A stretch of 64,000 bases of DNA from Fervidicoccaceae archaeon (GCA_038734945.1 JAVYOA010000009.1:62001-126000); one strand, 5' to 3'. Numbered from the stretch's first letter, positions 1 to 64,000 are shown. Translations and numbers: made by a program. Notes: generated from the letters alone by a model not told the origin.

Positions 1-243
1 GACCTTCGAATCAATGTTGAAATTTTCCCTCGAGAACTCCTTTGCTATAGAGATATCGTCCATGTTCCCTGGAACGAAAACAATTGAAGAGGAAATCGCC
101 TTAAGTAGATCAACCACGTCTCCATTGCATTCAACATCTCCATGGACTGCTAACAAATCAAACTGCAGGGATGCGCTTTCCTCCCTCAATCTTTTTAAGT
201 TTGCTACATTACAGTGAATGTCCCCCAGCTGGAGGATCTTCAA
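1..243 (-). CDS. Metallophosphoesterase (calcineurin-like), truncated by window start
   Basis: Own translation of the minus strand from TTG 243: MKILQLGDIHCN...LAVHGDVE...VFVPGNMD, matching the DxH, GD and GNxD motifs; not in the ORF track. Confidence 0.8.
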   Translation of the reverse strand, partial: MKILQLGDIHCNVANLKRLREESASLQFDLLAVHGDVECNGDVVDLLKAISSSIVFVPGNMDDISIAKEFSRENFNIDSKV

Positions 244-320
244 TCAACATCAGCCCAAAGCGCTATTGGAAGAAATCGTTAATAAACCAATTTAGCAAAC
301 TTCAAGTGGGTAGGAGCAAT

Positions 321-599
321 ATGCCAAAGCAAAAGAAAGAGGAGAAAGGACAGACGGGAAGGAGCGCGATTCAGCAGGCAGAAATGAACGTATCCGCACC
401 AACTGAGCTCATAAGGAGAGCTGAGAGAGAGGTAAAGGGAATGGAGTACATAACCCCATTTTCCCTAGCACAGAAGCTCGGAGTCTCGCTGAGCACTTCA
501 AAGAAGATTCTAAAGGCTCTCGAGCAAAATAAGCTGATTGAGGCTGTAAACAGAAACAGAAGATCTCCCATATATATTTCAAAAAAGAATGAGCAGTAA
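321..599 (+). CDS. rps25e: 30S ribosomal protein S25e
   Basis: Basic 92-aa protein from ATG 321; YITPFSLAQKLGVSLSTSKKILKAL...SPIY winged-helix pattern of S25e. Confidence 0.85.
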   Translation: MPKQKKEEKGQTGRSAIQQAEMNVSAPTELIRRAEREVKGMEYITPFSLAQKLGVSLSTSKKILKALEQNKLIEAVNRNRRSPIYISKKNEQ

Positions 600-779
600 A
601 TTTCTCAATTAATAATTTAAAAAACTGATTTTTGCTCAAAATTTTTTGGAAAAGGTTTATTTAGTAGAAGAAACTTTAATGCGATCTCTGAATGCAAAGC
701 TCCCTAGAATATGGAGCATAAGCATATAAGAAAGTGATTCGAATATAAAAATGGAATAAAAAATTGGGGTGAAATTAAA

Positions 780-1139
780 ATGAAGCTAAAGTCCATCTAC
801 GAGGATGAGGATGTGGTCGTTGAGGTAGGACCTCATGACGACGAAATCCCGCAACTCATAATGGATCTCTTCAAGAGAAGAAAGAGACCAATGACATGGC
901 AGCAGCTGAGAGAGCACTTCAGCGCTGTTATCGGGGAAGATAGGCTGAGAAGAGCTCTGAGACAGCTAGTTAAGGAGGAGAAACTTGTTCAGCTAAACAG
1001 AACGACGTATGCAGATCCAGATACGCTGACACCAGAAATGATAGAGGAGCTCGAGGCAAAAAGAAGGATATATTCAGCTAGAGCAAGAAGCTACCTCTAT
1101 GAGTCTATGAGAAGGAGCCTTGAGTCGGAGTCCAACTGA
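780..1139 (+). CDS. Hypothetical winged helix-turn-helix protein
   Basis: GGGGTGA SD; RPMTWQQLREHF...EDRLRRALRQLVKEEKL resembles a wHTH. Confidence 0.6.
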   Translation: MKLKSIYEDEDVVVEVGPHDDEIPQLIMDLFKRRKRPMTWQQLREHFSAVIGEDRLRRALRQLVKEEKLVQLNRTTYADPDTLTPEMIEELEAKRRIYSARARSYLYESMRRSLESESN

Positions 1140-2249
1140 TCAAACTTCAATCAACACATCCATTCTGTTCAAAGGCTTCCCCCCATTCTCTGTAACAACT
1201 ACAGTATTTTCCACTCTCATGCCGAGCTTTCTCGGTATATAGAATCCAGGCTCTATGGTCACAACATCTCCCTCCATGAGGACTTCCTCGCTTGCAGGGG
1301 ACAATGTTGGTGGCTCATGGACCTCAACTCCTACACCATGACCCAGTGAGTGTATGAAGTTGATGTCCAGTCTCCTCCATGAAAGAGCACTCCTCGCCTT
1401 TAGGTCCACCTCCTTTGCAGGTATTCCAGCCCTAAGCATATCCAACGATTCGGAATAGGCAGAAATAAGGGACTCAAGCAAGGGCCTATAGGATGATGCT
1501 CCAAAGAGAATAGTTCTTGTCATATCTGAACAATATGAACCCTTTTTCGCACCTAGGTCAAAGACAACAGCATTCCCCCTCCTCAGCTTCCTTTCTCCAG
1601 GGATAGCATGTGGGTTTGAGGCATTTTCTTCTATAGCAACAATCGGATCGAATGCCAAAGCATCAGCACCCTCTCTAAATATAGTGGAAAGAAGCTCTGC
1701 ATAGATCTCCTTTTCGCTTAATCCTGGTCTCAGTATGTTGATTATCCTTTCAAGAGCTCTTTCGGATATTTCCGAAGCTTTTGAAATTAGCTCAATTTCT
1801 TCTGTCATTTTTATTCTTCTGACCATAGTGATTTCCCTGGAGGCATTAACTACTCTCTTTTTCTTCAAAACTTCCTGAAAGGAGTTGAGCAAAATGGGAT
1901 CGGAATCTACTGCAAGGCTTTCAATGCCTTCGGAGATTTTTGAAACAGCGTCAGCCACAGACCCCAATATCACCGGATAGTCTGGGTGGCTGTTGAATGC
2001 TATTTTGCTTACAGCATAAACCTGCATTTTTCCCTCAACAGCCGTGCTTACTTTCCAAAATTCCATCAGGGGGACTAATGCTATGATTTCATCGGTGTCT
2101 TGTTCTATGTATATTACTCCTCCAGCGTCAACTCCGGTAAGATAGAGAAAGTTCCCTCTGTTTACTATCAGGGCTCCCTGGGCACCGCTTCCCTCGAGAG
2201 CCCTCCTAACGAGCTTTATTTTCTTTTCAACCATTTCAGATGCTCTCAA
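1140..2249 (-). CDS. Xaa-Pro aminopeptidase/prolidase (M24 family)
   Basis: PHA, FDLG, YCSDMTRT, HSLGHGVGVEVHEPP, IEPG and GMRVEN metal-binding motifs; start placed at TTG after GGTGA (frame open to 2282). Confidence 0.9.
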   Translation of the reverse strand: MRASEMVEKKIKLVRRALEGSGAQGALIVNRGNFLYLTGVDAGGVIYIEQDTDEIIALVPLMEFWKVSTAVEGKMQVYAVSKIAFNSHPDYPVILGSVADAVSKISEGIESLAVDSDPILLNSFQEVLKKKRVVNASREITMVRRIKMTEEIELISKASEISERALERIINILRPGLSEKEIYAELLSTIFREGADALAFDPIVAIEENASNPHAIPGERKLRRGNAVVFDLGAKKGSYCSDMTRTILFGASSYRPLLESLISAYSESLDMLRAGIPAKEVDLKARSALSWRRLDINFIHSLGHGVGVEVHEPPTLSPASEEVLMEGDVVTIEPGFYIPRKLGMRVENTVVVTENGGKPLNRMDVLIEV

Positions 2250-2390
2250 GGATTTCACCAATTTATTACTAGAAAGAAGCACTAATTAAGGTCGTTTAAA
2301 GAGAAAAATTATATTATCTCTCAGTATATTCCATAAAATCGTCATATTTTGGAAAATAAAAGATAATTCAAATTAAAAAAGTGATGATGC

Positions 2391-3800
2391 ATGAGCTCAG
2401 ATTCGGATCTCAGCAAGATAGAGAAGCTCTTTAAACCGAAAACAATAGCAGTTGTTGGAGCGAGCAGAAATGTAGCAAAAATCGGAGGAACTATTCTGAA
2501 GAACATTCTGGTCAATGGGTTCAGTGGGAAAGTATATGCTGTCAATCCAGACGCCACTGAAATAATGGGAGTCCCAAGTTATCCATCTCTTCTCGATATA
2601 CCTGATGAAGTTGATCATGCGGTCATTTCCATTCCAGCAGACAAGGTACCTGAAGTCGTGGAGCAAGCTGGCAGGAAAGGGGTGAAAGTTCTCACAATAA
2701 TATCATCAGGATTCAAGGAAACAGGTAGAGCAGACCTTGAGGAGAAAATAGTTGAGCTTGGTAAGAAATACGGCGTGAGAATTTTGGGCCCGAACATTTT
2801 CGGAGTGGTTTACACTCCAACAAACCTTAATGCTACATTCGGTCCAGAGAAAGTGCTGAAAGGAAAGATAGCCTTCCTTACTCAGAGTGGCGCGCTTGGA
2901 ATAGCACTCATGGCATGGACTGCAATGGAGGGGATAGGACTATCCTCTATTGTAAGTTTAGGAAACATGGCTGACATAGATCCAGTGGATCTGGCCAAGT
3001 TCTTTGAGAAGGATGAGAACACCAAGGTAATAGCAATGTACTTGGAGGGGATATCAACAGGAAGAGGTCAAAGCTTTCTAAATGAGTTCAGAAAGATCAC
3101 GAAGAGCAAGCCGGTCATAGCGCTTAAGGCAGGAAGATCAGAGAGAGGTACAAGGGCTATAGCGAGCCACACTGGAAGCTTAGCTGGAAGTGATGCTATG
3201 TATGATTCAGCATTCAAGCAGTCAGGTATATTGCGAGCAAATGACATTGAACAGCTATTTGACTGGGCAAAAATGCTGGCAAGCGTGGAGAGCTTTGAGC
3301 TGAAAGGAAAGGGTTTTGTAATAATAACTAACGGCGGCGGAATGGGTGTTATGGCAACCGATGCTGCTGAGCTCAACGGACTGCCTCTACTTGAGATGAC
3401 AGATAGTTTGAAGCAGCAGTTCAGAAAGAGCATGCCATGGTTTGGCTCACCAAACAACCCAATAGATCTGACTGGACAGGCATCAGCAGATAGCTATGAG
3501 GGAGCAATCAGGACAGCTCTTGAAAGCGATGCAATAACCGGGGCTGTAATAATGTATTGCGAGGTTGGCTTCCTAGATCCAATAGAGCTTGCAAGAAAGA
3601 TCGCATATACTCTGAAGACTTACAACGTGAAGAAGAAGCCTGTAAATGTTGTAATGCTCGGCGGTGAAAAGACCAGGGAGGCTGGAAGGATGCTTGATAG
3701 AGAGGGAATACCAAGCTATAACATACCAGAAAGAGCAGTCTCAGCAATGGCAGCTTTCTACAAGTATGCTAAGTACAGAGCCGATTCATCCCAGCCGTAG
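2391..3800 (+). CDS. ADP-forming acetate/acyl-CoA ligase alpha subunit
   Basis: CoA-binding VVGAS, ILGPN, TQSGALG, phospho-His ASHTGSLAG, NPIDLTG. Confidence 0.9.
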   Translation: MSSDSDLSKIEKLFKPKTIAVVGASRNVAKIGGTILKNILVNGFSGKVYAVNPDATEIMGVPSYPSLLDIPDEVDHAVISIPADKVPEVVEQAGRKGVKVLTIISSGFKETGRADLEEKIVELGKKYGVRILGPNIFGVVYTPTNLNATFGPEKVLKGKIAFLTQSGALGIALMAWTAMEGIGLSSIVSLGNMADIDPVDLAKFFEKDENTKVIAMYLEGISTGRGQSFLNEFRKITKSKPVIALKAGRSERGTRAIASHTGSLAGSDAMYDSAFKQSGILRANDIEQLFDWAKMLASVESFELKGKGFVIITNGGGMGVMATDAAELNGLPLLEMTDSLKQQFRKSMPWFGSPNNPIDLTGQASADSYEGAIRTALESDAITGAVIMYCEVGFLDPIELARKIAYTLKTYNVKKKPVNVVMLGGEKTREAGRMLDREGIPSYNIPERAVSAMAAFYKYAKYRADSSQP

Positions 3801-3918
3801 TAGTCAACAAGCTTAACTTATTCCTTGATCTCTCATTAAAATTTTTACAACCTGAAAGCTCCCTTTTCATGGGAAGAGGAAGTCAAAAATCTTGGTAAAG
3901 CGTCTCAAAAGCTTTTCA

Positions 3919-4923
3919 TCAGGAGGAAGATGGTTCCCTTAGCGCCTTCAGATCGAGAACAATTTCAAGTATGTCTGAGCTGTAGCTGAGTATTCTATAT
4001 ATGCTGAGAATAGCCGAAATGAGGAAAAACCCACATTCATTACTATTTATCTTTATACTTGAAACTCTGTTAATTTCATCATCAATTCTTCGTAAAAGTT
4101 CGACTGTCCTTTCCTGGTTCAACTTCGAAAAATTTCTTATCGCATCCTCTACTATTCTCTCAGCATTTCTTATAACGGAGGAAAGTTCAGGATGTACTTC
4201 GCAATTCGACTTGAAAGCAAAAAGAAGATTATTCGATATATTTGAAATGTGATCGCCGATTCTTTCCATTGCTTTTAAGCCGTGATGATAGTGAAGGGCC
4301 TCAGCCAAATTTCTAATCTTGGAGCTCTGCATGCTGTATTTCCCAGAAAGAACGCCTGAGATGTATCTTGTCAGCGCCAAATATACTTGGTCCACCATAT
4401 CATCCCTTTCAGCAGAGCTTCTCAGCAAGCTTTCATCTCTTCTCTCTAATCCCAATAGTAAATCTTCAAACATGTACTCTATATGCCTGAACATCAAACC
4501 AACGGATTCCTCCATGCTGTGCTCTAGCCTGCTCTCGAGCACCTTCAATGTTATGCACTTTTCATTCTCCTCAATTGTGATAGTGTCCATGGTCTTAGAA
4601 ATGATAATTTTTTTGAACTTATCCATCCATTCAGCCTTATCCGATTTCTCGCTGCAAAAAACGATCAAATCATAACCGGCAATGTAGGCTGATATGGCCT
4701 CCGTAGCAGCTAACGCTGGATTTTCCTTTTGCTTAACCCTGTATACTGATTCCTTAATTTCTCTTTTTTCCTTAATTGGAAGAATTCTGAGAGATCCATC
4801 TGGCTCCACAAGCACTTCAACTTTCGATCCTTTAGCTATGCCACTTCTCTCGGCCCATTCCTTTGGAAGACTTATGATGAGCGAAGATGTTCCTGTGAGT
4901 TGAACAGTTCTAATATAGTGCAT
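3919..4923 (-). CDS. phoU: Phosphate uptake regulator, AbrB-PhoU type
   Basis: RTVQLTGTSSLIISLPKEW AbrB domain; ERDDMVD and MERIGDH PhoU motifs; divergent from pstS. Confidence 0.85.
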   Translation of the reverse strand: MHYIRTVQLTGTSSLIISLPKEWAERSGIAKGSKVEVLVEPDGSLRILPIKEKREIKESVYRVKQKENPALAATEAISAYIAGYDLIVFCSEKSDKAEWMDKFKKIIISKTMDTITIEENEKCITLKVLESRLEHSMEESVGLMFRHIEYMFEDLLLGLERRDESLLRSSAERDDMVDQVYLALTRYISGVLSGKYSMQSSKIRNLAEALHYHHGLKAMERIGDHISNISNNLLFAFKSNCEVHPELSSVIRNAERIVEDAIRNFSKLNQERTVELLRRIDDEINRVSSIKINSNECGFFLISAILSIYRILSYSSDILEIVLDLKALREPSSS

Positions 4924-5019
4924 AAAGGGCTACCTCTATAAATTATTCTATTTCTATATACTAATATATTTTTTATTTGCAACATAAATAAAAATTGCCA
5001 TTTTTTATTTAGATGTTGA

Positions 5020-6219
5020 GTGATGCATATGCTACCCCGAACAATTGTGGCATTCACTTTGGTTGTAGTAGCAATTCTGTCATCCTTAACTCTATATGTA
5101 ATGAAAAGCAGCAATAATGCCAGCACCTATCCAGTAACTACTACGGACTCCCCCGTAACTGCTACTAACCTCTCTGAGAAAAATACATCCGCGATTACCA
5201 CAACAGTGGTAGGAAATGGTTCCAAGATAACTTTGATAGGCTCCGGCTCGACATTTATTTACCCACAACTAGACAGATGGATAAAAGCACTTTCAGAGAA
5301 AAATCCCCAGATAATAATTGAATATAGCCCCAGCGGAAGCGGAACAGGGCAGACACAGTTTATGCAAGGTCTTATTGACTTTGCAGGAAGCGATCCTCCT
5401 CTCACGACCAGCGATTGGGAAAAGGCAAAAAACGATCCTAGGGGAGTGATCCAACTTCCAGTCCTAGTGGGCAGTGTAGTAATAACTTACAATATTCCTG
5501 GGATTGCAAGCAAACTGAAGCTCACAGGTGAAGTTCTCTCCCTTATATATAAGGGTGAAATTGAGTACTGGGATGATAGGAGGATAGCTGAGCTAAATCA
5601 AGGCATTTCCCTACCTCACGAGAAAATTGTTGCTGTTCATAGATCTGATTCGAGTGGTACAACGAACATATTTACTCTTTTCTTGTATAAATCTTCGAAT
5701 GGTCTATGGCCTAGAGACCTTGTTGGAAAAGCTATAGATTGGCCTGTAGACAAGACTGGGAGAGGACTTGGTGGAAAGGGGAATCAAGGTGTTGCAGATA
5801 TTGTATCGAGGACCCCTTACTCACTAGGCTATGTTGAGTATGCGTATGCTTTTCTTCAGAATTTGCCCACAGCTCTCATAATGAACTCCGAGGGCATTTT
5901 TGTTGAGGCAAACATGACAACAATGATGGAAGCAATAAGAGCTAGTATGGATAAGCTCCCACAAAGCCCTGAAGGAGATTTCAATGATTTCTGGAATGCT
6001 GTGATATATTCTCCCGGAAAGCAATCATATCCAGTGACCTCTTTTGCTTTTCTAATTTTTCACAAGGTTTATCCAAGCAACAAGGTAGAGGGAATTAAAC
6101 AGCTAATACAGTTCATAAACAATGAAGGAAGGAACTACATCATTGAGGGCTATGTTCCAATACCAGATGAGCTCGCACGGTTCAATTTGAATAGCCTGAA
6201 TCTTATAGTATCAGGGTGA
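5020..6219 (+). CDS. pstS: Phosphate ABC transporter substrate-binding protein
   Basis: GSGSTF, GSGTG, DFAGSD, HRSDSSGTT, GYVE; N-terminal TM anchor and Thr-rich linker. Confidence 0.95.
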   Translation: MMHMLPRTIVAFTLVVVAILSSLTLYVMKSSNNASTYPVTTTDSPVTATNLSEKNTSAITTTVVGNGSKITLIGSGSTFIYPQLDRWIKALSEKNPQIIIEYSPSGSGTGQTQFMQGLIDFAGSDPPLTTSDWEKAKNDPRGVIQLPVLVGSVVITYNIPGIASKLKLTGEVLSLIYKGEIEYWDDRRIAELNQGISLPHEKIVAVHRSDSSGTTNIFTLFLYKSSNGLWPRDLVGKAIDWPVDKTGRGLGGKGNQGVADIVSRTPYSLGYVEYAYAFLQNLPTALIMNSEGIFVEANMTTMMEAIRASMDKLPQSPEGDFNDFWNAVIYSPGKQSYPVTSFAFLIFHKVYPSNKVEGIKQLIQFINNEGRNYIIEGYVPIPDELARFNLNSLNLIVSG

Positions 6220-6228
6220 ACTTTCCAA

Positions 6229-6957
6229 ATGAGGAGAAACCTCACAGACAAAATTTTTTTCTTCTCCCTCCTATTTCCCTCAGCTCTTGTACTCTTCACT
6301 CTTATACTTATCTTTTATTCCCAACTGAATCTCAGCCTTCCAATATTTGAGAAACAAGGCTTGGAGACCTTTTTAGGAAAGGACTGGAGGCCTAGCAGCA
6401 TTCCTCCTCCTGAAGGAGGAAAATACGGTCTGCTTCCTGCCGTATTTGGCTCACTATATACTTCCACCATAGCTCTTCTGGTATCTCTTCCTCTATCTGC
6501 TAGCGTTATTGTATTTCTCAACGAGATAGCACCGAAGAAAGCAAGAACGCTTTTCTCAGCAATTTTGGACTTAATGGCAGGGCTATGGGAAGAGGTAAAA
6601 GGGAGACTAAAAGACAAACCTTGGAAACTAAGTGGCGGACAGCAGCAGAGGCTGTGTCTCGCAAGAGCTCTAGCAATAAAGCCAAAAATTCTTCTGCTTG
6701 ATGAGCCAACAGCAAATATCGATCCCATCAATACAGTTAAGATAGAAGAGGCTTTGAAGAAGCTAGCCAAGGAAGGGATGACAATTGTTATGGTGACTCA
6801 CATGCCCCAGCAGGCTATCAGAATAGCCAGCCATGCAATTTTCCTATATCATGGATCTGTAGTAGAACAAGGACCAATTTCCAAGCTGGCTTATGCTCCC
6901 AGCAGTGAGCTGACAAAGAATTTTATCTATGGTGAAGTTTCGCATCTCAAAGCCTGA
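6229..6957 (+). pseudogene. In-frame fusion of pstC 5' half to pstB 3' half (pstA absent); probably non-functional
   Basis: PstC-like to ...YGLLPAVFGSLYTS...ILDLMAGL, then PstB-like WEEVKGRL...LSGGQQQRLCLARALA...LLLDEPT...VTH; no Walker A. Confidence 0.85.
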
Positions 6958-7804
6958 AAAAGGTCCTCACGTTATCAATGGAAAGCTTTTCTGCTTCATT
7001 TTCAGATATTCTCCCAGCACTTAGCAGATAGTTCAAACTGCTCCCGATTTCCCAAGGATATATCACTCTTCCTGGTCTTTTGGGATCATCTATAAAATCG
7101 CTTTCAAGAAGCAAAAGTGCAGTTCCTCTGGAAGGAATAGCTGCTTCTAGAAGCTCTTTTTTACCGAGCATAGTTGACCACAGTCCCAAGCTCTGGGAAT
7201 CCTTTGAAACTGCCAGAGTAGAATGATGAATTAGAACATAGTCCTTTTTGAACCCAGTTTTCTCAACTAATTTCACTATGCTTTCTGCTGTGAAGCCCTC
7301 GACTTGTTCCAAGTGAAGCTGCATTAGGCAACCCTCATCCTTAGCAACTGTCATGAATTTTTCTAGGGCTTCTTGGGTTATCAATGCAGAAGGAACCTGC
7401 ACCTTGAAGTGCTGCCTTCCAACTTCACCTATGCCATCTATTTTTCCCTCTCTGCACATCTCTCTCAGAATCTCTGCTATTTTGAATGCATATTCCCTAA
7501 CATTATTAGGATTTATTCCTGCTTCAATGAGCCTATCAATTTCAGCGGGATGAAGACCTGCAAAGCACTTAATCTCTATTCCAGAGCTCCTTGCCTCTTT
7601 ACATCCCCTGCTGTGAAGCTCAGCAAGCTCTCTATATTTCTCCACATCAAATATCACTTTTCCTACATAGTCCCAGGAAGGGAGCATTATAAAAGCTGCG
7701 AACCATCCTCCATGTTCCTTGATTTTCTCCGCAATTTTCTTTGCCCCAATTCCGCTGATAGGATTCGAGTGGGAATGCGCATCAGCAAATGGCAGTTTCG
7801 TCAT
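6947..7804 (-). CDS. TatD-family metal-dependent hydrolase
   Basis: DAHSH, GLHP, GIGEVGR, QLH, IHH, LESD motifs. Confidence 0.85.
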   Translation of the reverse strand: MTKLPFADAHSHSNPISGIGAKKIAEKIKEHGGWFAAFIMLPSWDYVGKVIFDVEKYRELAELHSRGCKEARSSGIEIKCFAGLHPAEIDRLIEAGINPNNVREYAFKIAEILREMCREGKIDGIGEVGRQHFKVQVPSALITQEALEKFMTVAKDEGCLMQLHLEQVEGFTAESIVKLVEKTGFKKDYVLIHHSTLAVSKDSQSLGLWSTMLGKKELLEAAIPSRGTALLLLESDFIDDPKRPGRVIYPWEIGSSLNYLLSAGRISENEAEKLSIDNVRTFFRL

Positions 7805-8013
7805 TGCTCTTTACACCTTTTTAGGATATTCGTTTTCATTGATTAGAAAAGAGACTTTTAAGCATAGCTCACGAGCTTTCTCTTTCCATGCACGCTAATC
7901 TGATTTTCCTTCTTTATGAATAGTTTATGAAGAAGATTAGTAGCTATGAAATATAAGCTTTATAGAGTGCTTATTAGCTATGCTCTTCAACACCATCTCG
8001 TTCAAGTGGTGAA

Positions 8014-8178
8014 ATGTTGAGACAAGAGCTAGAAAATGAGAAGATTGTGGATTTTTTGAAGCAGAAAGTAAGAGAAATAAGCGAACATTCCTATGTAGAT
8101 GTTCTAAATTTTGATTGTGATGAAAAATCATTTCCGCATGATCTTCAAGGAGAAGCCAATATTAGGCAGCTAAGATAA
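8014..8178 (+). CDS. Small hypothetical protein (54 aa), below ORF-track cutoff
   Basis: MLRQELENEKIVDFLKQKVREISEHSYVDVLNFDCDEKSFPHDLQGEANIRQLR*, preceded by GTGGTGA SD, in an otherwise empty gap of about 450 bp. Confidence 0.45.
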   Translation: MLRQELENEKIVDFLKQKVREISEHSYVDVLNFDCDEKSFPHDLQGEANIRQLR

Positions 8179-8260
8179 ATGAATGCACTAAAAACCAGTT
8201 AGTAAATTACTGAAAAAGGACTTCATACAGATCGATGCTAGTAGTATAGAAGCAATAACA

Positions 8261-9061
8261 TCAAATACCACAGGATTGAAGCCTGAACCTTTTATGTGAG
8301 CTGGAAATTACCTTTTTCCAAACAGTTTCAACTTTCTCAATTGGAATCCCGGTGAGCCTTGAAGCTTCTTCAACAGTCTCCTGCCTATCCACGAGCATGT
8401 GCAAGATAGTATCAATTTCCTCATAGCTCAAACCAATTTCTCCCTCCGCCGTCTGTCCTGGCCAAAGTCCTGGGGAGCTAGGCTTTCTCCAAATTTTCTC
8501 TGGCACTCCTAGAAATTTTGCCATCTCTCTGACCTGTGTTTTATACAGGGAGATTATTGGATAGACGTCTCCTGCTCCATCCCCCCACTTAGTAAAATAC
8601 CCCAGAAGAAACTCGCTTCTATCACTTGTGGCGGAGACTAGAAGTTTCCTAGTGTTTGCAAGGAAATATAGAGCAGTCATCCTCACTCTAGCCTTAACGT
8701 TGCCCTTAGCTACCCTCTCAGCAGTACCATAGCTCTCTCCAAACATTTTGAGGATCCCCTCAACAGCTTCACTTATGTCAGCTATCACATACCTTATGCC
8801 CAGGCTGTCAGCAACTAGTTTTGCATCCTCAATTTCTCTGATGTCCGTTTCTCTTTCCGGAAGAATGAGCGCATGGACCCTCTCCTTCCCTACACCTCTA
8901 ACAAGGAGATATGCTGTTACAGCCGAGTCAAGACCGCCACTAACTCCCAATACATAGCCTTTAGCTCCACTTGCATCGAGGTAGTCCTTGACGCACTGAG
9001 AAATCCTATCTGCTGCTCTTGCATAGTCGATCACGGGAACAGCAGGCTGCCTATCCAACAT
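8261..9061 (-). CDS. nadE: NH3-dependent NAD+ synthetase
   Basis: GVSGGLDSA, GNVKARVRM, GYFTKWGDG, LYKTQV, KPSSPGLWPGQ; start at ATG 9061 inferred. Confidence 0.93.
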   Translation of the reverse strand: MLDRQPAVPVIDYARAADRISQCVKDYLDASGAKGYVLGVSGGLDSAVTAYLLVRGVGKERVHALILPERETDIREIEDAKLVADSLGIRYVIADISEAVEGILKMFGESYGTAERVAKGNVKARVRMTALYFLANTRKLLVSATSDRSEFLLGYFTKWGDGAGDVYPIISLYKTQVREMAKFLGVPEKIWRKPSSPGLWPGQTAEGEIGLSYEEIDTILHMLVDRQETVEEASRLTGIPIEKVETVWKKVISSSHKRFRLQSCGI

Positions 9062-9138
9062 GACCCACCACATATTTTCATGATTTTGGAAACAATTATT
9101 ATTTTCCTCATTGAAAGAGCAGAAGAATGGTGTGTGCT

Positions 9139-9669
9139 TTGAAAATAGCCATCTCAATTTCCGCCTATAGTTCTGAGCCAAGAGAAAAGCACAGGGAAAA
9201 AGCTCTGAAGCTCCTAGAGGAGCTTGATTTTCTATTCTCAGAAAGAATTTCCTACTATATTCTGGGAGGATATAGGGGATTAATGAAATATGTTACAGAT
9301 TTCCTTGTTTCAAGAGGGAGGAAAGTGGTGATGATTCTTCCTCTTGAATATGAAGCTGACGACATATCTGAGGACGTCATAAAGATAAGGGCAGGGACAA
9401 CATTCACGAATAGAAACGTTATAATGGTCAGATCTGGGGACGTCCTTCTCTGCCTTGGAGGAGGACTCGGTTCCTTCACTGAAGTTGTTAATGCTCTATC
9501 AATGGGAAAGCTTACTATCGTTCTGAGAAATACTGGCAGCTTGACAGATTCTCTAGAAGGTTTCATGGGGAAAGGAGTTGTCGATGAAAGAAAAGGAGGA
9601 TTTCTAGCGTTCGTAGATAGGGGTAGCGAGGCAGTTGAAATCATACAGAATCGTTTCGCTAGTATATAG
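9139..9669 (+). CDS. LOG/SLOG-family Rossmann-fold nucleotide-binding protein
   Basis: GGYRGLM, RNVIMVRSGD, GGGLGSFTE motifs. Confidence 0.75.
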   Translation: MKIAISISAYSSEPREKHREKALKLLEELDFLFSERISYYILGGYRGLMKYVTDFLVSRGRKVVMILPLEYEADDISEDVIKIRAGTTFTNRNVIMVRSGDVLLCLGGGLGSFTEVVNALSMGKLTIVLRNTGSLTDSLEGFMGKGVVDERKGGFLAFVDRGSEAVEIIQNRFASI

Positions 9670-9779
9670 AGCAACAGGAAAATCCTCATTTCTCGAAAAA
9701 CACGCGCATTGCTTTCTCATTTTTTAGAGCGAGAGACGGTTATAAGCTTGAACTTGCAAGAATTATTCGGTATGGAACG

Positions 9780-10334
9780 ATGAAAATAAGGCATCTCGTA
9801 ATTATAATGCTATTGCTATTCATACTTGGAGGATTCATAGGCTATTCTCTTGCTATGAGCAACCCATATGGATTGGCTAAGGAGCTATTCAACTCATTCG
9901 GAAATAAGGCAAAAACCATAGGATTTGCCCCATTCTCAATAAGATCTGCTTTCCTAATTTTCATGAACAACTTTGCTATTGCCCTTCTAATGATTATCCT
10001 GAGCATAACCATTGTACTTCCATCTGTTGTAGTCTTTCTCAATGGAGCTGTTGCTGGTGTGGTTGTGGCCTTTGCTGAAGGAAATGGAATAAGCATACCA
10101 CTAGCTATTCTTTCCATGATCCCCCACGGACTGTTTGAGCTATCAGCCTTTTTCTTATCAGCTTCGTATGGAACTGCCCTTGGAATTGCTTTCTGGAAAA
10201 GGATCATCGGAAAAAGTGGAAATCTCTCTTCTCTTATAATAAAGCTACCTCTCTATGTCTTTGCAGTGGCAGCTCTTCTCCTGATAGCAGCATTCGTGGA
10301 GACTTTCATTTCTCCCCTCATCCTAACCCTGTAG
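9780..10334 (+). CDS. SpoIIM/DUF95-family membrane protein
   Basis: IFMNN, NG, IPHGLFEL and AAFVE motifs; multiple TM segments. Confidence 0.85.
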   Translation: MKIRHLVIIMLLLFILGGFIGYSLAMSNPYGLAKELFNSFGNKAKTIGFAPFSIRSAFLIFMNNFAIALLMIILSITIVLPSVVVFLNGAVAGVVVAFAEGNGISIPLAILSMIPHGLFELSAFFLSASYGTALGIAFWKRIIGKSGNLSSLIIKLPLYVFAVAALLLIAAFVETFISPLILTL

Positions 10335-10465
10335 TTTTTTGTACTAAAAGCACTTTGAAGCAATTTATATCCTTGATTTAAATTGTTACAAATTTTTTAT
10401 TTTTTCCCACCTTTTTCCCATAAATTTATATAATTATTATATATTAACATTAAATGGTGTAAAGG

Positions 10466-11008
10466 TTGGAAAACGTTAAGAGGGTCTTCATTGTTGTGGA
10501 GCGATGCGTTGGATGCAAGAGCTGTGAAATAGCATGCCACATAGAGCACTCCAAGAGCAAGGATCTCTACAAGGCTATTTTCGAAATTCCAAGGCCTAAG
10601 AGATTCAACACTGTTCTAAAAGTGGATCAGTATAATGCCTCGCTGAGATGTGCTCACTGTGAGGATCCTCCCTGCGCTAATGTTTGTCCTACGGGAGCAT
10701 TACAGAAAGACGAAGAGACTGGATTTGTTACATATAATCCCGCTAAGTGCATTGGATGCTGGCAGTGCGCAATGGTATGTCCTTTCGGTGCCATCTATCC
10801 TGACTATGAGACCTTAACAGCAGCGAAGTGCGATGGCTGCATTGAAAGAGTCAAGTCAGGCAGGCTACCGGCATGTGTAGAGGCCTGTCCAACTAATGCT
10901 CTGGTCTTCGCAGATGTCAAGGAAATGGAGCAATTCAAAAGAGAGCGCTCCCTCAGAGAGCTCACAGCAGGGCAGAAAGTTTCAATTTTTGAGCTAGGGG
11001 TGGTCTAA
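10466..11008 (+). CDS. cooF: CooF-type 4x[4Fe-4S] electron transfer protein
   Basis: CVGCKSCEIAC, CAHCEDPPCANVCP, CIGCWQCAMVCP, CDGC...PACVEACP; directly upstream of cooS. Confidence 0.9.
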   Translation: MENVKRVFIVVERCVGCKSCEIACHIEHSKSKDLYKAIFEIPRPKRFNTVLKVDQYNASLRCAHCEDPPCANVCPTGALQKDEETGFVTYNPAKCIGCWQCAMVCPFGAIYPDYETLTAAKCDGCIERVKSGRLPACVEACPTNALVFADVKEMEQFKRERSLRELTAGQKVSIFELGVV

Positions 11009-11009
11009 C

Positions 11010-12968
11010 ATGGTAACCGATCTATTGAAGGAGAAGAAGGAGGCAATAGAGAAAAGCAGTCAAGAATACGGAATGCTCGATGAAGGAACTGTCAGGCTTC
11101 TAAAGAAAGAGGAGAAAGAGGCGAGGACAACAGTTTATCATAGGCTCGCGAGGCAGGAGCCGCAGTGTGGCTTTGGTGAGCTAGGTGTATGCTGTAGGAT
11201 GTGCTACATGGGCCCCTGCAGAATCGATGTTTTCAATTCAGGAGGTCCTCAGCTCGGAGTGTGTGGTGCTACTGCCGATACTATAGTTGCGAGAAATCTA
11301 CTTAGAGAGACCGTTGGAGGAGCAAGCTCCCATGTTGAGCATGCTATGGAAATAGCTGAGATATTGAGGGATGTGGCAGAAGGAAAGCTAGAAGCGTATA
11401 AAATAAGAGATACAGAAAAGCTTCTCAGTGTCGCACGGAATCTCGGAATAAATACGGAAAATAGAGAAATTTCAGAGATAGCTCTCGAAATTGCTGAAGC
11501 ATCTTTGGAGGATCTCTATAAGCTCGACAGAAAGCCAAGTAGATGGATAGAGAAATACTCTCCATCCTCGAGCTTTAAAAAATGGAGCGCGTTGGGAATA
11601 GTGCCAACTAACATATGGCAGCCCATAGTGAATGCTATGCATAGAACATCCATGGGAAATGATGCCGATCCAGTTAACATCCTGCTAGCAGATCTTAGGA
11701 TGGGAATAGTGGACGGCTACGGACTCACCATGGCCACTGAGCTCTCCGATGTGCTTTTTGGAACTCCAAACATTATTCACAGCTATGCAAACTTAGCTAC
11801 TATAAAGGAGGACTATGTTAATATTGCAGTTCATGGTCACAACCCTGCTCTATCAGAGAAGGTTCTAGAGTGGGCCGAAAAGCTGCAGGAAAGAGCAAGG
11901 GCCATAGGAGCTAAGGGAATAAACATAATTGGGGTCTGCTGCACAGGAAACGAAGTCCTAATGAGGCATGGGATACCTCTGGCAGCGAATGAAATGCAGG
12001 CAGAGCTTGCCATAGTCACCGGAGCTCTAGATGCAATGGTAGCTGACTTTCAATGCATTTGGCCCATACTTGCTCAAGTAGCTTCTTGCTATCACACAAA
12101 GCTCATAACCACTGTTCCCTATGTGAAGATTCCTGGAGCCATACACATAGAATTCTCTCCCGAGAAAGCAGATGAAGTTGCTAGGAGAATAATCGAAATA
12201 GGACTTGAGGCCTATCAGCAGAGAAATCCAGCGAGGGTCTTCATACCGAACCATCCAGAGGAAGTTTATGCAGGTTTCTCCGTCGAGGCGCTGCTTGGAA
12301 TTCTCAAGAAGGTCGATCCGGAGGATCCTCTCAAACCTCTAATAGAAAACATAGCAAACGGTAACATCTATGGAATTGCGGCAATAGTGGGATGTCCCAA
12401 CCCAAAAACAAGAAAGTATCTGTTCAGTGAGAGGCTTATAAAGGAGCTGCTCAAGAACAACGTTCTTGTTATAGTTACTGGCTGCATAGCTCACATAGCT
12501 GCACAGGCTGGCTTCATGAATCCGAGAAAAATAGATGAAATTGGTGTTGGGGAAGGATTGAAGAGTGTGCTCAAAGCCCTGGGAGGGGCAGCTGGATTGC
12601 CCAGCCTTCCTCCCACAATTCACATGGGATCATGTGTGGATAACTCAAGGATAGGTGTGCTGCTTAAAGCAGTTTCAGAAAAGCTGCATGTCGATGTGTC
12701 ATCGCTCCCTGTTGTAGCGTCTGCTCCCGAACTCATTACGGAGAAGGCTGTTTCCATTGGTACTTGGGCTCTTGCTTTGGGTGTGACTGTGCATGTCTGC
12801 CCGCCTCTCAGAGTCCTAGGAGGACCGCAGGTTGCTGATATTTTAACAAGGCAATTAAGGAATATTACTGGAGGGGAGCTCTATATAGAGTGCGACCCGG
12901 AGAAGGCAGCCAAGGAGCTTATTAGAAAAATTAGAGAAAAGCGTATAGGGCTAGGACTGAGGGCGTGA
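11010..12968 (+). CDS. cooS: Anaerobic Ni-containing carbon monoxide dehydrogenase catalytic subunit
   Basis: D/B clusters QCGFGELGVCCRMCYMGPC...GVCG; C-cluster ligands HGHNP, CCTGNE, DFQC, VGCPN, TGC, GSCVDN; catalytic His (SSHVEH) and Lys (EKAV). Confidence 0.97.
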   Translation: MVTDLLKEKKEAIEKSSQEYGMLDEGTVRLLKKEEKEARTTVYHRLARQEPQCGFGELGVCCRMCYMGPCRIDVFNSGGPQLGVCGATADTIVARNLLRETVGGASSHVEHAMEIAEILRDVAEGKLEAYKIRDTEKLLSVARNLGINTENREISEIALEIAEASLEDLYKLDRKPSRWIEKYSPSSSFKKWSALGIVPTNIWQPIVNAMHRTSMGNDADPVNILLADLRMGIVDGYGLTMATELSDVLFGTPNIIHSYANLATIKEDYVNIAVHGHNPALSEKVLEWAEKLQERARAIGAKGINIIGVCCTGNEVLMRHGIPLAANEMQAELAIVTGALDAMVADFQCIWPILAQVASCYHTKLITTVPYVKIPGAIHIEFSPEKADEVARRIIEIGLEAYQQRNPARVFIPNHPEEVYAGFSVEALLGILKKVDPEDPLKPLIENIANGNIYGIAAIVGCPNPKTRKYLFSERLIKELLKNNVLVIVTGCIAHIAAQAGFMNPRKIDEIGVGEGLKSVLKALGGAAGLPSLPPTIHMGSCVDNSRIGVLLKAVSEKLHVDVSSLPVVASAPELITEKAVSIGTWALALGVTVHVCPPLRVLGGPQVADILTRQLRNITGGELYIECDPEKAAKELIRKIREKRIGLGLRA

Positions 12969-12974
12969 AATAGC

Positions 12975-13889
12975 TTGCCGTTCACAAGAGCAAGCGAGGA
13001 AGAGAGAGATAGAATAATTAAGGAGATACTCCTCGAGCTGCCTCACAGAGAATCTAAAACAGATGAAGGACTTAGAGTTGTTGTTACAGGAAAGGGGGGT
13101 GCTGGAAAAACAGTACTTGCCTCACTCCTCTCTTACCGATTTGCTGAAGCAGGCTATAGGGTCTTGGCGGTTGATGAGGATCCTCAGATGAACCTTCCAA
13201 TGTCTTTAGGACTTACAGAGGAGGAAGCCAACAGGATAGTCCCTCTCAACAGGCAGCTCGATTATATTGAGGAGAAAACAGGGGCTAGGCCAGGAACAGG
13301 CTGGGGTTTATTCATAAGACTCAATCCAAATGTAGAGGATGTAGTTGAAAGGTTCGGTATTAAGATTACCGAGAAGCTCACTCTTTTGGTAATGGGAACA
13401 GTGGTTCAAGCAGCTGTTGGCTGCACGTGTCCCGAAAACGATCTCCTTGCAGCAGTCATGAACTACATTTCCTTGAAGAGGAATGAAGTTATAGTTATGG
13501 ACACTGAGGCTGGTCTTGAGCAGTTTGGTAGAGCAATCTCAAGAGGTTTCCATCACTCCCTCATTATCTCCGAGCCAACATTAACTTCTATGAGTGTCTC
13601 CTTGAGGGCAGCCGAGCTCTCCAGAGATCTCAAGATTCCCTACGTGCACCTAATCGTGAACAAAGTAAAAAACAAAGAGGATGAGCAAAAGGCTCTGAGC
13701 GTGCTGAACAGCACTGGCAGGAAGCTCTTCCACAGCATATCCTTTCTTCCCTTTTCTGAAGAGATTTATAGAAACGAGCCTTCTGTTCTCCCCATGCTCA
13801 ACTACCGGAATACTGAGTTCATGCTCAAGTTCGAAGAAGCCTTCAAGAGGATCTTTGGAAGCTGGCTCGTTCAGAACAGCAGATCCTGA
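12975..13889 (+). CDS. cooC: CO dehydrogenase nickel-insertion ATPase
   Basis: GKGGAGKT deviant Walker A, Ni-binding GCTCP, MDTEAGLEQFGR. Confidence 0.92.
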   Translation: MPFTRASEEERDRIIKEILLELPHRESKTDEGLRVVVTGKGGAGKTVLASLLSYRFAEAGYRVLAVDEDPQMNLPMSLGLTEEEANRIVPLNRQLDYIEEKTGARPGTGWGLFIRLNPNVEDVVERFGIKITEKLTLLVMGTVVQAAVGCTCPENDLLAAVMNYISLKRNEVIVMDTEAGLEQFGRAISRGFHHSLIISEPTLTSMSVSLRAAELSRDLKIPYVHLIVNKVKNKEDEQKALSVLNSTGRKLFHSISFLPFSEEIYRNEPSVLPMLNYRNTEFMLKFEEAFKRIFGSWLVQNSRS

Positions 13890-15082
13890 TCAAGAAGCGT
13901 TTTTTTGACCTCATCTATTCCATTGAACACAGGAAATATCTCTCTTCTTCTCATTAGATATCTCTTCAGAAGGCCGCTCCATCTAACATCTCCAACCATC
14001 TCTGCTCCAACTATTTTTCCATCTCTAGAGTAATATAGCTCGAGAAGTCCATCCTTCTCGATTTCGATCTCCTCATCATATTTCCATACGTTTCCCAATG
14101 AAAAAAATGCTTTATCATCTATATTAATAGAATTCAGCCTCACACCACCATCATGCTTCACGCTTTCTCCAGCAACATTTGCTCCAGCTATCTTTCCAGT
14201 CTCAAACGCGTTTGTCCATGTTGGAATTGGGGAGACAGCATCTTCAAGAGCATGCTTGAGCTCTATGCAGTCCCCCGCTGCGAAGACGTCTGGAGAGGAG
14301 GTTCTCATAAATTCATCAACAATGATACCACCGCTTTTTCCAAGCCTTATCGATTCATCGACAAATTCCGTGTTGGGTTTAACTCCTACAGCCATAACTA
14401 TCGTGTCTGCTCTGTAGAATCCACCCTCAGTTTTCACTCCTCTCTCGGGCTCATCTTTCAGCTCAATCACCTTTTCCTCTTTGTATATTTCTATTCCATC
14501 TCTTCTAAGATTATTCTCTATCATATTGCTTAGCTTCTTGCTGAAAACCGTGCTGAGCACATTTTCCAGAGCTTCGATAAGCTTGACTCTTTTTCCAAGC
14601 TTCCTCAGAGAGAGAGCAATTTCGACTCCAACTGGGCCAGCCCCAATTATTGCTATCTCCTTCCCGGCACTACTTTTTAGTCTTTCAGCATCGTCGTAGG
14701 TCCTCACAACAAGGGCCATGTCAGAATTTGGTATCTTCAGCCTTCGTGGGGAAGCTCCGCTTGCTATAATGAGCCTATCGTACGGTATTTCCCTTCTTCC
14801 AGTTGAAACGATCTTTTTCGAAGTATCTATGAATTTCACATCTTCACCAAGGTAAAGTTTTGCTTTATTCTTCTGATAGAAGCTCACATCTCTCGAGAAG
14901 AGGTTATCCTTGCTGAGTCTACCCTCTATGTAGTACGGGATCGCAGCTGGAGAGTAAAATGGGCGGGTCTCATCAAGCTTTTCCCTTGATAGAACAATTA
15001 TTTCAGAAGATTTATCGTATTTCCTCATCTCTCTTAAGGCCGAGATTCCTGCTATTCCATTTCCAATGATAACAACCCTCAT
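13871..15082 (-). CDS. FAD-dependent NAD(P)H oxidoreductase (FNOR type)
   Basis: GNGIAG FAD site, GAGPVG NAD site, TS...FAAGDC; convergent on cooC with 19-nt 3' overlap. Confidence 0.88.
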   Translation of the reverse strand: MRVVIIGNGIAGISALREMRKYDKSSEIIVLSREKLDETRPFYSPAAIPYYIEGRLSKDNLFSRDVSFYQKNKAKLYLGEDVKFIDTSKKIVSTGRREIPYDRLIIASGASPRRLKIPNSDMALVVRTYDDAERLKSSAGKEIAIIGAGPVGVEIALSLRKLGKRVKLIEALENVLSTVFSKKLSNMIENNLRRDGIEIYKEEKVIELKDEPERGVKTEGGFYRADTIVMAVGVKPNTEFVDESIRLGKSGGIIVDEFMRTSSPDVFAAGDCIELKHALEDAVSPIPTWTNAFETGKIAGANVAGESVKHDGGVRLNSINIDDKAFFSLGNVWKYDEEIEIEKDGLLELYYSRDGKIVGAEMVGDVRWSGLLKRYLMRRREIFPVFNGIDEVKKTLLDQDLLF

Positions 15083-15193
15083 TACTTCCCACTACAGTTG
15101 TTTTATTTATTCAAAAAATTATTTTAACCTTTTGTCAGCATTCGAACTCAGCCTATAGGACAAAGCGAAAAAAGCTTTTATCGTACTTCTAAT

Positions 15194-16714
15194 TTATTTT
15201 CGCCTTCTCATCACTGCTAAAAGCATCACCGAAAGAAGAAGAACAGCAGCAACAGATGCAATCACTATGTTTCCATATCCTCCACCACCCTGTGCAGAAG
15301 TAGAGGCAGAAGATGTTTCACTCCCTGTGGCTGTCGTTTTTGTAGGGAAAGTATTTGTGGCTGTTGTCACAGTGTATGAAGTGATTGTGGTTGCTGTTGT
15401 GGTTATAGTAGTTGTTGATGTGCCGCTGAACACTCCCAGAACCTGCGAAGGAGGAGATGCAAGAGGATACAGATCCAGGACATCCTTCCCTGTAGTGGTT
15501 GCTATAGCATAGGGAGAATCGACTATTCCGTCCTTGTTGCTGTCTGGAGATACGTGATTGTACCAGTAGTTCCCCATCTTCGTCGTTTCATTCGCTATGT
15601 ACCATGAATTCCCACCACTTTCGTCTGCTGCGCAGTAATTATAGCAGTACCAGAACACATTTCCAAATATTGTGTTGTTTCCTGTAGATTTCGACATATA
15701 TACTCCTATATGTCCAGTTCTGTTAATGAAATTAAGAGCAATTGTGTTACCATAGCCATTGAGCGCATTGACTCCCCTTCCTCCAGAAAGCACATTGAGC
15801 ACAATGTAATTGTTGCTTCCTCTAAGCTCAACTGCAAATTGTCCCCCTGATATTATGTTCTCTCGCAGTATGTTTTCGCTTCCTGTAAGCCTTATCCCAG
15901 ACGAAGCTCCAGCTATTTCGCTCTTCTCCACTGAATTTGCTATCGAGCCTGCCGGTATATCAATTCCTATGTCTCCGCTTATTCTGCTTCCCATAACAAC
16001 AGCATCCCTTCCAGTAAGGAGAACAGCTGTTGTAGCTGAAGATACCGTGGAATTTCTCAGCTCTCCACTGCTCATCTTCACTCCAGTACCATCGTAGCTT
16101 CTTATATTGCTGAACATTATCTGAGTGCTCCTGCACCCGCCAACTCCTATGCTCCCATTGTAAACAGAAACAGAGCTATAATAGAGGCCCAGCATGCTGC
16201 ACGCTCCCCATATTCCCCCGGGCTTTGGAGTGAGATTTTCTCTTCCAGCAGTGATGCTGCAATGCTCCACACTTGCACTTGCCCAACCATGATCCATATC
16301 CCCTAGCTGGATTCCGCTCGCTGTGCTCTCAACCACCATGCTCTCCAGAAGGACATTGCTAGCCAAGACTTTTATAGCAGAATCCAATCCGCTCGAAGGC
16401 CGTTCTAGAACTACTTTCATGCTTCCTACTTTGGAATTGTTGGCATATATCTCTATTTGGCCTTTTATCACAACTGTAGAGTTGCTTTCACCAAAGATTG
16501 TTAGAGTTTTTGTTACTTTAAAGCCCGAATAAGTCCCCGCCATCACAGTTATTATATCTCCATCTGATGCTGCATTAATCGCTGATTGTATATCCTGATA
16601 ATCTCTAGGAACGACTATGCTCTTTGCTCCGCTGCCCTCCAGCAATGAAGAGGAAAAAAGCACAATACAGAGGGCTGCAGTTATTAGAAAGCACGCACTT
16701 CTAGAGAAGTTCAA
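15194..16714 (-). CDS. Cell-surface parallel beta-helix (NosD-like) protein
   Basis: Signal peptide; VPRDYQDIQSAINAASDGD; Asn/Gly beta-helix repeats; GNYW...DSNKDGIVDSPY; Thr-rich linker; C-terminal TM helix followed by RRRK. Confidence 0.8.
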   Translation of the reverse strand: MNFSRSACFLITAALCIVLFSSSLLEGSGAKSIVVPRDYQDIQSAINAASDGDIITVMAGTYSGFKVTKTLTIFGESNSTVVIKGQIEIYANNSKVGSMKVVLERPSSGLDSAIKVLASNVLLESMVVESTASGIQLGDMDHGWASASVEHCSITAGRENLTPKPGGIWGACSMLGLYYSSVSVYNGSIGVGGCRSTQIMFSNIRSYDGTGVKMSSGELRNSTVSSATTAVLLTGRDAVVMGSRISGDIGIDIPAGSIANSVEKSEIAGASSGIRLTGSENILRENIISGGQFAVELRGSNNYIVLNVLSGGRGVNALNGYGNTIALNFINRTGHIGVYMSKSTGNNTIFGNVFWYCYNYCAADESGGNSWYIANETTKMGNYWYNHVSPDSNKDGIVDSPYAIATTTGKDVLDLYPLASPPSQVLGVFSGTSTTTITTTATTITSYTVTTATNTFPTKTTATGSETSSASTSAQGGGGYGNIVIASVAAVLLLSVMLLAVMRRRK

Positions 16715-17030
16715 GCTAAATCACAAAAATAATGTCAAATTTTAAATATATAAAATTAATATTTTACTTCTTTTCCCTCCTATAAAATTATTTATTTCCC
16801 TTTTTCCACACGTAATGAATTAATAGCAGAAATCGTCTTCTCATCTTAGAATAAATGGACTTGAGACCCGGATATGAGCAGCTCTTTATGTATTCTGCCC
16901 AAAACAAACGCAGAGCTTCTCTTAATGAACTATCGAGGCTGGCACGAATGAACTTCAAACTTCCAGGAATATTTTTCATCATAATAAAAAAATTGGGGAA
17001 AAACTCTGCCAGTTGAGCTGATCCACGAGA

Positions 17031-18410
17031 TTACCTTCTAGTTGCCTCCGAGAGAAGGGATTCCATGGCATCCATAAAGGACTTGAGCTCGCTATCGTCA
17101 TGTACCAATGCAGGTAATAGATGAGCCATACCCTCTCCAAGATATAGTACTCCATTGTTCCTTGCATGGAGGTTCAAAGCCCTCTCTGCTAGACCTCCGC
17201 TCCACCTCAGCTCATATGCTTCCCCAGTATTTCTAGGTCTTTTCCTAGTGAAGTGTATCCCAGTCATGGTTCCGGCTCCCGTTGAGAAGCACTCCACACC
17301 ATAGCTACTGCATATTTTTTCTGCCTTCCTTCTCAGATCCTCCCAAGCTGAATTCGCATGCTGGTATATTTCTCTGTGGCTGCTCAGATATTCAACTAGA
17401 GCCCTTCCAGCATGAATAGTTATTGGATTTCCAGTGAATGTCCCCCCATGGAAGGCCCTCCTCGCTCTGTCGGGAAACTTTATGTGATCCATCATCTCCA
17501 TTATTTCCCTCCTCCCTCCAATTGCTCCTGCTCCAGGCATTCCACCTCCAACCGCTTTGCCATATATCACCATATCAGCCTTCACTCCAAAGAACTCCTG
17601 ACCTCCTCCAGGAGAGAGCCTGAATCCTGTTATGACCTCGTCGAATATCAGCAAGGTTCCATGCTCTAGCGTCAGCCTTCTAAGCTCCTTCAAGTATCCT
17701 TCATCAGGACCTATGCATCCTCCTCCTCCGAGCACCGGCTCGACTATTACTGCTGCTGTAGGATAGCTCCTCAATGCTCTCTCCACAGCCTCTATATCAT
17801 TGTATGGAACTGCTATTGTGAACTTTGTGAAATCCTGGGGAAGACCTGCAGATTCAGGGAGATCGAAAGGAGGGGAAGATGTTGCTTTGTGCAGTGATTC
17901 AACTCCACCATGCCATCCTCCCTCCATCTTCACGATGTAGTTCTTTCCAGTGTATGCTCTAGCAGCCCTCACAGCATATAGATTGGCCTCAGTTCCGCTG
18001 TTGGAGAACCTGATCATCTCTATTCCTGGAAGGAGCTTCGTAAGGAACTCGGCATACTCAAGCGCATACGGATTCTCATACCCAAGATGTGAGCCTTTCT
18101 TCAGAGCCTCATTCACTGCCTCTATAACTTGCTCAGGGAGATGTCCAAGAAGATGAGTTCCATGCCCCTCCCAGAAGTCTATATATTCATTGCCATCCAC
18201 ATCGTAGACCCTTGTCCCCTTGGCACTTTTTATGAACAATGGATAGGGCCTGAAGAACCTTATAGCATAGGTAACTCCTCCTGGTAGTACTTTCCTAGCT
18301 CTTTCCCAGAGCTCCTTGCTCCTGCCTGTTTTTCTCCTATATTCTTCCTCCTCTCTCTTTGCTATCTCTGACAGCCTGGAGATCAGCACCGTGTTCTCCA
18401 TGCCTCTCAT
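17031..18410 (-). CDS. Class III PLP aminotransferase (glutamate-1-semialdehyde aminomutase-like)
   Basis: NSGTEA, FDEVITGFR, YGKAVGGG (PLP Lys), HGGTFTGNP; start overlaps the upstream stop (TAATG). Confidence 0.88.
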   Translation of the reverse strand: MRGMENTVLISRLSEIAKREEEEYRRKTGRSKELWERARKVLPGGVTYAIRFFRPYPLFIKSAKGTRVYDVDGNEYIDFWEGHGTHLLGHLPEQVIEAVNEALKKGSHLGYENPYALEYAEFLTKLLPGIEMIRFSNSGTEANLYAVRAARAYTGKNYIVKMEGGWHGGVESLHKATSSPPFDLPESAGLPQDFTKFTIAVPYNDIEAVERALRSYPTAAVIVEPVLGGGGCIGPDEGYLKELRRLTLEHGTLLIFDEVITGFRLSPGGGQEFFGVKADMVIYGKAVGGGMPGAGAIGGRREIMEMMDHIKFPDRARRAFHGGTFTGNPITIHAGRALVEYLSSHREIYQHANSAWEDLRRKAEKICSSYGVECFSTGAGTMTGIHFTRKRPRNTGEAYELRWSGGLAERALNLHARNNGVLYLGEGMAHLLPALVHDDSELKSFMDAMESLLSEATRR

Positions 18411-19396
18411 TACCTCTCAAATCTTATCTTGAATGGGAGAAGCTCGGTCATCAGATGAAGCCCAGGATCCTCATCGATAATTTTCTCCGCAGTGCTTATA
18501 AGTATGGAGGCAGTCCCCAGATCTCCCGGAGTTCCCGTGCTCTTCCACAGAATTTTGTAGTCCTTTCCTTCCACAAGAATTTCCTCGAAATCTGGAGCTC
18601 CTGCATAGGCGTGGAGCTCTACCCTTATGACTTCTCTACTTCCAAGAAAGCCTGAGCCATATCCTCTCATGCCAAGGTTCTTTCCCTTCGCTACTTTGAT
18701 TCCCTCATGCTCCACGTCCTCCTCAGCTACAACTAGCTGGGATCCCTCCTCAACTCTGGTGAGATTCAGATCTCCTGCCTGGGCAATAAGAAGCACGGAT
18801 TCTGCATAGCCAACATGCCCAGTTATCTCCCCTCGCTTCAGCATTTCCTCCACAACTTTTGGATCTTCTCCAACCCCCACCTTCTTTCTGAATGGTTCCC
18901 TCCTCTTGAAAGCATCTAAGCTCCTCACAACGTTTATTCTCCTGACAGTGGGAGAAGAGGATGCTATGACAGCAACAAGAGTATCTAGTATGAATCCAGG
19001 ATTTACTCCTGTCCCTATTATAGGAACGCCCATCCTTGAAGCGAAATCATTCAATCTGACGGAGAGAACAGGGTATCTATAATAAGGATAAGCTAGAGTT
19101 TCACATGAAGATACAATTGGCGCTCCAATTCTGATTAGAGAGAATAGCTGATCGAACACCTTATCCAGATATGAGCCTGTAGCATGAATAATCACATCAG
19201 AATCTATGAGAGAAGATATATCGTTACTGACCTTTACTCCTAATGCTTCTCTTCCTAGGAGCTCTCCAACATCCTTTCCGATCATATCTTCTCTAACATC
19301 AATGGCTCCAGAGATCTCGTGCCCTCCATCCAGGGCAACCCTAGCAGCAAGTCTTCCAATTGCTCCAAAACCGTAGAAGCCTATTTTGAGCTTCAT
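18410..19396 (-). CDS. NAD(P)-dependent amine/2,4-diaminopentanoate dehydrogenase-like protein (DapB-like N-terminus)
   Basis: GFGAIG Rossmann motif, SSCETLAYP, GTGVNPGFILD, GHVGYAES, PGDLGTA. Confidence 0.8.
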   Translation of the reverse strand: MKLKIGFYGFGAIGRLAARVALDGGHEISGAIDVREDMIGKDVGELLGREALGVKVSNDISSLIDSDVIIHATGSYLDKVFDQLFSLIRIGAPIVSSCETLAYPYYRYPVLSVRLNDFASRMGVPIIGTGVNPGFILDTLVAVIASSSPTVRRINVVRSLDAFKRREPFRKKVGVGEDPKVVEEMLKRGEITGHVGYAESVLLIAQAGDLNLTRVEEGSQLVVAEEDVEHEGIKVAKGKNLGMRGYGSGFLGSREVIRVELHAYAGAPDFEEILVEGKDYKILWKSTGTPGDLGTASILISTAEKIIDEDPGLHLMTELLPFKIRFER

Positions 19397-19546
19397 GGAG
19401 AACATCCTCACAGAAGTTCATGGTAAAATAATTATATTGTGTTAATATTTAAATTTTGCTTTATTTAACAGAATAAGACTTTAATAATTGTAATAAGAAT
19501 ATATTATTAAGAAATTAATAATTAAGTCCCACACAAGTGATCCTTC

Positions 19547-20671
19547 TTGTCTGAAAGAACATCTTTTTGGAAAAGAGTAGGATACGCCGCCCTAACAGCA
19601 GCAATAATACAGAATGTCTGGATAGGCGGTGGTTATGGGAGTGGTAGAGAGATCGTGCAGTATATAGCAAGATTTGGATCTCTAGGCTGGATATCGATAG
19701 TTGTTGGGTCTTTAGCTCTCTTAATAGCTCTACTCCTGTCATTCGAAATAGCACGAAGGTTTAAGGCTTTTGATTATAGAATTTGGTCTAGACAATTCCT
19801 ATGGAAATTTTGGCCAGCATTTGAAGTATCCTATGTAATATTAGCATGGATAGTCATAGCTGTAGTAGGTGCTGCAGCAGGATTCATGTTGTCAGATCTT
19901 GCCAATATACCTTACTGGGTCTCAGTCACTATAGTGCTTCTAGCAATATTTCTCCTCCATTTCTATGGAAGGAAGGTCATAGAAGGATTCTGGATTGTTG
20001 GAACTGTTGGGCTCTATATGCTCTACATAGCTATATGGGTTGTCTTTCTCTCGGTCAGAGGAGGAGTCGCAATGCAGAACATATCAGCAGGGGTTCACCA
20101 AGGGACAATAACTGAAGCAGCTATCAGCGGATTCCAATATACCATGTATAATTTAGTAGTTGTGGCTTCCGCTCTCCAATCTGCAGACAGATATAAGGGA
20201 AAAATGGAGAGCATCTTTGCATCTATCCTTTCTGTCTTTTTTGTCTATATAACGGCGGCCCTGCTATGGATATGCTTCATGGGCTGGTATCCTGAGGTAA
20301 TAGGAATGACAGTTCCAGTTTATGAAATAGCCAAGTCTCTGGGAGTTTCCTGGCTCCTATATTTATATGTGTTCTGGATATTCTACACATTAATAGCCAC
20401 AGCTCTTGGAATGATATATGCTATAGTTAGAAGGGTCAGTGCTCAGCTGGAGGCAAGGGGAAAGAAGCTGAGGAAAAGTAGCGAGGCAATTATAGCATCT
20501 CTCCTCTTTCTCGTATCCGTAATCACTGCGCAGGTTGGTCTTGTCACTCTGGTAGCCAAGGGATACGGCACGCTGGCATGGGTGTTTTTTGCTGTTTATT
20601 TCATCCCAATTGTCACCATTGGTGCGGTCAGAATTCTGAAACCTGAGTGGAGAAAGGATCTATGGGGATAG
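19547..20671 (+). CDS. YkvI-like multi-pass membrane protein (putative amino-acid/amine transporter)
   Basis: IGGGYGSGREIVQY signature, about 10 TM segments, LVAKGYG. Confidence 0.8.
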   Translation: MSERTSFWKRVGYAALTAAIIQNVWIGGGYGSGREIVQYIARFGSLGWISIVVGSLALLIALLLSFEIARRFKAFDYRIWSRQFLWKFWPAFEVSYVILAWIVIAVVGAAAGFMLSDLANIPYWVSVTIVLLAIFLLHFYGRKVIEGFWIVGTVGLYMLYIAIWVVFLSVRGGVAMQNISAGVHQGTITEAAISGFQYTMYNLVVVASALQSADRYKGKMESIFASILSVFFVYITAALLWICFMGWYPEVIGMTVPVYEIAKSLGVSWLLYLYVFWIFYTLIATALGMIYAIVRRVSAQLEARGKKLRKSSEAIIASLLFLVSVITAQVGLVTLVAKGYGTLAWVFFAVYFIPIVTIGAVRILKPEWRKDLWG

Positions 20672-20708
20672 AAACGGGCGGCAAAAATCTCAATTTTTTA
20701 TAAAAACT

Positions 20709-21230
20709 CTAGGGAGAGAGCCTTTCCTCTTCAGGACCGAACCTATCTCTTATTCTCTCTTCAAGCAGCTTCGCCCACTGCGGCAGCTCTATTTCTTTTA
20801 TCTGCCTACCATGGTCATAGGGCTTTATGTCAAGAACCGGGGTGCCATCGCTCAGATCCAATCCACTGACAAAGAGCTTGTTTCCTTCCACCCGAATTAA
20901 CCTGACAATGCTCAAGCCAATTGGATTTGGCCTTGCTGGACTATCGGAGGCAAAAACCCCCACTTCTGGAATATCGTCTATTCTGATTCCAAACCTCTCG
21001 AGCTTTCTGTGCTTAATTCTCAGAACTTTCCTCTGATCCTCTCCTATTTTGTGAAGAAATGATATGACAATTATATGAGAGAAGCCCTCCAAGTTGAGGA
21101 GACCATCAGAATACTCAGGAAGAATTTCAATATAGCCTTCAACTCCTCTCCACGCTCTTTTCAAAACATCATCATCCTTGCCGTGCCTGACATATCCTAT
21201 TGGCTTGAAGCATATATACGAGAAGCTCAT
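20709..21230 (-). CDS. TsaA/TrmO (YaeB)-family SAM-binding methyltransferase
   Basis: FKPIGYV, LEGFSHI, GVFASDSPARPNPIGLS, GLDLSDGTPVLDIKPY. Confidence 0.9.
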   Translation of the reverse strand: MSFSYICFKPIGYVRHGKDDDVLKRAWRGVEGYIEILPEYSDGLLNLEGFSHIIVISFLHKIGEDQRKVLRIKHRKLERFGIRIDDIPEVGVFASDSPARPNPIGLSIVRLIRVEGNKLFVSGLDLSDGTPVLDIKPYDHGRQIKEIELPQWAKLLEERIRDRFGPEEERLSP

Positions 21231-21316
21231 AGCAACTCCTCTATCAGCATATTCAATTATTAAATGCATAATGATTAAGTATATAAAAATGAAGAATTTT
21301 TTGGGATGTGCTGGTG

Positions 21317-22609
21317 ATGTCTGAGGATGGAGTTAGGATAAGTGGGACTCAAAGAAGGGCACTTATAGCTGGAACAACAGCATTCTTTGGAGGTTTTGCA
21401 GCAGTAGCACTTTTTAACATAACAGCAAAGACCCTTTCCGAGACACTGAACCTATCTCTCCTGCAAATAGGATGGCTTGTAGCCATACCAACACTGACAG
21501 GCTCACTAATGAGGATTCCATTTGGAGCGATGGTTGATCGATATGGAGGAAGAAGGATTATTTTACTTCAGCTACTTCTTGCACTTATAGGTATGATAGG
21601 GCTTCTCCTTTCCATCGGAGCTATAATGAATAGATCAATCACATCAAGCACTCTTGGATATGCTCTGCTCATGTTTTTCGGCGCCGTTGCAGGAATAGGA
21701 ATCTCAGTCTTCTCCTCTGGAATAGCCTATGTATCCTACTGGTTTCCTCAGAGAAAGCAGGGATATGCACTCGGCTTCTATGCAGGAATAGGAAACACGG
21801 CCCCGGGAATATTTACTGGGATTCTCCCATATGCTGTAGCATCCTTGGGCTTGCTGGGCTCATATGCTGCCTGGATGCTCATACTAATCGTTGTGATTCT
21901 TATCTTCTTCTTCACTGGTAAGGATCCCTACTATTTCCAGCTTCTTAAGAAATACAACAGAGAGAGAGCAATAGAGGAAGCTAGGAAGCTTGGGCAGGAG
22001 CTCATCCCCACTGGTTCAGCAAGAGAGAGCCTCATGAAGGCCTCAAAGCTTTTCAGAACTTGGATATTTGTGATACTGTACTTCACTTCCTTCGGAGGAT
22101 TTCTTGCCCTAACATCTTGGCTTCCAACATACTGGCAGAAGCTCTTCTCTCTCCCCTCTAGCCAGGCAGGGCTGATCTCAGGGATCCTCTTCTCACTCCT
22201 CGCATCCCTCATAAGAGTAGCAGGCGGATGGACCAGCGATAGAGCTGGAGGAGAGAGGGTTGCCGTATTATCCTTCACAGTCATTCTGCTTGGCAGCACG
22301 ATCATGATGTTAAGTGCATCTTTCTCCATATGCCTGGTTGGTATCCTTGTTCTAGCATTTGGAATGGGCTTCGCCAACGCTTCAACATTCAAGATGATTC
22401 CAAAATATGTTCCGGAAGCTATTGGAGGAGCTACTGGGTGGGTTGGAGGTCTAGGAGCTCTTGGAGGCCTCCTTCTTCCTCCCGCAATGGCCTGGTTTGC
22501 TCAAGAGTTTGGAACAAGAGGCTATTCGCTCGGCTTTTCGACTTTTGTAGTTCTAAGTGCTATTTCCCTAATCCTCTCTTTCATGGTGTTCAAACTTGCT
22601 AGAAAGTAG
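21317..22609 (+). CDS. narK: MFS nitrate/nitrite transporter
   Basis: GSLMRIPFG and ASLIRVAGGWTSD conserved Arg motifs, WFPQRKQGYALG, YFTSFGGF; 12 TM; heads the nar cluster. Confidence 0.9.
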   Translation: MSEDGVRISGTQRRALIAGTTAFFGGFAAVALFNITAKTLSETLNLSLLQIGWLVAIPTLTGSLMRIPFGAMVDRYGGRRIILLQLLLALIGMIGLLLSIGAIMNRSITSSTLGYALLMFFGAVAGIGISVFSSGIAYVSYWFPQRKQGYALGFYAGIGNTAPGIFTGILPYAVASLGLLGSYAAWMLILIVVILIFFFTGKDPYYFQLLKKYNRERAIEEARKLGQELIPTGSARESLMKASKLFRTWIFVILYFTSFGGFLALTSWLPTYWQKLFSLPSSQAGLISGILFSLLASLIRVAGGWTSDRAGGERVAVLSFTVILLGSTIMMLSASFSICLVGILVLAFGMGFANASTFKMIPKYVPEAIGGATGWVGGLGALGGLLLPPAMAWFAQEFGTRGYSLGFSTFVVLSAISLILSFMVFKLARK

Positions 22610-23291
22610 CATTTTGGCATCGATTCTCTGGGTCATTTTGCCATATGTAGTCGTAATGACATTCATTATTGGAAATATATACAGATATGTATTTTCACAG
22701 CAGTCATGGTCCTCCAGATCAAGTGAAATATTCGAGGAAAGACTTCTGCGAATTGGTGGACAGCTCTTTCACTACGGCTTGCTGCTTGTCATCTTTGGCC
22801 ACATCCTTGGGCTGTTCATTCCTCCTAGCATTACTGCTGCTTTGGGCATCAGCGATGAGGAGTACCACATGATAGCTATAGCCATGGGCGGAACAGCAGG
22901 AGGAGCAGCACTTCTCGGGAGCTTGATACTTCTTTGGAGAAGACTAGCAGATCCAAGAGTCAGGGCAACCAGCAGCAGCTCAGATACTCTGATTCTTATC
23001 TTAATAGTTCTTACAATGATGTTTGGGGAATTCAACACTGTAGTTTATAGCGCACTGCATGGTCCCTATGACTACAGAAGCACAATTGCTCCCTGGATCA
23101 GATCCCTATTTTACAGCCCAAACCCATCACTAATGACAAGTGTTCCCCTAACATATAAAATCCACATTTTTCTTGCTTACCTTGTCTTTTTCATGTGGCC
23201 TTTCTCCAGGCTAGTTCATGTATGGAGCGTTCCCATATTCTATCTGCGTAGGCCATGGATACTCTACAGGAGGCTGGAGAGATATGAATAG
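22596..23291 (+). CDS. narI: Respiratory nitrate reductase gamma subunit (di-heme cytochrome b)
   Basis: WSSRSSE, LFHYG...GHILG, KIHIF...PFSRLVH heme ligands. Confidence 0.95.
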   Translation: MLESSILASILWVILPYVVVMTFIIGNIYRYVFSQQSWSSRSSEIFEERLLRIGGQLFHYGLLLVIFGHILGLFIPPSITAALGISDEEYHMIAIAMGGTAGGAALLGSLILLWRRLADPRVRATSSSSDTLILILIVLTMMFGEFNTVVYSALHGPYDYRSTIAPWIRSLFYSPNPSLMTSVPLTYKIHIFLAYLVFFMWPFSRLVHVWSVPIFYLRRPWILYRRLERYE

Positions 23292-26200
23292 AGGGAATCC
23301 AATTGAGGAAGCTAAGAGGCAGCTTTTCCCAAAGGAGAGAATTGGCGAGTGGATAGAGATAGATAGAGCTGGAAGGGAGTGGGAGGAGCTCTATAGAAGA
23401 AGGTGGCAGCATGACAATGTAGTAAGATCTACGCATGGGGTTAACTGCACGGGATCATGCAGCTGGAAGATCTACGTGAAGGATGGATTGGTAGTATGGG
23501 AGCACCAGGCAACTGATTATCCGTCCAATTCCCCAGAGCTCCCCGACTATGAGCCAAGAGGATGTCCAAGAGGAGCGTCTTTCTCTTGGTATCTATACAG
23601 CCCGCTTAGAATAAAGCACCCCTATGTTAGGAGCGCATTGCTAAGGGCCTGGAGAGAGGAACTTTCGAGAACAAATGATCCGGTTCTGGCTTGGGAGAAA
23701 ATAGTGGAGAGCGAACATGGAAGGGCGTACAAGTTTGCCAGAGGCAAAGGAGGATTTGTTCGAACATCCTGGGATGAAGCTCTCGAGCTAATCTCAGCTG
23801 CTCTGATATACACCATAAGGAAATATGGACCGGATAGGATATTCGGCTTCACCCCAATCCCAGCAATGTCAATGGTAAGCTATTCCTCCGGATCAAGGTT
23901 CTTGGAGCTAATAGGAGGAGTCATGCTGAGCTTCTATGATTGGTATGCAGATCTTCCACCAGCCTCTCCTCAAGTTTGGGGGGAGCAGACAGACGTACCG
24001 GAGAGCGCTGATTGGCTGAACTCTCTATTCATAATTGTTTGGGGGACAAATTTAGCTATGACCAGGACTCCTGATGCTCACTTCCTCTCTGAGGCGAGAT
24101 ACAGAGGAGCAAAGGTTGCTGTCATCACACCAGATTACACCGACGTCACGAAGTTCGCAGACATATGGCTCTCTCCTAGGCCGGGAACTGATGGGGCCAT
24201 GGCCATGGCTATGTTGCATGTGATTTTGAATGAATTCTACGTGAAGAAAAGCACTCCCTACTTCATTGATTATGTGAAAAAATTTACAGATCTCCCATTC
24301 CTAGTAGTTTTGGAAAGGGAAAATGGTCAATATAGGACAGGGAGATTTCTCAGAGCTTCCGATATAGGAATTAATACCGAGAATGCGGAGTGGAAAACAG
24401 TCGTACTGAACTCAGAAGGAGGAGAGCTCTCAGTACCAAACGGAAGCATTGGATTCAGGTGGGGAAAGGAGAAAAAATGGAATTTGAGAATGGAGGACTC
24501 GCTAACAGGCAAGAAAATCGACCCCTATCTAACTCTCCTCGGCAATCACGATGAGATAGTTCAGGTGAGCTTTCCAGTCCTAGGAAAGGAAGCTATTAGA
24601 GGTGTTCCAGCGAGGAAGATCAGAGCGAGCGGGGGTGAGTTCCTCGTTACAACAGTTTTTGATCTTCTAGTAGCTCACGCTGGTGTATCGAGAGGATTGC
24701 CTGGGGACTATCCAGAATCCTACGATGATCCAAAACCATTTACTCCTGCTTGGCAGGAGGAAATAACAGGTGTCAGCAGAAAAGCTATTCAGCAGTTAGC
24801 CATCGAGTTCGCAGAGACGGCTGAGAAAACAAAGGGAAGCTCGATGGTAATAATAGGTCCTGGAGTTAACCACTGGTTCCATTCAGATCTGACTTACAGG
24901 GCAATAATATCCATGCTCATCCTCCTTGGAACTGTGGGAAAGAGAGGAGGAGGGCTTGCCCACTATGTTGGGCAAGAGAAAGTGAGACCGATTGATTCCT
25001 GGTCTCTGCTTGCTTTTGCTCTTGATTGGCAGAGACCCCCCAGACAGCAGAACACAACCTCCTGGATGTACATACATTCTGACCAATACAGATTCGAGGA
25101 CCTCAGCGCAAAAACGCTGAGCCCAAGGGCGAGATACGAGCATCCTGGAGATTACATAGTCGAGGCAGTAAAAAGAGGGTGGCTTCCCTTCTATCCTCAA
25201 TTCACCGAGAATCCAATTGAGCTTTACAAAAAGCTCAGCAATGAGGGTAAGCTGAAAGACGAGGAAATAAGGAAAATAGCAGCAGAAATGATAGATAAAG
25301 GAGAGCTGAAGTTTTCTGTGGAAGATCCAGATCACCCTGCTTCCTTTCCCCGCATTCTTTTTATCTGGAGAGCTAATCTGCTAGCTTCAAGCGGAAAGGG
25401 GCACGAATACATACTGAAGCACTTGGTTGGTGCTGAGAGCTCGCTGTCTGCCAAGGAAAGCGACGTTAGGCCAAACCTTATTGCTATGAGGGAACCTATA
25501 CCCGAGGGGAAGCTCGATCTAATTATCACTCTCGACTTCAGGATGAGCACCAGTGCCATTTACTCAGACATAATCCTTCCAGCAGCAACATGGTATGAGA
25601 AGAACGATCTGAGCACAACAGATCTCCATCCATTCATTCATCCATTCAATCAAGCAGTCCCTCCTGCATGGGAATCAAGAAGCGACTGGGACATATTTGT
25701 ATCACTATCAAAGAAGTTCACAGAATTAGCGTGCTCTAGGCTAGGAAAGGTGAAGGAAATTGTTCTCGTTTCTCAGCTTCATGACACGCCTGGAGAGCTG
25801 AGCGGAGAAGGGTCAAAGCCTTCCATATCAATTGTGGAGAGGGACTATTGCGATGTGCACCATAGAATGACATCTCTTGGACCTCTAGCCTCAAAATCTA
25901 TAGGAGCCAAGGGCATTTCGTGGAGCTCGGAGGAAGAATATTCAGAGCTCGTATTAATAAATGGAGCAGATGATCATGGTCATCCATTAATTGATAATGA
26001 CAGGAAGGCTGCGGAAGCTATATTGCATCTATCGAGTGTTACTAATGGAAGAGCATCACTGAAAGCCTTCAGAGCTCTCTCTGAAGCTACAGGCATTACA
26101 TTCGATGATATGGAAATCGATGCATCAAGAAGAACAAGCTTCACGGACTTGGCTTCTCAGCCAAGGAGGGTTCTAACTTCCCCCATATGGAGCGGGAAAG

Positions 26201-26820
26201 AAAAAGGTACTTATTCCCCCTTCACTCTCAACGTGGAGAATTCGGTTCCATTCAGGACGCTGACTGGCAGACAGCATATCTACATTGATCATCCCCTGTT
26301 TATTGAGTTCGAAGAACAGCTCCCGACCTACAAGCCACCTGTGTCTTTTGCCCCATTCCAAAAAGGAGAAGGCGAGGGGAAGATCGGTCTAGTGCTGAGA
26401 TATTTAACTCCGCATGGAAAGTGGCAGATTCACTCTACCTTCATGGATAACCTCTTCATGCTAACTCTATTCAGAGGAGGGCCGGTCATCTGGATAAGCA
26501 GGCATGATGCAGAGGCTCTCGGTGTGAAGGATAACGAATGGGTTGAGGCATCGAACAGAAACGGATCAATTGTAGCGAGAGCTGTTGTGAGCGATAGAAT
26601 ACCAAAGGGAGTGGCTATAATGTATCATGCTCAGGAGAGAACAATATCCGCAGGAAAAGATCCATCGGGCACTCACAACAGTCCAACTAGAACAAGAATA
26701 AAGCCAACGCTCCTTGCGGGGGGATATGCCCAGATAAGTTGGGCATTCAATTACTATGGTCCAACCGGAACTCAGAGAGATGAGCTAATACTTCTTAGAA
26801 AAGTAGGTGAGCAAAAATGA
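23284..26820 (+). CDS. narG: Respiratory nitrate reductase alpha subunit
   Basis: STHGVNCTGSC...EPRGCPRG FS0 motif, YDWYADLPP Mo-ligand Asp, TPHGKWQIHS; start at ATG 23284 overlapping the narI stop; no twin-arginine signal. Confidence 0.97.
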   Translation: MNRGNPIEEAKRQLFPKERIGEWIEIDRAGREWEELYRRRWQHDNVVRSTHGVNCTGSCSWKIYVKDGLVVWEHQATDYPSNSPELPDYEPRGCPRGASFSWYLYSPLRIKHPYVRSALLRAWREELSRTNDPVLAWEKIVESEHGRAYKFARGKGGFVRTSWDEALELISAALIYTIRKYGPDRIFGFTPIPAMSMVSYSSGSRFLELIGGVMLSFYDWYADLPPASPQVWGEQTDVPESADWLNSLFIIVWGTNLAMTRTPDAHFLSEARYRGAKVAVITPDYTDVTKFADIWLSPRPGTDGAMAMAMLHVILNEFYVKKSTPYFIDYVKKFTDLPFLVVLERENGQYRTGRFLRASDIGINTENAEWKTVVLNSEGGELSVPNGSIGFRWGKEKKWNLRMEDSLTGKKIDPYLTLLGNHDEIVQVSFPVLGKEAIRGVPARKIRASGGEFLVTTVFDLLVAHAGVSRGLPGDYPESYDDPKPFTPAWQEEITGVSRKAIQQLAIEFAETAEKTKGSSMVIIGPGVNHWFHSDLTYRAIISMLILLGTVGKRGGGLAHYVGQEKVRPIDSWSLLAFALDWQRPPRQQNTTSWMYIHSDQYRFEDLSAKTLSPRARYEHPGDYIVEAVKRGWLPFYPQFTENPIELYKKLSNEGKLKDEEIRKIAAEMIDKGELKFSVEDPDHPASFPRILFIWRANLLASSGKGHEYILKHLVGAESSLSAKESDVRPNLIAMREPIPEGKLDLIITLDFRMSTSAIYSDIILPAATWYEKNDLSTTDLHPFIHPFNQAVPPAWESRSDWDIFVSLSKKFTELACSRLGKVKEIVLVSQLHDTPGELSGEGSKPSISIVERDYCDVHHRMTSLGPLASKSIGAKGISWSSEEEYSELVLINGADDHGHPLIDNDRKAAEAILHLSSVTNGRASLKAFRALSEATGITFDDMEIDASRRTSFTDLASQPRRVLTSPIWSGKEKGTYSPFTLNVENSVPFRTLTGRQHIYIDHPLFIEFEEQLPTYKPPVSFAPFQKGEGEGKIGLVLRYLTPHGKWQIHSTFMDNLFMLTLFRGGPVIWISRHDAEALGVKDNEWVEASNRNGSIVARAVVSDRIPKGVAIMYHAQERTISAGKDPSGTHNSPTRTRIKPTLLAGGYAQISWAFNYYGPTGTQRDELILLRKVGEQK

Positions 26821-28247
26821 AAGTGAGAGCTCAAATATCGATGGTTATGAACCTGGACAAGTGTCTTGGCTGTCATACATGCAGCGTAACATGTAAGACA
26901 ACATGGACGAACAGAAGGGGAGCAGAGTATATGTGGTGGAACAATGTAGAGACAAGGCCAGGAGTGGGGTACCCACAGAAATGGGAAGATCAGGAGAAAT
27001 GGAAGGGGGGATGGAAGCTCGAAAATGGAGATCTCAAGCTCAGAGTAGGTGGAAGGACATCAAGGCTCCTCAGGATATTCTACAATCCTTGGATGCCTAG
27101 CATTGATGACTACTATGAGCCGTGGAGCTATACATACGAAAAACTCATAGAAGCGAAGGAAAATGAGAAGCCTCTCGCTGAGGTCAGATCCTCTATAACT
27201 CAGAAGCCTCTTACTTTGGAGAGAGGTCCAAATTGGGATGACGATCTGGCAGGATCACCCAAATTTGCATCTTCTGACCCAAATTTGGAGGAAGGTATGA
27301 GGCTGGAGTACGAAAGAATCTTCATGTTCTATCTTCCAAGAATATGCAATCACTGCCTCAATCCCTCCTGCGTAGCAGCCTGCCCTTCTGGTGCTATGTA
27401 CAAGAGAGAGGAAGACGGTATAGTTCTCGTGGATCAGAGCAGGTGTAGAGGATGGAGATACTGCATCTCAGCATGTCCATACAAAAAGGTCTACTATAAC
27501 TGGAACACACATAAGGCGGAGAAATGCATACTTTGCTATCCAAGAATAGAGACAGGCCTCCCCACTGTTTGTGCTGAGACCTGTGTTGGGAGAATGAGGT
27601 ACATGGGGCTTCTCTTATATGATGCAGAGAGAATAAGGGAGGCAGCTTCTGCAGAGGAAAGCGCTCTCCTGAAATCGCAACTGAGCATAATCCTTGATCC
27701 TAACGACCCGAAGATAGAAGAGGAAGCACTAAATCAAGGCATTTGGAAAGACTGGTTGGAATCTGCTAAAAAATCTCCAGTATTCAAGATGGTAAAAGAG
27801 TGGAAAATCGCCTTTCCCCTTCATCCTGAGTACAGAACGCTTCCAATGGTATTCTATATTCCTCCACTGAGCCCAATTCTCAGGATTTTCGAAGGAGAAG
27901 AGCTTGGAGAGCTCGAACCAGAGGACATTTTCCCAAATGTTAGGAATATGAGAATCCCAGTTGCCTATTTAGCAAAGATGTTCGCAGCAGGTGATGAGGA
28001 TTCTGTTCGCAAAGCAATCGAGAAATTGATCGCCGTAAGAGCATATATGAGGAGCATCTCTCTTGGGAGACCAAACCTGAATGTGCTAAGTGAGGTCGGG
28101 CTAAGTGAGAAAGATGCGAGAGAGATGTACAGGCTTTTGGCAGTTGCTAAATACGAAGATAGATTTGTTGTACCAAAGGCTCACAGAGAACAGTCACTGA
28201 AAGCATCAATTGAGCAGGGGTATGCTGGATTAGATGAGCTGAGGTAG
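26817..28247 (+). CDS. narH: Respiratory nitrate reductase beta subunit
   Basis: NLDKCLGCHTCSVTCK, CNHCLNPSCVAACP, CRGWRYCISACP, CILCYPR...CAETCVG. Confidence 0.97.
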   Translation: MKVRAQISMVMNLDKCLGCHTCSVTCKTTWTNRRGAEYMWWNNVETRPGVGYPQKWEDQEKWKGGWKLENGDLKLRVGGRTSRLLRIFYNPWMPSIDDYYEPWSYTYEKLIEAKENEKPLAEVRSSITQKPLTLERGPNWDDDLAGSPKFASSDPNLEEGMRLEYERIFMFYLPRICNHCLNPSCVAACPSGAMYKREEDGIVLVDQSRCRGWRYCISACPYKKVYYNWNTHKAEKCILCYPRIETGLPTVCAETCVGRMRYMGLLLYDAERIREAASAEESALLKSQLSIILDPNDPKIEEEALNQGIWKDWLESAKKSPVFKMVKEWKIAFPLHPEYRTLPMVFYIPPLSPILRIFEGEELGELEPEDIFPNVRNMRIPVAYLAKMFAAGDEDSVRKAIEKLIAVRAYMRSISLGRPNLNVLSEVGLSEKDAREMYRLLAVAKYEDRFVVPKAHREQSLKASIEQGYAGLDELR

Positions 28248-28252
28248 TTGGA

Positions 28253-28795
28253 TTGAAGCAAGAATTTGAGGATAGCTTTAGGTTCTTTGAAGTCGTGGGA
28301 AAGCTCCTGGAATATCCTGATACTGCCTTTTTTGAGTCAATCCATGAAGCAGAAAAAGCAATAGGAAAATTCCCAAGCAGAACCACGATACTGGAGAAAA
28401 TTGTGCTATTTAGAAAAGAAATTTCAGCACTGGATCTTTATCAGCTGCAAGAGCTCTACTCTAAGACATTTGACTTCTCAGCAGATTCTACGCTGAATAT
28501 ATCGTATTATTTTTCTGGAGATTCCAATGATAGAGGAAGAGTACTAGCCTATTTTTCCTCCTTCTATAGGAAAGCAGGAGAAGATCCTCCTAAGGATGAT
28601 TTGCCAGATAGCGTTCCCCATCTTCTCAAGCTAATCTCGCAACATCCAGAGCTGTTCCAGGAGATAGTGGCTCTTCTGGCAGTCTCTCTGCGCAAAATAG
28701 CAGAAGCCCTCAAAGAAAATCCTTATAGGAACGTCATCGAGGCAATAGAAATAGCAATTGAAGATCTAGCATTTAATTGGAAAAAGTGTGCATAG
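28253..28795 (+). CDS. narJ: Nitrate reductase molybdenum cofactor assembly chaperone
   Basis: LLEYP, LQELYSKTFDF, RGRVL, DLPD; position after narH. Confidence 0.88.
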   Translation: MKQEFEDSFRFFEVVGKLLEYPDTAFFESIHEAEKAIGKFPSRTTILEKIVLFRKEISALDLYQLQELYSKTFDFSADSTLNISYYFSGDSNDRGRVLAYFSSFYRKAGEDPPKDDLPDSVPHLLKLISQHPELFQEIVALLAVSLRKIAEALKENPYRNVIEAIEIAIEDLAFNWKKCA

Positions 28796-28878
28796 AAAAT
28801 TATTAACATAATCAAGCCAAATGGAAAAAGGCTTTAATCAACGAAAGCAACAGTTATAATGGGTTTGGTGCGAACCCA

Positions 28879-29043
28879 TTGAAGTGGATCCCCAAATATG
28901 CTAGAAGGAAGACCAGAGCAATGCTCAGAAGCGGTGAGAAGCTGCACGTAGGCTACAGATATGAAATAAGGATCGACGATAGAACCAACCTGATATACAT
29001 ATATGATAAGAAGACCAGAAAGAAGCATGTATTTCTCAAATAG
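28879..29043 (+). CDS. Small highly basic hypothetical protein (54 aa), below ORF-track cutoff
   Basis: MKWIPKYARRKTRAMLRSGEKLHVGYRYEIRIDDRTNLIYIYDKKTRKKHVFLK*; TTG start 7 nt after GGTGC; TTTAAT box upstream. Confidence 0.65.
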   Translation: MKWIPKYARRKTRAMLRSGEKLHVGYRYEIRIDDRTNLIYIYDKKTRKKHVFLK

Positions 29044-29068
29044 CTATTATGCTACAGGGGGATAAGAA

Positions 29069-29953
29069 ATTAGCAAATCTATCTATCCATTTTCGATTTT
29101 CGATCCATGGAATGGAGAACTCTGCACATGTCCCAGAAAGTACTCACTTAATCCATATACAGGTTGCTCTTTTTCCTGCCTTTACTGCTATGCCAAGAGC
29201 TACATAGGCAAAAAACCCAGCATACCAAAGAGAAACTTCATTCTTCTCCTGGAGAGGGCCGTTCCGAAGCTGGATTATAGACTTCCAGTGAACTTAGGCA
29301 CAAGCAGCGATCCCTATCCAAAAGAGGAGGAAGCTTATGAATTGACCAGAGCTTCTCTGAAAATACTCGTCGAAAACAAGTTCAGGGTGCTAATAACTAC
29401 AAAGGGAGGAAAGCTAATGCTCAGAGACTTAGACATAATGCTTAGAGGGAAGATCGCTGTAACGCCTACGGTTACAACCATGAGAAGTGAAATTGCCAGG
29501 AAAATCGAGCCTGGTGCTCCCGATCCATCGGAGAGAGTCGAAGCTATGAAAGCTCTGAGCTCAAAAGGGGTGCCCGTGGGGGCAAGGATAGATCCTATAA
29601 TACCTGGAATCAACGATGATGAGGAGGAGCTGAGGGAGCTTGTAGATATCTTGGCAAGCGCCGGAGCAAGACTCATAATAACTTCTACATACAAGGCAAA
29701 GCAGCTTGATTTCAGAGATCTAGCAGAGGCGTTTCCTGAAATGGAAAATAAATGGAGAAAAATATACTTTGAGGAAGGGGAGAGAATAGGTCCATATAGG
29801 TACTTGAGAAGGGAGATTAGGGAAAAGATGCTGATGCCTGTGGTTCAAGAAGCAAGAAGGCTAGGACTTGAGTACGCTACATGCAGGGAGGGGCTTACTG
29901 CAAGAGAATTCTTCAATTCTAGATCTTGCGATGGGACGCATTTAGCTGAATAA
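29069..29953 (+). CDS. Radical SAM protein (SPL-like archaeal family), apparent ATT start
   Basis: Frame open from 29066 with FDPWNGELCTCPRKYSLNPYTGCSFSCLYCY (CxxxCxxC) upstream of the track start at 29288; SSDPY, ITTKG, RIDPIIPG. Confidence 0.85.
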   Translation: MSKSIYPFSIFDPWNGELCTCPRKYSLNPYTGCSFSCLYCYAKSYIGKKPSIPKRNFILLLERAVPKLDYRLPVNLGTSSDPYPKEEEAYELTRASLKILVENKFRVLITTKGGKLMLRDLDIMLRGKIAVTPTVTTMRSEIARKIEPGAPDPSERVEAMKALSSKGVPVGARIDPIIPGINDDEEELRELVDILASAGARLIITSTYKAKQLDFRDLAEAFPEMENKWRKIYFEEGERIGPYRYLRREIREKMLMPVVQEARRLGLEYATCREGLTAREFFNSRSCDGTHLAE

Positions 29954-29997
29954 AAAGTTTTAACTCTTTGTGAGAAAGATTCTCCGCGGTGCTTGAG

Positions 29998-30171
29998 ATG
30001 ACAGAAGAGAAAAAGGAATGGGTCGAGAAAAAGCTGGCGAAGCTTGATGAGGAATATGAGAGCGGAAAGAGGAGAATAGAGGAGAGAGGCTCCCAGCTCG
30101 TTAGGGAGTTGGAGGAGAAATTGAAGGAAAGGGAAAGGGTTCTGCTCAATGAAATCAGGAAAGAAAAGTAA
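29998..30171 (+). CDS. Small charged coiled-coil hypothetical protein
   Basis: E/K/R-rich helical 57-aa ORF with GGTGC SD, first gene of a co-oriented run. Confidence 0.55.
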   Translation: MTEEKKEWVEKKLAKLDEEYESGKRRIEERGSQLVRELEEKLKERERVLLNEIRKEK

Positions 30172-30439
30172 GCTAAAGCTAATAGTATACGGCACAGAAG
30201 GCTGCATTCCATGCGAGAGAGCAGTCAAGTATTTGAGCGAAATGGGAATAGAGTGGGAATACATAGACATTGAAAAGAATGAGGAAGCAAGAATGACAGT
30301 GGAAATGATAGAAGGAGGAGAGCTTCTTCTTCCTCTTATACTAAATCCAGAAAATGAGCAGATTGCTCTAGGCTGTCCAGTGGAAAAGGAAAAATTTGAG
30401 AGAGAGATAGGGAGAATAGTCTCACAAGATAGGTGGTGA
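30149..30439 (+). CDS. Glutaredoxin-like protein
   Basis: IVYGTEGCIPC CxxC motif, YIDIE, LP. Confidence 0.8.
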   Translation: MKSGKKSKLKLIVYGTEGCIPCERAVKYLSEMGIEWEYIDIEKNEEARMTVEMIEGGELLLPLILNPENEQIALGCPVEKEKFEREIGRIVSQDRW

Positions 30440-31074
30440 ATATGAGCAATTTAAAGAAGAAGGTTGCTGATGGGATGAAAAGGCTATACGAGAGGGGGCT
30501 TGTCTCTTCTCTTGGAGGTAACGTGAGTGCCAGGTCAGAGGACAACAGCAGAATATTCATAACCCCTTCCGGGGTACCAAAATGGGAAATATTTGAAGAG
30601 GACGTTGTTGTTGTAGATCCTGAGGGAAGGATCATTGAGGGAACTCAGAAGCCCTCGAGCGAGCTTCCCAGCCATCTTCTTATTTATAGAAAGAGAGATG
30701 AAGTTCATGCAATAGTCCACGCTCATCCGCCATATGCTATTGCACTTGCAAATCAGGGACTTCTTGTACCACCATTGCATGTCTCTCCAGAAGAAGTGCT
30801 CTATCTTAGGAGATTGAGTGTTGTTGATTTTGCTCCTCCTGGTATAAAGACAGCGGAAATGATATCAGAAGCAATAACTTCTTCCGATGTAATTGTAATG
30901 AAGAATCATGGTGCATTCGCTATGGGAGGTAGCATTGAGGAAGCCATAGCGAAAATGGAGATCCTCGAGGAGGCATCAAAAATTATATACTTGCAGCTGG
31001 CCATTGAGAGAAATCCCAGCAAGATATCGAATGATAATGTCCAGGAAATACTGAGAACATACAAAAAAAGCTAG
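30433..31074 (+). CDS. Class II aldolase/adducin family protein (fuculose-phosphate aldolase-like)
   Basis: GGNVS, ITPSG, PSSE, VHAHPPY, NHG. Confidence 0.9.
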   Translation: MVNMSNLKKKVADGMKRLYERGLVSSLGGNVSARSEDNSRIFITPSGVPKWEIFEEDVVVVDPEGRIIEGTQKPSSELPSHLLIYRKRDEVHAIVHAHPPYAIALANQGLLVPPLHVSPEEVLYLRRLSVVDFAPPGIKTAEMISEAITSSDVIVMKNHGAFAMGGSIEEAIAKMEILEEASKIIYLQLAIERNPSKISNDNVQEILRTYKKS

Positions 31075-31943
31075 TGAGACAGGAAATGGTGATTCACCTC
31101 CTTGTTTCAGGCCTAATTCCGTATGATTCAGGTAAGACAACCTTTGCTGTTTCTCTAGCAAAAAAATTGAAGATGAGCGCTTCCGTCCATCCATTCAAGC
31201 CTGTCTCGGCCCATAGCATATTTACGCAGAGCTGGTCGTTTGAGGAAAGCTATAGGAGAGGCTACTTGATTGGAGGAGATGCTCTGATCTATGAAAGAGA
31301 GCTTGGATTAATGGAAAGGGACCTTCTCAGAATAAATCCCATCGATTTTCTCCTGTCTCCAATATCATCTCCTACTGTGTTGACAAGAGAAGAGCTGAAC
31401 GAGTACATGAAGAGCATGGAGAATCAGCTGAAAACGATGGCAGTAGCCAGAATCACGGATTGCCAAGATGGAAGATCAAAGCACTATCTCATAGTGGACA
31501 ACATCGATAGCTTTCCATCCAAGATCAGAAATAAAATAGACGATTTTTCTAGAAAAGTCAACTCAGAGAAAGAGGAAATAAGCGAACTTCTTAAGCTCAT
31601 GAGAAGCAGAGAAATCGAGAGAAACCTCGATACCTGCTTGGATTATCTGGAAAGAAACAGCAGAATTGTAATCACTGAATCCTTCAGCGACTCTCTCTAT
31701 CCATACGCAGGCATTTTGGGAAGAGCAAACATGATAGCAGTTGTGGCCCCAGGAAAGGCATACATATATTTAGATGCCTCCAAAGTGCAATCTCTTATCT
31801 CAACTGGAAAAATCTCCCCAGAGGAGCCCAGATCTGTTAGTCTTCTGCTCCATTCTCAGCCAGACTTTTGGGAGGACCTCAGCTTAGGGGATCCCATTTC
31901 CGCTGAAAGCAAAATTCTCTCAAGAATACTATCTTCACTCTGA
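31074..31943 (+). CDS. Uncharacterised archaeal P-loop NTPase
   Basis: GLIPYDSGKTT, PFKPVSAH, INPID, IVITESFSD. Confidence 0.7.
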   Translation: MRQEMVIHLLVSGLIPYDSGKTTFAVSLAKKLKMSASVHPFKPVSAHSIFTQSWSFEESYRRGYLIGGDALIYERELGLMERDLLRINPIDFLLSPISSPTVLTREELNEYMKSMENQLKTMAVARITDCQDGRSKHYLIVDNIDSFPSKIRNKIDDFSRKVNSEKEEISELLKLMRSREIERNLDTCLDYLERNSRIVITESFSDSLYPYAGILGRANMIAVVAPGKAYIYLDASKVQSLISTGKISPEEPRSVSLLLHSQPDFWEDLSLGDPISAESKILSRILSSL

Positions 31944-32097
31944 AATCTAAAATTCCCAGAATGGATATCTCTCAACCTTAATTCTCTGCACTCTTGCGTC
32001 TTTCCTAGCCATACAAGATTTACATGATCACTTGCTTGGTCCGATCAATATGTGATGTTTATATATGAAGTATCTTAAAAATAATAACGGTGAGAAA

Positions 32098-34122
32098 ATG
32101 GTGGAACTGAACAGAGAAGTTGCCCTCAAAATGTACAAAGACATGGTGAAAATTAGGTACTTCGAGGACACTATAAGAAACTATTACTATGAGGGAAAGA
32201 AGCCAATATTCAACATAGCAGCAGGTCCGATACCTGGAGAAATGCATTTAGCGGCGGGACAGGAGCCAGCTGCTGTCGGAATGGCCATTCATCTGAGGAA
32301 GGAAGACTTCATAGCTGCAACTCATAGGCCTCATCACATAGCTATAGCTAAGGGCGTTGATCTCAAGAAGATGGCAGCAGAGATCTTTGGAAAGGCTACA
32401 GGACTAGGAAAGGGAAAAGGAGGGCATATGCACCTCTTCGATGTCAATGCTTCATTTGGATGCAGCGGAATTGTGGGAGCTTCATTTCCACAAGCTGTTG
32501 GTGCAGGATTGGCCTTCAAAAAGCTGGGAAAAAACAACGTTGCTGTAGCTTATGGAGGGGATGGAGCAGCTAATCAGGGAACTTTTCATGAGTCCCTTAA
32601 CCTGGCATCTCTCTGGAAGCTACCAGTGATATTCGTCATAGAGGACAACAAGTGGGCAATAAGCGTTTCGAAGTCGAAGTCCACAGCAGTTTCAAGAAAT
32701 GCGGACAGGGCGGTTGCCTATGGCATACCTGGAGTATTCATACCGGATAATGATCTTTTTGCAATGTTCGAGGCATCCAAGGAAGCAGTGGAGAGAGCCA
32801 GAGCAGGGAAGGGACCAACCCTAATAGAGATAGAAACTTACAGACTCTACGGACACTTCGAGGGGGATCCTGAGGTCTACAGGCCAAAAGAGGAGCTGGA
32901 GCGTCTGAAGGCTAACGATCCCATAATTAGGACTAGAAACGAACTCATAAAGAGAGGATGGCTCGATGAGGCACTGGACAAAAAGCTAACCGAGGAAGCA
33001 AAGAAAGAAGTGGATGAAGCAATCAAGTTTGCTCTAGACAGCCCATATCCAAAGCCAGAGGAGGCTCTTGAAGACGTTTTTGCTCCATCGCCTCTCCCCC
33101 CGGAGCCAGAAATTAGGGGGACAAGAAGGCTCCCCATGTATCTTGCCATAAGCGAGGCAATTGCCCAGGAAATGGAGAGGGATGAAAGAATAATTGTGAT
33201 GGGAGAAGACGTAGGGGTATATGGAGGGATATTCGGGGCAACTTACGGCCTATATAATAAGTTTGGACCAGAGAGAATAATAGATACACCAATTTCCGAG
33301 GCAGGATTCTTTGGTGCAGCTCTGGGCGCTGCCATGAGCGGTCTGAGACCCATAGTCGAGCTCATGTTCGTGGACTTCTTTGGAGTAGCATTTGATCAAA
33401 TGTACAATCACATAGCAAAAAACCACTACATGAGCGGAGGAAGCGTGAATGTACCAGTCGTCATGCAAACTGCAATAGGCGGTGGATATAATGACGCAGC
33501 ACAACATTCTCAAGTTCTGTACTCAATATTTGCGCATGTTCCTGGTATCAAAGTTGTTGTCCCATCAAACTCATTTGATGCTAAAGGGCTTATGATAAGT
33601 TCGATCAGAGACGGGAATCCAATTATGTACATGTTCCATAAGGGCCTCATGGGCCTTCCCTGGATGCCCTATCCGCAGAGCGCTGTCTCAATTGTTCCGG
33701 AAGAGCCCTATCAGGTTCCTATAGGAAAAGCAAAGGTTGTGAGAAAAGGGAGGCATGTGACAATTGTTGGAGCAGCCCTCTCTGTTCACAGAGCGATTGA
33801 GGCTGCTGAGAAGCTTTCATCAGAGGGAATAGAGGCTGAAGTAATAGATCTGAGAAGCCTCAAGCCTCTAGACAAGAAGACAGTGCTGGACAGCCTCAAG
33901 GAAACAGGAAATCTAATAGTGGTTGATGAGGACTATTTGAGCTACGGCCTCACGGGAGAGCTAGCAGCAGTTGCCGCTGAAGAAGCTTTGCCATACCTGA
34001 AGTCCTATACGAGAATAGCTGTTCCCGATGTTCCAATTCCCTACAGCAGACCTCTGGAGCAGTTTGTGCTTCCCTCGGTTGAAAGAATTGTAGAGGCAGC
34101 TAAGAGGGCAGTTGGAAAGTAA
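32098..34122 (+). CDS. TPP-dependent acetoin/2-oxoacid dehydrogenase E1, fused alpha and beta
   Basis: Alpha half: GEMHLAAGQE, GDGAANQG...N, YRLYGHFEGD; beta half: MGEDVG, DTPISE, AAQHSQ, IDLRSL. Confidence 0.92.
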   Translation: MVELNREVALKMYKDMVKIRYFEDTIRNYYYEGKKPIFNIAAGPIPGEMHLAAGQEPAAVGMAIHLRKEDFIAATHRPHHIAIAKGVDLKKMAAEIFGKATGLGKGKGGHMHLFDVNASFGCSGIVGASFPQAVGAGLAFKKLGKNNVAVAYGGDGAANQGTFHESLNLASLWKLPVIFVIEDNKWAISVSKSKSTAVSRNADRAVAYGIPGVFIPDNDLFAMFEASKEAVERARAGKGPTLIEIETYRLYGHFEGDPEVYRPKEELERLKANDPIIRTRNELIKRGWLDEALDKKLTEEAKKEVDEAIKFALDSPYPKPEEALEDVFAPSPLPPEPEIRGTRRLPMYLAISEAIAQEMERDERIIVMGEDVGVYGGIFGATYGLYNKFGPERIIDTPISEAGFFGAALGAAMSGLRPIVELMFVDFFGVAFDQMYNHIAKNHYMSGGSVNVPVVMQTAIGGGYNDAAQHSQVLYSIFAHVPGIKVVVPSNSFDAKGLMISSIRDGNPIMYMFHKGLMGLPWMPYPQSAVSIVPEEPYQVPIGKAKVVRKGRHVTIVGAALSVHRAIEAAEKLSSEGIEAEVIDLRSLKPLDKKTVLDSLKETGNLIVVDEDYLSYGLTGELAAVAAEEALPYLKSYTRIAVPDVPIPYSRPLEQFVLPSVERIVEAAKRAVGK

Positions 34123-34165
34123 AAATTTTTTTTAAAAAAAACTTTTGAAGGAAGGGGTATCTGAA

Positions 34166-34399
34166 ATGATAGTTCAGGTTCCAAGCAAGTGGGATGTTTC
34201 GAGATATGGAAATGGAGTTATAGCGGAATGGTACAAAAGAGAAGGAGAGAGCGTGAAGAAAGGAGAACTTCTCTGCCTCATAATGGTCTCTAAAATAAGG
34301 ATAGAAGTTGAGTCTCCAGTTGATGGAAAGATCAAGAGAATAATTGCTCAGAAGGAAACCGAAGTTAAGCCAGGAGATCCACTAGTGGAGATAGAGTAA
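34166..34399 (+). CDS. Stand-alone lipoyl-domain protein
   Basis: EWYKREGESVKKGE...SKIRIEVESPVDG...VKPGDPL fold signature with lipoyl Lys. Confidence 0.85.
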   Translation: MIVQVPSKWDVSRYGNGVIAEWYKREGESVKKGELLCLIMVSKIRIEVESPVDGKIKRIIAQKETEVKPGDPLVEIE

Positions 34400-34400
34400 G

Positions 34401-35402
34401 ATGGGGGAAAAAAGAGAGCTGCCTGATGGTCCTGTTGGCTTGATAATAAACCCCGTAGCTGGAACTGATCTCAGGAGGCTAACATCAACGGCAGCTTTCA
34501 TGGACAATAACATGAAAGTGAGGCTGGCTAGAAGCGTCATAGGAGGGATGGCTGGCCTCGGAATTAGGGAATTCGCCATAATGCCAGATTACCTTGGTGT
34601 ATTCAAGGTACTTATTGAATCTCTTTCCTTGGAAGGCTTGGAACTTCATGTTCTCGATATGGAAGCAGGAGGAGGGCCTGATGACACTAGAAACGCTGTG
34701 AAGCAGCTCATCGAGCTCAATTCCCCCCTCATAGTATCCCTCGGCGGCGATGGAACAGTTAGAGTCATAGCGGAGCATTCCGGAGAAACACCAATCCTCC
34801 CAATTTCAACAGGAACAAATAACACCATTCCCTACTTCACTGAGGGCACTGTTGCGGGACTTGCGGCAGGATACTATCTTAGAGGGCTCATTGATCCGGA
34901 AATATCACTCATGAGGGCAAAGAAGTTGGTTATTGAAATAGATGGAAGAAGCGAGGGGATCGGGCTCGTTGAAGTTTCAATGACTGATTATCCCTTCAGA
35001 GGTGCTGCCATGATAGATGTTTCCAGAGTCATCGACAGCGTAATAAGTATAGCTGATCCAACAGGGATTGGTGTATCCTCTGTGGGAGGGATGCTGAGAA
35101 TAGTTAAAGCCTCATCCAGATATGCTCTGAGAGTTCTCTTCGGAAAGGGAAAAAAAGTCAGAGCAGCGGTATATCCAGGAGTGGTGAAGGATATAGATAT
35201 AAAGAGCTTCGAGCTGCTTCCAGTTGGAAGTAGGGTGGAGCTCGCAAAAGGACAATATGTTGAGGCAGACGGAGAGAGACTTTTCCATGTTTCTGAAGAA
35301 AACAAGGTAACCGTATTTGTATCGGATGAGGGTCCATATATTCTGGACATTCCATCTATAATGAGTGCAGTATCCGCAAGAGGCCTGGCTATTTCTAGCT
35401 AA
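34401..35402 (+). CDS. acoX: AcoX-like protein (ATP-NAD kinase fold)
   Basis: GLIINPVAGTDLRRL, LGGDGT, PISTGTNN, EGTVAG, ADGER; in acetoin dehydrogenase context. Confidence 0.8.
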   Translation: MGEKRELPDGPVGLIINPVAGTDLRRLTSTAAFMDNNMKVRLARSVIGGMAGLGIREFAIMPDYLGVFKVLIESLSLEGLELHVLDMEAGGGPDDTRNAVKQLIELNSPLIVSLGGDGTVRVIAEHSGETPILPISTGTNNTIPYFTEGTVAGLAAGYYLRGLIDPEISLMRAKKLVIEIDGRSEGIGLVEVSMTDYPFRGAAMIDVSRVIDSVISIADPTGIGVSSVGGMLRIVKASSRYALRVLFGKGKKVRAAVYPGVVKDIDIKSFELLPVGSRVELAKGQYVEADGERLFHVSEENKVTVFVSDEGPYILDIPSIMSAVSARGLAISS

Positions 35403-35453
35403 CATTTATTTTAACGTATTATTCAATTCTCTTTTTGAGCCGTGGGGAAGCTG

Positions 35454-36149
35454 ATGGAGAAAAGGACACCGATTGTCATAAAGATAAGTGGAAGCTTTAT
35501 TCAGCCTGATATGCCTGAAATGGTTAAACAATATGCAGAGCTATTGAGAGAGATCTGGGAAAGCGGATATAGACCCATGGTAGTCGTTGGAGGAGGAAGA
35601 ATAGCGAGACTTTATATAGAGAGTGCCAGAAGTCTTGGGGCAAGCGAATCCATGCTCGATCTCCTTGGAATCGATGTTACCAGGCTCAATGCCCATCTTC
35701 TCATAACATCGCTTGCTGATATTGCCCTTCCATATCCTCCAAGAAACATTGATGAGATCCTGAATGCGAAGCAGGATCCTTTGGAGAGAATAATGGTTGC
35801 TGGAGGCCTCCAGCCAGGACAATCAACAAATGCTGTCTCAGCAGTCGTAGCAGAACTGGTTGGTGCAAAAAAGATAATCAATGCCACAAAGGTAGATGGC
35901 GTCTACGATAGAGATCCCAACATTGATAAAAACGCTAAGCTAATCAGGAAAATAACTACAATGCAAATGAGAGAGATACTAGAAAAGCAGAGCGCTTTAG
36001 CAGGAAAATATGAGCTCCTGGATCCGCCCAGCCTCACAATAATTGAGAGAAGCAAGATAATTGTCCACGTAATAAGTGGGTCAGATCCACAAAACGTTCT
36101 GAAAGTCCTAAGAGGAGAAGAGCTTGGCTCCGTTATATTACCTGTTTAA
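35454..36149 (+). CDS. pyrH: UMP kinase
   Basis: VIKISGS, VVGGGRIAR, PGQSTNAVS, ATKVDGVYDRDP. Confidence 0.93.
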   Translation: MEKRTPIVIKISGSFIQPDMPEMVKQYAELLREIWESGYRPMVVVGGGRIARLYIESARSLGASESMLDLLGIDVTRLNAHLLITSLADIALPYPPRNIDEILNAKQDPLERIMVAGGLQPGQSTNAVSAVVAELVGAKKIINATKVDGVYDRDPNIDKNAKLIRKITTMQMREILEKQSALAGKYELLDPPSLTIIERSKIIVHVISGSDPQNVLKVLRGEELGSVILPV

Positions 36150-36164
36150 AATTAGAGGTCTCAA

Positions 36165-37805
36165 ATGATGCAAGAGGGGAAAAGAAGGCTTAAAATTGGA
36201 ATCATAACAGGCAAGAAAGCATATCCCCTCATTGAGGAGGTTGTCAAGGCTATTGAGAGAAAAGGAAAAGCAGATTTTATCATTATTCCTCTCGATATAG
36301 GAGTAGTATCTCTTGCATCAGCAGACTTGATTGCTAACAAGCTCAAGAACTCTCCATCCTTTCTAAAAACTCTGAAGAGCTGCGATTTGGTTCTAATTCC
36401 AGGAACAGTCAAGGGTGATGCTGAAAAAATAACGGAAATAACAGGGGTCACAACATACAAGGGAGGAATCTATCCATCCAGCATCTCATTCATTGTGGAA
36501 TCCCTGCTCAGAGGAGAGGAGCTATCCACAACTGATCCTGCAGAGACATTCTTGAAAATGAAGGAGGAAAAAATGCTGAGAGGCACACTGGAGCAAATAT
36601 ACAGGAGCTACGAAAGAGCCTTCAGCATAGGAAGCATAGGGATCCCTATTAGACCTCCTCCTATAGTGATAGCTGCAGAGACTCCTGTTTCAATGAGCCC
36701 AGACATGCTGGAGGATCACGCAAGGATGCTGGAAGAGAACGGTGCTGAGATCGTGATCGCGGGTCTACCAATCGATGAGAGCTTGGAAGCAAGTATGAGG
36801 AGAATACAAGCTGTTGAGAAGGGGCTGAACAGAGCATCATTGGGGGTGGATTCCCTGAATCCCAAAGCCCTCATTGAGGGAGCGAAGATTGGAGCTGAGC
36901 TACTTCTATCTCTCAGCGAGGGAAATATGGAACAGCTGCGTGGTGTGAGGGACAGGGCCTTCGTTGTCATTCCCGGAAATCCAATGGAGGGAAGGCTTCC
37001 CAGAAAGGGGGAGGAAGCTGCAAACATGCTAGATGTGGCATTGAAAAAAGCGAGGGAGTTTGGCTTCGAAAAGTTGATTGCCGATCCCGTTTTGAGTCCC
37101 CCTGGCATAGGCTTATCTGAATCCATAAAAGCATACTATTTCTCTTCACAGTTGCTTCAGGGGATTCCGCTATTTGCTGGACTGTCCAATGTCATAGAGC
37201 TTTTCGACGCTGATTCCACAGGCATAGCTGCTTTGCTGGTGCAGTTGCTGGGAGAAATAGGAGTCAGTGTTATGCTCACCTCAGAGGAATCGAGGAAAGC
37301 TCAGGGATCGACGCTGGAGGCAAGAGGAGCATCTCTCCTTTCCTCTCTCTCCCTCCATTTGAAGGCTCCACCCCACAATATAGGGATTGACCTTTTGTTC
37401 ATGAAAGAAAAGGAGACCCAACCTGAGATGGTGTTTCCGGAAGGAGCGATCATCGAGGAAGTTAAGGAAGAGCCTCAGCCTAGGATGGATGAGGGGATCT
37501 TCTTCACAATAGGAATAAACAGAAACGATCAAAGCATAATAGCATGTGCTAACTTGAGCGGAAAGAATATATGCTTTAAGGGAAAGTCTGCTAGGGCTCT
37601 CTATAAGAAAATTGTTTCACAGTTTGAATCAATTTCCAAGGAGCATGCTGCCTATCTTGGCTACGAGCTTTCCAAGGCTGAGCTTTCACTGGCTTTGGGT
37701 AAAACATACATACAGGATTCAGATTTATTAGACCAGTTGAGGAAAAAGAGAGAAAGCATCAGGGGCATTTTCCAACATATTTGGGAAGTGAGAAGTAATG
37801 GTTGA
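36165..37805 (+). CDS. Archaeal dihydropteroate synthase-like protein (pterin-binding TIM barrel with C-terminal domain)
   Basis: IITGKKA, LIPG, GVDS, IADPVL, GLSNVIELFDADSTG, HAAYLGYELSKAE...YIQD. Confidence 0.8.
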   Translation: MMQEGKRRLKIGIITGKKAYPLIEEVVKAIERKGKADFIIIPLDIGVVSLASADLIANKLKNSPSFLKTLKSCDLVLIPGTVKGDAEKITEITGVTTYKGGIYPSSISFIVESLLRGEELSTTDPAETFLKMKEEKMLRGTLEQIYRSYERAFSIGSIGIPIRPPPIVIAAETPVSMSPDMLEDHARMLEENGAEIVIAGLPIDESLEASMRRIQAVEKGLNRASLGVDSLNPKALIEGAKIGAELLLSLSEGNMEQLRGVRDRAFVVIPGNPMEGRLPRKGEEAANMLDVALKKAREFGFEKLIADPVLSPPGIGLSESIKAYYFSSQLLQGIPLFAGLSNVIELFDADSTGIAALLVQLLGEIGVSVMLTSEESRKAQGSTLEARGASLLSSLSLHLKAPPHNIGIDLLFMKEKETQPEMVFPEGAIIEEVKEEPQPRMDEGIFFTIGINRNDQSIIACANLSGKNICFKGKSARALYKKIVSQFESISKEHAAYLGYELSKAELSLALGKTYIQDSDLLDQLRKKRESIRGIFQHIWEVRSNG

Positions 37806-38958
37806 ACTCAAAGACTTCAAGCTTGTATATGGAGGAACAACGCTATATTTTGGTTCAGATTCAACGGAAAAAATAAGGGAGCACATTGCTGGAAAGAAAA
37901 GAGCCCTAATAGTCACTGGGAGAAGGTCTGCAAGGGAAAGTGGAGCTCTGAAGGATGTAGAGAGCGTTCTCGAAGATCTAAAAATCGAGAGGAAAATATT
38001 TGACAGAGTAAGCTCCAATCCAACAGTTGAAATTGTCGAGGAAATAGTAGAGGAACTGAAGAGCTTCTCTCCGGACTTCATCGTAGCAATTGGAGGAGGA
38101 AGCGTAATAGACTCAGCCAAGCTGGCTTCCGCAGCCTATGCAGAGAGTAGAAATCCAGCTGATTATATCAAGGGAAGAGCAAAGGCGCAGAAGCATCTCT
38201 TTCTCGTAGCAGTGAACCTCACACATGGAACTGGAACAGAGATAGATAGATATGCTGTAGCAACAATAAGCCAGACTAAGGAAAAGCTTGGAACAATAGT
38301 GGCATATCCTGATGTCTCCGTTGATAATCCTAAGTACCTCTTGACTCTCTCCAGAAACCAGACTATTTTCACATCTCTCGATGCTCTATACCATGCATTG
38401 GAATCCAGCATATCTAGCTCTTCCAATGCCCTTGTAATAGATCTCTCCAGAGCTGCTGTTGAGAAAATTTTCTCTTATCTAGGGAAAGCTGTCAGCAATC
38501 CTAGGGATATTGAGTCCAGATATATGCTCCTCTATTCAAGCATGTTGGCCGGGATAGCCATAGACTTAGCTGGAACGAGCATAATACATGGACTGGAGCA
38601 TGGTTTGAGTGGAGTGGAACCAGGACTCGAGCATGGAGCTGGGCTGGCTATTATAGGACCAACCCTAATGAAAGTTCTCTATAGGGTAAGAACAGAGGAA
38701 GCCTATGCTGTAATGAGGATAATAGATCCTGAGCTTAGACCGCTGGCAGAAGATGCGGAAAGAGCCGGAGAATCACTTGCAAGGTTCCAGGAATCCGTCG
38801 GTTTCAATTTGTCGCTGGCAGACTATGGCTTCGATGAGAAGAAGCTGAGAGAGGCAATAGAAGTCTCGTGGCCTCTTTTCAACAGTAGGCTGATTCCAGG
38901 AGTTCTTGAGATGGGTAAGGAGCAGATTTTCTCTCTCCTGAGACCCCTACTGAAGTAA
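37798..38958 (+). CDS. Iron-containing alcohol dehydrogenase
   Basis: AIGGGSVIDSAK, NLTHGTGTE, DALYHALE, HGLEH...HGAG. Confidence 0.92.
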   Translation: MVELKDFKLVYGGTTLYFGSDSTEKIREHIAGKKRALIVTGRRSARESGALKDVESVLEDLKIERKIFDRVSSNPTVEIVEEIVEELKSFSPDFIVAIGGGSVIDSAKLASAAYAESRNPADYIKGRAKAQKHLFLVAVNLTHGTGTEIDRYAVATISQTKEKLGTIVAYPDVSVDNPKYLLTLSRNQTIFTSLDALYHALESSISSSSNALVIDLSRAAVEKIFSYLGKAVSNPRDIESRYMLLYSSMLAGIAIDLAGTSIIHGLEHGLSGVEPGLEHGAGLAIIGPTLMKVLYRVRTEEAYAVMRIIDPELRPLAEDAERAGESLARFQESVGFNLSLADYGFDEKKLREAIEVSWPLFNSRLIPGVLEMGKEQIFSLLRPLLK

Positions 38959-39024
38959 TTAGTCTCAATTTTTTATAAAAAATCTTTTATAATATTCCGG
39001 CGAATAGAAAATTAGGTGCTTTAT

Positions 39025-41406
39025 TTGCAGGAGGAAAAATTCCTCTATATAAGGAAACCAATTCCAAGGATGGATATTGACAAGGTAACAGGGGAAGCTA
39101 CATACGTTGCTGATTTGGAGATTCCTGGAGCACTTTGGATGAAGCTCGTTGGAAGTCCATATCCCCATGCCAGAATTCTCGAGATTGATACCAGTGAGGC
39201 AGAAAAGGCCCCTGGGGTTGAAGCCATACTAACTGGAAAGGACTTTCCCTTCAGAATAGGTCATCATATAAGGGATAGAGAAGTCTTTGCCCAGGAGAGA
39301 GCACTGTATGTGGGGCATCCTGTAGCAGCAGTGATTGCAGAATCACTGGAGGCTGCTGAGAGAGCAGCGGAGCTAATAAAGATCAAATACGAACCCCTTC
39401 CCTATGTGCTTGATCCTGTGGAGGCAATGAAGCCAGATGCTCCTATTCTTCACCCAAAGCTTGGAGAATACGAGCATCTTCCATTCCTATATCCTATTCC
39501 TGGAACGAACATAGCCCATCGCTTCAAGCTCAGAAAGGGATCTATTGAAGCGGGAGAGAGGGAAGCAGATGTAATTGTTGAGGAGGAGTACAGACTTCCC
39601 ATGCTTCATCACTCCTATCTTGAGCCCTGGGGTGCTGTTGCGAGGGTGAGGAGCGATGGGACTATCGAAATTTGGTCATCGACCCAGGGTCCATTCGCAG
39701 TTAGAACGCAGCTAGCTCACTCTTTGCACATTCCAGAATCAAAGATAATTGTTCATTATCTCTATGTAGGAGGAGGATTTGGGGCTAAGAGCGACTTGTT
39801 TCTCGAATATTTTCCTGTGTTAGCTTCAATGAAGCTCAATGGGAGGCCTGTGAAGCTGATACTAAATAGAGAGGAAAGCTTCTACTACGGATATCACAGA
39901 GGGGAATACATCCTAAGGATGAGAACTGGTGCAAGAAGAAGCGATGGAAAGATCGTGTTCCATAGAGGAGAGTATATATATGGTACTGGACACGCTGCCG
40001 ACCTAGGTTCCCTCCTAGGAAACACTGTAGGATGGCTGGCTACAGGGCCATACGATATACCAAATGTTTGGGTTGATTCCTATACAGTCTACACGAACAA
40101 GCCCACAACTACAGCATTTAGAAACTACACACATACTGAGCTCTGGTTTGCATTCGAGCAACAGATGGACATATTAGCTGAAAAGCTCGGATTAGATCCT
40201 GTTGAATTCAGGCTCAGAAATCTGATAAGGCCAGGCGTTTCAACGCTTCCAAGCGGGCAGCCGGTTACAGAAGATTGGGGTGATCCAGAGGGCGTTCTAA
40301 GGAGAGCGGCTGAGCTCATAGAGTGGGGGAAGGAGCCTGAGCAGCCAAAGGAGCCCTGGAAAAAGAGGGCAAAGGCTATCGTAATGGCGCCAAAGGGCCC
40401 ATCCATGCCACCAAACATAACAGCAGCAGCAGTTGTGAAGCTCAATGAAGATGGAAGCGTTGATCTCCTAACGGGAGTGGCTGAGCTAGGACAGGGCACC
40501 ATGAACTCTTTGGCGATGATGGTTGCAGAGGAGCTTCAAATACCCCTAGAGAAGGTTAGAGTCTATGGAATTGATAGAGATACATCGAATGCACCATATG
40601 ACTGGGAGACCTGTGCAAGCAGAGCAACCTTCGCTATAGGACAAGCCGTCCAGAGAGCTGTGGCAGATCTGAAGGAGCAGATAAGACAGATAGCATCTCA
40701 AGTTTTCAGGGTAGATCCGAGCTCTATAGAGATAAGGGATGGAAAAGCTATTGTTAAGGGAGAACCCTGGAAAGCCATCAGGCTTGAGGAGCTTGCCATG
40801 GGATACACTTTTCCAGATGGCCACGCTATATATGGACAGCTTATAGGAAGGGGCAGCTGGGTTCCAAGGAGAACAACAGGTTTGGATGAAAACGGAAGGG
40901 GCCATCCATTGGAATTTGTGACTTACAGCGCTCAAGCAGTAGAGATAGAGGTGGACATCTTGAATGGTAAAATAGATGTCTTGAGGGCGGCCGTTGCAGT
41001 TGATACTCCCTACATAAACAAGATCCTTGCCCTTGGACAGGTTTACGGAGGAGCACTTATGGGGATGAACATGGCTCTAAGGGAGGAAATAAAGTTCGAC
41101 GGGACCGGAAAAATACTCAATCCAGGCTTCACAGATTACAAGCTTCCAAGGGCTGGCGATGTGCCAAAGAACATAAGTATCGATTTCATTGCAACTAGGC
41201 TTCTTCATGATGCTCCATACGGAGCAAAGGGTCTGGCTGAAGTCATACTTGGAGGATGGCCAGCAGCAGTGGCCAACGCTCTATATAGAGCAACTGGGGT
41301 TCGAGTGAAAATGGCCCCTCTAACACAGGAGAGAGTGATAGAGGAAATCAAGAAACAGAGACCAGAGCTCATCGAACAGGCACTGAGGTCAATTGGAGGT
41401 GAATGA
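39025..41406 (+). CDS. Xanthine dehydrogenase-family molybdopterin-binding subunit
   Basis: KVTGEATYVAD, SPYPHA, STQGP, GGGFGAK, ELGQG, GAKGLAE; lacks the AYxCSFR motif of form I aerobic CODH. Confidence 0.92.
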   Translation: MQEEKFLYIRKPIPRMDIDKVTGEATYVADLEIPGALWMKLVGSPYPHARILEIDTSEAEKAPGVEAILTGKDFPFRIGHHIRDREVFAQERALYVGHPVAAVIAESLEAAERAAELIKIKYEPLPYVLDPVEAMKPDAPILHPKLGEYEHLPFLYPIPGTNIAHRFKLRKGSIEAGEREADVIVEEEYRLPMLHHSYLEPWGAVARVRSDGTIEIWSSTQGPFAVRTQLAHSLHIPESKIIVHYLYVGGGFGAKSDLFLEYFPVLASMKLNGRPVKLILNREESFYYGYHRGEYILRMRTGARRSDGKIVFHRGEYIYGTGHAADLGSLLGNTVGWLATGPYDIPNVWVDSYTVYTNKPTTTAFRNYTHTELWFAFEQQMDILAEKLGLDPVEFRLRNLIRPGVSTLPSGQPVTEDWGDPEGVLRRAAELIEWGKEPEQPKEPWKKRAKAIVMAPKGPSMPPNITAAAVVKLNEDGSVDLLTGVAELGQGTMNSLAMMVAEELQIPLEKVRVYGIDRDTSNAPYDWETCASRATFAIGQAVQRAVADLKEQIRQIASQVFRVDPSSIEIRDGKAIVKGEPWKAIRLEELAMGYTFPDGHAIYGQLIGRGSWVPRRTTGLDENGRGHPLEFVTYSAQAVEIEVDILNGKIDVLRAAVAVDTPYINKILALGQVYGGALMGMNMALREEIKFDGTGKILNPGFTDYKLPRAGDVPKNISIDFIATRLLHDAPYGAKGLAEVILGGWPAAVANALYRATGVRVKMAPLTQERVIEEIKKQRPELIEQALRSIGGE

Positions 41407-41407
41407 A

Positions 41408-42292
41408 ATGAGGGCTGAGGTTCCCATAGTGTTCAGAACAACGCTGCCTGAGCTGGAGGGCTATTTGAAGCCAAAAACTCTCGAGGAAGCATTGGAGATC
41501 CTAGACGAGCTCAATGACCAGGCGAAGATATATGCTGGAGGGACAGATCTTCTAATTGACATTAGGTTGAGAGGAGTAAGAAACAAGGTAATTGTTGACA
41601 TAAAGGATATCAAGGAATTGAAAGGCATACGAGAGGAAGGAGATAGAATTGTAATTGGAGCAACAACAACAATAGCGGAAATCAGATCGAGTCAGCTGAT
41701 ATCTTCCAAGCTCCCCCTTTTAAGAATGACAACGGAGAGATTTGCAGATCAATTCATAAGAGCAAGGGCCACTATTGGAGGAAATATATGCAATGCTTCT
41801 CCCGCTGCAGATACATCATTATCTCTCCTCGTCTATGGAGCAGAGGTCGAGCTAGCAAGCAGGCGTGGCAAGAGGATCATTCCATTATCTAGCTTCTTCA
41901 CCGGAGTAAAGCGCACAGCAATTGCTCCAGGAGAGCTTGTTGTCAGCATAAAAGTCCCTGTTCCCAGAGGGAGGCAGAAAGTCAAGTATCTCAGATATGA
42001 TAGGAGCGCTGAGGACTTGATGATTGTAGGGATAGCTGGAGCAGTGTTCGAGGAACCAGGATCCTCCAATAAAATAATCAATCTGAGCTATGGAGCTGTA
42101 GCTCCCATTCCACTGCTATTCAGCAATCTTCAAGATGCTCTAGAGAGAGGAGGAGAAGAGGAGATCCTTAGAATTGTCAAAGAAAAGGTATCTCCAATTT
42201 CAGATGTTAGGGCAAGCAGAGAGTACAGAATGCATCTCATAGAAGCTGGAACGAGGCTGTTGCTGAAAGAACTTTTGAGGGGAGGTGCATGA
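41408..42292 (+). CDS. Xanthine dehydrogenase-family FAD-binding subunit
   Basis: AGGTDL, IRARATIGGNICNASPAAD, PISDVRASREYR. Confidence 0.92.
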   Translation: MRAEVPIVFRTTLPELEGYLKPKTLEEALEILDELNDQAKIYAGGTDLLIDIRLRGVRNKVIVDIKDIKELKGIREEGDRIVIGATTTIAEIRSSQLISSKLPLLRMTTERFADQFIRARATIGGNICNASPAADTSLSLLVYGAEVELASRRGKRIIPLSSFFTGVKRTAIAPGELVVSIKVPVPRGRQKVKYLRYDRSAEDLMIVGIAGAVFEEPGSSNKIINLSYGAVAPIPLLFSNLQDALERGGEEEILRIVKEKVSPISDVRASREYRMHLIEAGTRLLLKELLRGGA

Positions 42293-42295
42293 GCT

Positions 42296-42772
42296 TTGGA
42301 GAAGGAAATCAGAATAAGGCTTAAGGTGAACGGAAGGCAGAAAGAGATCCAAGTTATGCCTAACGAAAGGCTGGTTGACACGCTCAGGGAAAAGCTTGGG
42401 CTGAAGTCTGTTAAGATGGGCTGTCTCACCGGAGAATGTGGCACATGCACAATAATTTATGATGGGCAGCTTGTAAAGAGCTGCCTAATTCTATCTGCAG
42501 AGGCTGATGGAAAGGAAATAACGACAGTGGAAGGAATTGCGAAAACAGAGGAAATGGAGAAGATAAAGAGGACTTTTGCGGCAAACAATGCTTTTCAGTG
42601 CGGCTTCTGCACTCCAGCATTCACCCTGCTGGCATATTGGCTGATGAAGAACAAACCAGAGGCAACGAATGAGGAAATAGAGGAAGCCTCCAACAGCATA
42701 CTCTGCAGGTGCACGGGCTACATCCAAATAATTCAGGCTATCAGAGAGGCACTATCTCTTCTCAGAAAGTAG
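42296..42772 (+). CDS. Xanthine dehydrogenase-family [2Fe-2S] subunit
   Basis: GCLTGECGTC, QCGFCTP, LCRCTGY. Confidence 0.93.
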   Translation: MEKEIRIRLKVNGRQKEIQVMPNERLVDTLREKLGLKSVKMGCLTGECGTCTIIYDGQLVKSCLILSAEADGKEITTVEGIAKTEEMEKIKRTFAANNAFQCGFCTPAFTLLAYWLMKNKPEATNEEIEEASNSILCRCTGYIQIIQAIREALSLLRK

Positions 42773-42854
42773 CACCAGCATCATTTGTTTTTTGAGAACA
42801 CACTCTCAATATTATTTTTTAGTTCTATCTATACTTAAATAGAGCTGTGAGCCC

Positions 42855-43700
42855 ATGGATGTAGGAAAGATTGATGCTATTGTTCTGGCAGGTGGACTGG
42901 GCAGGAGGTTCAGAGAGAAGGGTGGAGGAGACAAGCTCTTCTTCAATGTTGATGGCAAACCAGCAATAGTAAGAGTTGTGGAAAATCTCGAGAGGAGCTT
43001 TTCAAGAGTTATTGTGACTACTAAGCAGAATAGGCTAAAGGAGCTTCAAGCATTGATCGGAACGAAGGAGAGCGTGATGATAGTTGCGGATCAGATGGAA
43101 GAATACACTCCTGTAGCAGGAATGATAGCAGGAGCTAGAGAAGCACGAAGTGATCTTGTTTTCATCACCTCAGTAGATTCTCCATTCATTGAAGGTGATC
43201 TTCCAGCTGCGCTAATTGAGCTGAGTGGCAACTGCTGTGAAGCTGTTATTCCAATATGGCCCAACGGAAGGATAGAGCCCCTCCTCTCCATATACTCCAG
43301 GAGATCCCTTCTGGATGCAGAAAAAGCGATTGGGCTGAAGCCTGTTAGGGCAACCGATCCAGCAAGGCTGAGCACCTCCATTGCCATGATACCAATTGGG
43401 ATGCTCCTGGAAAGCGGTGTTAGATTGAGGGAGCTTGCTAACATAAACGAGCCTTCGGACTTAGAGAGGCCTCCAACGATCCCTTTGCCCTATGACGAAT
43501 ATGGGCTAACTCGAATTCACTATGGGAACAAGCACCACTATATGGAGGGAATTAGGAGCTTAGAGAATGGAGATCTCGCTTCAGCATCCTTGAGCTTCTC
43601 AGAGGAAGCAGTTTTCCTTTTCAAGCACAGACCTAGTGCTCTTTCTCTCCATGCCCTGCTGGATTCGCTCTTTTTTCTGAGGCTTCTCTCCAAAAGCTAA
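42855..43700 (+). CDS. mobA: Molybdenum cofactor nucleotidyltransferase (MobA-like) with C-terminal extension
   Basis: VLAGGLGRRF...DK, VDSP, EPLLSIY, NINEPSDL. Confidence 0.8.
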   Translation: MDVGKIDAIVLAGGLGRRFREKGGGDKLFFNVDGKPAIVRVVENLERSFSRVIVTTKQNRLKELQALIGTKESVMIVADQMEEYTPVAGMIAGAREARSDLVFITSVDSPFIEGDLPAALIELSGNCCEAVIPIWPNGRIEPLLSIYSRRSLLDAEKAIGLKPVRATDPARLSTSIAMIPIGMLLESGVRLRELANINEPSDLERPPTIPLPYDEYGLTRIHYGNKHHYMEGIRSLENGDLASASLSFSEEAVFLFKHRPSALSLHALLDSLFFLRLLSKS

Positions 43701-44365
43701 TCCATTAGACCTGGAACATAGAATATTCTTTCAATCCTTCTGAATATCTTGGAAAGAGCGAATCCCATGGCCACATATATGATTGCCAGCATCGAGTACA
43801 TCTCCAAGTACCTGAAGCTTCCAGCAGCCAAGTATCTTGTAACATAGAAGAGCTCTGGAAGCGTTACGAATGATGCTATGCTTGAGTACTTGAACAGAGA
43901 AACAAATTCATTGCTCAGAGATGTCATCGAGGATCTCAGTCCTATTGGAAGAACAATGCTGTACACGGCCCTCCACTTGGAGAGACCGAGTGAGACAGCA
44001 GCCTCATACTGTGTTTTCGGTACGCTCAGAAGTCCGGCCCTCAAGTACTCAGACTGATAGGCAGCAGAATTAAGTGCGAAGGAAATTATAGATGCCTGAA
44101 GCGGAGATAGGTTTATACCAATTGAGGGGGATGCATAGTAGATAAAAAATAGCTGGACAAGCATAGGAGTCCCCCTGAAAAGCTCCACATATCCTCTTAC
44201 AAGCCATTTTGGGATTGAAAAGGAGGAAAACACTCTAGCAACAGTTACTGCAGAAGCAAGCAGAAATCCAATTCCAAATGAAGCTATAGATACAAGAAGG
44301 GAGTATCCAAGGGCCTTGAGAATGAGCTCCCAATTATTAACTAATATATCGAATCCCAGAAGCAG
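43697..44365 (-). CDS. Polar amino acid ABC transporter permease, apparent CTG start
   Basis: FRGTPMLVQL, SAAYQSEYLRAG, QYEAA; frame open to 44368 and includes the first TM helix (ALGYSLLVSIASFGIGFLLA) missing from the track ORF. Confidence 0.88.
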   Translation of the reverse strand: MLLGFDILVNNWELILKALGYSLLVSIASFGIGFLLASAVTVARVFSSFSIPKWLVRGYVELFRGTPMLVQLFFIYYASPSIGINLSPLQASIISFALNSAAYQSEYLRAGLLSVPKTQYEAAVSLGLSKWRAVYSIVLPIGLRSSMTSLSNEFVSLFKYSSIASFVTLPELFYVTRYLAAGSFRYLEMYSMLAIIYVAMGFALSKIFRRIERIFYVPGLMD

Positions 44366-44371
44366 ATCTCA

Positions 44372-45145
44372 TCACCATTCAGGCTCTATTCTATGAAGTT
44401 CCCACATTCTGCTTAGAAAGGCTCTCGTCCTTTCCTTCTTTGGGGAGAACAAGACTTCCTTTGGAGTTCCGTCTTCAACAATCTCTCCTGAATCTATAAA
44501 GGCTATCTTCGTAGCAACTGATGCAGCGAATCCCAGCTCATGAGTTACAACAACCATTGTCATACCCTCACGGGCCAACTCCTTCATAACATCGAGAACC
44601 TCTCCTATGAGCTCGGGATCCAGAGCAGAAGTTGGCTCATCGAAGAGTATAACTTCGGGATCCATAGCTACAGCCCTCGCTATGGCAACCCTCTGCTGCT
44701 CCCCCCCGCTCAGCTGCGAGGGATACTTGCTCCACAAGTTCCTTGGAATATGAACCCTCTCTAGGGCAGCTTCAGCCCTTGCTTTTGCCTCCTCTGGTCT
44801 CATCCCTCTCACTTTAATTAGACCGAATGTCACATTTTTCATCACATTCATGTGAAGGAATAGATTGTAGTGCTGAAAAACCATTCCAATTCTTTTTCTG
44901 TATTCAGTTGGATCAACCTTGGGGGAAGTGAGCTCAATTCCATCGAAAAAGACCTTACCCCTATCAGGTCTTATCAGCAAGTTCATCATCCTAAGTAAAG
45001 TAGATTTACCTGAGCCTGAAGGACCTATTATTACAAACCTATCCTTCCTATTTATAGCCAGAGAGATGCCCTTCACTACTGGTCTTCCGTCGAAGAACTT
45101 CCAAACGCTCTCCACTCTCAGTATTTCATTGCCCACTTCAACCAC
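44372..45145 (-). CDS. Polar amino acid ABC transporter ATP-binding protein
   Basis: [47 protein letters not shown]. Confidence 0.95.
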
Positions 45146-45827
45146 CTATGTATTCACGGATGCTATATCCATAGGAGAGCTTTCTATAGAGATAATTGGC
45201 CAGAGACGAAAGGGAGAAGCATATAGCCAGGTAGACGGCTGAGACAAATAAAAGCGGATATGTGAAGCTGAGTATAACTTGAGCAACATGAACAGATTGT
45301 GTGAACATCTCCGTGACTCCTATGGCGTAGGCCACGGATGTGTCTTTCAGCAATATTGTATATTCATTTATTAGAGCAGGTATGGAGAGCCTGAGAACTT
45401 GGGGAAAAATTATGTATCTGAAGCTTCCCCACCTGCTTAGACCGATGGCCAGAGAGCTTTCGTATTGAGAAGTGCTTACCGAATGAAGAAGAGATCTGAA
45501 AATTTGGGATTGATAGGCCCCAGACAAAAGCCCCATCCCCAGCACAGCAGCAATGAAATTTGGAATTCTAATTCCCAAGGAAGGAAAACCATAGAATATG
45601 AGAAATAGCATGACTAGGAGAGGGATCCCCCTCAATACATCAACAATTCCATCCACAATCCTAGCTATAAGCTGAGTGGAAAAAGTTCTAATGAAGAGGA
45701 AAAAAGTTCCTATTATGAAGCCAAGAATGAAACCTAAAATTGAGAGGGAAAAAGTAGTGGTAAGGGCATCCAATATTATGTGTATATATGGAAAAAAAGT
45801 TTGGAATGATGCCAAGCTATGTAGCAC
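45138..45827 (-). CDS. Polar amino acid ABC transporter permease
   Basis: [27 protein letters not shown]. Confidence 0.92.
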
Positions 45828-45828
45828 C

Positions 45829-46659
45829 TCACCCGAAGTACTTCGCTACTAGCTGATCCCATTGTGGTGAACCCAAAAGCTGCTTGAGTGCTGAATTCAG
45901 CTGATTAAGCAGCTGCGTGTCGTCCTTGTTAACAGCAAGGGCGAACCTTTGCCCAGTGTCTATTGTGGCTGAAATTACTACTGGATATTGCTTTGTAAAC
46001 GATTGAGCAACAGGAGTATCGATCATAGCAGCATCCAGCTTTCCATTGACAAGATCTTGAACTATCAAGATGAAGTTCTCATATGATTTCAAGTTTATCA
46101 CCTTTCCAGTTTCGTTCATATATTGCTTTACTATTAACTCTCCAGTAGTTGATGACTCGGCTCCAACAGTCTTTCCAACCAGATCGTCCAATGACTTAGG
46201 CATGAAGCTGCTTCCGTTCCTGACCACAATTGACATGCTTGCATTCCAGTACGGTATAGTGAAGGAAACAACCTTCTCCCTATCTGGCCTTATGGTGAGA
46301 CCTGCAGCTATGACATCTATCTGCTTATTTTGCAAAGCAAGTATCAAGCTATCAAAAGACATTGGAACTATCTGAACCTTGTATCCAGTCATGTTAGCAA
46401 GTATATTCACGAGATCGATGTCAAAGCCTACTATGTTACCCTTATCGTCAATGTATTCGAACGGTGGAAAGTCGGGAGATGTCCCAACTTTTAGGACAGG
46501 TAGCGAGCTGGATGCAGTGGTTGTAGTTCCTATAGTAGTACTGGTTGTCTGTGAAGTTTGAGTTTGCGTCGATACTCCTTGATGTGCAGCTCCATAGTAA
46601 GCTATCCCTGCTATTATGACAATGGCTACAACAGCTATTACCAATATTATATTCTTCAT
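45829..46659 (-). CDS. Polar/basic amino acid ABC transporter substrate-binding protein
   Basis: VGTSPDFPPFEY, GFDIDL, FTIPY; N-terminal TM helix and Thr linker; start at ATG 46659. Confidence 0.92.
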   Translation of the reverse strand: MKNIILVIAVVAIVIIAGIAYYGAAHQGVSTQTQTSQTTSTTIGTTTTASSSLPVLKVGTSPDFPPFEYIDDKGNIVGFDIDLVNILANMTGYKVQIVPMSFDSLILALQNKQIDVIAAGLTIRPDREKVVSFTIPYWNASMSIVVRNGSSFMPKSLDDLVGKTVGAESSTTGELIVKQYMNETGKVINLKSYENFILIVQDLVNGKLDAAMIDTPVAQSFTKQYPVVISATIDTGQRFALAVNKDDTQLLNQLNSALKQLLGSPQWDQLVAKYFG

Positions 46660-46779
46660 ATCTATCTCCCAAATGCTAGTTTGAAACATGACCCAAAGCA
46701 CAATTAATAAACTCTGCGTGCTACCCATGACAAATTTTTATTTTATCATTCTATGCGAAACATCTTCAGGAAAACCTGG

Positions 46780-47385
46780 CTATGGAGTGAGCAGCGATAT
46801 TGCCGAGAGAATAGCTGTTGCTGATAGAGAGAGGGCGAGGAACTTCAGAGATCCAGCTATCCCCCCTTCTCCGCTTATTTTTCCCATATATGCCCCCAAG
46901 AAGCCTATCATCGTGTTAAGCATGATAACAGAAGATCCCACAGCTTCCGCAATGCTTATCGCGCCCTTCACTGCTATGAAGAAAGGAATCAGAGATATAA
47001 ACGTGAAGAGAATACTCCCAAACATGCTCCATAGTGCAACATATATCGGGGCAAATCTCACCACCTCACTGTAAAGAGAGTTCCTTATTTCAATAAGCAG
47101 CTGCTCCTCAATCTCCCTGAGTTCTCTCAATCTCTCAGCCTTTTCAGTTACATAGACCCCAAAGAAAGAGGAGAAGATCCCCATAGTCATTGAACCTCCT
47201 AGAGCAGAGCCCAGATACGAATGGGGATTGGAGATCCCAAATATGTAGTTTCCCAGAACAATACCTATAATAGCTATCATGCTGTCAAAGCTGTTTGTAA
47301 CAAACATTCTCCTAGCTATTTCATCAACGCCCATGCTGGCAAGCAGTTTTCTTATGTAACTTAGCTCGTTGAACTTTCTCAACAA
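46780..47385 (-). CDS. VIT1/CCC1-like membrane protein
   Basis: ARRMFVTNSFDS, GVYVTEKAERLREL; several TM segments. Confidence 0.7.
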   Translation of the reverse strand: MLRKFNELSYIRKLLASMGVDEIARRMFVTNSFDSMIAIIGIVLGNYIFGISNPHSYLGSALGGSMTMGIFSSFFGVYVTEKAERLRELREIEEQLLIEIRNSLYSEVVRFAPIYVALWSMFGSILFTFISLIPFFIAVKGAISIAEAVGSSVIMLNTMIGFLGAYMGKISGEGGIAGSLKFLALSLSATAILSAISLLTP

Positions 47386-47513
47386 TTTACACTTTTCCTC
47401 CGAAAAATAACAATTTTATTTTTTCCCTTCAGCTTAAAATGCTTAATCCTAATTCTCTAAATTATCGGAAGTATTGTTGGAACTTTTAATAGATACCTTA
47501 GAAATTTATTTTT

Positions 47514-48365
47514 TTGCCGGTGTCTGGTTTGGCGAGAGAGTTCGAACTTATTCTGTATCAACATGGAAGGACTAAGCTGGGTTTAGATGAGAACCTAAAA
47601 AAAGTAGTGAAGAAGCTGGGGGAAGCAAGAGTTGAAACAAATGCTATAGCAGTTCTTCCGGAAATGTGGTTTGGTCCAATTGCAATAGAGGAAGACCGCC
47701 TCGATGCTGCCCTAACACCCCTTCATCTTCTCTCCACAGATTTAGGCATACATATAGTCCCAGGCGCATTTTACATCAAAACTGAGAGAGGGACATTCAG
47801 CAGAAGCTATCTGATTTCTCCAGGAGATAGGAGGGAGCTCATATCCGAAAAGATTTTCCCAAGCCACCCTATGAAGGAGAGGGAGAAAATAAAGAGGGGA
47901 AGGACGCTCAGAGTATTAGATCTGGGTTTCGCAAGGATTTCCTCGATAATCTGCGTAGATGCTATCTATCCAGAAATACCAAGATATCTATCAATAAATG
48001 GAGCAGAAATCATACTCAATCCTGCCAGCATTCCAGCAAACAGAGCTCAGCTGTGGAGAAGCTTAGCTTCGGTGAGAGCAGCGGAAAATACAGTCTTCTG
48101 GGCCACTGTTATGCTAACAGAATCCACATATCCAGATGGCAGACCTCTTAAGGGCGGAAGCGTTGTTGCTGGACCAAGGGGAGAAATAATTGCTGATATG
48201 GGAGCCCTCGAGCAGGCAATCAAGGTAAAAATTAGCCCTGATTTAATAGAGAAGCAGAGGTCGAGGTGGCCCTACCTCAGAGATATAGAGGAAATTGGAT
48301 GGAAAAGCAAATATGAAGCTATGCTATTGAATGAAATGATAGACGAAACGGAGCAAAAAGCATAG
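47514..48365 (+). CDS. Carbon-nitrogen hydrolase (nitrilase family)
   Basis: Glu-Lys-Cys triad in LPEMW, SEKIFP, ICVDAIYPE; RAAEN. Confidence 0.88.
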   Translation: MPVSGLAREFELILYQHGRTKLGLDENLKKVVKKLGEARVETNAIAVLPEMWFGPIAIEEDRLDAALTPLHLLSTDLGIHIVPGAFYIKTERGTFSRSYLISPGDRRELISEKIFPSHPMKEREKIKRGRTLRVLDLGFARISSIICVDAIYPEIPRYLSINGAEIILNPASIPANRAQLWRSLASVRAAENTVFWATVMLTESTYPDGRPLKGGSVVAGPRGEIIADMGALEQAIKVKISPDLIEKQRSRWPYLRDIEEIGWKSKYEAMLLNEMIDETEQKA

Positions 48366-48432
48366 GATTTTAGCTCAAATCCTCAGTCAAGCTTGCCTTA
48401 TCAGCTCTCTTCAAAGCATTTTCTCCTTGAAC

Positions 48433-51390
48433 CTATATCTTCACTATTTGAATCGCAACTTTCTCCTCATCTATCTCGAACTCTCTTCCACCTCTGGCAT
48501 CTCCCAGCTTTAGCTCGACAGCTCTCGTCTCATTCATGATGAACTTTCCATGTTCATTAATTGCTTTTCTCAGAAGCTCAGAAGCCGTCGATATCTCAAC
48601 TTTTATGAAATCATCATAATTCAGCTTCGCATCCTTTCTCATTAGCTGTATCCTCCTTACTATTTCCTTCGCATATCCAAGCAACAGAGTTTCCTCGTCA
48701 GCTTCCTCAAGTACATATACATTTCCAGCATCCTCTCCAATACTGAGCTCGGAGACAAACTTTTCCGGCTTCTTCTCTAGAACTTCAACCTTTGTCACGT
48801 TGGCCATGCTCGAGATGAGCTCCGAGAGCTCTTTTGCCTCATTCTCGCTGACTTTCTCAATGAGCAATATGGCCGCTCTTTTAATTGGCATCCTCCTCCT
48901 CATCCCCTTGCTGGCTCTATATGCTAATATCGAGTCAACTGCTTTGAAAGCCGCGTCTATCAGCACTCTTGCCCTCACATCTTTGAGTTCCTCCGAAACG
49001 TCCTCTACTGTCTCAAGCATTATGCTCTCTTTCTTTTCGCCTCCCAGGCTCTCAGCCAGCGCTTGATAGAGGTATTCGGCATGATATGGAGTAAATACTG
49101 CCATCAGGGGAAGAGCGAGTCTGAGAGTAGTATATAGAGTAGCATAGGCTGCGCGCTTCTCCGGAACATCTTCCTCCGTCCACACTCTCCTTCTAATGGC
49201 TACAACATATCTGTGGCTCACATCTTCCACGAGAAAATCATAAAGGCTCTTTGAAGCTAAATGAAGATCAAAATCCTCCGCACTTTCCACGACAGTTCTT
49301 ATTACTTCAGACAGCTTCGTCAATATCCACTTGTCAGTCAGAGTAGCAGCCTTTAAATCTTCGCTGACCTTCTGGGGAGTCCACTTGTCTAGCTGAGCAT
49401 ATGAAACTAGGAATTTGAACACATTGTAAATTATTCTTAGCTTGCTCCCTATCTCAGAAATTTCCCTATCAACATACCTTATATCCTGCCATGGGGAGTT
49501 CCTATAGCACATAAATAGCCTCAGCTGGTCTGCTCCATGCTTCCTGATAGAATCCCTCGCCATTACAACATTTCCTTTGCTTTTGCTCATCTTCTGCCCT
49601 TGACTATCGAGGATTAAACCATGCATTCCAAGCCTTCTATATGGGGTCCTATTGTGGAGAACAGTGCTCGTTATGAGGAGTGTATAGAACCACCCCCTCA
49701 CCTGCTCTGGCGGTTCCAATGCAAACGAATATGGATATATCTTTTCGTGCATTTCCTCAAGGCCAAGCTGCCTAAGAGCCGCAGTATGAGCTACCCCACT
49801 ATCAGCCCATACATCTGCCACAAACGGCTCTCTTCTCATCTCGCCATTGCACTTTGGGCATCTCAAAACAATCTCATCTATTGTAGGCTTGTGAGGATCC
49901 TCCAGCTTCCTATGCGATGCCTCCTCCAGCTCTTTTATGGAGCCGAAGACCTCTGTGTGACCACATTTCTCACATCTCCATATTGGCAATGGTGTACCCC
50001 AATATCTTTCCCTAGAAATGCACCAGTCTCTACTGGAGGATACCCACGAATCCATTCTACTGAAGCCCCAGCTTGGTTTGAACAGTGTATCGCTGAGCTC
50101 TTTCCTCATCCTCTCGACAATTGCTGTAGTTTTGAAAAACCACTGAGCACTTGGATAGTAGATGAGCGGTGTTCCACACCTCCAGCAGTGGGGATACTCA
50201 TGCTCGACCTCCTCAAGAAGAAGCACCAATCCCTTTTTCTGCAGAACCTCAACAACTTTTCTGTTAGCCTCTTTGAACCATAGGCCCGAGAATATTCCCG
50301 AGTCCTCTCCAAACACACCATTATCTCTCAGCGGCGTCCATACTTGAAGGTTGTACTTAGCTCCAGTCTCAAAGTCCTCTGGACCGTGCGATGGAGCAGT
50401 GTGCACTATTCCAGTTCCTTCAGTGAGGACAACGTAGTCAGCAGCTACAACAGTGCAGTTGGGAGGAGAACAAGTAGCATTGGCCGGAACCTCTTCTGCA
50501 AGCGGGTGCCTGTATCTTTTTCCAACCAGATCTCTTCCCTTGTACCTATTGATAACTCTAGCAGAAGATTCTTTCAGCTTGGATAGAAGCGAAGGTAAAA
50601 GCTGCTCGGCAAGGATGTACTTCTCTCCCTTAATTTCAACCATAACATAATCTGCTTCCGGATTGACAGCAAGAGCTCTATTAGCTATTATAGTCCACGG
50701 AGTTGTTGTCCATGCTAAAAAGTAGTATTCACCATCCTCAGCTTTTACCTTGAAATATAAACTGGGATCCTTTACAATCTCACTTCCAAGACTGAGCTCG
50801 TGGTTGCTCAGCGCTGTTCCACATCTCGGACATCTGGGCACAACTCTGAAGTCTCTGTAGAGAAGCCCTGCCTCCTTAGCTTTCTTGAGGAACATCCAGA
50901 CAGTCTCCAAATACCTAGGATGCCTCGTCTGATAAGCGTTCTCATAATCCATCCAAATTCCAAGTCTCTCGTTATCTTTAACCCACTCCTCTATGTAGAA
51001 GTCCACGCTTCTTTTGCACTCTTCAATAAACCTAGCAACTCCTATCTTTTCCTCAATTTCCCTCTTGCTCTTAACTCCAAATTTCTTCTCAACTTCAATT
51101 TCAACCGGCAGTCCCTGTGTATCCCACCCACCTTGGGCCCATACCCTGTGCCCCAATAATATGTGCAATCTAATCATCGCATCTTTGTAAATCCTTCCCC
51201 TTGCATGTCCTGCATGCATGAAGCCATTTGTGGTTGGTGGACCCTCGAGAAATGCAAAAATTGGTTTGTCCTTTCTCTGATTCCATGCAGCATCTAGAAC
51301 TTTTTTCCTGATTCCTTCCCTACTCCAGTATTCTAATACAGCCTTTTCTATTTCCTCATGGTTATAGTTCGAAGGAAGCTTCCAGCTCAA
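48433..51390 (-). CDS. ileS: Isoleucine--tRNA ligase
   Basis: EGPPTTNG...HAGH, GWDTQGLPVE, AWTTTPWT, GTGIVH, DWCISRERYWGTPLP, KMSKSKGN. Confidence 0.96.
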   Translation of the reverse strand: MSWKLPSNYNHEEIEKAVLEYWSREGIRKKVLDAAWNQRKDKPIFAFLEGPPTTNGFMHAGHARGRIYKDAMIRLHILLGHRVWAQGGWDTQGLPVEIEVEKKFGVKSKREIEEKIGVARFIEECKRSVDFYIEEWVKDNERLGIWMDYENAYQTRHPRYLETVWMFLKKAKEAGLLYRDFRVVPRCPRCGTALSNHELSLGSEIVKDPSLYFKVKAEDGEYYFLAWTTTPWTIIANRALAVNPEADYVMVEIKGEKYILAEQLLPSLLSKLKESSARVINRYKGRDLVGKRYRHPLAEEVPANATCSPPNCTVVAADYVVLTEGTGIVHTAPSHGPEDFETGAKYNLQVWTPLRDNGVFGEDSGIFSGLWFKEANRKVVEVLQKKGLVLLLEEVEHEYPHCWRCGTPLIYYPSAQWFFKTTAIVERMRKELSDTLFKPSWGFSRMDSWVSSSRDWCISRERYWGTPLPIWRCEKCGHTEVFGSIKELEEASHRKLEDPHKPTIDEIVLRCPKCNGEMRREPFVADVWADSGVAHTAALRQLGLEEMHEKIYPYSFALEPPEQVRGWFYTLLITSTVLHNRTPYRRLGMHGLILDSQGQKMSKSKGNVVMARDSIRKHGADQLRLFMCYRNSPWQDIRYVDREISEIGSKLRIIYNVFKFLVSYAQLDKWTPQKVSEDLKAATLTDKWILTKLSEVIRTVVESAEDFDLHLASKSLYDFLVEDVSHRYVVAIRRRVWTEEDVPEKRAAYATLYTTLRLALPLMAVFTPYHAEYLYQALAESLGGEKKESIMLETVEDVSEELKDVRARVLIDAAFKAVDSILAYRASKGMRRRMPIKRAAILLIEKVSENEAKELSELISSMANVTKVEVLEKKPEKFVSELSIGEDAGNVYVLEEADEETLLLGYAKEIVRRIQLMRKDAKLNYDDFIKVEISTASELLRKAINEHGKFIMNETRAVELKLGDARGGREFEIDEEKVAIQIVKI

Positions 51391-52238
51391 CTTGCCCCCC
51401 TCCCAAAGAACAACTTTTTAAACCTTTCATCGAGAAATGAGACAAGATTCCTGAATTTATACATTCCATCGAAATTTATCCTGGGTGAATTTCCATTCAG
51501 GTCAAGAACGCTGCCACCCTGAGCAATTACCATTCCAGCTCCTGCTGCCGCATCCACAATTCTCAGCCTAGATCTAGCATCAACAAACGCATCTATTCTC
51601 CCAATAGATACATATGCTAGCTCAAGTGCAGCACTCCCCAAGCTTCTCAAGGAGAGCTTGTTCCCAATGGATGAGAAAATTCTATAGACTTTAGAAACTT
51701 CTTCTATTGCTCCCTCTTCATCCATATATATAGCAAAGTACCTCTCGTTTTCTCTCTTCTCCAATGAGCTGAGAACATCCTCCTTGGTAACCCTTTTATC
51801 ACCGATGAAGACTCCCTTGGAAATTGAGAAGCTTATTGGTTCATCCCAGAAGACTGGATAGACGGAGCCTGCTATAAAGCTGCTCATATCATTCTTGCTT
51901 CTGTCAGCAAACGCTATGCTAACGCTGCACCATCTTATTGATCTAGCATAATTCTTAGAGCCATCAAGCGGATCTATGATGACCACTAGATCATCTTCCC
52001 CCATATCCGTGATCCCACTCTCCTCAGCTATCACTCTTCCACTGAACCCCTCTTCCCTTAGCCTGCTCAATATGTGCTCCTCAGAGATTATATCGGCAGC
52101 TATAGCTTCTCCTCTTCCTTCAACTCTCTCTTTAGCTCTGCCCTTCTCGCTAAGCTCTCTGAGGAGCTCAGCAGCCTCTCTTGAAATGCTCAGGGAAACT
52201 TTCCTCAAGTGCTCATCATCGAGCTTCGAGTTGACCAC
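51387..52238 (-). CDS. Inositol monophosphatase / FBPase class IV family protein
   Basis: AEES, IIDPLDGSKNY, RSLGSAALELAYV, DAAAG; start uncertain (frame open to 52304). Confidence 0.88.
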   Translation of the reverse strand: MVNSKLDDEHLRKVSLSISREAAELLRELSEKGRAKERVEGRGEAIAADIISEEHILSRLREEGFSGRVIAEESGITDMGEDDLVVIIDPLDGSKNYARSIRWCSVSIAFADRSKNDMSSFIAGSVYPVFWDEPISFSISKGVFIGDKRVTKEDVLSSLEKRENERYFAIYMDEEGAIEEVSKVYRIFSSIGNKLSLRSLGSAALELAYVSIGRIDAFVDARSRLRIVDAAAGAGMVIAQGGSVLDLNGNSPRINFDGMYKFRNLVSFLDERFKKLFFGRGAS

Positions 52239-52336
52239 CCCAGTGCTCCAGGACAGCGGAATATTCTTTAAATTGCTGAGGATATTTATCTTTTCAATGC
52301 ACAAATCCGAGGTGCTTCCAGCAGGAGGATAGCGTT

Positions 52337-53311
52337 TTGAAGGAAAAAGTCATCATATACACCCACGGAGACCTAGATGGGATTGCATCGGCAGGGATAT
52401 ATCTACACCTTCTCAAAAAGATTTCTCCGAATGCCGAGATATCAGTTAACTTTGTTGAGCCCAGCAGTCTTGGTTCAGCTCTTACTTCTGCATTACCTTC
52501 AAATTCTGAGGAACTGAGAATTGCCATAATGGATCTTGGACTGAATGCTTCAACCATAGAAACGGTTGTAGGTACCCTAAGGAAGCTCAAGGGAAGGGCA
52601 AAGATGGAGTGGTTCGATCATCATGTCTGGAATGAGAGCGAAATATCTAGCATTGCAGCAACAGGAGTTTCTCTCTACATAGACAGGGATACATGCGCTG
52701 CTGGAAGTGTAGCCAGGCACGCATTTGGAGGACTGGAAGAAGGGGATGGAATGTGGTTGTTGGTGAACGCTGTTTGCGCAGCTGATCTCTGGCTCTGGAG
52801 CGATCCCTTATCTCCCCTCTACTACAGAGCATTTGGAAAGAGGGAGAAATCAATGAAGAGAGAGATGCTGGAACTCTTCAGCAGAGGAATAATATGGAGC
52901 GATGATCTAAACGAGTCAGTAGTAGAGTACATAGATCTCGAGCTCAAGGGGTATGAGAGAGGGCTTAAGAGGGCAAAGATCTATGACCTTGGAAAAATTA
53001 AGGCCTCAGTAGCAGTAAAGCCCAAGGGACCTCCAAACTCAAGCCTTCTAGCATCCCTCCTAATGTCCAGGCTAGAAACAGAAATTGCTGCTGTGGTAAG
53101 GGAAGACGGAGCACTTTCGCTCAGATCAAGAGAATATGATGTCAACACCATCGCTAGATGCTTGGGAGGGGGAGGACATCGGATGGCCAGCGGAGCAATG
53201 CTTGACATCTCCATATTCATGAAAATTCTCAAAATTCTCGCCCCTCCATTATATAGGACAATGCTGGAGAGGCTTGCCGTGAAAAGAATATCCTCATGCA
53301 TTCAGCGCTGA
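52337..53311 (+). CDS. DHH/DHHA1 family phosphoesterase
   Basis: THGDLDG, IMD, WFDHH, ADLW, SLRS, GGGGH. Confidence 0.88.
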   Translation: MKEKVIIYTHGDLDGIASAGIYLHLLKKISPNAEISVNFVEPSSLGSALTSALPSNSEELRIAIMDLGLNASTIETVVGTLRKLKGRAKMEWFDHHVWNESEISSIAATGVSLYIDRDTCAAGSVARHAFGGLEEGDGMWLLVNAVCAADLWLWSDPLSPLYYRAFGKREKSMKREMLELFSRGIIWSDDLNESVVEYIDLELKGYERGLKRAKIYDLGKIKASVAVKPKGPPNSSLLASLLMSRLETEIAAVVREDGALSLRSREYDVNTIARCLGGGGHRMASGAMLDISIFMKILKILAPPLYRTMLERLAVKRISSCIQR

Positions 53312-53635
53312 TCAGAGAATGCCACAGCCCCTCAGCTTTCTTTCCGCTTCAGTGTATACTCTCAAGAATTCTTTTCCCTCTTTGCTTAGCTTATATCCTC
53401 CCCTCCCCCTCCTCCTCTCTACAAGCTGTACCATAGCTTTTGCTTCAGCAGTTCTCAGCTTCAGCCATGCTCTTTTATAGTTCATTCCAATTTTTGCTGA
53501 AGCTCTTCTCAAGCTTCCACTTTCCTCCACAGCCCTCAGTAGTTCAGCAAGACCTCTTCCCCCAATCACAATTCCGTTGGAAACTATCAGTATTTCTGTC
53601 CTTACAGTGAAAATTTCTGTTTCTCGGCTGGAAAT
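53312..53635 (-). CDS. ModE-like winged-helix regulator (HTH domain only), apparent ATT start
   Basis: GGRGLAELLRAVEESGSLRRASAKIGMNYKRAW...RRRGRGG; frame open to 53641. Confidence 0.8.
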   Translation of the reverse strand: MSSRETEIFTVRTEILIVSNGIVIGGRGLAELLRAVEESGSLRRASAKIGMNYKRAWLKLRTAEAKAMVQLVERRRGRGGYKLSKEGKEFLRVYTEAERKLRGCGIL

Positions 53636-53686
53636 TTTCCATCACCTGCACATTTTAAAGCTTCTCAATTAAACTATAAATATGCT

Positions 53687-53762
53687 GGGCCCGTGGCCTA
53701 GCCAGGATTAAGGCACCGGCCTGCGGAGCCGGAGATCCCGGGTTCAAATCCCGGCGGGCCCG
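53687..53762 (+). tRNA. tRNA-Arg (anticodon GCG), intronless, CCA not encoded
   Basis: GGGCCCG/CGGGCCC acceptor stem, CCGGC-CTGCGGA-GCCGG anticodon arm, GGTTCAAATCC T-loop. Confidence 0.97.
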
Positions 53763-53880
53763 CATTTTCAGGATGCATTTAGCTATATTCAACTGTACAT
53801 AAAAATTTCAGAAGTTCTCTGGAGCTTCTGACTATTTCTAAATAATACGCTAATTTTGTAAATCGCAAAAAATATTAATT

Positions 53881-53916
53881 TGAATAAATATTCATGTGAA
53901 TAGTGATTCACATGAA
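53881..53916. promoter_or_regulatory. Putative ArsR/SmtB-type operator: two tandem TGAA-N6-TTCA palindromes
   Basis: TGAATAAATATTCA (53881-53894) and TGAATAGTGATTCA (53897-53910), the latter inside a perfect 11-4-11 repeat TTCATGTGAAT-AGTG-ATTCACATGAA; ArsR gene in the downstream operon. Confidence 0.7.
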
Positions 53917-54259
53917 AGGGCTTGTAGTATGCGTCTGCCAGGGTACATGCCCCTCATTTTCAAAACTGAATGTTTTTGAACTAATAAATAAGCTTAGGAG
54001 AGAGAAAAAAGTAGATTTTGCCCTTATTCATCCACAGCTATGCGCTTCAGATGGAGACAATCTCTGGAGAGTCCTCTTGGCAGGAAGAAACATCTCAAAA
54101 CTTGTGGTAGCAGGCTGCGCCCCAGAAATGCAGAAGAAGATGTTTGGATGGGTATTCAAGGAGCTGAACTTCGACGAGTCTCTGTTCATTCCTGTCGAGA
54201 TAAGGAACATGACAACAGAGGAAGCTCTACAATCTATTGAGAAAGCACTGGAGCAATAA
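53912..54259 (+). CDS. Stand-alone HdrA N-terminal-domain-like protein
   Basis: GLVVCVCQG / LCASDGDNL / KLVVAGCAPEMQKKMF / VEIRN aligns by eye with GIYICHCG / MCSEPGQNL / RIVIAACSPSMHEQTF / ANIRE of the HdrA at 59951. Confidence 0.8.
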   Translation: MKGLVVCVCQGTCPSFSKLNVFELINKLRREKKVDFALIHPQLCASDGDNLWRVLLAGRNISKLVVAGCAPEMQKKMFGWVFKELNFDESLFIPVEIRNMTTEEALQSIEKALEQ

Positions 54260-54274
54260 AAAGGTTGATTCTCC

Positions 54275-54475
54275 ATGACCAAAGATTGGTATCCGATTAT
54301 AGACTATGAGAGATGCACTGGATGCTTAACATGCGTTAATTTTTGTCCACACGCTGTATATAATGTTGGGGAAGACAACAAGCCAAAAGTTGCTTCTCCA
54401 GACAACTGTATAGAAATGTGCAGAGGTTGTCAAAGGATATGCCCTACCTCAGCCATAAGCTATCATGGAGAGTAA
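54275..54475 (+). CDS. 2x[4Fe-4S] ferredoxin
   Basis: CTGCLTCVNFCP and CIEMCRGCQRICP. Confidence 0.9.
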   Translation: MTKDWYPIIDYERCTGCLTCVNFCPHAVYNVGEDNKPKVASPDNCIEMCRGCQRICPTSAISYHGE

Positions 54476-54520
54476 AAAATAGATATGGCTTTAGCATAAA
54501 TATTCTTCAAGCATGGTTGC

Positions 54521-54910
54521 TTGGAAATGCCTGAGCAGTATTTACTGAGGGACTTAATCAGAAAAATTCAGGAAGCAGGAATGTGCAAGGAAGAGCCTCC
54601 AGTGCCAGATCTCGATAAAGCTGTAGATCTGCCCACTGAAAATCTGAATACAATCTCAAAAATCTTATCAACAATCTCCGAGCCTTTAAGACTGAAGATT
54701 CTCTATCTTCTCCGCCAATCTCCGCTGCCAGTATGCATAATAGCATTTTTGTTGAAGACTGATAGAACTCTAGTTTCGCATCACATGAATAAGCTCCTTG
54801 AGCTTGGGCTCGTTAAAGTAGAGCGCAGTAGGCGCTTCAGCATATACAGCCTTACGGATCAGGGGAAGGAACTGGTAAAAGCCATCGAAAAAATATTAGA
54901 AAACAGATAA
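54521..54910 (+). CDS. ArsR/SmtB-family transcriptional regulator
   Basis: ISEPLRLKILYLL, LPVC, VSHHMNKL...GLV...YSLT. Confidence 0.88.
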   Translation: MEMPEQYLLRDLIRKIQEAGMCKEEPPVPDLDKAVDLPTENLNTISKILSTISEPLRLKILYLLRQSPLPVCIIAFLLKTDRTLVSHHMNKLLELGLVKVERSRRFSIYSLTDQGKELVKAIEKILENR

Positions 54911-55032
54911 GTAAGCGCATTGTCGTTCAAGAAAAGCTGCTTCAATATTCAAGGGAGAAAATCTCAACTACCAGCTCTTTTCTTCATTTCCTTTTAGCAT
55001 TTTTAAAAGAAGCTTTAGCAAGTATAAAAAAA

Positions 55033-55875
55033 CTACAAATATGTATATGGATATAGCCTAGGAACAGCTAATGTTAGGAGCTCAATCAATTTGTATGCCT
55101 CAACTGCATCCTTAGCTTTGTATTTTACCGTTTTCCCATCAATCCTCTCAACCATGGGAATTAGCTCCGCTACATCGCCCATCTCTGTTCCTAGGAATCT
55201 CACTTTCATGTCGAGTGGACTTTCAGCCTGCAGTGGTCTTCCCTCCCCTCTTCTATATTTTTCGATAGCCCTTCTTGCTGCTTCTCTTATTTCCCTCTCA
55301 ACCTTCTTCAGACTCTTGCTTGCTGATGCAAATCTGGAGAATGACTCCTTCAGCACTACTCTCTCAGCCCAAGGAGCGCTCTTTGAAACATCCTCTTCAA
55401 TAAGAACTCTGTCTCCAGCCACGAGCATCACGGGAACGTTGAAATGTCCTGCCACATATGCGTTCAGCAAAAATTCACTGACCGGCATGCCGTTGATTTC
55501 AATGCTATCGATTGAAGCACTACTGTAGGTATGGTCGAAGCTGGAGCGAGCAGTCCCAGCTTTAGAATGATATCCCAGAAAAACAGCAATCTTTGAGCCT
55601 TCTATGCCCGTAATCATGCTAAGCGGTCTAGGAAACCCTCGAATCAATGTAACATATTCTGGTAAACTCTCCACATCAAGATTTATCATTGGTCCATGGC
55701 TGTCCGCTACAATAACCTCTTCAAAGCCTCCTTCGTGAAGCTCTTCAACAACAGCTAGTGTCACTCTCGTAGCTATTCTCCTAGCTTCGTTGTAGAGAGC
55801 GCCTTTCACAAAAAGATGTTCGCCAGATGCTATAAACGGCATCCCCTCAAGATCCACCGAGACAAAAGCTCTCAA
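55033..55875 (-). CDS. D-aminopeptidase DppA (M55 family)
   Basis: FVSVDLEG, VADSHG, FLGYHSKAG, HTYS, VAGD. Confidence 0.92.
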   Translation of the reverse strand: MRAFVSVDLEGMPFIASGEHLFVKGALYNEARRIATRVTLAVVEELHEGGFEEVIVADSHGPMINLDVESLPEYVTLIRGFPRPLSMITGIEGSKIAVFLGYHSKAGTARSSFDHTYSSASIDSIEINGMPVSEFLLNAYVAGHFNVPVMLVAGDRVLIEEDVSKSAPWAERVVLKESFSRFASASKSLKKVEREIREAARRAIEKYRRGEGRPLQAESPLDMKVRFLGTEMGDVAELIPMVERIDGKTVKYKAKDAVEAYKLIELLTLAVPRLYPYTYL

Positions 55876-55983
55876 GACAGTGCACCTTATTTTTTTTGAA
55901 AAAATAAGAATATTAATATATCCTTCCATTTTTTAAAAAAATGGCTATTATTCTTAAGAATTTTTTATCTAAAGCATTAAACA

Positions 55984-57231
55984 TCAAGATATTGAAGCTA
56001 AGTAGGAAGCTATATCCGATATAGACCCTGAAACTACTTCCCGGTAGCTTCCATCTCTGACATTGATACTATACAGCGTTATGCTCTTTATTCCCCCATA
56101 ATCCCCCCAATACAACGAATATCTCTGCAGCTCACTATATGCCATATTTGAGGTTATATGACCGTAAGCGTCTCTTGTCAGATATCTGCCTGCCGAATCT
56201 ATTATAGTTAATTCTCCTCCCTGAACTGGCAAGAAAATGGCAGCATGTCTGCTTCCATCCCCCATTTCTATGTCCGCAAAATACAAAAGGTAATCTTTTC
56301 CATACACATTTAACATATAATATTTAATCATGGCATAAGCTAATACCGCCTGATCATCGCAATCCCCCTGACCATATTCAATAGTAAAGAGAGGAGTCTG
56401 AACATAGTTTTGAAGTGGTAAGTAGAATATTGAAGTCAAGAAGGAGTAGTTGCCGAAGTTCATAAAGAAAGGAATAGGAAAGGGCATATCTATATCATAG
56501 ACATATGCAACGTTATTCACAATATAGTTATATATATTCTGTATTGAACCCCAAATATCGTATTTTGATACACCTGCATTATAAACATACTTCCCTATAG
56601 CCGAGACCTCATCCCAATTGAGGGTTCTCGAGAATGCATCGGGAATCGTCTCCAGCGAATATAGATAGTTTATAAGATCCGAGGCACTTTCGTTCAAACT
56701 GATATATAGAGATAGCAAGTAGTTCATGCTGTTATTGAGGTTGGTATAGTTCTCTTGGAGACTATTATACAGTGCAGTTATCTGCTGAAACCTTGCTGAT
56801 AGGTTGCCGTAGTCCGCATTCAAGTTGCTGTACTTGATGCTAAGTGCAGTGTAGTTATTCTGAAGCTGAGAATATCTATCATTAAGTGCGGCATATTGCG
56901 CTTGAAGATCCATGAAGCTCTTGATCGTTGAGTTGTACTCAGAATAGAGCTGGGCATAGGAATTCGAAAGATCTGAATAACTCTTTGACAGATTGGAGTA
57001 TTTATCTGAGAGCTGTGCATACTGATCTTGTAGAGTACGATAGCTTGCATTTATTATGAGCAAAGTAGTATTCAGATATGCATTCTCAATCGAGAGTTCG
57101 TGGTTGGTTTTTGCAAGAGCATCATTAGTTTTCTGAAGAGCTGAGTAACCGATTTCCCATAGAATATTTGAAGTAGTAATAATTACTATCAATACTATAG
57201 AAACAATTTTTAAATAATTCACATATCTCAC
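55984..57231 (-). CDS. Membrane-anchored coiled-coil protein with C-terminal transglutaminase-like domain
   Basis: N-terminal TM helix; heptad Y/L repeats over about 150 aa; QTP...GQGDCDDQA...RHAA...IIDSAG Cys-His-Asp triad. Confidence 0.78.
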   Translation of the reverse strand: MRYVNYLKIVSIVLIVIITTSNILWEIGYSALQKTNDALAKTNHELSIENAYLNTTLLIINASYRTLQDQYAQLSDKYSNLSKSYSDLSNSYAQLYSEYNSTIKSFMDLQAQYAALNDRYSQLQNNYTALSIKYSNLNADYGNLSARFQQITALYNSLQENYTNLNNSMNYLLSLYISLNESASDLINYLYSLETIPDAFSRTLNWDEVSAIGKYVYNAGVSKYDIWGSIQNIYNYIVNNVAYVYDIDMPFPIPFFMNFGNYSFLTSIFYLPLQNYVQTPLFTIEYGQGDCDDQAVLAYAMIKYYMLNVYGKDYLLYFADIEMGDGSRHAAIFLPVQGGELTIIDSAGRYLTRDAYGHITSNMAYSELQRYSLYWGDYGGIKSITLYSINVRDGSYREVVSGSISDIASYLASIS

Positions 57232-57283
57232 CGTTACTATTTAGAAACTAAAAAATTTTTATTGTTGGAGAACGAACAATCTC

Positions 57284-57313
57284 TCAAATTCCCAAGAAAA
57301 TTTGGGATTTTGA
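57284..57313. repeat. Inverted repeat in the divergent promoter region upstream of the qmoC-like operon
   Basis: TCAAATTCCCAA-GAAAAT-TTGGGATTTTGA (12-bp arms, one mismatch). Confidence 0.45.
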
Positions 57314-57441
57314 TCTATTCTAGCAAAATTCATTTGAATTAAAATTATTCTTTTTAAAAATTTCTATAATAGGGAAAAGATAAAAAATTTCAAAAAATAT
57401 GTAGAAATTCTTATATATTTATTTTAGTAAAATTATAATAT

Positions 57442-58545
57442 ATGTACCAAACAGTGGTTCCAAAATCAAAGGTTGTTGAGGAAATAAGTAGGCTGGGAGG
57501 CATCGGTCTTCTGAAGTGCTATCAATGCGGTCTGTGCACAGCAATTTGCCCCATTTCCGAGATCTTTCAGAGCAGCTTCAGGAGAACTATAAGATATGCT
57601 CAGCTAGGAATAGCAAACAGGATCATTTCGGATCCCACACCATGGCTCTGTCACGGATGTGGTGAGTGCACAGCATCATGTCCCAGAGAAGCTAATCCTG
57701 GAGACGTGATGGCAGCTGTAAGAAGGTATCAAACAATCCAGTTCTCTCCTGGAAGAGTGGCTTCACTTTTCAATTTCGGCAGAACATCAATTCCGCTCAT
57801 TCTATTCATCTCCTTTTTTGCATCTGCTGCGCTTTATCTGCTCAGAGGAACTCCAAATATGTCCGAGGTCAATATATACTCCCTCATCCCGTACTCAACC
57901 ATACATGCTCTTGGAGTCATCCTAGCAGCATTCATACTTGTCATAGCAGCATATAGCCTGTTACAGATGTACAGGAAGCTAGGAAGAATGAAAGAGCATC
58001 CCAAGAGTGTAGGCAGCATGGAAAAAATTAGCAAGTTATTGAGCGTTATTATATTAGCTGGATTAATTCAGTTGAATTTCAAAAGATGCTCCAACTATCT
58101 CTCTAGGTATATAGCTCATCTCTCCATTTTCTGGGGATTCATAGGATTGTTTGTAGCTAGCAGCATTCACTATGTAAGCGATATTTTTGCTCTTGGTATA
58201 AGCTCATACGTTCCCAGAGCGGTCGGATTAATTTCTGGGGCCTTTCTAATATATGGGAGCTCTTACTACATCTACAAGAGGCTGAGAAAGGATGAAGCTT
58301 TCATTAGACAGAGCACATATTCTGACTGGCTCTTTCTCATTCTCCTTCTCATAGCAGGGATTACCGGCTTTCTCCTCGATGCATTCATATACTTCAACAT
58401 CCCCCTTGCTGCATATTTCACATATGCTGCTCATCTCATATCCGTGTTCGATTTGATCGTTCTCGCCCCATTCACCAAGTTTGCCCATTCCGTCTACAGA
58501 CCAATTGCTATTTGGATCAATGAGATAAGAGGTGCCAATCCTTGA
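57442..58545 (+). CDS. QmoC-like protein: HdrC-type 2x[4Fe-4S] domain fused to a membrane di-heme cytochrome b domain
   Basis: KCYQCGLCTAICP, WLCHGCGECTASCPR...PGDVMAAVR; TM helices with IAHL, IHY, AAHL and TKFAHSVYRP histidines. Confidence 0.85.
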   Translation: MYQTVVPKSKVVEEISRLGGIGLLKCYQCGLCTAICPISEIFQSSFRRTIRYAQLGIANRIISDPTPWLCHGCGECTASCPREANPGDVMAAVRRYQTIQFSPGRVASLFNFGRTSIPLILFISFFASAALYLLRGTPNMSEVNIYSLIPYSTIHALGVILAAFILVIAAYSLLQMYRKLGRMKEHPKSVGSMEKISKLLSVIILAGLIQLNFKRCSNYLSRYIAHLSIFWGFIGLFVASSIHYVSDIFALGISSYVPRAVGLISGAFLIYGSSYYIYKRLRKDEAFIRQSTYSDWLFLILLLIAGITGFLLDAFIYFNIPLAAYFTYAAHLISVFDLIVLAPFTKFAHSVYRPIAIWINEIRGANP

Positions 58546-59954
58546 TTTTTCCATTGAAAGATCTCAGTTCCTCTCAAGAGTTGCGGAATGCATCTAGCTT
58601 AAAATTGAGAACTAACGCGCATAGCTCGAAGCCTGTTCTAGTAGTAGGAGCAGGAATAGCAGGAATCCAAGCAGCTCTCGATTTGGCAGAGCAAGGAATT
58701 AAGGTCTACCTCATAGATAGAAATCCGAGCATAGGAGGAAAAATGGCCCTTCTAGACAAAACATTTCCAACCCTTGATTGTGCTTCATGCATTCTTGCGC
58801 CCAAAATGGCATCTGTGCAGAGAAATCCAAACATAAAAATTCTCACGCTATCTGAGTTAAAGCAAATAGATGGGAAGGCCGGAAACTTCCATTGCAGAAT
58901 CCTCAAGCATCCAAGCTATGTAGACTGGGAAAAGTGCACTGGATGTGGCACATGCATAGAGAAGTGCCCCCAGAAAGTTCCAGATGAGTTCAATCTAGGA
59001 ATGAGCAAGAGAAAAGCAATCTTCATAGCTTTTCCCCAAGCTGTTCCGAGAAAGGCGGTTATAGATGCAGCGAATTGCTTGAGGTTGAACCCCCCTCAGA
59101 AACTGAAAGAAAGAGCTGGGGGGAGAGCGATCTGCGGCATTTGCGAGAGATTTTGTCCTGCAGGAGCCATAAAGTTCAGCGATGCATCAGAGGAAGTCAT
59201 TATTGAAGCATCCGCCGTGATAATTGCAACTGGTATGGAAATTTATGATGCTCGGAATGTTCCCGAGTATGGCTATGGGAAATATCAAAACGTTTTTGTT
59301 CACCTCGAATTCGAGAGAATGCTCTCAGCTACGGGACCGACTGGAGGATTGATATTAAGGAGAAGCGATGGGAAGCCCCCGAGAAGAATCGCATGGATTC
59401 AATGCGTAGGCTCCAGAGATATAAGGTTCAACCACTACTGCTCATCTTTCTGCTGCATGGCAGCAACCAAGCAAGCAGTTCTTGCCAAGGAACACTTGGA
59501 AAATGTGAGCTGCACTATATACTACATGGACATCAGAGCTTTTGGCAAGGGATTCAACGAGTTCATAGAGAGGGCAAAGAACGAGTTTGGCATTAAATAT
59601 GTTAGAGGAAAAGTTGCTAGAATTGAGGAGGATCCAAGCTCTAGGGATCTCACGCTCATATATGAGGACACCTCCCATAGCTACCTGAAGAGAGAGAGCT
59701 ACGATTTGGTGGTCCTGGCAGTAGCAATTAGGCCAAACAGGATCTATCCAATAATCCCAGTTGAAACGAATGAGGATGGCTTCGTGAAGCTTAAAGATCC
59801 CTACATAGATCCCGTTTCTACAACAGTCGATGGAATATTCGTGGCTGGAGTGGCAGCTGGAGCAAAGGATATACCCGATTCAGTCAGTGAGGCCAGTGCA
59901 GCTGCTGCTAGAGCAGCCCTCATCGCTAAGCAAAAAGGTGGTGCTGGAAGTTGA
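58542..59954 (+). CDS. hdrA: HdrA-family flavoprotein, short form (no N-terminal domain, no C-terminal ferredoxin; QmoA-like layout)
   Basis: GAGIAG, LDKTFPTLDCASCIL, inserted ferredoxin, LEFERML, QCVGSRD, YCSSFCCM, KDIPDSV. Confidence 0.9.
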   Translation: MIFPLKDLSSSQELRNASSLKLRTNAHSSKPVLVVGAGIAGIQAALDLAEQGIKVYLIDRNPSIGGKMALLDKTFPTLDCASCILAPKMASVQRNPNIKILTLSELKQIDGKAGNFHCRILKHPSYVDWEKCTGCGTCIEKCPQKVPDEFNLGMSKRKAIFIAFPQAVPRKAVIDAANCLRLNPPQKLKERAGGRAICGICERFCPAGAIKFSDASEEVIIEASAVIIATGMEIYDARNVPEYGYGKYQNVFVHLEFERMLSATGPTGGLILRRSDGKPPRRIAWIQCVGSRDIRFNHYCSSFCCMAATKQAVLAKEHLENVSCTIYYMDIRAFGKGFNEFIERAKNEFGIKYVRGKVARIEEDPSSRDLTLIYEDTSHSYLKRESYDLVVLAVAIRPNRIYPIIPVETNEDGFVKLKDPYIDPVSTTVDGIFVAGVAAGAKDIPDSVSEASAAAARAALIAKQKGGAGS

Positions 59955-61900
59955 GCGAGAAGCCAAGGATAGGCATCTACATCTGCCACTGCGGTCTTAA
60001 CATAGCAGGAACTGTGGACGTAGAAGAGCTCGCGAGATATGCAGCATCTCTTCCCGACGTCATCGTAGCGAGAGATTATGTTTTCATGTGCTCTGAGCCT
60101 GGGCAGAATCTCATAAAGGAGGACATAAAGGAGAAAGAACTTAACAGAATAGTTATAGCAGCATGCTCTCCATCTATGCATGAACAGACTTTTAGATCAG
60201 TTCTCGAATCTGCAGGACTCAACAAATACTTACTAGAAATGGCCAACATAAGAGAGCACTGCTCTTGGATACATTCAGACAGAAGAAAGGCGACAGAGAA
60301 AGCAAAGGAGATAGTCAGAATGGCAGCTTCCAAGGCAAGGTACTTGGAGCCAATAGAAGAGAAAACTTTCCCAACTACAAGAAACGTCATGATCTTGGGC
60401 GGAGGAGTTGCTGGAATGAGAGCAGCTATAGAGCTGGCAGAATACGGCTTTGAGGTCTATCTTGTCGAGAGAAAGCCCATTCTAGGAGGGAAATCTGCAG
60501 TCATAGGTTACATTTCTCCTGGAATAAGGGGTAAAGAAATAGTTCAAAAGATGTTCGAGAGAATAAGGGGAAATCCAAGGATACATGTTTTCACTCAAGC
60601 TGAGCTCATTGAGCTAAAGGGATTTGCTGGGAACTTCACGGGAAAGCTGAGAATTCATCCAAAACATGTGAATGAAAGATGTAACGAGTGTGGGGAATGC
60701 GAAGATGCTTGTCCCATAGAAATATCAAATGAATATGACTTCTCTCTGAGCAGGAGAAAGGCAATTTACAAGCCATTTCCCGGCTCATACCCAGAGGGCT
60801 ATATTATAGATGATAGAGTTTGCGTCAAGTGCGGAGAGTGTGTTAGAGCATGCAGGAGAAAAGCTATAGATCTAGATGGGGAGGAGAAGTTAATTGAGAT
60901 CAAATTCGGAGCTCTCATCATAGCTGTAGGCTATGATCCCTACAGACCCTCCAAAGGCGAGTTTGGATATGGCTTGAGTGACTCCGTGCTGACTCTCTTC
61001 CAGCTAGAAAGATTGCTTGACGAGGATGGTCCCACCAGGGGGGAGCCGATTGTAAGAGGGAAGATTCCAGAGACAATAGCTTTTGTTCAGTGTGTGGGGT
61101 CTAGAAGCACAACCCCCTCATCAAGACCTTACTGCTCGAGAATGTGCTGCACATCTGCTCTAACCAATGCCATAAGGCTGAAGGAAAAACATCCGGAAAT
61201 TGAGATATTCTTCATATACAGAGATATAATGACCTATGGGAGCGATGAGGGGCTCTACGAAGAAGCCGGAAAGAGAATGATAAAGTTCATAAAGTACGAG
61301 GGAGAACCTCCACAGGTCCAAATTACACCCGAGGGAGTATTCATAGAAGTCACCGATTACCTTCTGCAGGAAAGCATAAGAATACCGGTAGACGCTGTCA
61401 TCCTTTCGACCGGAATGATTCCTCCAAGGGATCTGGGAGACGTCATTGCTGTTACAAGGGCAACATGTGGAGAGGAGGGGTTTCTGAGGGAGGCCCACAT
61501 AAAGCTTGCCCCCGTCGAATCACCAACCAGAGGAATATACATAGCAGGATCTGTTTCAGGTCCCAAGAACATAAGAGAGAGCATAATTTCCGGGAGTGCT
61601 GCAGCTGCTAAGGCTATGGCCCTCATTAGTAGAGGAGAAGTTGTTGCTGAACCAATGATAGCCAAGGTTGATGAAGAAAGATGCAGCGGCTGCGGGATCT
61701 GCATTTCTGCATGCCCCTATAATGCCATTTCGATAGAGGAAAAGGAAGGTGATAGACTGGCAAGAGTGGAAGATGCTCTCTGCATGGGATGCGGGACATG
61801 CGCCTCAGCGTGCCCGTCTGGAGCAATGCAGCAGTTGGGTTTCAAGGACATTCAGATAAGAGCTCAGATATCCGCTTTATCGGAGGTCGAAGGGAAATGA
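59951..61900 (+). CDS. hdrA: HdrA-family flavoprotein, full length
   Basis: RIGIYICHCGLNI, AACSP, NIREHCSW, GGGVAG, inserted ferredoxin, QCVGSR, CSRMCC, two C-terminal CxxCxxCxxxCP motifs. Confidence 0.92.
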   Translation: MSEKPRIGIYICHCGLNIAGTVDVEELARYAASLPDVIVARDYVFMCSEPGQNLIKEDIKEKELNRIVIAACSPSMHEQTFRSVLESAGLNKYLLEMANIREHCSWIHSDRRKATEKAKEIVRMAASKARYLEPIEEKTFPTTRNVMILGGGVAGMRAAIELAEYGFEVYLVERKPILGGKSAVIGYISPGIRGKEIVQKMFERIRGNPRIHVFTQAELIELKGFAGNFTGKLRIHPKHVNERCNECGECEDACPIEISNEYDFSLSRRKAIYKPFPGSYPEGYIIDDRVCVKCGECVRACRRKAIDLDGEEKLIEIKFGALIIAVGYDPYRPSKGEFGYGLSDSVLTLFQLERLLDEDGPTRGEPIVRGKIPETIAFVQCVGSRSTTPSSRPYCSRMCCTSALTNAIRLKEKHPEIEIFFIYRDIMTYGSDEGLYEEAGKRMIKFIKYEGEPPQVQITPEGVFIEVTDYLLQESIRIPVDAVILSTGMIPPRDLGDVIAVTRATCGEEGFLREAHIKLAPVESPTRGIYIAGSVSGPKNIRESIISGSAAAAKAMALISRGEVVAEPMIAKVDEERCSGCGICISACPYNAISIEEKEGDRLARVEDALCMGCGTCASACPSGAMQQLGFKDIQIRAQISALSEVEGK

Positions 61901-62331
61901 ACAGAGAGTGGACTCCCAGAATAGTAGCTTTTGTTTGCAACTGGTGCACCTATGCAGCAGCTGATCTGGCTGGGACTAGCAGGATGCAGCAGCCCGACAG
62001 CGTGAGGATAGTTAGGCTCATGTGCTCTGGTAGAGCAGATCCCCAATTCGTTCTAGAGGCAATAGCTAATGGGGCGGATGGGGTAATAGTTGCTGGGTGC
62101 CATCCGCCCTCAGATTGTCACTATCAAGAAGGGAACTACAGAGCCTTTAGAAGATTCATGCTCCTCCGAAGGGTGCTGGAATCCATGGGTGTCGAGAAGG
62201 AGAGATTCAGACTGGAGTGGATCTCAGCCTCGGAAGCGAGGAAGTGGGTAGAAGTAGTGAGGAGCATGACGGAGGATCTCAAGAGGCTTGGCCCGCTCAG
62301 AAGGGACGAAGAGGGGATAAAGGTTGAATAA
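61897..62331 (+). CDS. mvhD: [2Fe-2S] hydrogenase delta subunit
   Basis: FVCNWCTYAAADLAG, MCSGR, GCHPPSDCHY, WISASE; ATG 61897 overlaps the hdrA stop. Confidence 0.95.
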   Translation: MNREWTPRIVAFVCNWCTYAAADLAGTSRMQQPDSVRIVRLMCSGRADPQFVLEAIANGADGVIVAGCHPPSDCHYQEGNYRAFRRFMLLRRVLESMGVEKERFRLEWISASEARKWVEVVRSMTEDLKRLGPLRRDEEGIKVE

Positions 62332-63343
62332 ACTGAAAGTAGCATGGTATTGGTGTGCTTCATGCGGAGGCTGTGAAGAATCTTTCGTTGATCTCTCGGA
62401 GGAGCTGGTGGAGTTCTTCGAATCAGCCGATCTCGTGTTTTGCCCCGTAGCAACAGATTTCAAAAAGGAAGATGTTGAGAGGCTGCCAGATGCTTCTGTT
62501 GACGTTGCTCTAATAAATGGGGGAATAAGACTGAGCGAGCACGAAGAAATGGTTAAGCTATTGAGAAGAAAGTCCAAAATTGTAGTGGCATACGGAACAT
62601 GTTCTAGCTGGGGAGGAATTCCAGGCCTCTCAAATTTGTACAATAAGGAAGAGATTTTAAGAGCAAAATACCTTGATCCGCCTTCCATCAACAATCCTAC
62701 GCATGCAGTTCCTGCTGAGAGAACGAGGCTCACCAAGCTGGGAGCAAATCTGGAGCTTCCAGCCTTCCTAGACTCTCTCCTTCCTCTAAATGCTGTCATA
62801 GATGTTGATTACTATATTCCAGGCTGCCCTCCTACACCTGAAGTCTTCAAGAATGCATTAAAGGCTCTAATAAGCGAAAAGCTGCCTCCAAAAGGAAGCA
62901 TAATCGGTGCTTCAGACAAGTCGCTATGCGATGAATGTCCACTGAATTCAACCAAGCCTGAGAAGATCTTGCTGAAGGAGCTTAAAAGACCTCACGAAAC
63001 TATAGCGGATGCAAAGAAGTGCTTGCTTACCCAGGGCCTTCTCTGTCTTGGACCAGTTACAAGGGGAGGATGCGGAGCTCTATGCATTAAGGCCGCCATG
63101 CAGTGTACAGGATGCTTTGGTCCACTAGATGGAATAGCTGACTACGGAGGAAAGGCCATCTCATTCATAGGAACAATAATGGACTATTCCCCTGCTGAAG
63201 AAGAGGAGCTGGAGCGTGCTTACAGTAAAATAAAGGATTGGGTGGGAGTAGTGTACAAGTACACTCTACCTGCCTCAAAGCTGGGAGGGAGAGTGAGGAG
63301 AGAAAAGACAAAAAGGCAGGAGGAGGCCGAGATAGATGAGTAG
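62324..63343 (+). CDS. mvhG: [NiFe]-hydrogenase small subunit (group 3c type)
   Basis: CASCGGCE, GTCSSWGGIPGL, IPGCPP, CDECP...CLL...CLGPVTRGGCGALC...CTGCFGP; no Tat signal. Confidence 0.92.
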   Translation: MNKLKVAWYWCASCGGCEESFVDLSEELVEFFESADLVFCPVATDFKKEDVERLPDASVDVALINGGIRLSEHEEMVKLLRRKSKIVVAYGTCSSWGGIPGLSNLYNKEEILRAKYLDPPSINNPTHAVPAERTRLTKLGANLELPAFLDSLLPLNAVIDVDYYIPGCPPTPEVFKNALKALISEKLPPKGSIIGASDKSLCDECPLNSTKPEKILLKELKRPHETIADAKKCLLTQGLLCLGPVTRGGCGALCIKAAMQCTGCFGPLDGIADYGGKAISFIGTIMDYSPAEEEELERAYSKIKDWVGVVYKYTLPASKLGGRVRREKTKRQEEAEIDE

Positions 63344-64000
63344 CAGAAAGATTGTGATCGATCCCATAACTAGACTAGAAGGGCACGGAAAAATAGCCAT
63401 AATTCTCGATGATGAGGGAAACTGCTTGAGAGCATATTTTCAGGTGCCGGAGCTCAGGGGATTTGAAAAGTTCCTGCAGGGAAGGCATGCTGAGGATGCG
63501 CCAATCATAACCCCAAGGATATGCGGTGTTTGTCCAACAGCTCATCATACAGCATCAGTAAAGGCTCTAGATGATCTATATAAAGCCCCTCCCCCCTCTC
63601 CAGCCCTGAAGATAAGGGAGATGTTCTACAATCTATTTATGCTTGAGGATCACGCACTTCACTTCTACGTTCTTAGCGGACCGGACTTCATAGTGGGGCC
63701 AGATGCTCCTAGGGCTGAAAGGAACATAGTTGGAGTCATGAATAAGGTCGGCAAGGAACTCGTGCTGAGGATCATAACGATCAGAAAGAGAATAAGGAAG
63801 ATGATGGAGATTATAGGAGGAAGGACCATTCACCCAGTCTTCGGTATGCCTGGAGGAATTTCGAGACCACTAAGCATTGAACAGGTAAAAGAAATTAGAG
63901 CTCTAGCAGACGAAGCTCTCAGCCTCTCCCTCATCACTCTAGAAATGTTCAAAAAGATTGTTCTGGGAAACAAAAGCTATCTACAATTGATTGAGAGTGA
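63336..64000 (+). CDS. mvhA: [NiFe]-hydrogenase large subunit, truncated by window end
   Basis: Own translation: MSSRKIVIDPITRLEGHGKI...ELRGFEKF...PRICGVCPTAHH (L1 RxCGxC motif). Confidence 0.93.
   Translation, partial: MSSRKIVIDPITRLEGHGKIAIILDDEGNCLRAYFQVPELRGFEKFLQGRHAEDAPIITPRICGVCPTAHHTASVKALDDLYKAPPPSPALKIREMFYNLFMLEDHALHFYVLSGPDFIVGPDAPRAERNIVGVMNKVGKELVLRIITIRKRIRKMMEIIGGRTIHPVFGMPGGISRPLSIEQVKEIRALADEALSLSLITLEMFKKIVLGNKSYLQLIES

Follow-up and report, generated by a model that had tools for sequence, protein, structure and literature searches.

The closest described counterpart of the locus considered here is the Mvh-Qmo-Hdr cluster of Ca. Methanoglobus nevadensis (Buessecker et al., bioRxiv 10.1101/2022.12.01.518715) and Ca. 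M. hypatiae (Lynes et al., ISME J 2024, PMC10945360), which is described as comprising MvhA/G/D, two HdrA proteins and an HdrC–QmoC fusion, without HdrB. According to these descriptions the cluster is highly transcribed, and electrons from H2 are proposed to be delivered to both menaquinone and ferredoxin (10.1101/2022.12.01.518715; PMC10945360). With regard to the membrane subunit, the hemes of purified QmoC from sulfate reducers have been reported to be reduced by quinols (Ramos et al. 2012), while a 'type II' Qmo, nearer to HdrA and occurring with or without Apr/Dsr, has been outlined more recently (Neukirchen et al. 2023, PMC10504309).

A related set of genes occupies the end of the window analysed here (57442..64000), the window being a 64,000-nucleotide stretch of DNA from a Fervidicoccaceae archaeon (GCA_038734945.1, JAVYOA010000009.1:62001-126000). 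On the basis of sequence, the six genes may encode one membrane-anchored, cytoplasmic H2-oxidising complex that bifurcates electrons to membrane quinone and ferredoxin, with NarGHI able to re-oxidise the quinol, a reading to which we assign a probability of roughly 0.55. Complex formation, the quinone as acceptor, bifurcation, its direction and the link to Nar are all points that we infer.

The operon and its products

ORF calls supported by Pfam and NCBIfam matches confirmed the series of six overlapping genes, from qmoC-like to mvhA, that had been claimed in the original prediction. The genes are co-directional on the + strand, in the order qmoC-like, short hdrA, full-length hdrA, mvhD, mvhG and mvhA; all six frames are intact, and the five junctions are overlaps of 4, 4, 4, 8 and 8 nt once the mvhD start has been corrected. 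Judged by the E-values of the operon, chance resemblance is ruled out, and the seven antisense ORFs within it gave no Pfam match. Inspection of the sequence upstream revealed an AT-rich intergenic region (57232..57441, + strand) with a TATA-like TTATATAT (57411-57418, + strand) 24-31 nt ahead of the qmoC start codon, which is presumed to be an archaeal promoter. At the other end, mvhA runs 802 nt beyond the window and is followed 31 nt downstream by a convergent MFS transporter gene and then by an Opp-type ABC transporter, with no hdrB found in this region.

The first gene (57442..58545, + strand) encodes a QmoC-like membrane subunit of 367 aa, a fusion of an HdrC-like domain at the N-terminus, which has two [4Fe-4S] motifs (dicluster Fer4_8, residues 23-83 in Pfam), with a multi-helix cytochrome b domain resembling NarI (Nitrate_red_gam, 253-313). 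The top NCBIfam match of the protein is qmoC (E 1.8e-68), although its 231.6 bits fall under the equivalog cut-off of 300 bits for NF038018, whose architecture it shares. In a PDB sequence search, the N-terminal domain matched solved HdrC chains (E 1.4e-15) and no Qmo-type chain was found. The AF2 model (pLDDT 88.4, pTM 0.87) returned HdrC, EtfD and NarI as top Foldseek rows, every one with E > 0.01. Eight Cys as well as H226, H331 and H349 are invariant in 45/45 homologues, while the H155 position is occupied by His in 32 of the 45, including the present protein; these four histidines are candidate heme ligands, canonical QmoC having a di-heme cytochrome b. The membrane anchor and the soluble module of the operon differ in ancestry, and in L053, L059 and G033, to which the soluble module is most closely related, the fourth His of QmoC is replaced by Glu or Asp.

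The two HdrA proteins divide between them the features of the methanogen enzyme. The short, QmoA-like HdrA (58542..59954, + strand, 470 aa) covers only positions 134-560 of the HdrA model and aligns to residues 145-564 of 5odc_A (415 bits); it is confined to the FAD/thioredoxin-reductase domain and the ferredoxin domain inserted there, with no N- or C-terminal domain, and retains the FPTLDCASC (Cys197) motif. The full-length HdrA (59951..61900, + strand, 649 aa) covers model positions 1-644, aligns to residues 2-648 of 5odc_A (630 bits) and contains all four methanogen HdrA domains, including the cluster cysteines of the N-terminal domain, the inserted domain and the C-terminal domain. Its Cys194/Cys197 motif is missing, the region being replaced by sequence with no Cys, and the protein stops after the C-terminal ferredoxin domain with no fused MvhD. 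This complementarity, with the N-terminal cluster domain but no Cys197 in the long protein and the reverse in the short one, was found in 16/16 pairs examined. In the published account of such pairs, an obligate heterodimer is deduced from the pattern: on the ferredoxin branch, the N-terminal cluster of one protein would be completed by Cys197 of the other (Chadwick et al. 2022, PMC9012536).

The hydrogenase module begins with MvhD, a [2Fe-2S] adaptor of 144 aa (61897..62331, + strand) that matches FlpD over its full length (E 1e-51) and VhuD with 135 bits. The start at 61789 originally given for this gene was not upheld and has been corrected to ATG 61897, where an ATGA overlap with the hdrA stop codon is formed. 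The hydrogenase small subunit MvhG follows (62324..63343, + strand, 339 aa; Oxidored_q6, VhuG 211.8 bits), and then MvhA, the [NiFe] large subunit of 488 aa (63336 to window-equivalent 64802, + strand; full gene L001 8336-9802). MvhA retains both of its nickel-iron motifs, RICGVC and DPCLAC, in intact form and has a C-terminal extension after the His. Its top NCBIfam family is VhuA (396 bits vs a cut-off of 800), and its top solved relatives are 7t2r_D (383 bits) and MvhA 5odc_F (381 bits); the group 3c label proposed earlier is supported by these nearest relatives together with the MvhD/MvhG context. The MvhD is the only one in the whole genome, which also encodes Hyp maturation genes and a maturation protease. 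The other [NiFe] enzymes are only a group 3b-like sulfhydrogenase and a group 4 membrane hydrogenase, with no group 1 uptake hydrogenase in the genome, and the operon is the only visible route from H2 to quinone.

Proposed electron path and missing acceptor modules

Profile searches of the genome, which is 99.95 % complete, detected no CCG domains (HdrB/HdrD, PF02754), no AprA (TIGR02061) and no NIR_SIR (sulfite-reductase) domains; a control search with PF02754 gave matches in 12/14 known genomes. The absence of an HdrB/CCG subunit and of AprAB, initially claimed for the window, thus holds for the window and the whole genome. The lack of any CCG protein sets the present genome apart from the other carriers of the operon that were tested, some being found in 5/5 of them.

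Every cofactor motif needed for the proposed bifurcation is present. In the proposed mechanism, H2 would be oxidised by MvhA, and the electrons, relayed by MvhG and MvhD, would enter an asymmetric heterodimer of the long and short HdrA at its C-terminal ferredoxin domain and FAD, where the flavin would divide the electron pairs. For the high-potential electron, the predicted route runs over the cluster of the thioredoxin-reductase domain, continues through both [4Fe-4S] clusters in the HdrC-like part of QmoC and reaches membrane quinone via the b hemes, so that the quinone branch through QmoC would stand in for HdrB and the heterodisulfide. The low-potential electron would take the N-terminal cluster of the long HdrA, with its fourth ligand presumably provided by the short HdrA, and then the inserted ferredoxin domain on its way to ferredoxin. 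Quinol could be re-oxidised by NarGHI, and the reduced ferredoxin might be used by the group 4 membrane hydrogenase or in biosynthesis.

The operon might instead encode a plain, non-bifurcating H2:quinone oxidoreductase, with all electrons passing from HdrA through QmoC to quinone and no role for ferredoxin. In the absence of a group 1 uptake hydrogenase, some H2:quinone enzyme would be needed for this cell to respire nitrate with H2. However, the whole ferredoxin branch of methanogen HdrA has been kept, including the N-terminal cluster domain, the trans Cys197 in 16/16 pairs and inserted ferredoxin domains in both HdrAs, and an enzyme for simple transfer would gain nothing from it, a cytochrome b alone being sufficient for that in group 1 enzymes. 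We therefore consider the non-bifurcating reading unlikely.

Nitrate reductase, quinone and distribution

The earlier suggestion that NarGHI may serve as a quinol sink remains tenable, NarG, NarH and NarI all exceeding curated cut-offs. The narK-narI-narG-narH-narJ genes (21308..28795, + strand), which encode a cytoplasm-facing respiratory nitrate reductase and a nitrate transporter, lie outside the operon, with NarGHI about 30 kb from it. The scores, with NCBI curated cut-offs in parentheses, are 1598 (1084) bits for NarG, 738 (524) for NarH, 212 (106) for NarI and 67 (59) for NarJ, while the NarK family match of 188 bits is under its cut-off. The likely NarG start is ATG 23284, and no twin-arginine motif is present. 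The functional link between the operon and NarGHI, which we infer, is circumstantial.

As to the quinone itself, searches of the genome for the futalosine pathway (MqnA/D) and for the classical menaquinone pathway (MenB) were both negative, and the only signs of quinone synthesis, which amount to a hint, are a UbiA-like prenyltransferase adjoining UbiD and a UbiE-like methyltransferase. The failure to detect either known menaquinone pathway would suit a different reading, in which the QmoC-like hemes pass electrons to a non-quinone acceptor such as another lipophilic carrier or an outer-face acceptor. The fourth His is likewise missing in some QmoC forms, and the operon is also present in MAGs (L052, L056) of Bathyarchaeia, a group that according to one preprint has no known pathway for making quinone. 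On the other hand, a quinol pool is to be expected in the cell, since NarI, a quinol oxidase subunit, exceeds its curated cut-off; the UbiA-like, UbiD and UbiE-like set and the reduction of sulfate-reducer QmoC hemes by quinols (Ramos et al. 2012) also speak for quinone, and a non-quinone acceptor is considered improbable.

The survey of the six-gene order showed that it recurs, with the full order present in one of 60 relatives (G033). Among the best 80 public QmoC-like loci it is complete in 5 and interrupted by contig ends in 2 more, and the gene order is kept across several archaeal classes. The link between operon and Nar is not general, because G033, the sole other operon carrier among the 60 relatives, lacks NarG, and the four relatives with NarG above the cut-off (G003, G007, G015 and G054) have no full-length QmoC-like match, only weak partial matches being found in G003 and G007. 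Two genomes of the same genus lack both the QmoC-like gene or operon and NarG. The absence of the operon from the closest relatives could indicate that the six proteins form no single complex, or that the operon is silent. Nevertheless, six intact frames, the conservation of all cofactor ligands and a gene order maintained across archaeal classes make this very improbable.

The joint absence of operon and Nar from the two same-genus genomes also bears on the direction of electron flow, as it fits H2 as a respiratory donor better than the reverse reaction. In the latter, reduced ferredoxin and quinol would drive H2 production by confurcation, or ferredoxin-driven quinone reduction would dispose of excess electrons as H2 while peptides are fermented. 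In principle HdrA systems can run in either direction, and a peptide-fermenting lifestyle is suggested by the genome, which encodes Opp transporters, a DppA-like peptidase and an H2-evolving group 4 hydrogenase of the ferredoxin type. However, by our estimate quinol would be too oxidising to form H2 unless H2 were very low, and a dedicated H2-evolving membrane hydrogenase is already present, so the probability given to the reverse reaction is small.

The bifurcating reading can be extended, more tentatively and with appreciable doubt, to the suggestion that Mvh-HdrA-QmoC alone feeds electrons from H2 into a nitrate-respiring chain. It would then be a true flavin-based bifurcating H2:quinone/ferredoxin oxidoreductase without thiol-disulfide chemistry, given that the genome encodes no CCG protein, with a quinone perhaps derived from a novel pathway and with additional ions pumped as ferredoxin is cycled via the group 4 membrane hydrogenase. 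If this were true, the organism would offer the cleanest natural system for proving quinone-dependent bifurcation by HdrA.

Comparison with known systems

The methanogen MvhAGD-HdrABC complex (PDB 5ODC and related entries) contains close homologues of MvhA, MvhG, MvhD and the long HdrA (381 bits from MvhA to 5odc_F and 630 from the long HdrA to 5odc_A), and its HdrC is homologous to the HdrC-like domain. In contrast to that complex, HdrB and the heterodisulfide are lacking, the HdrC part carries a fused cytochrome b membrane domain, and the present complex is predicted to be membrane-bound. In the HdrA homodimer of methanogens both copies combine the N-terminal domain with Cys197, whereas an asymmetric heterodimer is predicted here.

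QmoABC of sulfate reducers and sulfur oxidisers is resembled in the combination of a short HdrA-like protein, a long HdrA-like protein and an HdrC–cytochrome b membrane subunit, with hemes that are presumed to be quinone-linked. Unlike in canonical (type I) QmoABC, however, the QmoC-like protein scores 231.6 bits, under the equivalog cut-off of 300, the genome has no aprAB and a hydrogenase is attached. MvhD is encoded by a separate 144-aa gene, while QmoB of canonical QmoABC carries a fused C-terminal MvhD-like domain. Electrons probably flow towards quinone here, and not from quinone as in QmoABC. The HdrA pair resembles the tandem HdrA pairs described in ANME, in which Cys197 belongs to the partner without the N-terminal domain (Chadwick et al. 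2022, PMC9012536); the word QmoC is absent from the main text of that paper.

Judged by the published descriptions, the locus has the same parts as the Ca. Methanoglobus cluster, which also has neither HdrB nor AprAB. The novelty implied in the original prediction is not upheld, composition and idea having been published for Ca. Methanoglobus, but no biochemically characterised complex of this composition was found in the literature. The proposed function, put forward independently for Ca. Methanoglobus, is the same in both cases. Ca. M. hypatiae is reported to keep HdrD-type (CCG) proteins (PMC10945360), of which the present genome has none, and, unlike Ca. Methanoglobus, the present host is a non-methanogenic hot-spring archaeon with a nitrate reductase.

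Structure of the operon

The operon begins at window position 57442 on the forward strand (the window being C9:62001–126000) of a 1.34 Mb genome (nine contigs, 99.95 % complete) and is real, intact and tightly coupled. The six genes described in the original prediction were recovered as six open frames in the ORF call, and family searches agreed with their assignment. The first encodes a QmoC-like protein in which an HdrC-like two-cluster domain (residues 23–83) is joined to a NarI-like membrane domain; among NCBIfam families it scores highest with qmoC (231.6 bits, below the 300-bit cut-off). The following genes, on the same strand, encode a short HdrA, a full-length HdrA, MvhD, MvhG and MvhA. 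Two of the earlier gene boundaries required revision. The ATG at 61897 fits the mvhD homologues and the FlpD domain, in place of the start at 61789 given by the ORF caller, and reading of the contig beyond position 64000 placed the mvhA stop at window-equivalent position 64802 (488 aa; 8336–9802 of the fetched locus L001). With the mvhD start corrected, the five junctions are overlaps of 4, 4, 4, 8 and 8 nt. Seven antisense ORFs within the operon had no Pfam family match.

The operon is preceded by an AT-rich spacer of 210 nt, and a TATA-like element situated approximately 27 nt ahead of the first start codon may act as its promoter. An MFS transporter gene, convergent to the operon, lies 31 nt past the end of mvhA, and beyond it comes an Opp-type peptide ABC transporter. 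On the other side, a divergent gene on the reverse strand (55984–57231) encodes a protein of 415 aa whose N-terminal half is a long coiled coil and which weakly matches the transglutaminase-like DUF553, and an ArsR-family regulator gene is found at 54521–54910. The DNA-level match with the five closest genomes is limited to the downstream MFS and Opp genes, and since neither the operon nor its upstream flank is matched, the site of insertion could not be delimited cleanly.

Distribution and ancestry of the membrane anchor

Of 60 relatives within the genus, family and order, only G018, G012 and G033 gave full-length QmoC-like matches. The six-gene order is conserved in G033, while G018 (locus L014, 5600–10671) and G012 (locus L015, 5819–10956) share the order mvhD-hdrA(short)-hdrA(long)-qmoC, with no hydrogenase match within the 16–17 kb around qmoC. 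The QmoC-like gene and NarG are both absent from two congeners (87 % and 98 % complete). A QmoC-like protein is encoded in at least 595 stretches of the public species-representative genomes. Among the best 80 of these, the complete order qmoC-hdrAs-hdrAl-mvhD-mvhG-mvhA (s and l denoting the short and long HdrA) occurs in five (two Thermoprotei, one Thermoproteota and two Bathyarchaeota MAGs), is interrupted by contig ends in two further loci and is rearranged in one Bathyarchaeia locus; 49, mostly bacterial, share with G018 and G012 the arrangement hdrAs-hdrAl-qmoC lacking a hydrogenase match, and the remaining 23 are too short or differ in other ways.

All eight cluster cysteines, together with H226, H331 and H349, are invariant across 45 aligned QmoC-like proteins; H155 is conserved in 32 of them, including the protein studied here. 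The latter would therefore possess four candidate ligands for two hemes. Its AlphaFold2 model (pLDDT 88.4, pTM 0.87) had no Foldseek match in the PDB at E ≤ 0.001; the top rows were HdrC, mycobacterial EtfD and NarI, and at E values of 0.017–0.7 they carry supporting weight only. The only NarI-like proteins of the genome are NarI itself and the QmoC-like protein.

The ancestry of the anchor gene (57442–58545) was compared with that of its counterparts in the loci L053, L059, L016, L036 and L037. In the short-HdrA tree (37 rows), a branch with SH-like support of 98 separates the nine qmoC-first rows from all others, and the operon adjoins L059 and L053, with identity of up to 70 %. In the QmoC tree, the protein joins those of L036 and L037, and L053, L059 and G033, which have Glu or Asp at the position of H155, form a separate, well-supported clade. 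Forcing the operon together with L053, L059 and G033 on the QmoC tree, a group chosen after the trees had been viewed, was rejected by the AU test (log-likelihood 127.8 lower, p-AU 8.7e-07). L053, a related Thermoprotei MAG, carries two tandem QmoC-like genes ahead of hdrA-mvh (7253–9549). Differential loss from a two-anchor ancestor was considered and rejected, as these two proteins are only 36 % and 30 % identical to the anchor studied here. The conflict between the two trees and the lack of a counterpart in L053 indicate that the soluble module was kept through one or more exchanges of the anchor. On this phylogenetic evidence, the membrane anchor has an ancestry different from that of the soluble module, a split for which, as far as we have seen, there is no earlier report.

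The HdrA pair, the hydrogenase and the proposed electron path

The long HdrA aligns with residues 2–648 of HdrA in the methanogen MvhAGD–HdrABC structure (PDB 5ODC; 630 bits). The cysteines of its N-terminal, inserted and C-terminal cluster domains are retained, and a cysteine-free stretch replaces the Cys194/Cys197 segment. For the short HdrA, the alignment is confined to residues 145–564, and FPTLDCASC is retained. The Cys197-type motif is present in the short copy and absent from the long copy in 16/16 pairs: those of this operon, G033 and G018, and those of 13 public loci, some with a hydrogenase and some lacking it. Exactly such complementarity is reported for the tandem HdrA genes of ANME archaea in the available sections of Chadwick et al. 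2022 (PMC9012536), according to which Cys197 from one protomer fills in the partner's N-terminal cluster, toward the inserted ferredoxin domain and ferredoxin. Given the 16 complementary pairs and this precedent, the most reasonable reading of the two proteins is an obligate, asymmetric heterodimer of HdrA, which would contain a single complete bifurcation path. A non-bifurcating H2:quinone enzyme, which would draw on the same hydrogenase and anchor and leave such a path unused, was judged unlikely.

MvhA contains both nickel–iron CxxC motifs and a C-terminal extension of the type cut off by the maturation protease, and among proteins of solved structure it scores best against 7t2r_D (383 bits) and the MvhA chain of the methanogen complex (5odc_F, 381 bits). 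MvhD is encoded in a single copy in the whole genome. The maturation genes (HypA, HypD, HypE-like, HypF and one HycI-type protease) lie outside the operon. The locus is present in hot-spring metagenomes of more than one study, although no RNA data set was listed among those containing it. For one study with the locus in its DNA run, 0 metatranscriptome reads fell on the locus in approximately 3 % of the run, too small a share to bear on expression. That the gene set is silent or its products do not assemble is regarded as very improbable.

The absence of an HdrB/CCG subunit and of aprAB, noted in the original prediction for the window, extends to the whole genome, where searches gave no CCG domain and no AprA; neither lies downstream of mvhA. 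The sulfite-reductase NIR_SIR domain was likewise not matched in the genome. Since CCG proteins occur somewhere in the genomes of 5/5 other carriers of the six-gene operon tested, whereas none is encoded here, this genome is an unusually clean case, with no HdrB/HdrD-type partner acting in trans.

The best-supported reading, to which we assign a probability of roughly 0.55, is that the operon encodes a membrane-anchored, flavin-based bifurcating hydrogenase. [quoted passage not shown] This path is borrowed from the 5ODC complex, as summarized by Chadwick et al. 2022 (PMC9012536), and its application to the present complex is by analogy. Since we estimate quinone to be more strongly oxidizing than heterodisulfide, the energetics would be at least as favourable as with the latter. 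Reverse operation, in which the same components would run in the opposite direction, appears improbable. Under the bifurcating reading, the quinol could be re-oxidized by NarGHI, and reduced ferredoxin could be consumed by the group 4 hydrogenase or in biosynthesis.

Nitrate reductase, quinone and comparison with known systems

The narK-narI-narG-narH-narJ cluster (21308–28795) has a bacterial-style order in which NarI is encoded first among the nar enzyme subunits, and NarG, NarH, NarI and NarJ all score above the NCBI curated cut-offs. From its likely start at 23284, NarG has no twin-arginine signal, which, together with these scores, points to a cytoplasm-facing, quinol-dependent nitrate reductase. 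The proposal that NarGHI could re-oxidize the quinol is upheld as far as the genes are concerned, but its link to the operon is circumstantial, since NarG is above the cut-off in only 5/61 genomes of the order sample (this genome counted) and is missing from the operon carrier G033. No COX1 match to heme-copper oxidase was found in the genome. Besides MvhA, its [NiFe] enzymes comprise only a group 3b-like sulfhydrogenase on contig C1 and, on contig C3, a group 4 membrane hydrogenase whose nickel–iron motifs are intact. No group 1 uptake hydrogenase was found in the genome, and hence, if H2 feeds nitrate respiration, the operon is the only visible route.

The quinone is less readily accounted for. 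NarI implies a quinol pool, yet searches of the genome recovered neither menaquinone pathway (no matches to MqnA/D of the futalosine pathway or to MenB of the classical one). Hints of quinone synthesis are limited to a UbiA-like prenyltransferase beside UbiD (C3:71410–73801) and a UbiE-like methyltransferase (C1:50704–51444). An acceptor other than quinone is given a low probability.

Several further genes were observed. A heme O synthase-like UbiA-family gene (C1:22307–23191; 207.7 bits, against a cut-off of 210.3 bits) is found in this genome without heme-copper oxidase subunit I. A CoxL/M/S-type molybdenum hydroxylase (796, 299 and 158 aa; window 39016–43700) is followed by a MobA-like nucleotidyltransferase, with a second CoxM/S-like pair at C1:20919–22282. 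A fused E1 alpha/beta 2-oxoacid dehydrogenase component of 685 aa (window 32065–34122) occurs in an otherwise anaerobe-like genome. A radical-SAM ORF (window 29288–29953) covers only positions 59–165 of the 166 of its Pfam model, which may reflect a true start further upstream or a truncated gene.

Ever since QmoABC was discovered, the way in which HdrA/Qmo-type flavoproteins link the quinone pool with low-potential chemistry has been an unanswered question. A hydrogenase-fed version would reveal whether quinone can stand in for heterodisulfide as the high-potential acceptor of HdrA and, if the proposed reading is true, would extend bifurcating H2 oxidation beyond methanogens to respiring organisms. 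The statement that no complex of this composition has been characterized is borne out: the literature, as searched here, yielded genomic proposals only and no biochemical or structural study, and a PDB sequence search returned no complex of the Mvh-HdrA-QmoC kind or with a QmoC-type anchor.

The operon belongs to a known, as yet uncharacterized, operon kind. In the available text of Neukirchen et al. 2023 (PMC10504309), HdrA-like Qmo is termed ‘type II’, occurring with or without Apr/Dsr, and its role is described as unknown. The account of Ca. Methanoglobus nevadensis (10.1101/2022.12.01.518715), in the portion available, reports that MvhABG is clustered with two HdrA homologues and a QmoC-HdrC fusion, an arrangement that its authors call ‘fascinating’ and in which, they speculate, electrons may flow between H2, ferredoxin and menaquinone. 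For Ca. M. hypatiae (PMC10945360), the cluster is described as highly transcribed, with bifurcation of H2 electrons to menaquinone and ferredoxin hypothesized. Bifurcation by the present operon is plausible, and such a mechanism has already been proposed by others for other archaea. As the idea is already published, the value of this genome lies in the choice of test system and not in discovery: it offers a setting with no CCG protein in trans, in which H2-dependent nitrate reduction can serve as the read-out. As far as those accounts describe them, the Ca. Methanoglobus clusters and the present operon share both their composition and the hypothesis attached to them.
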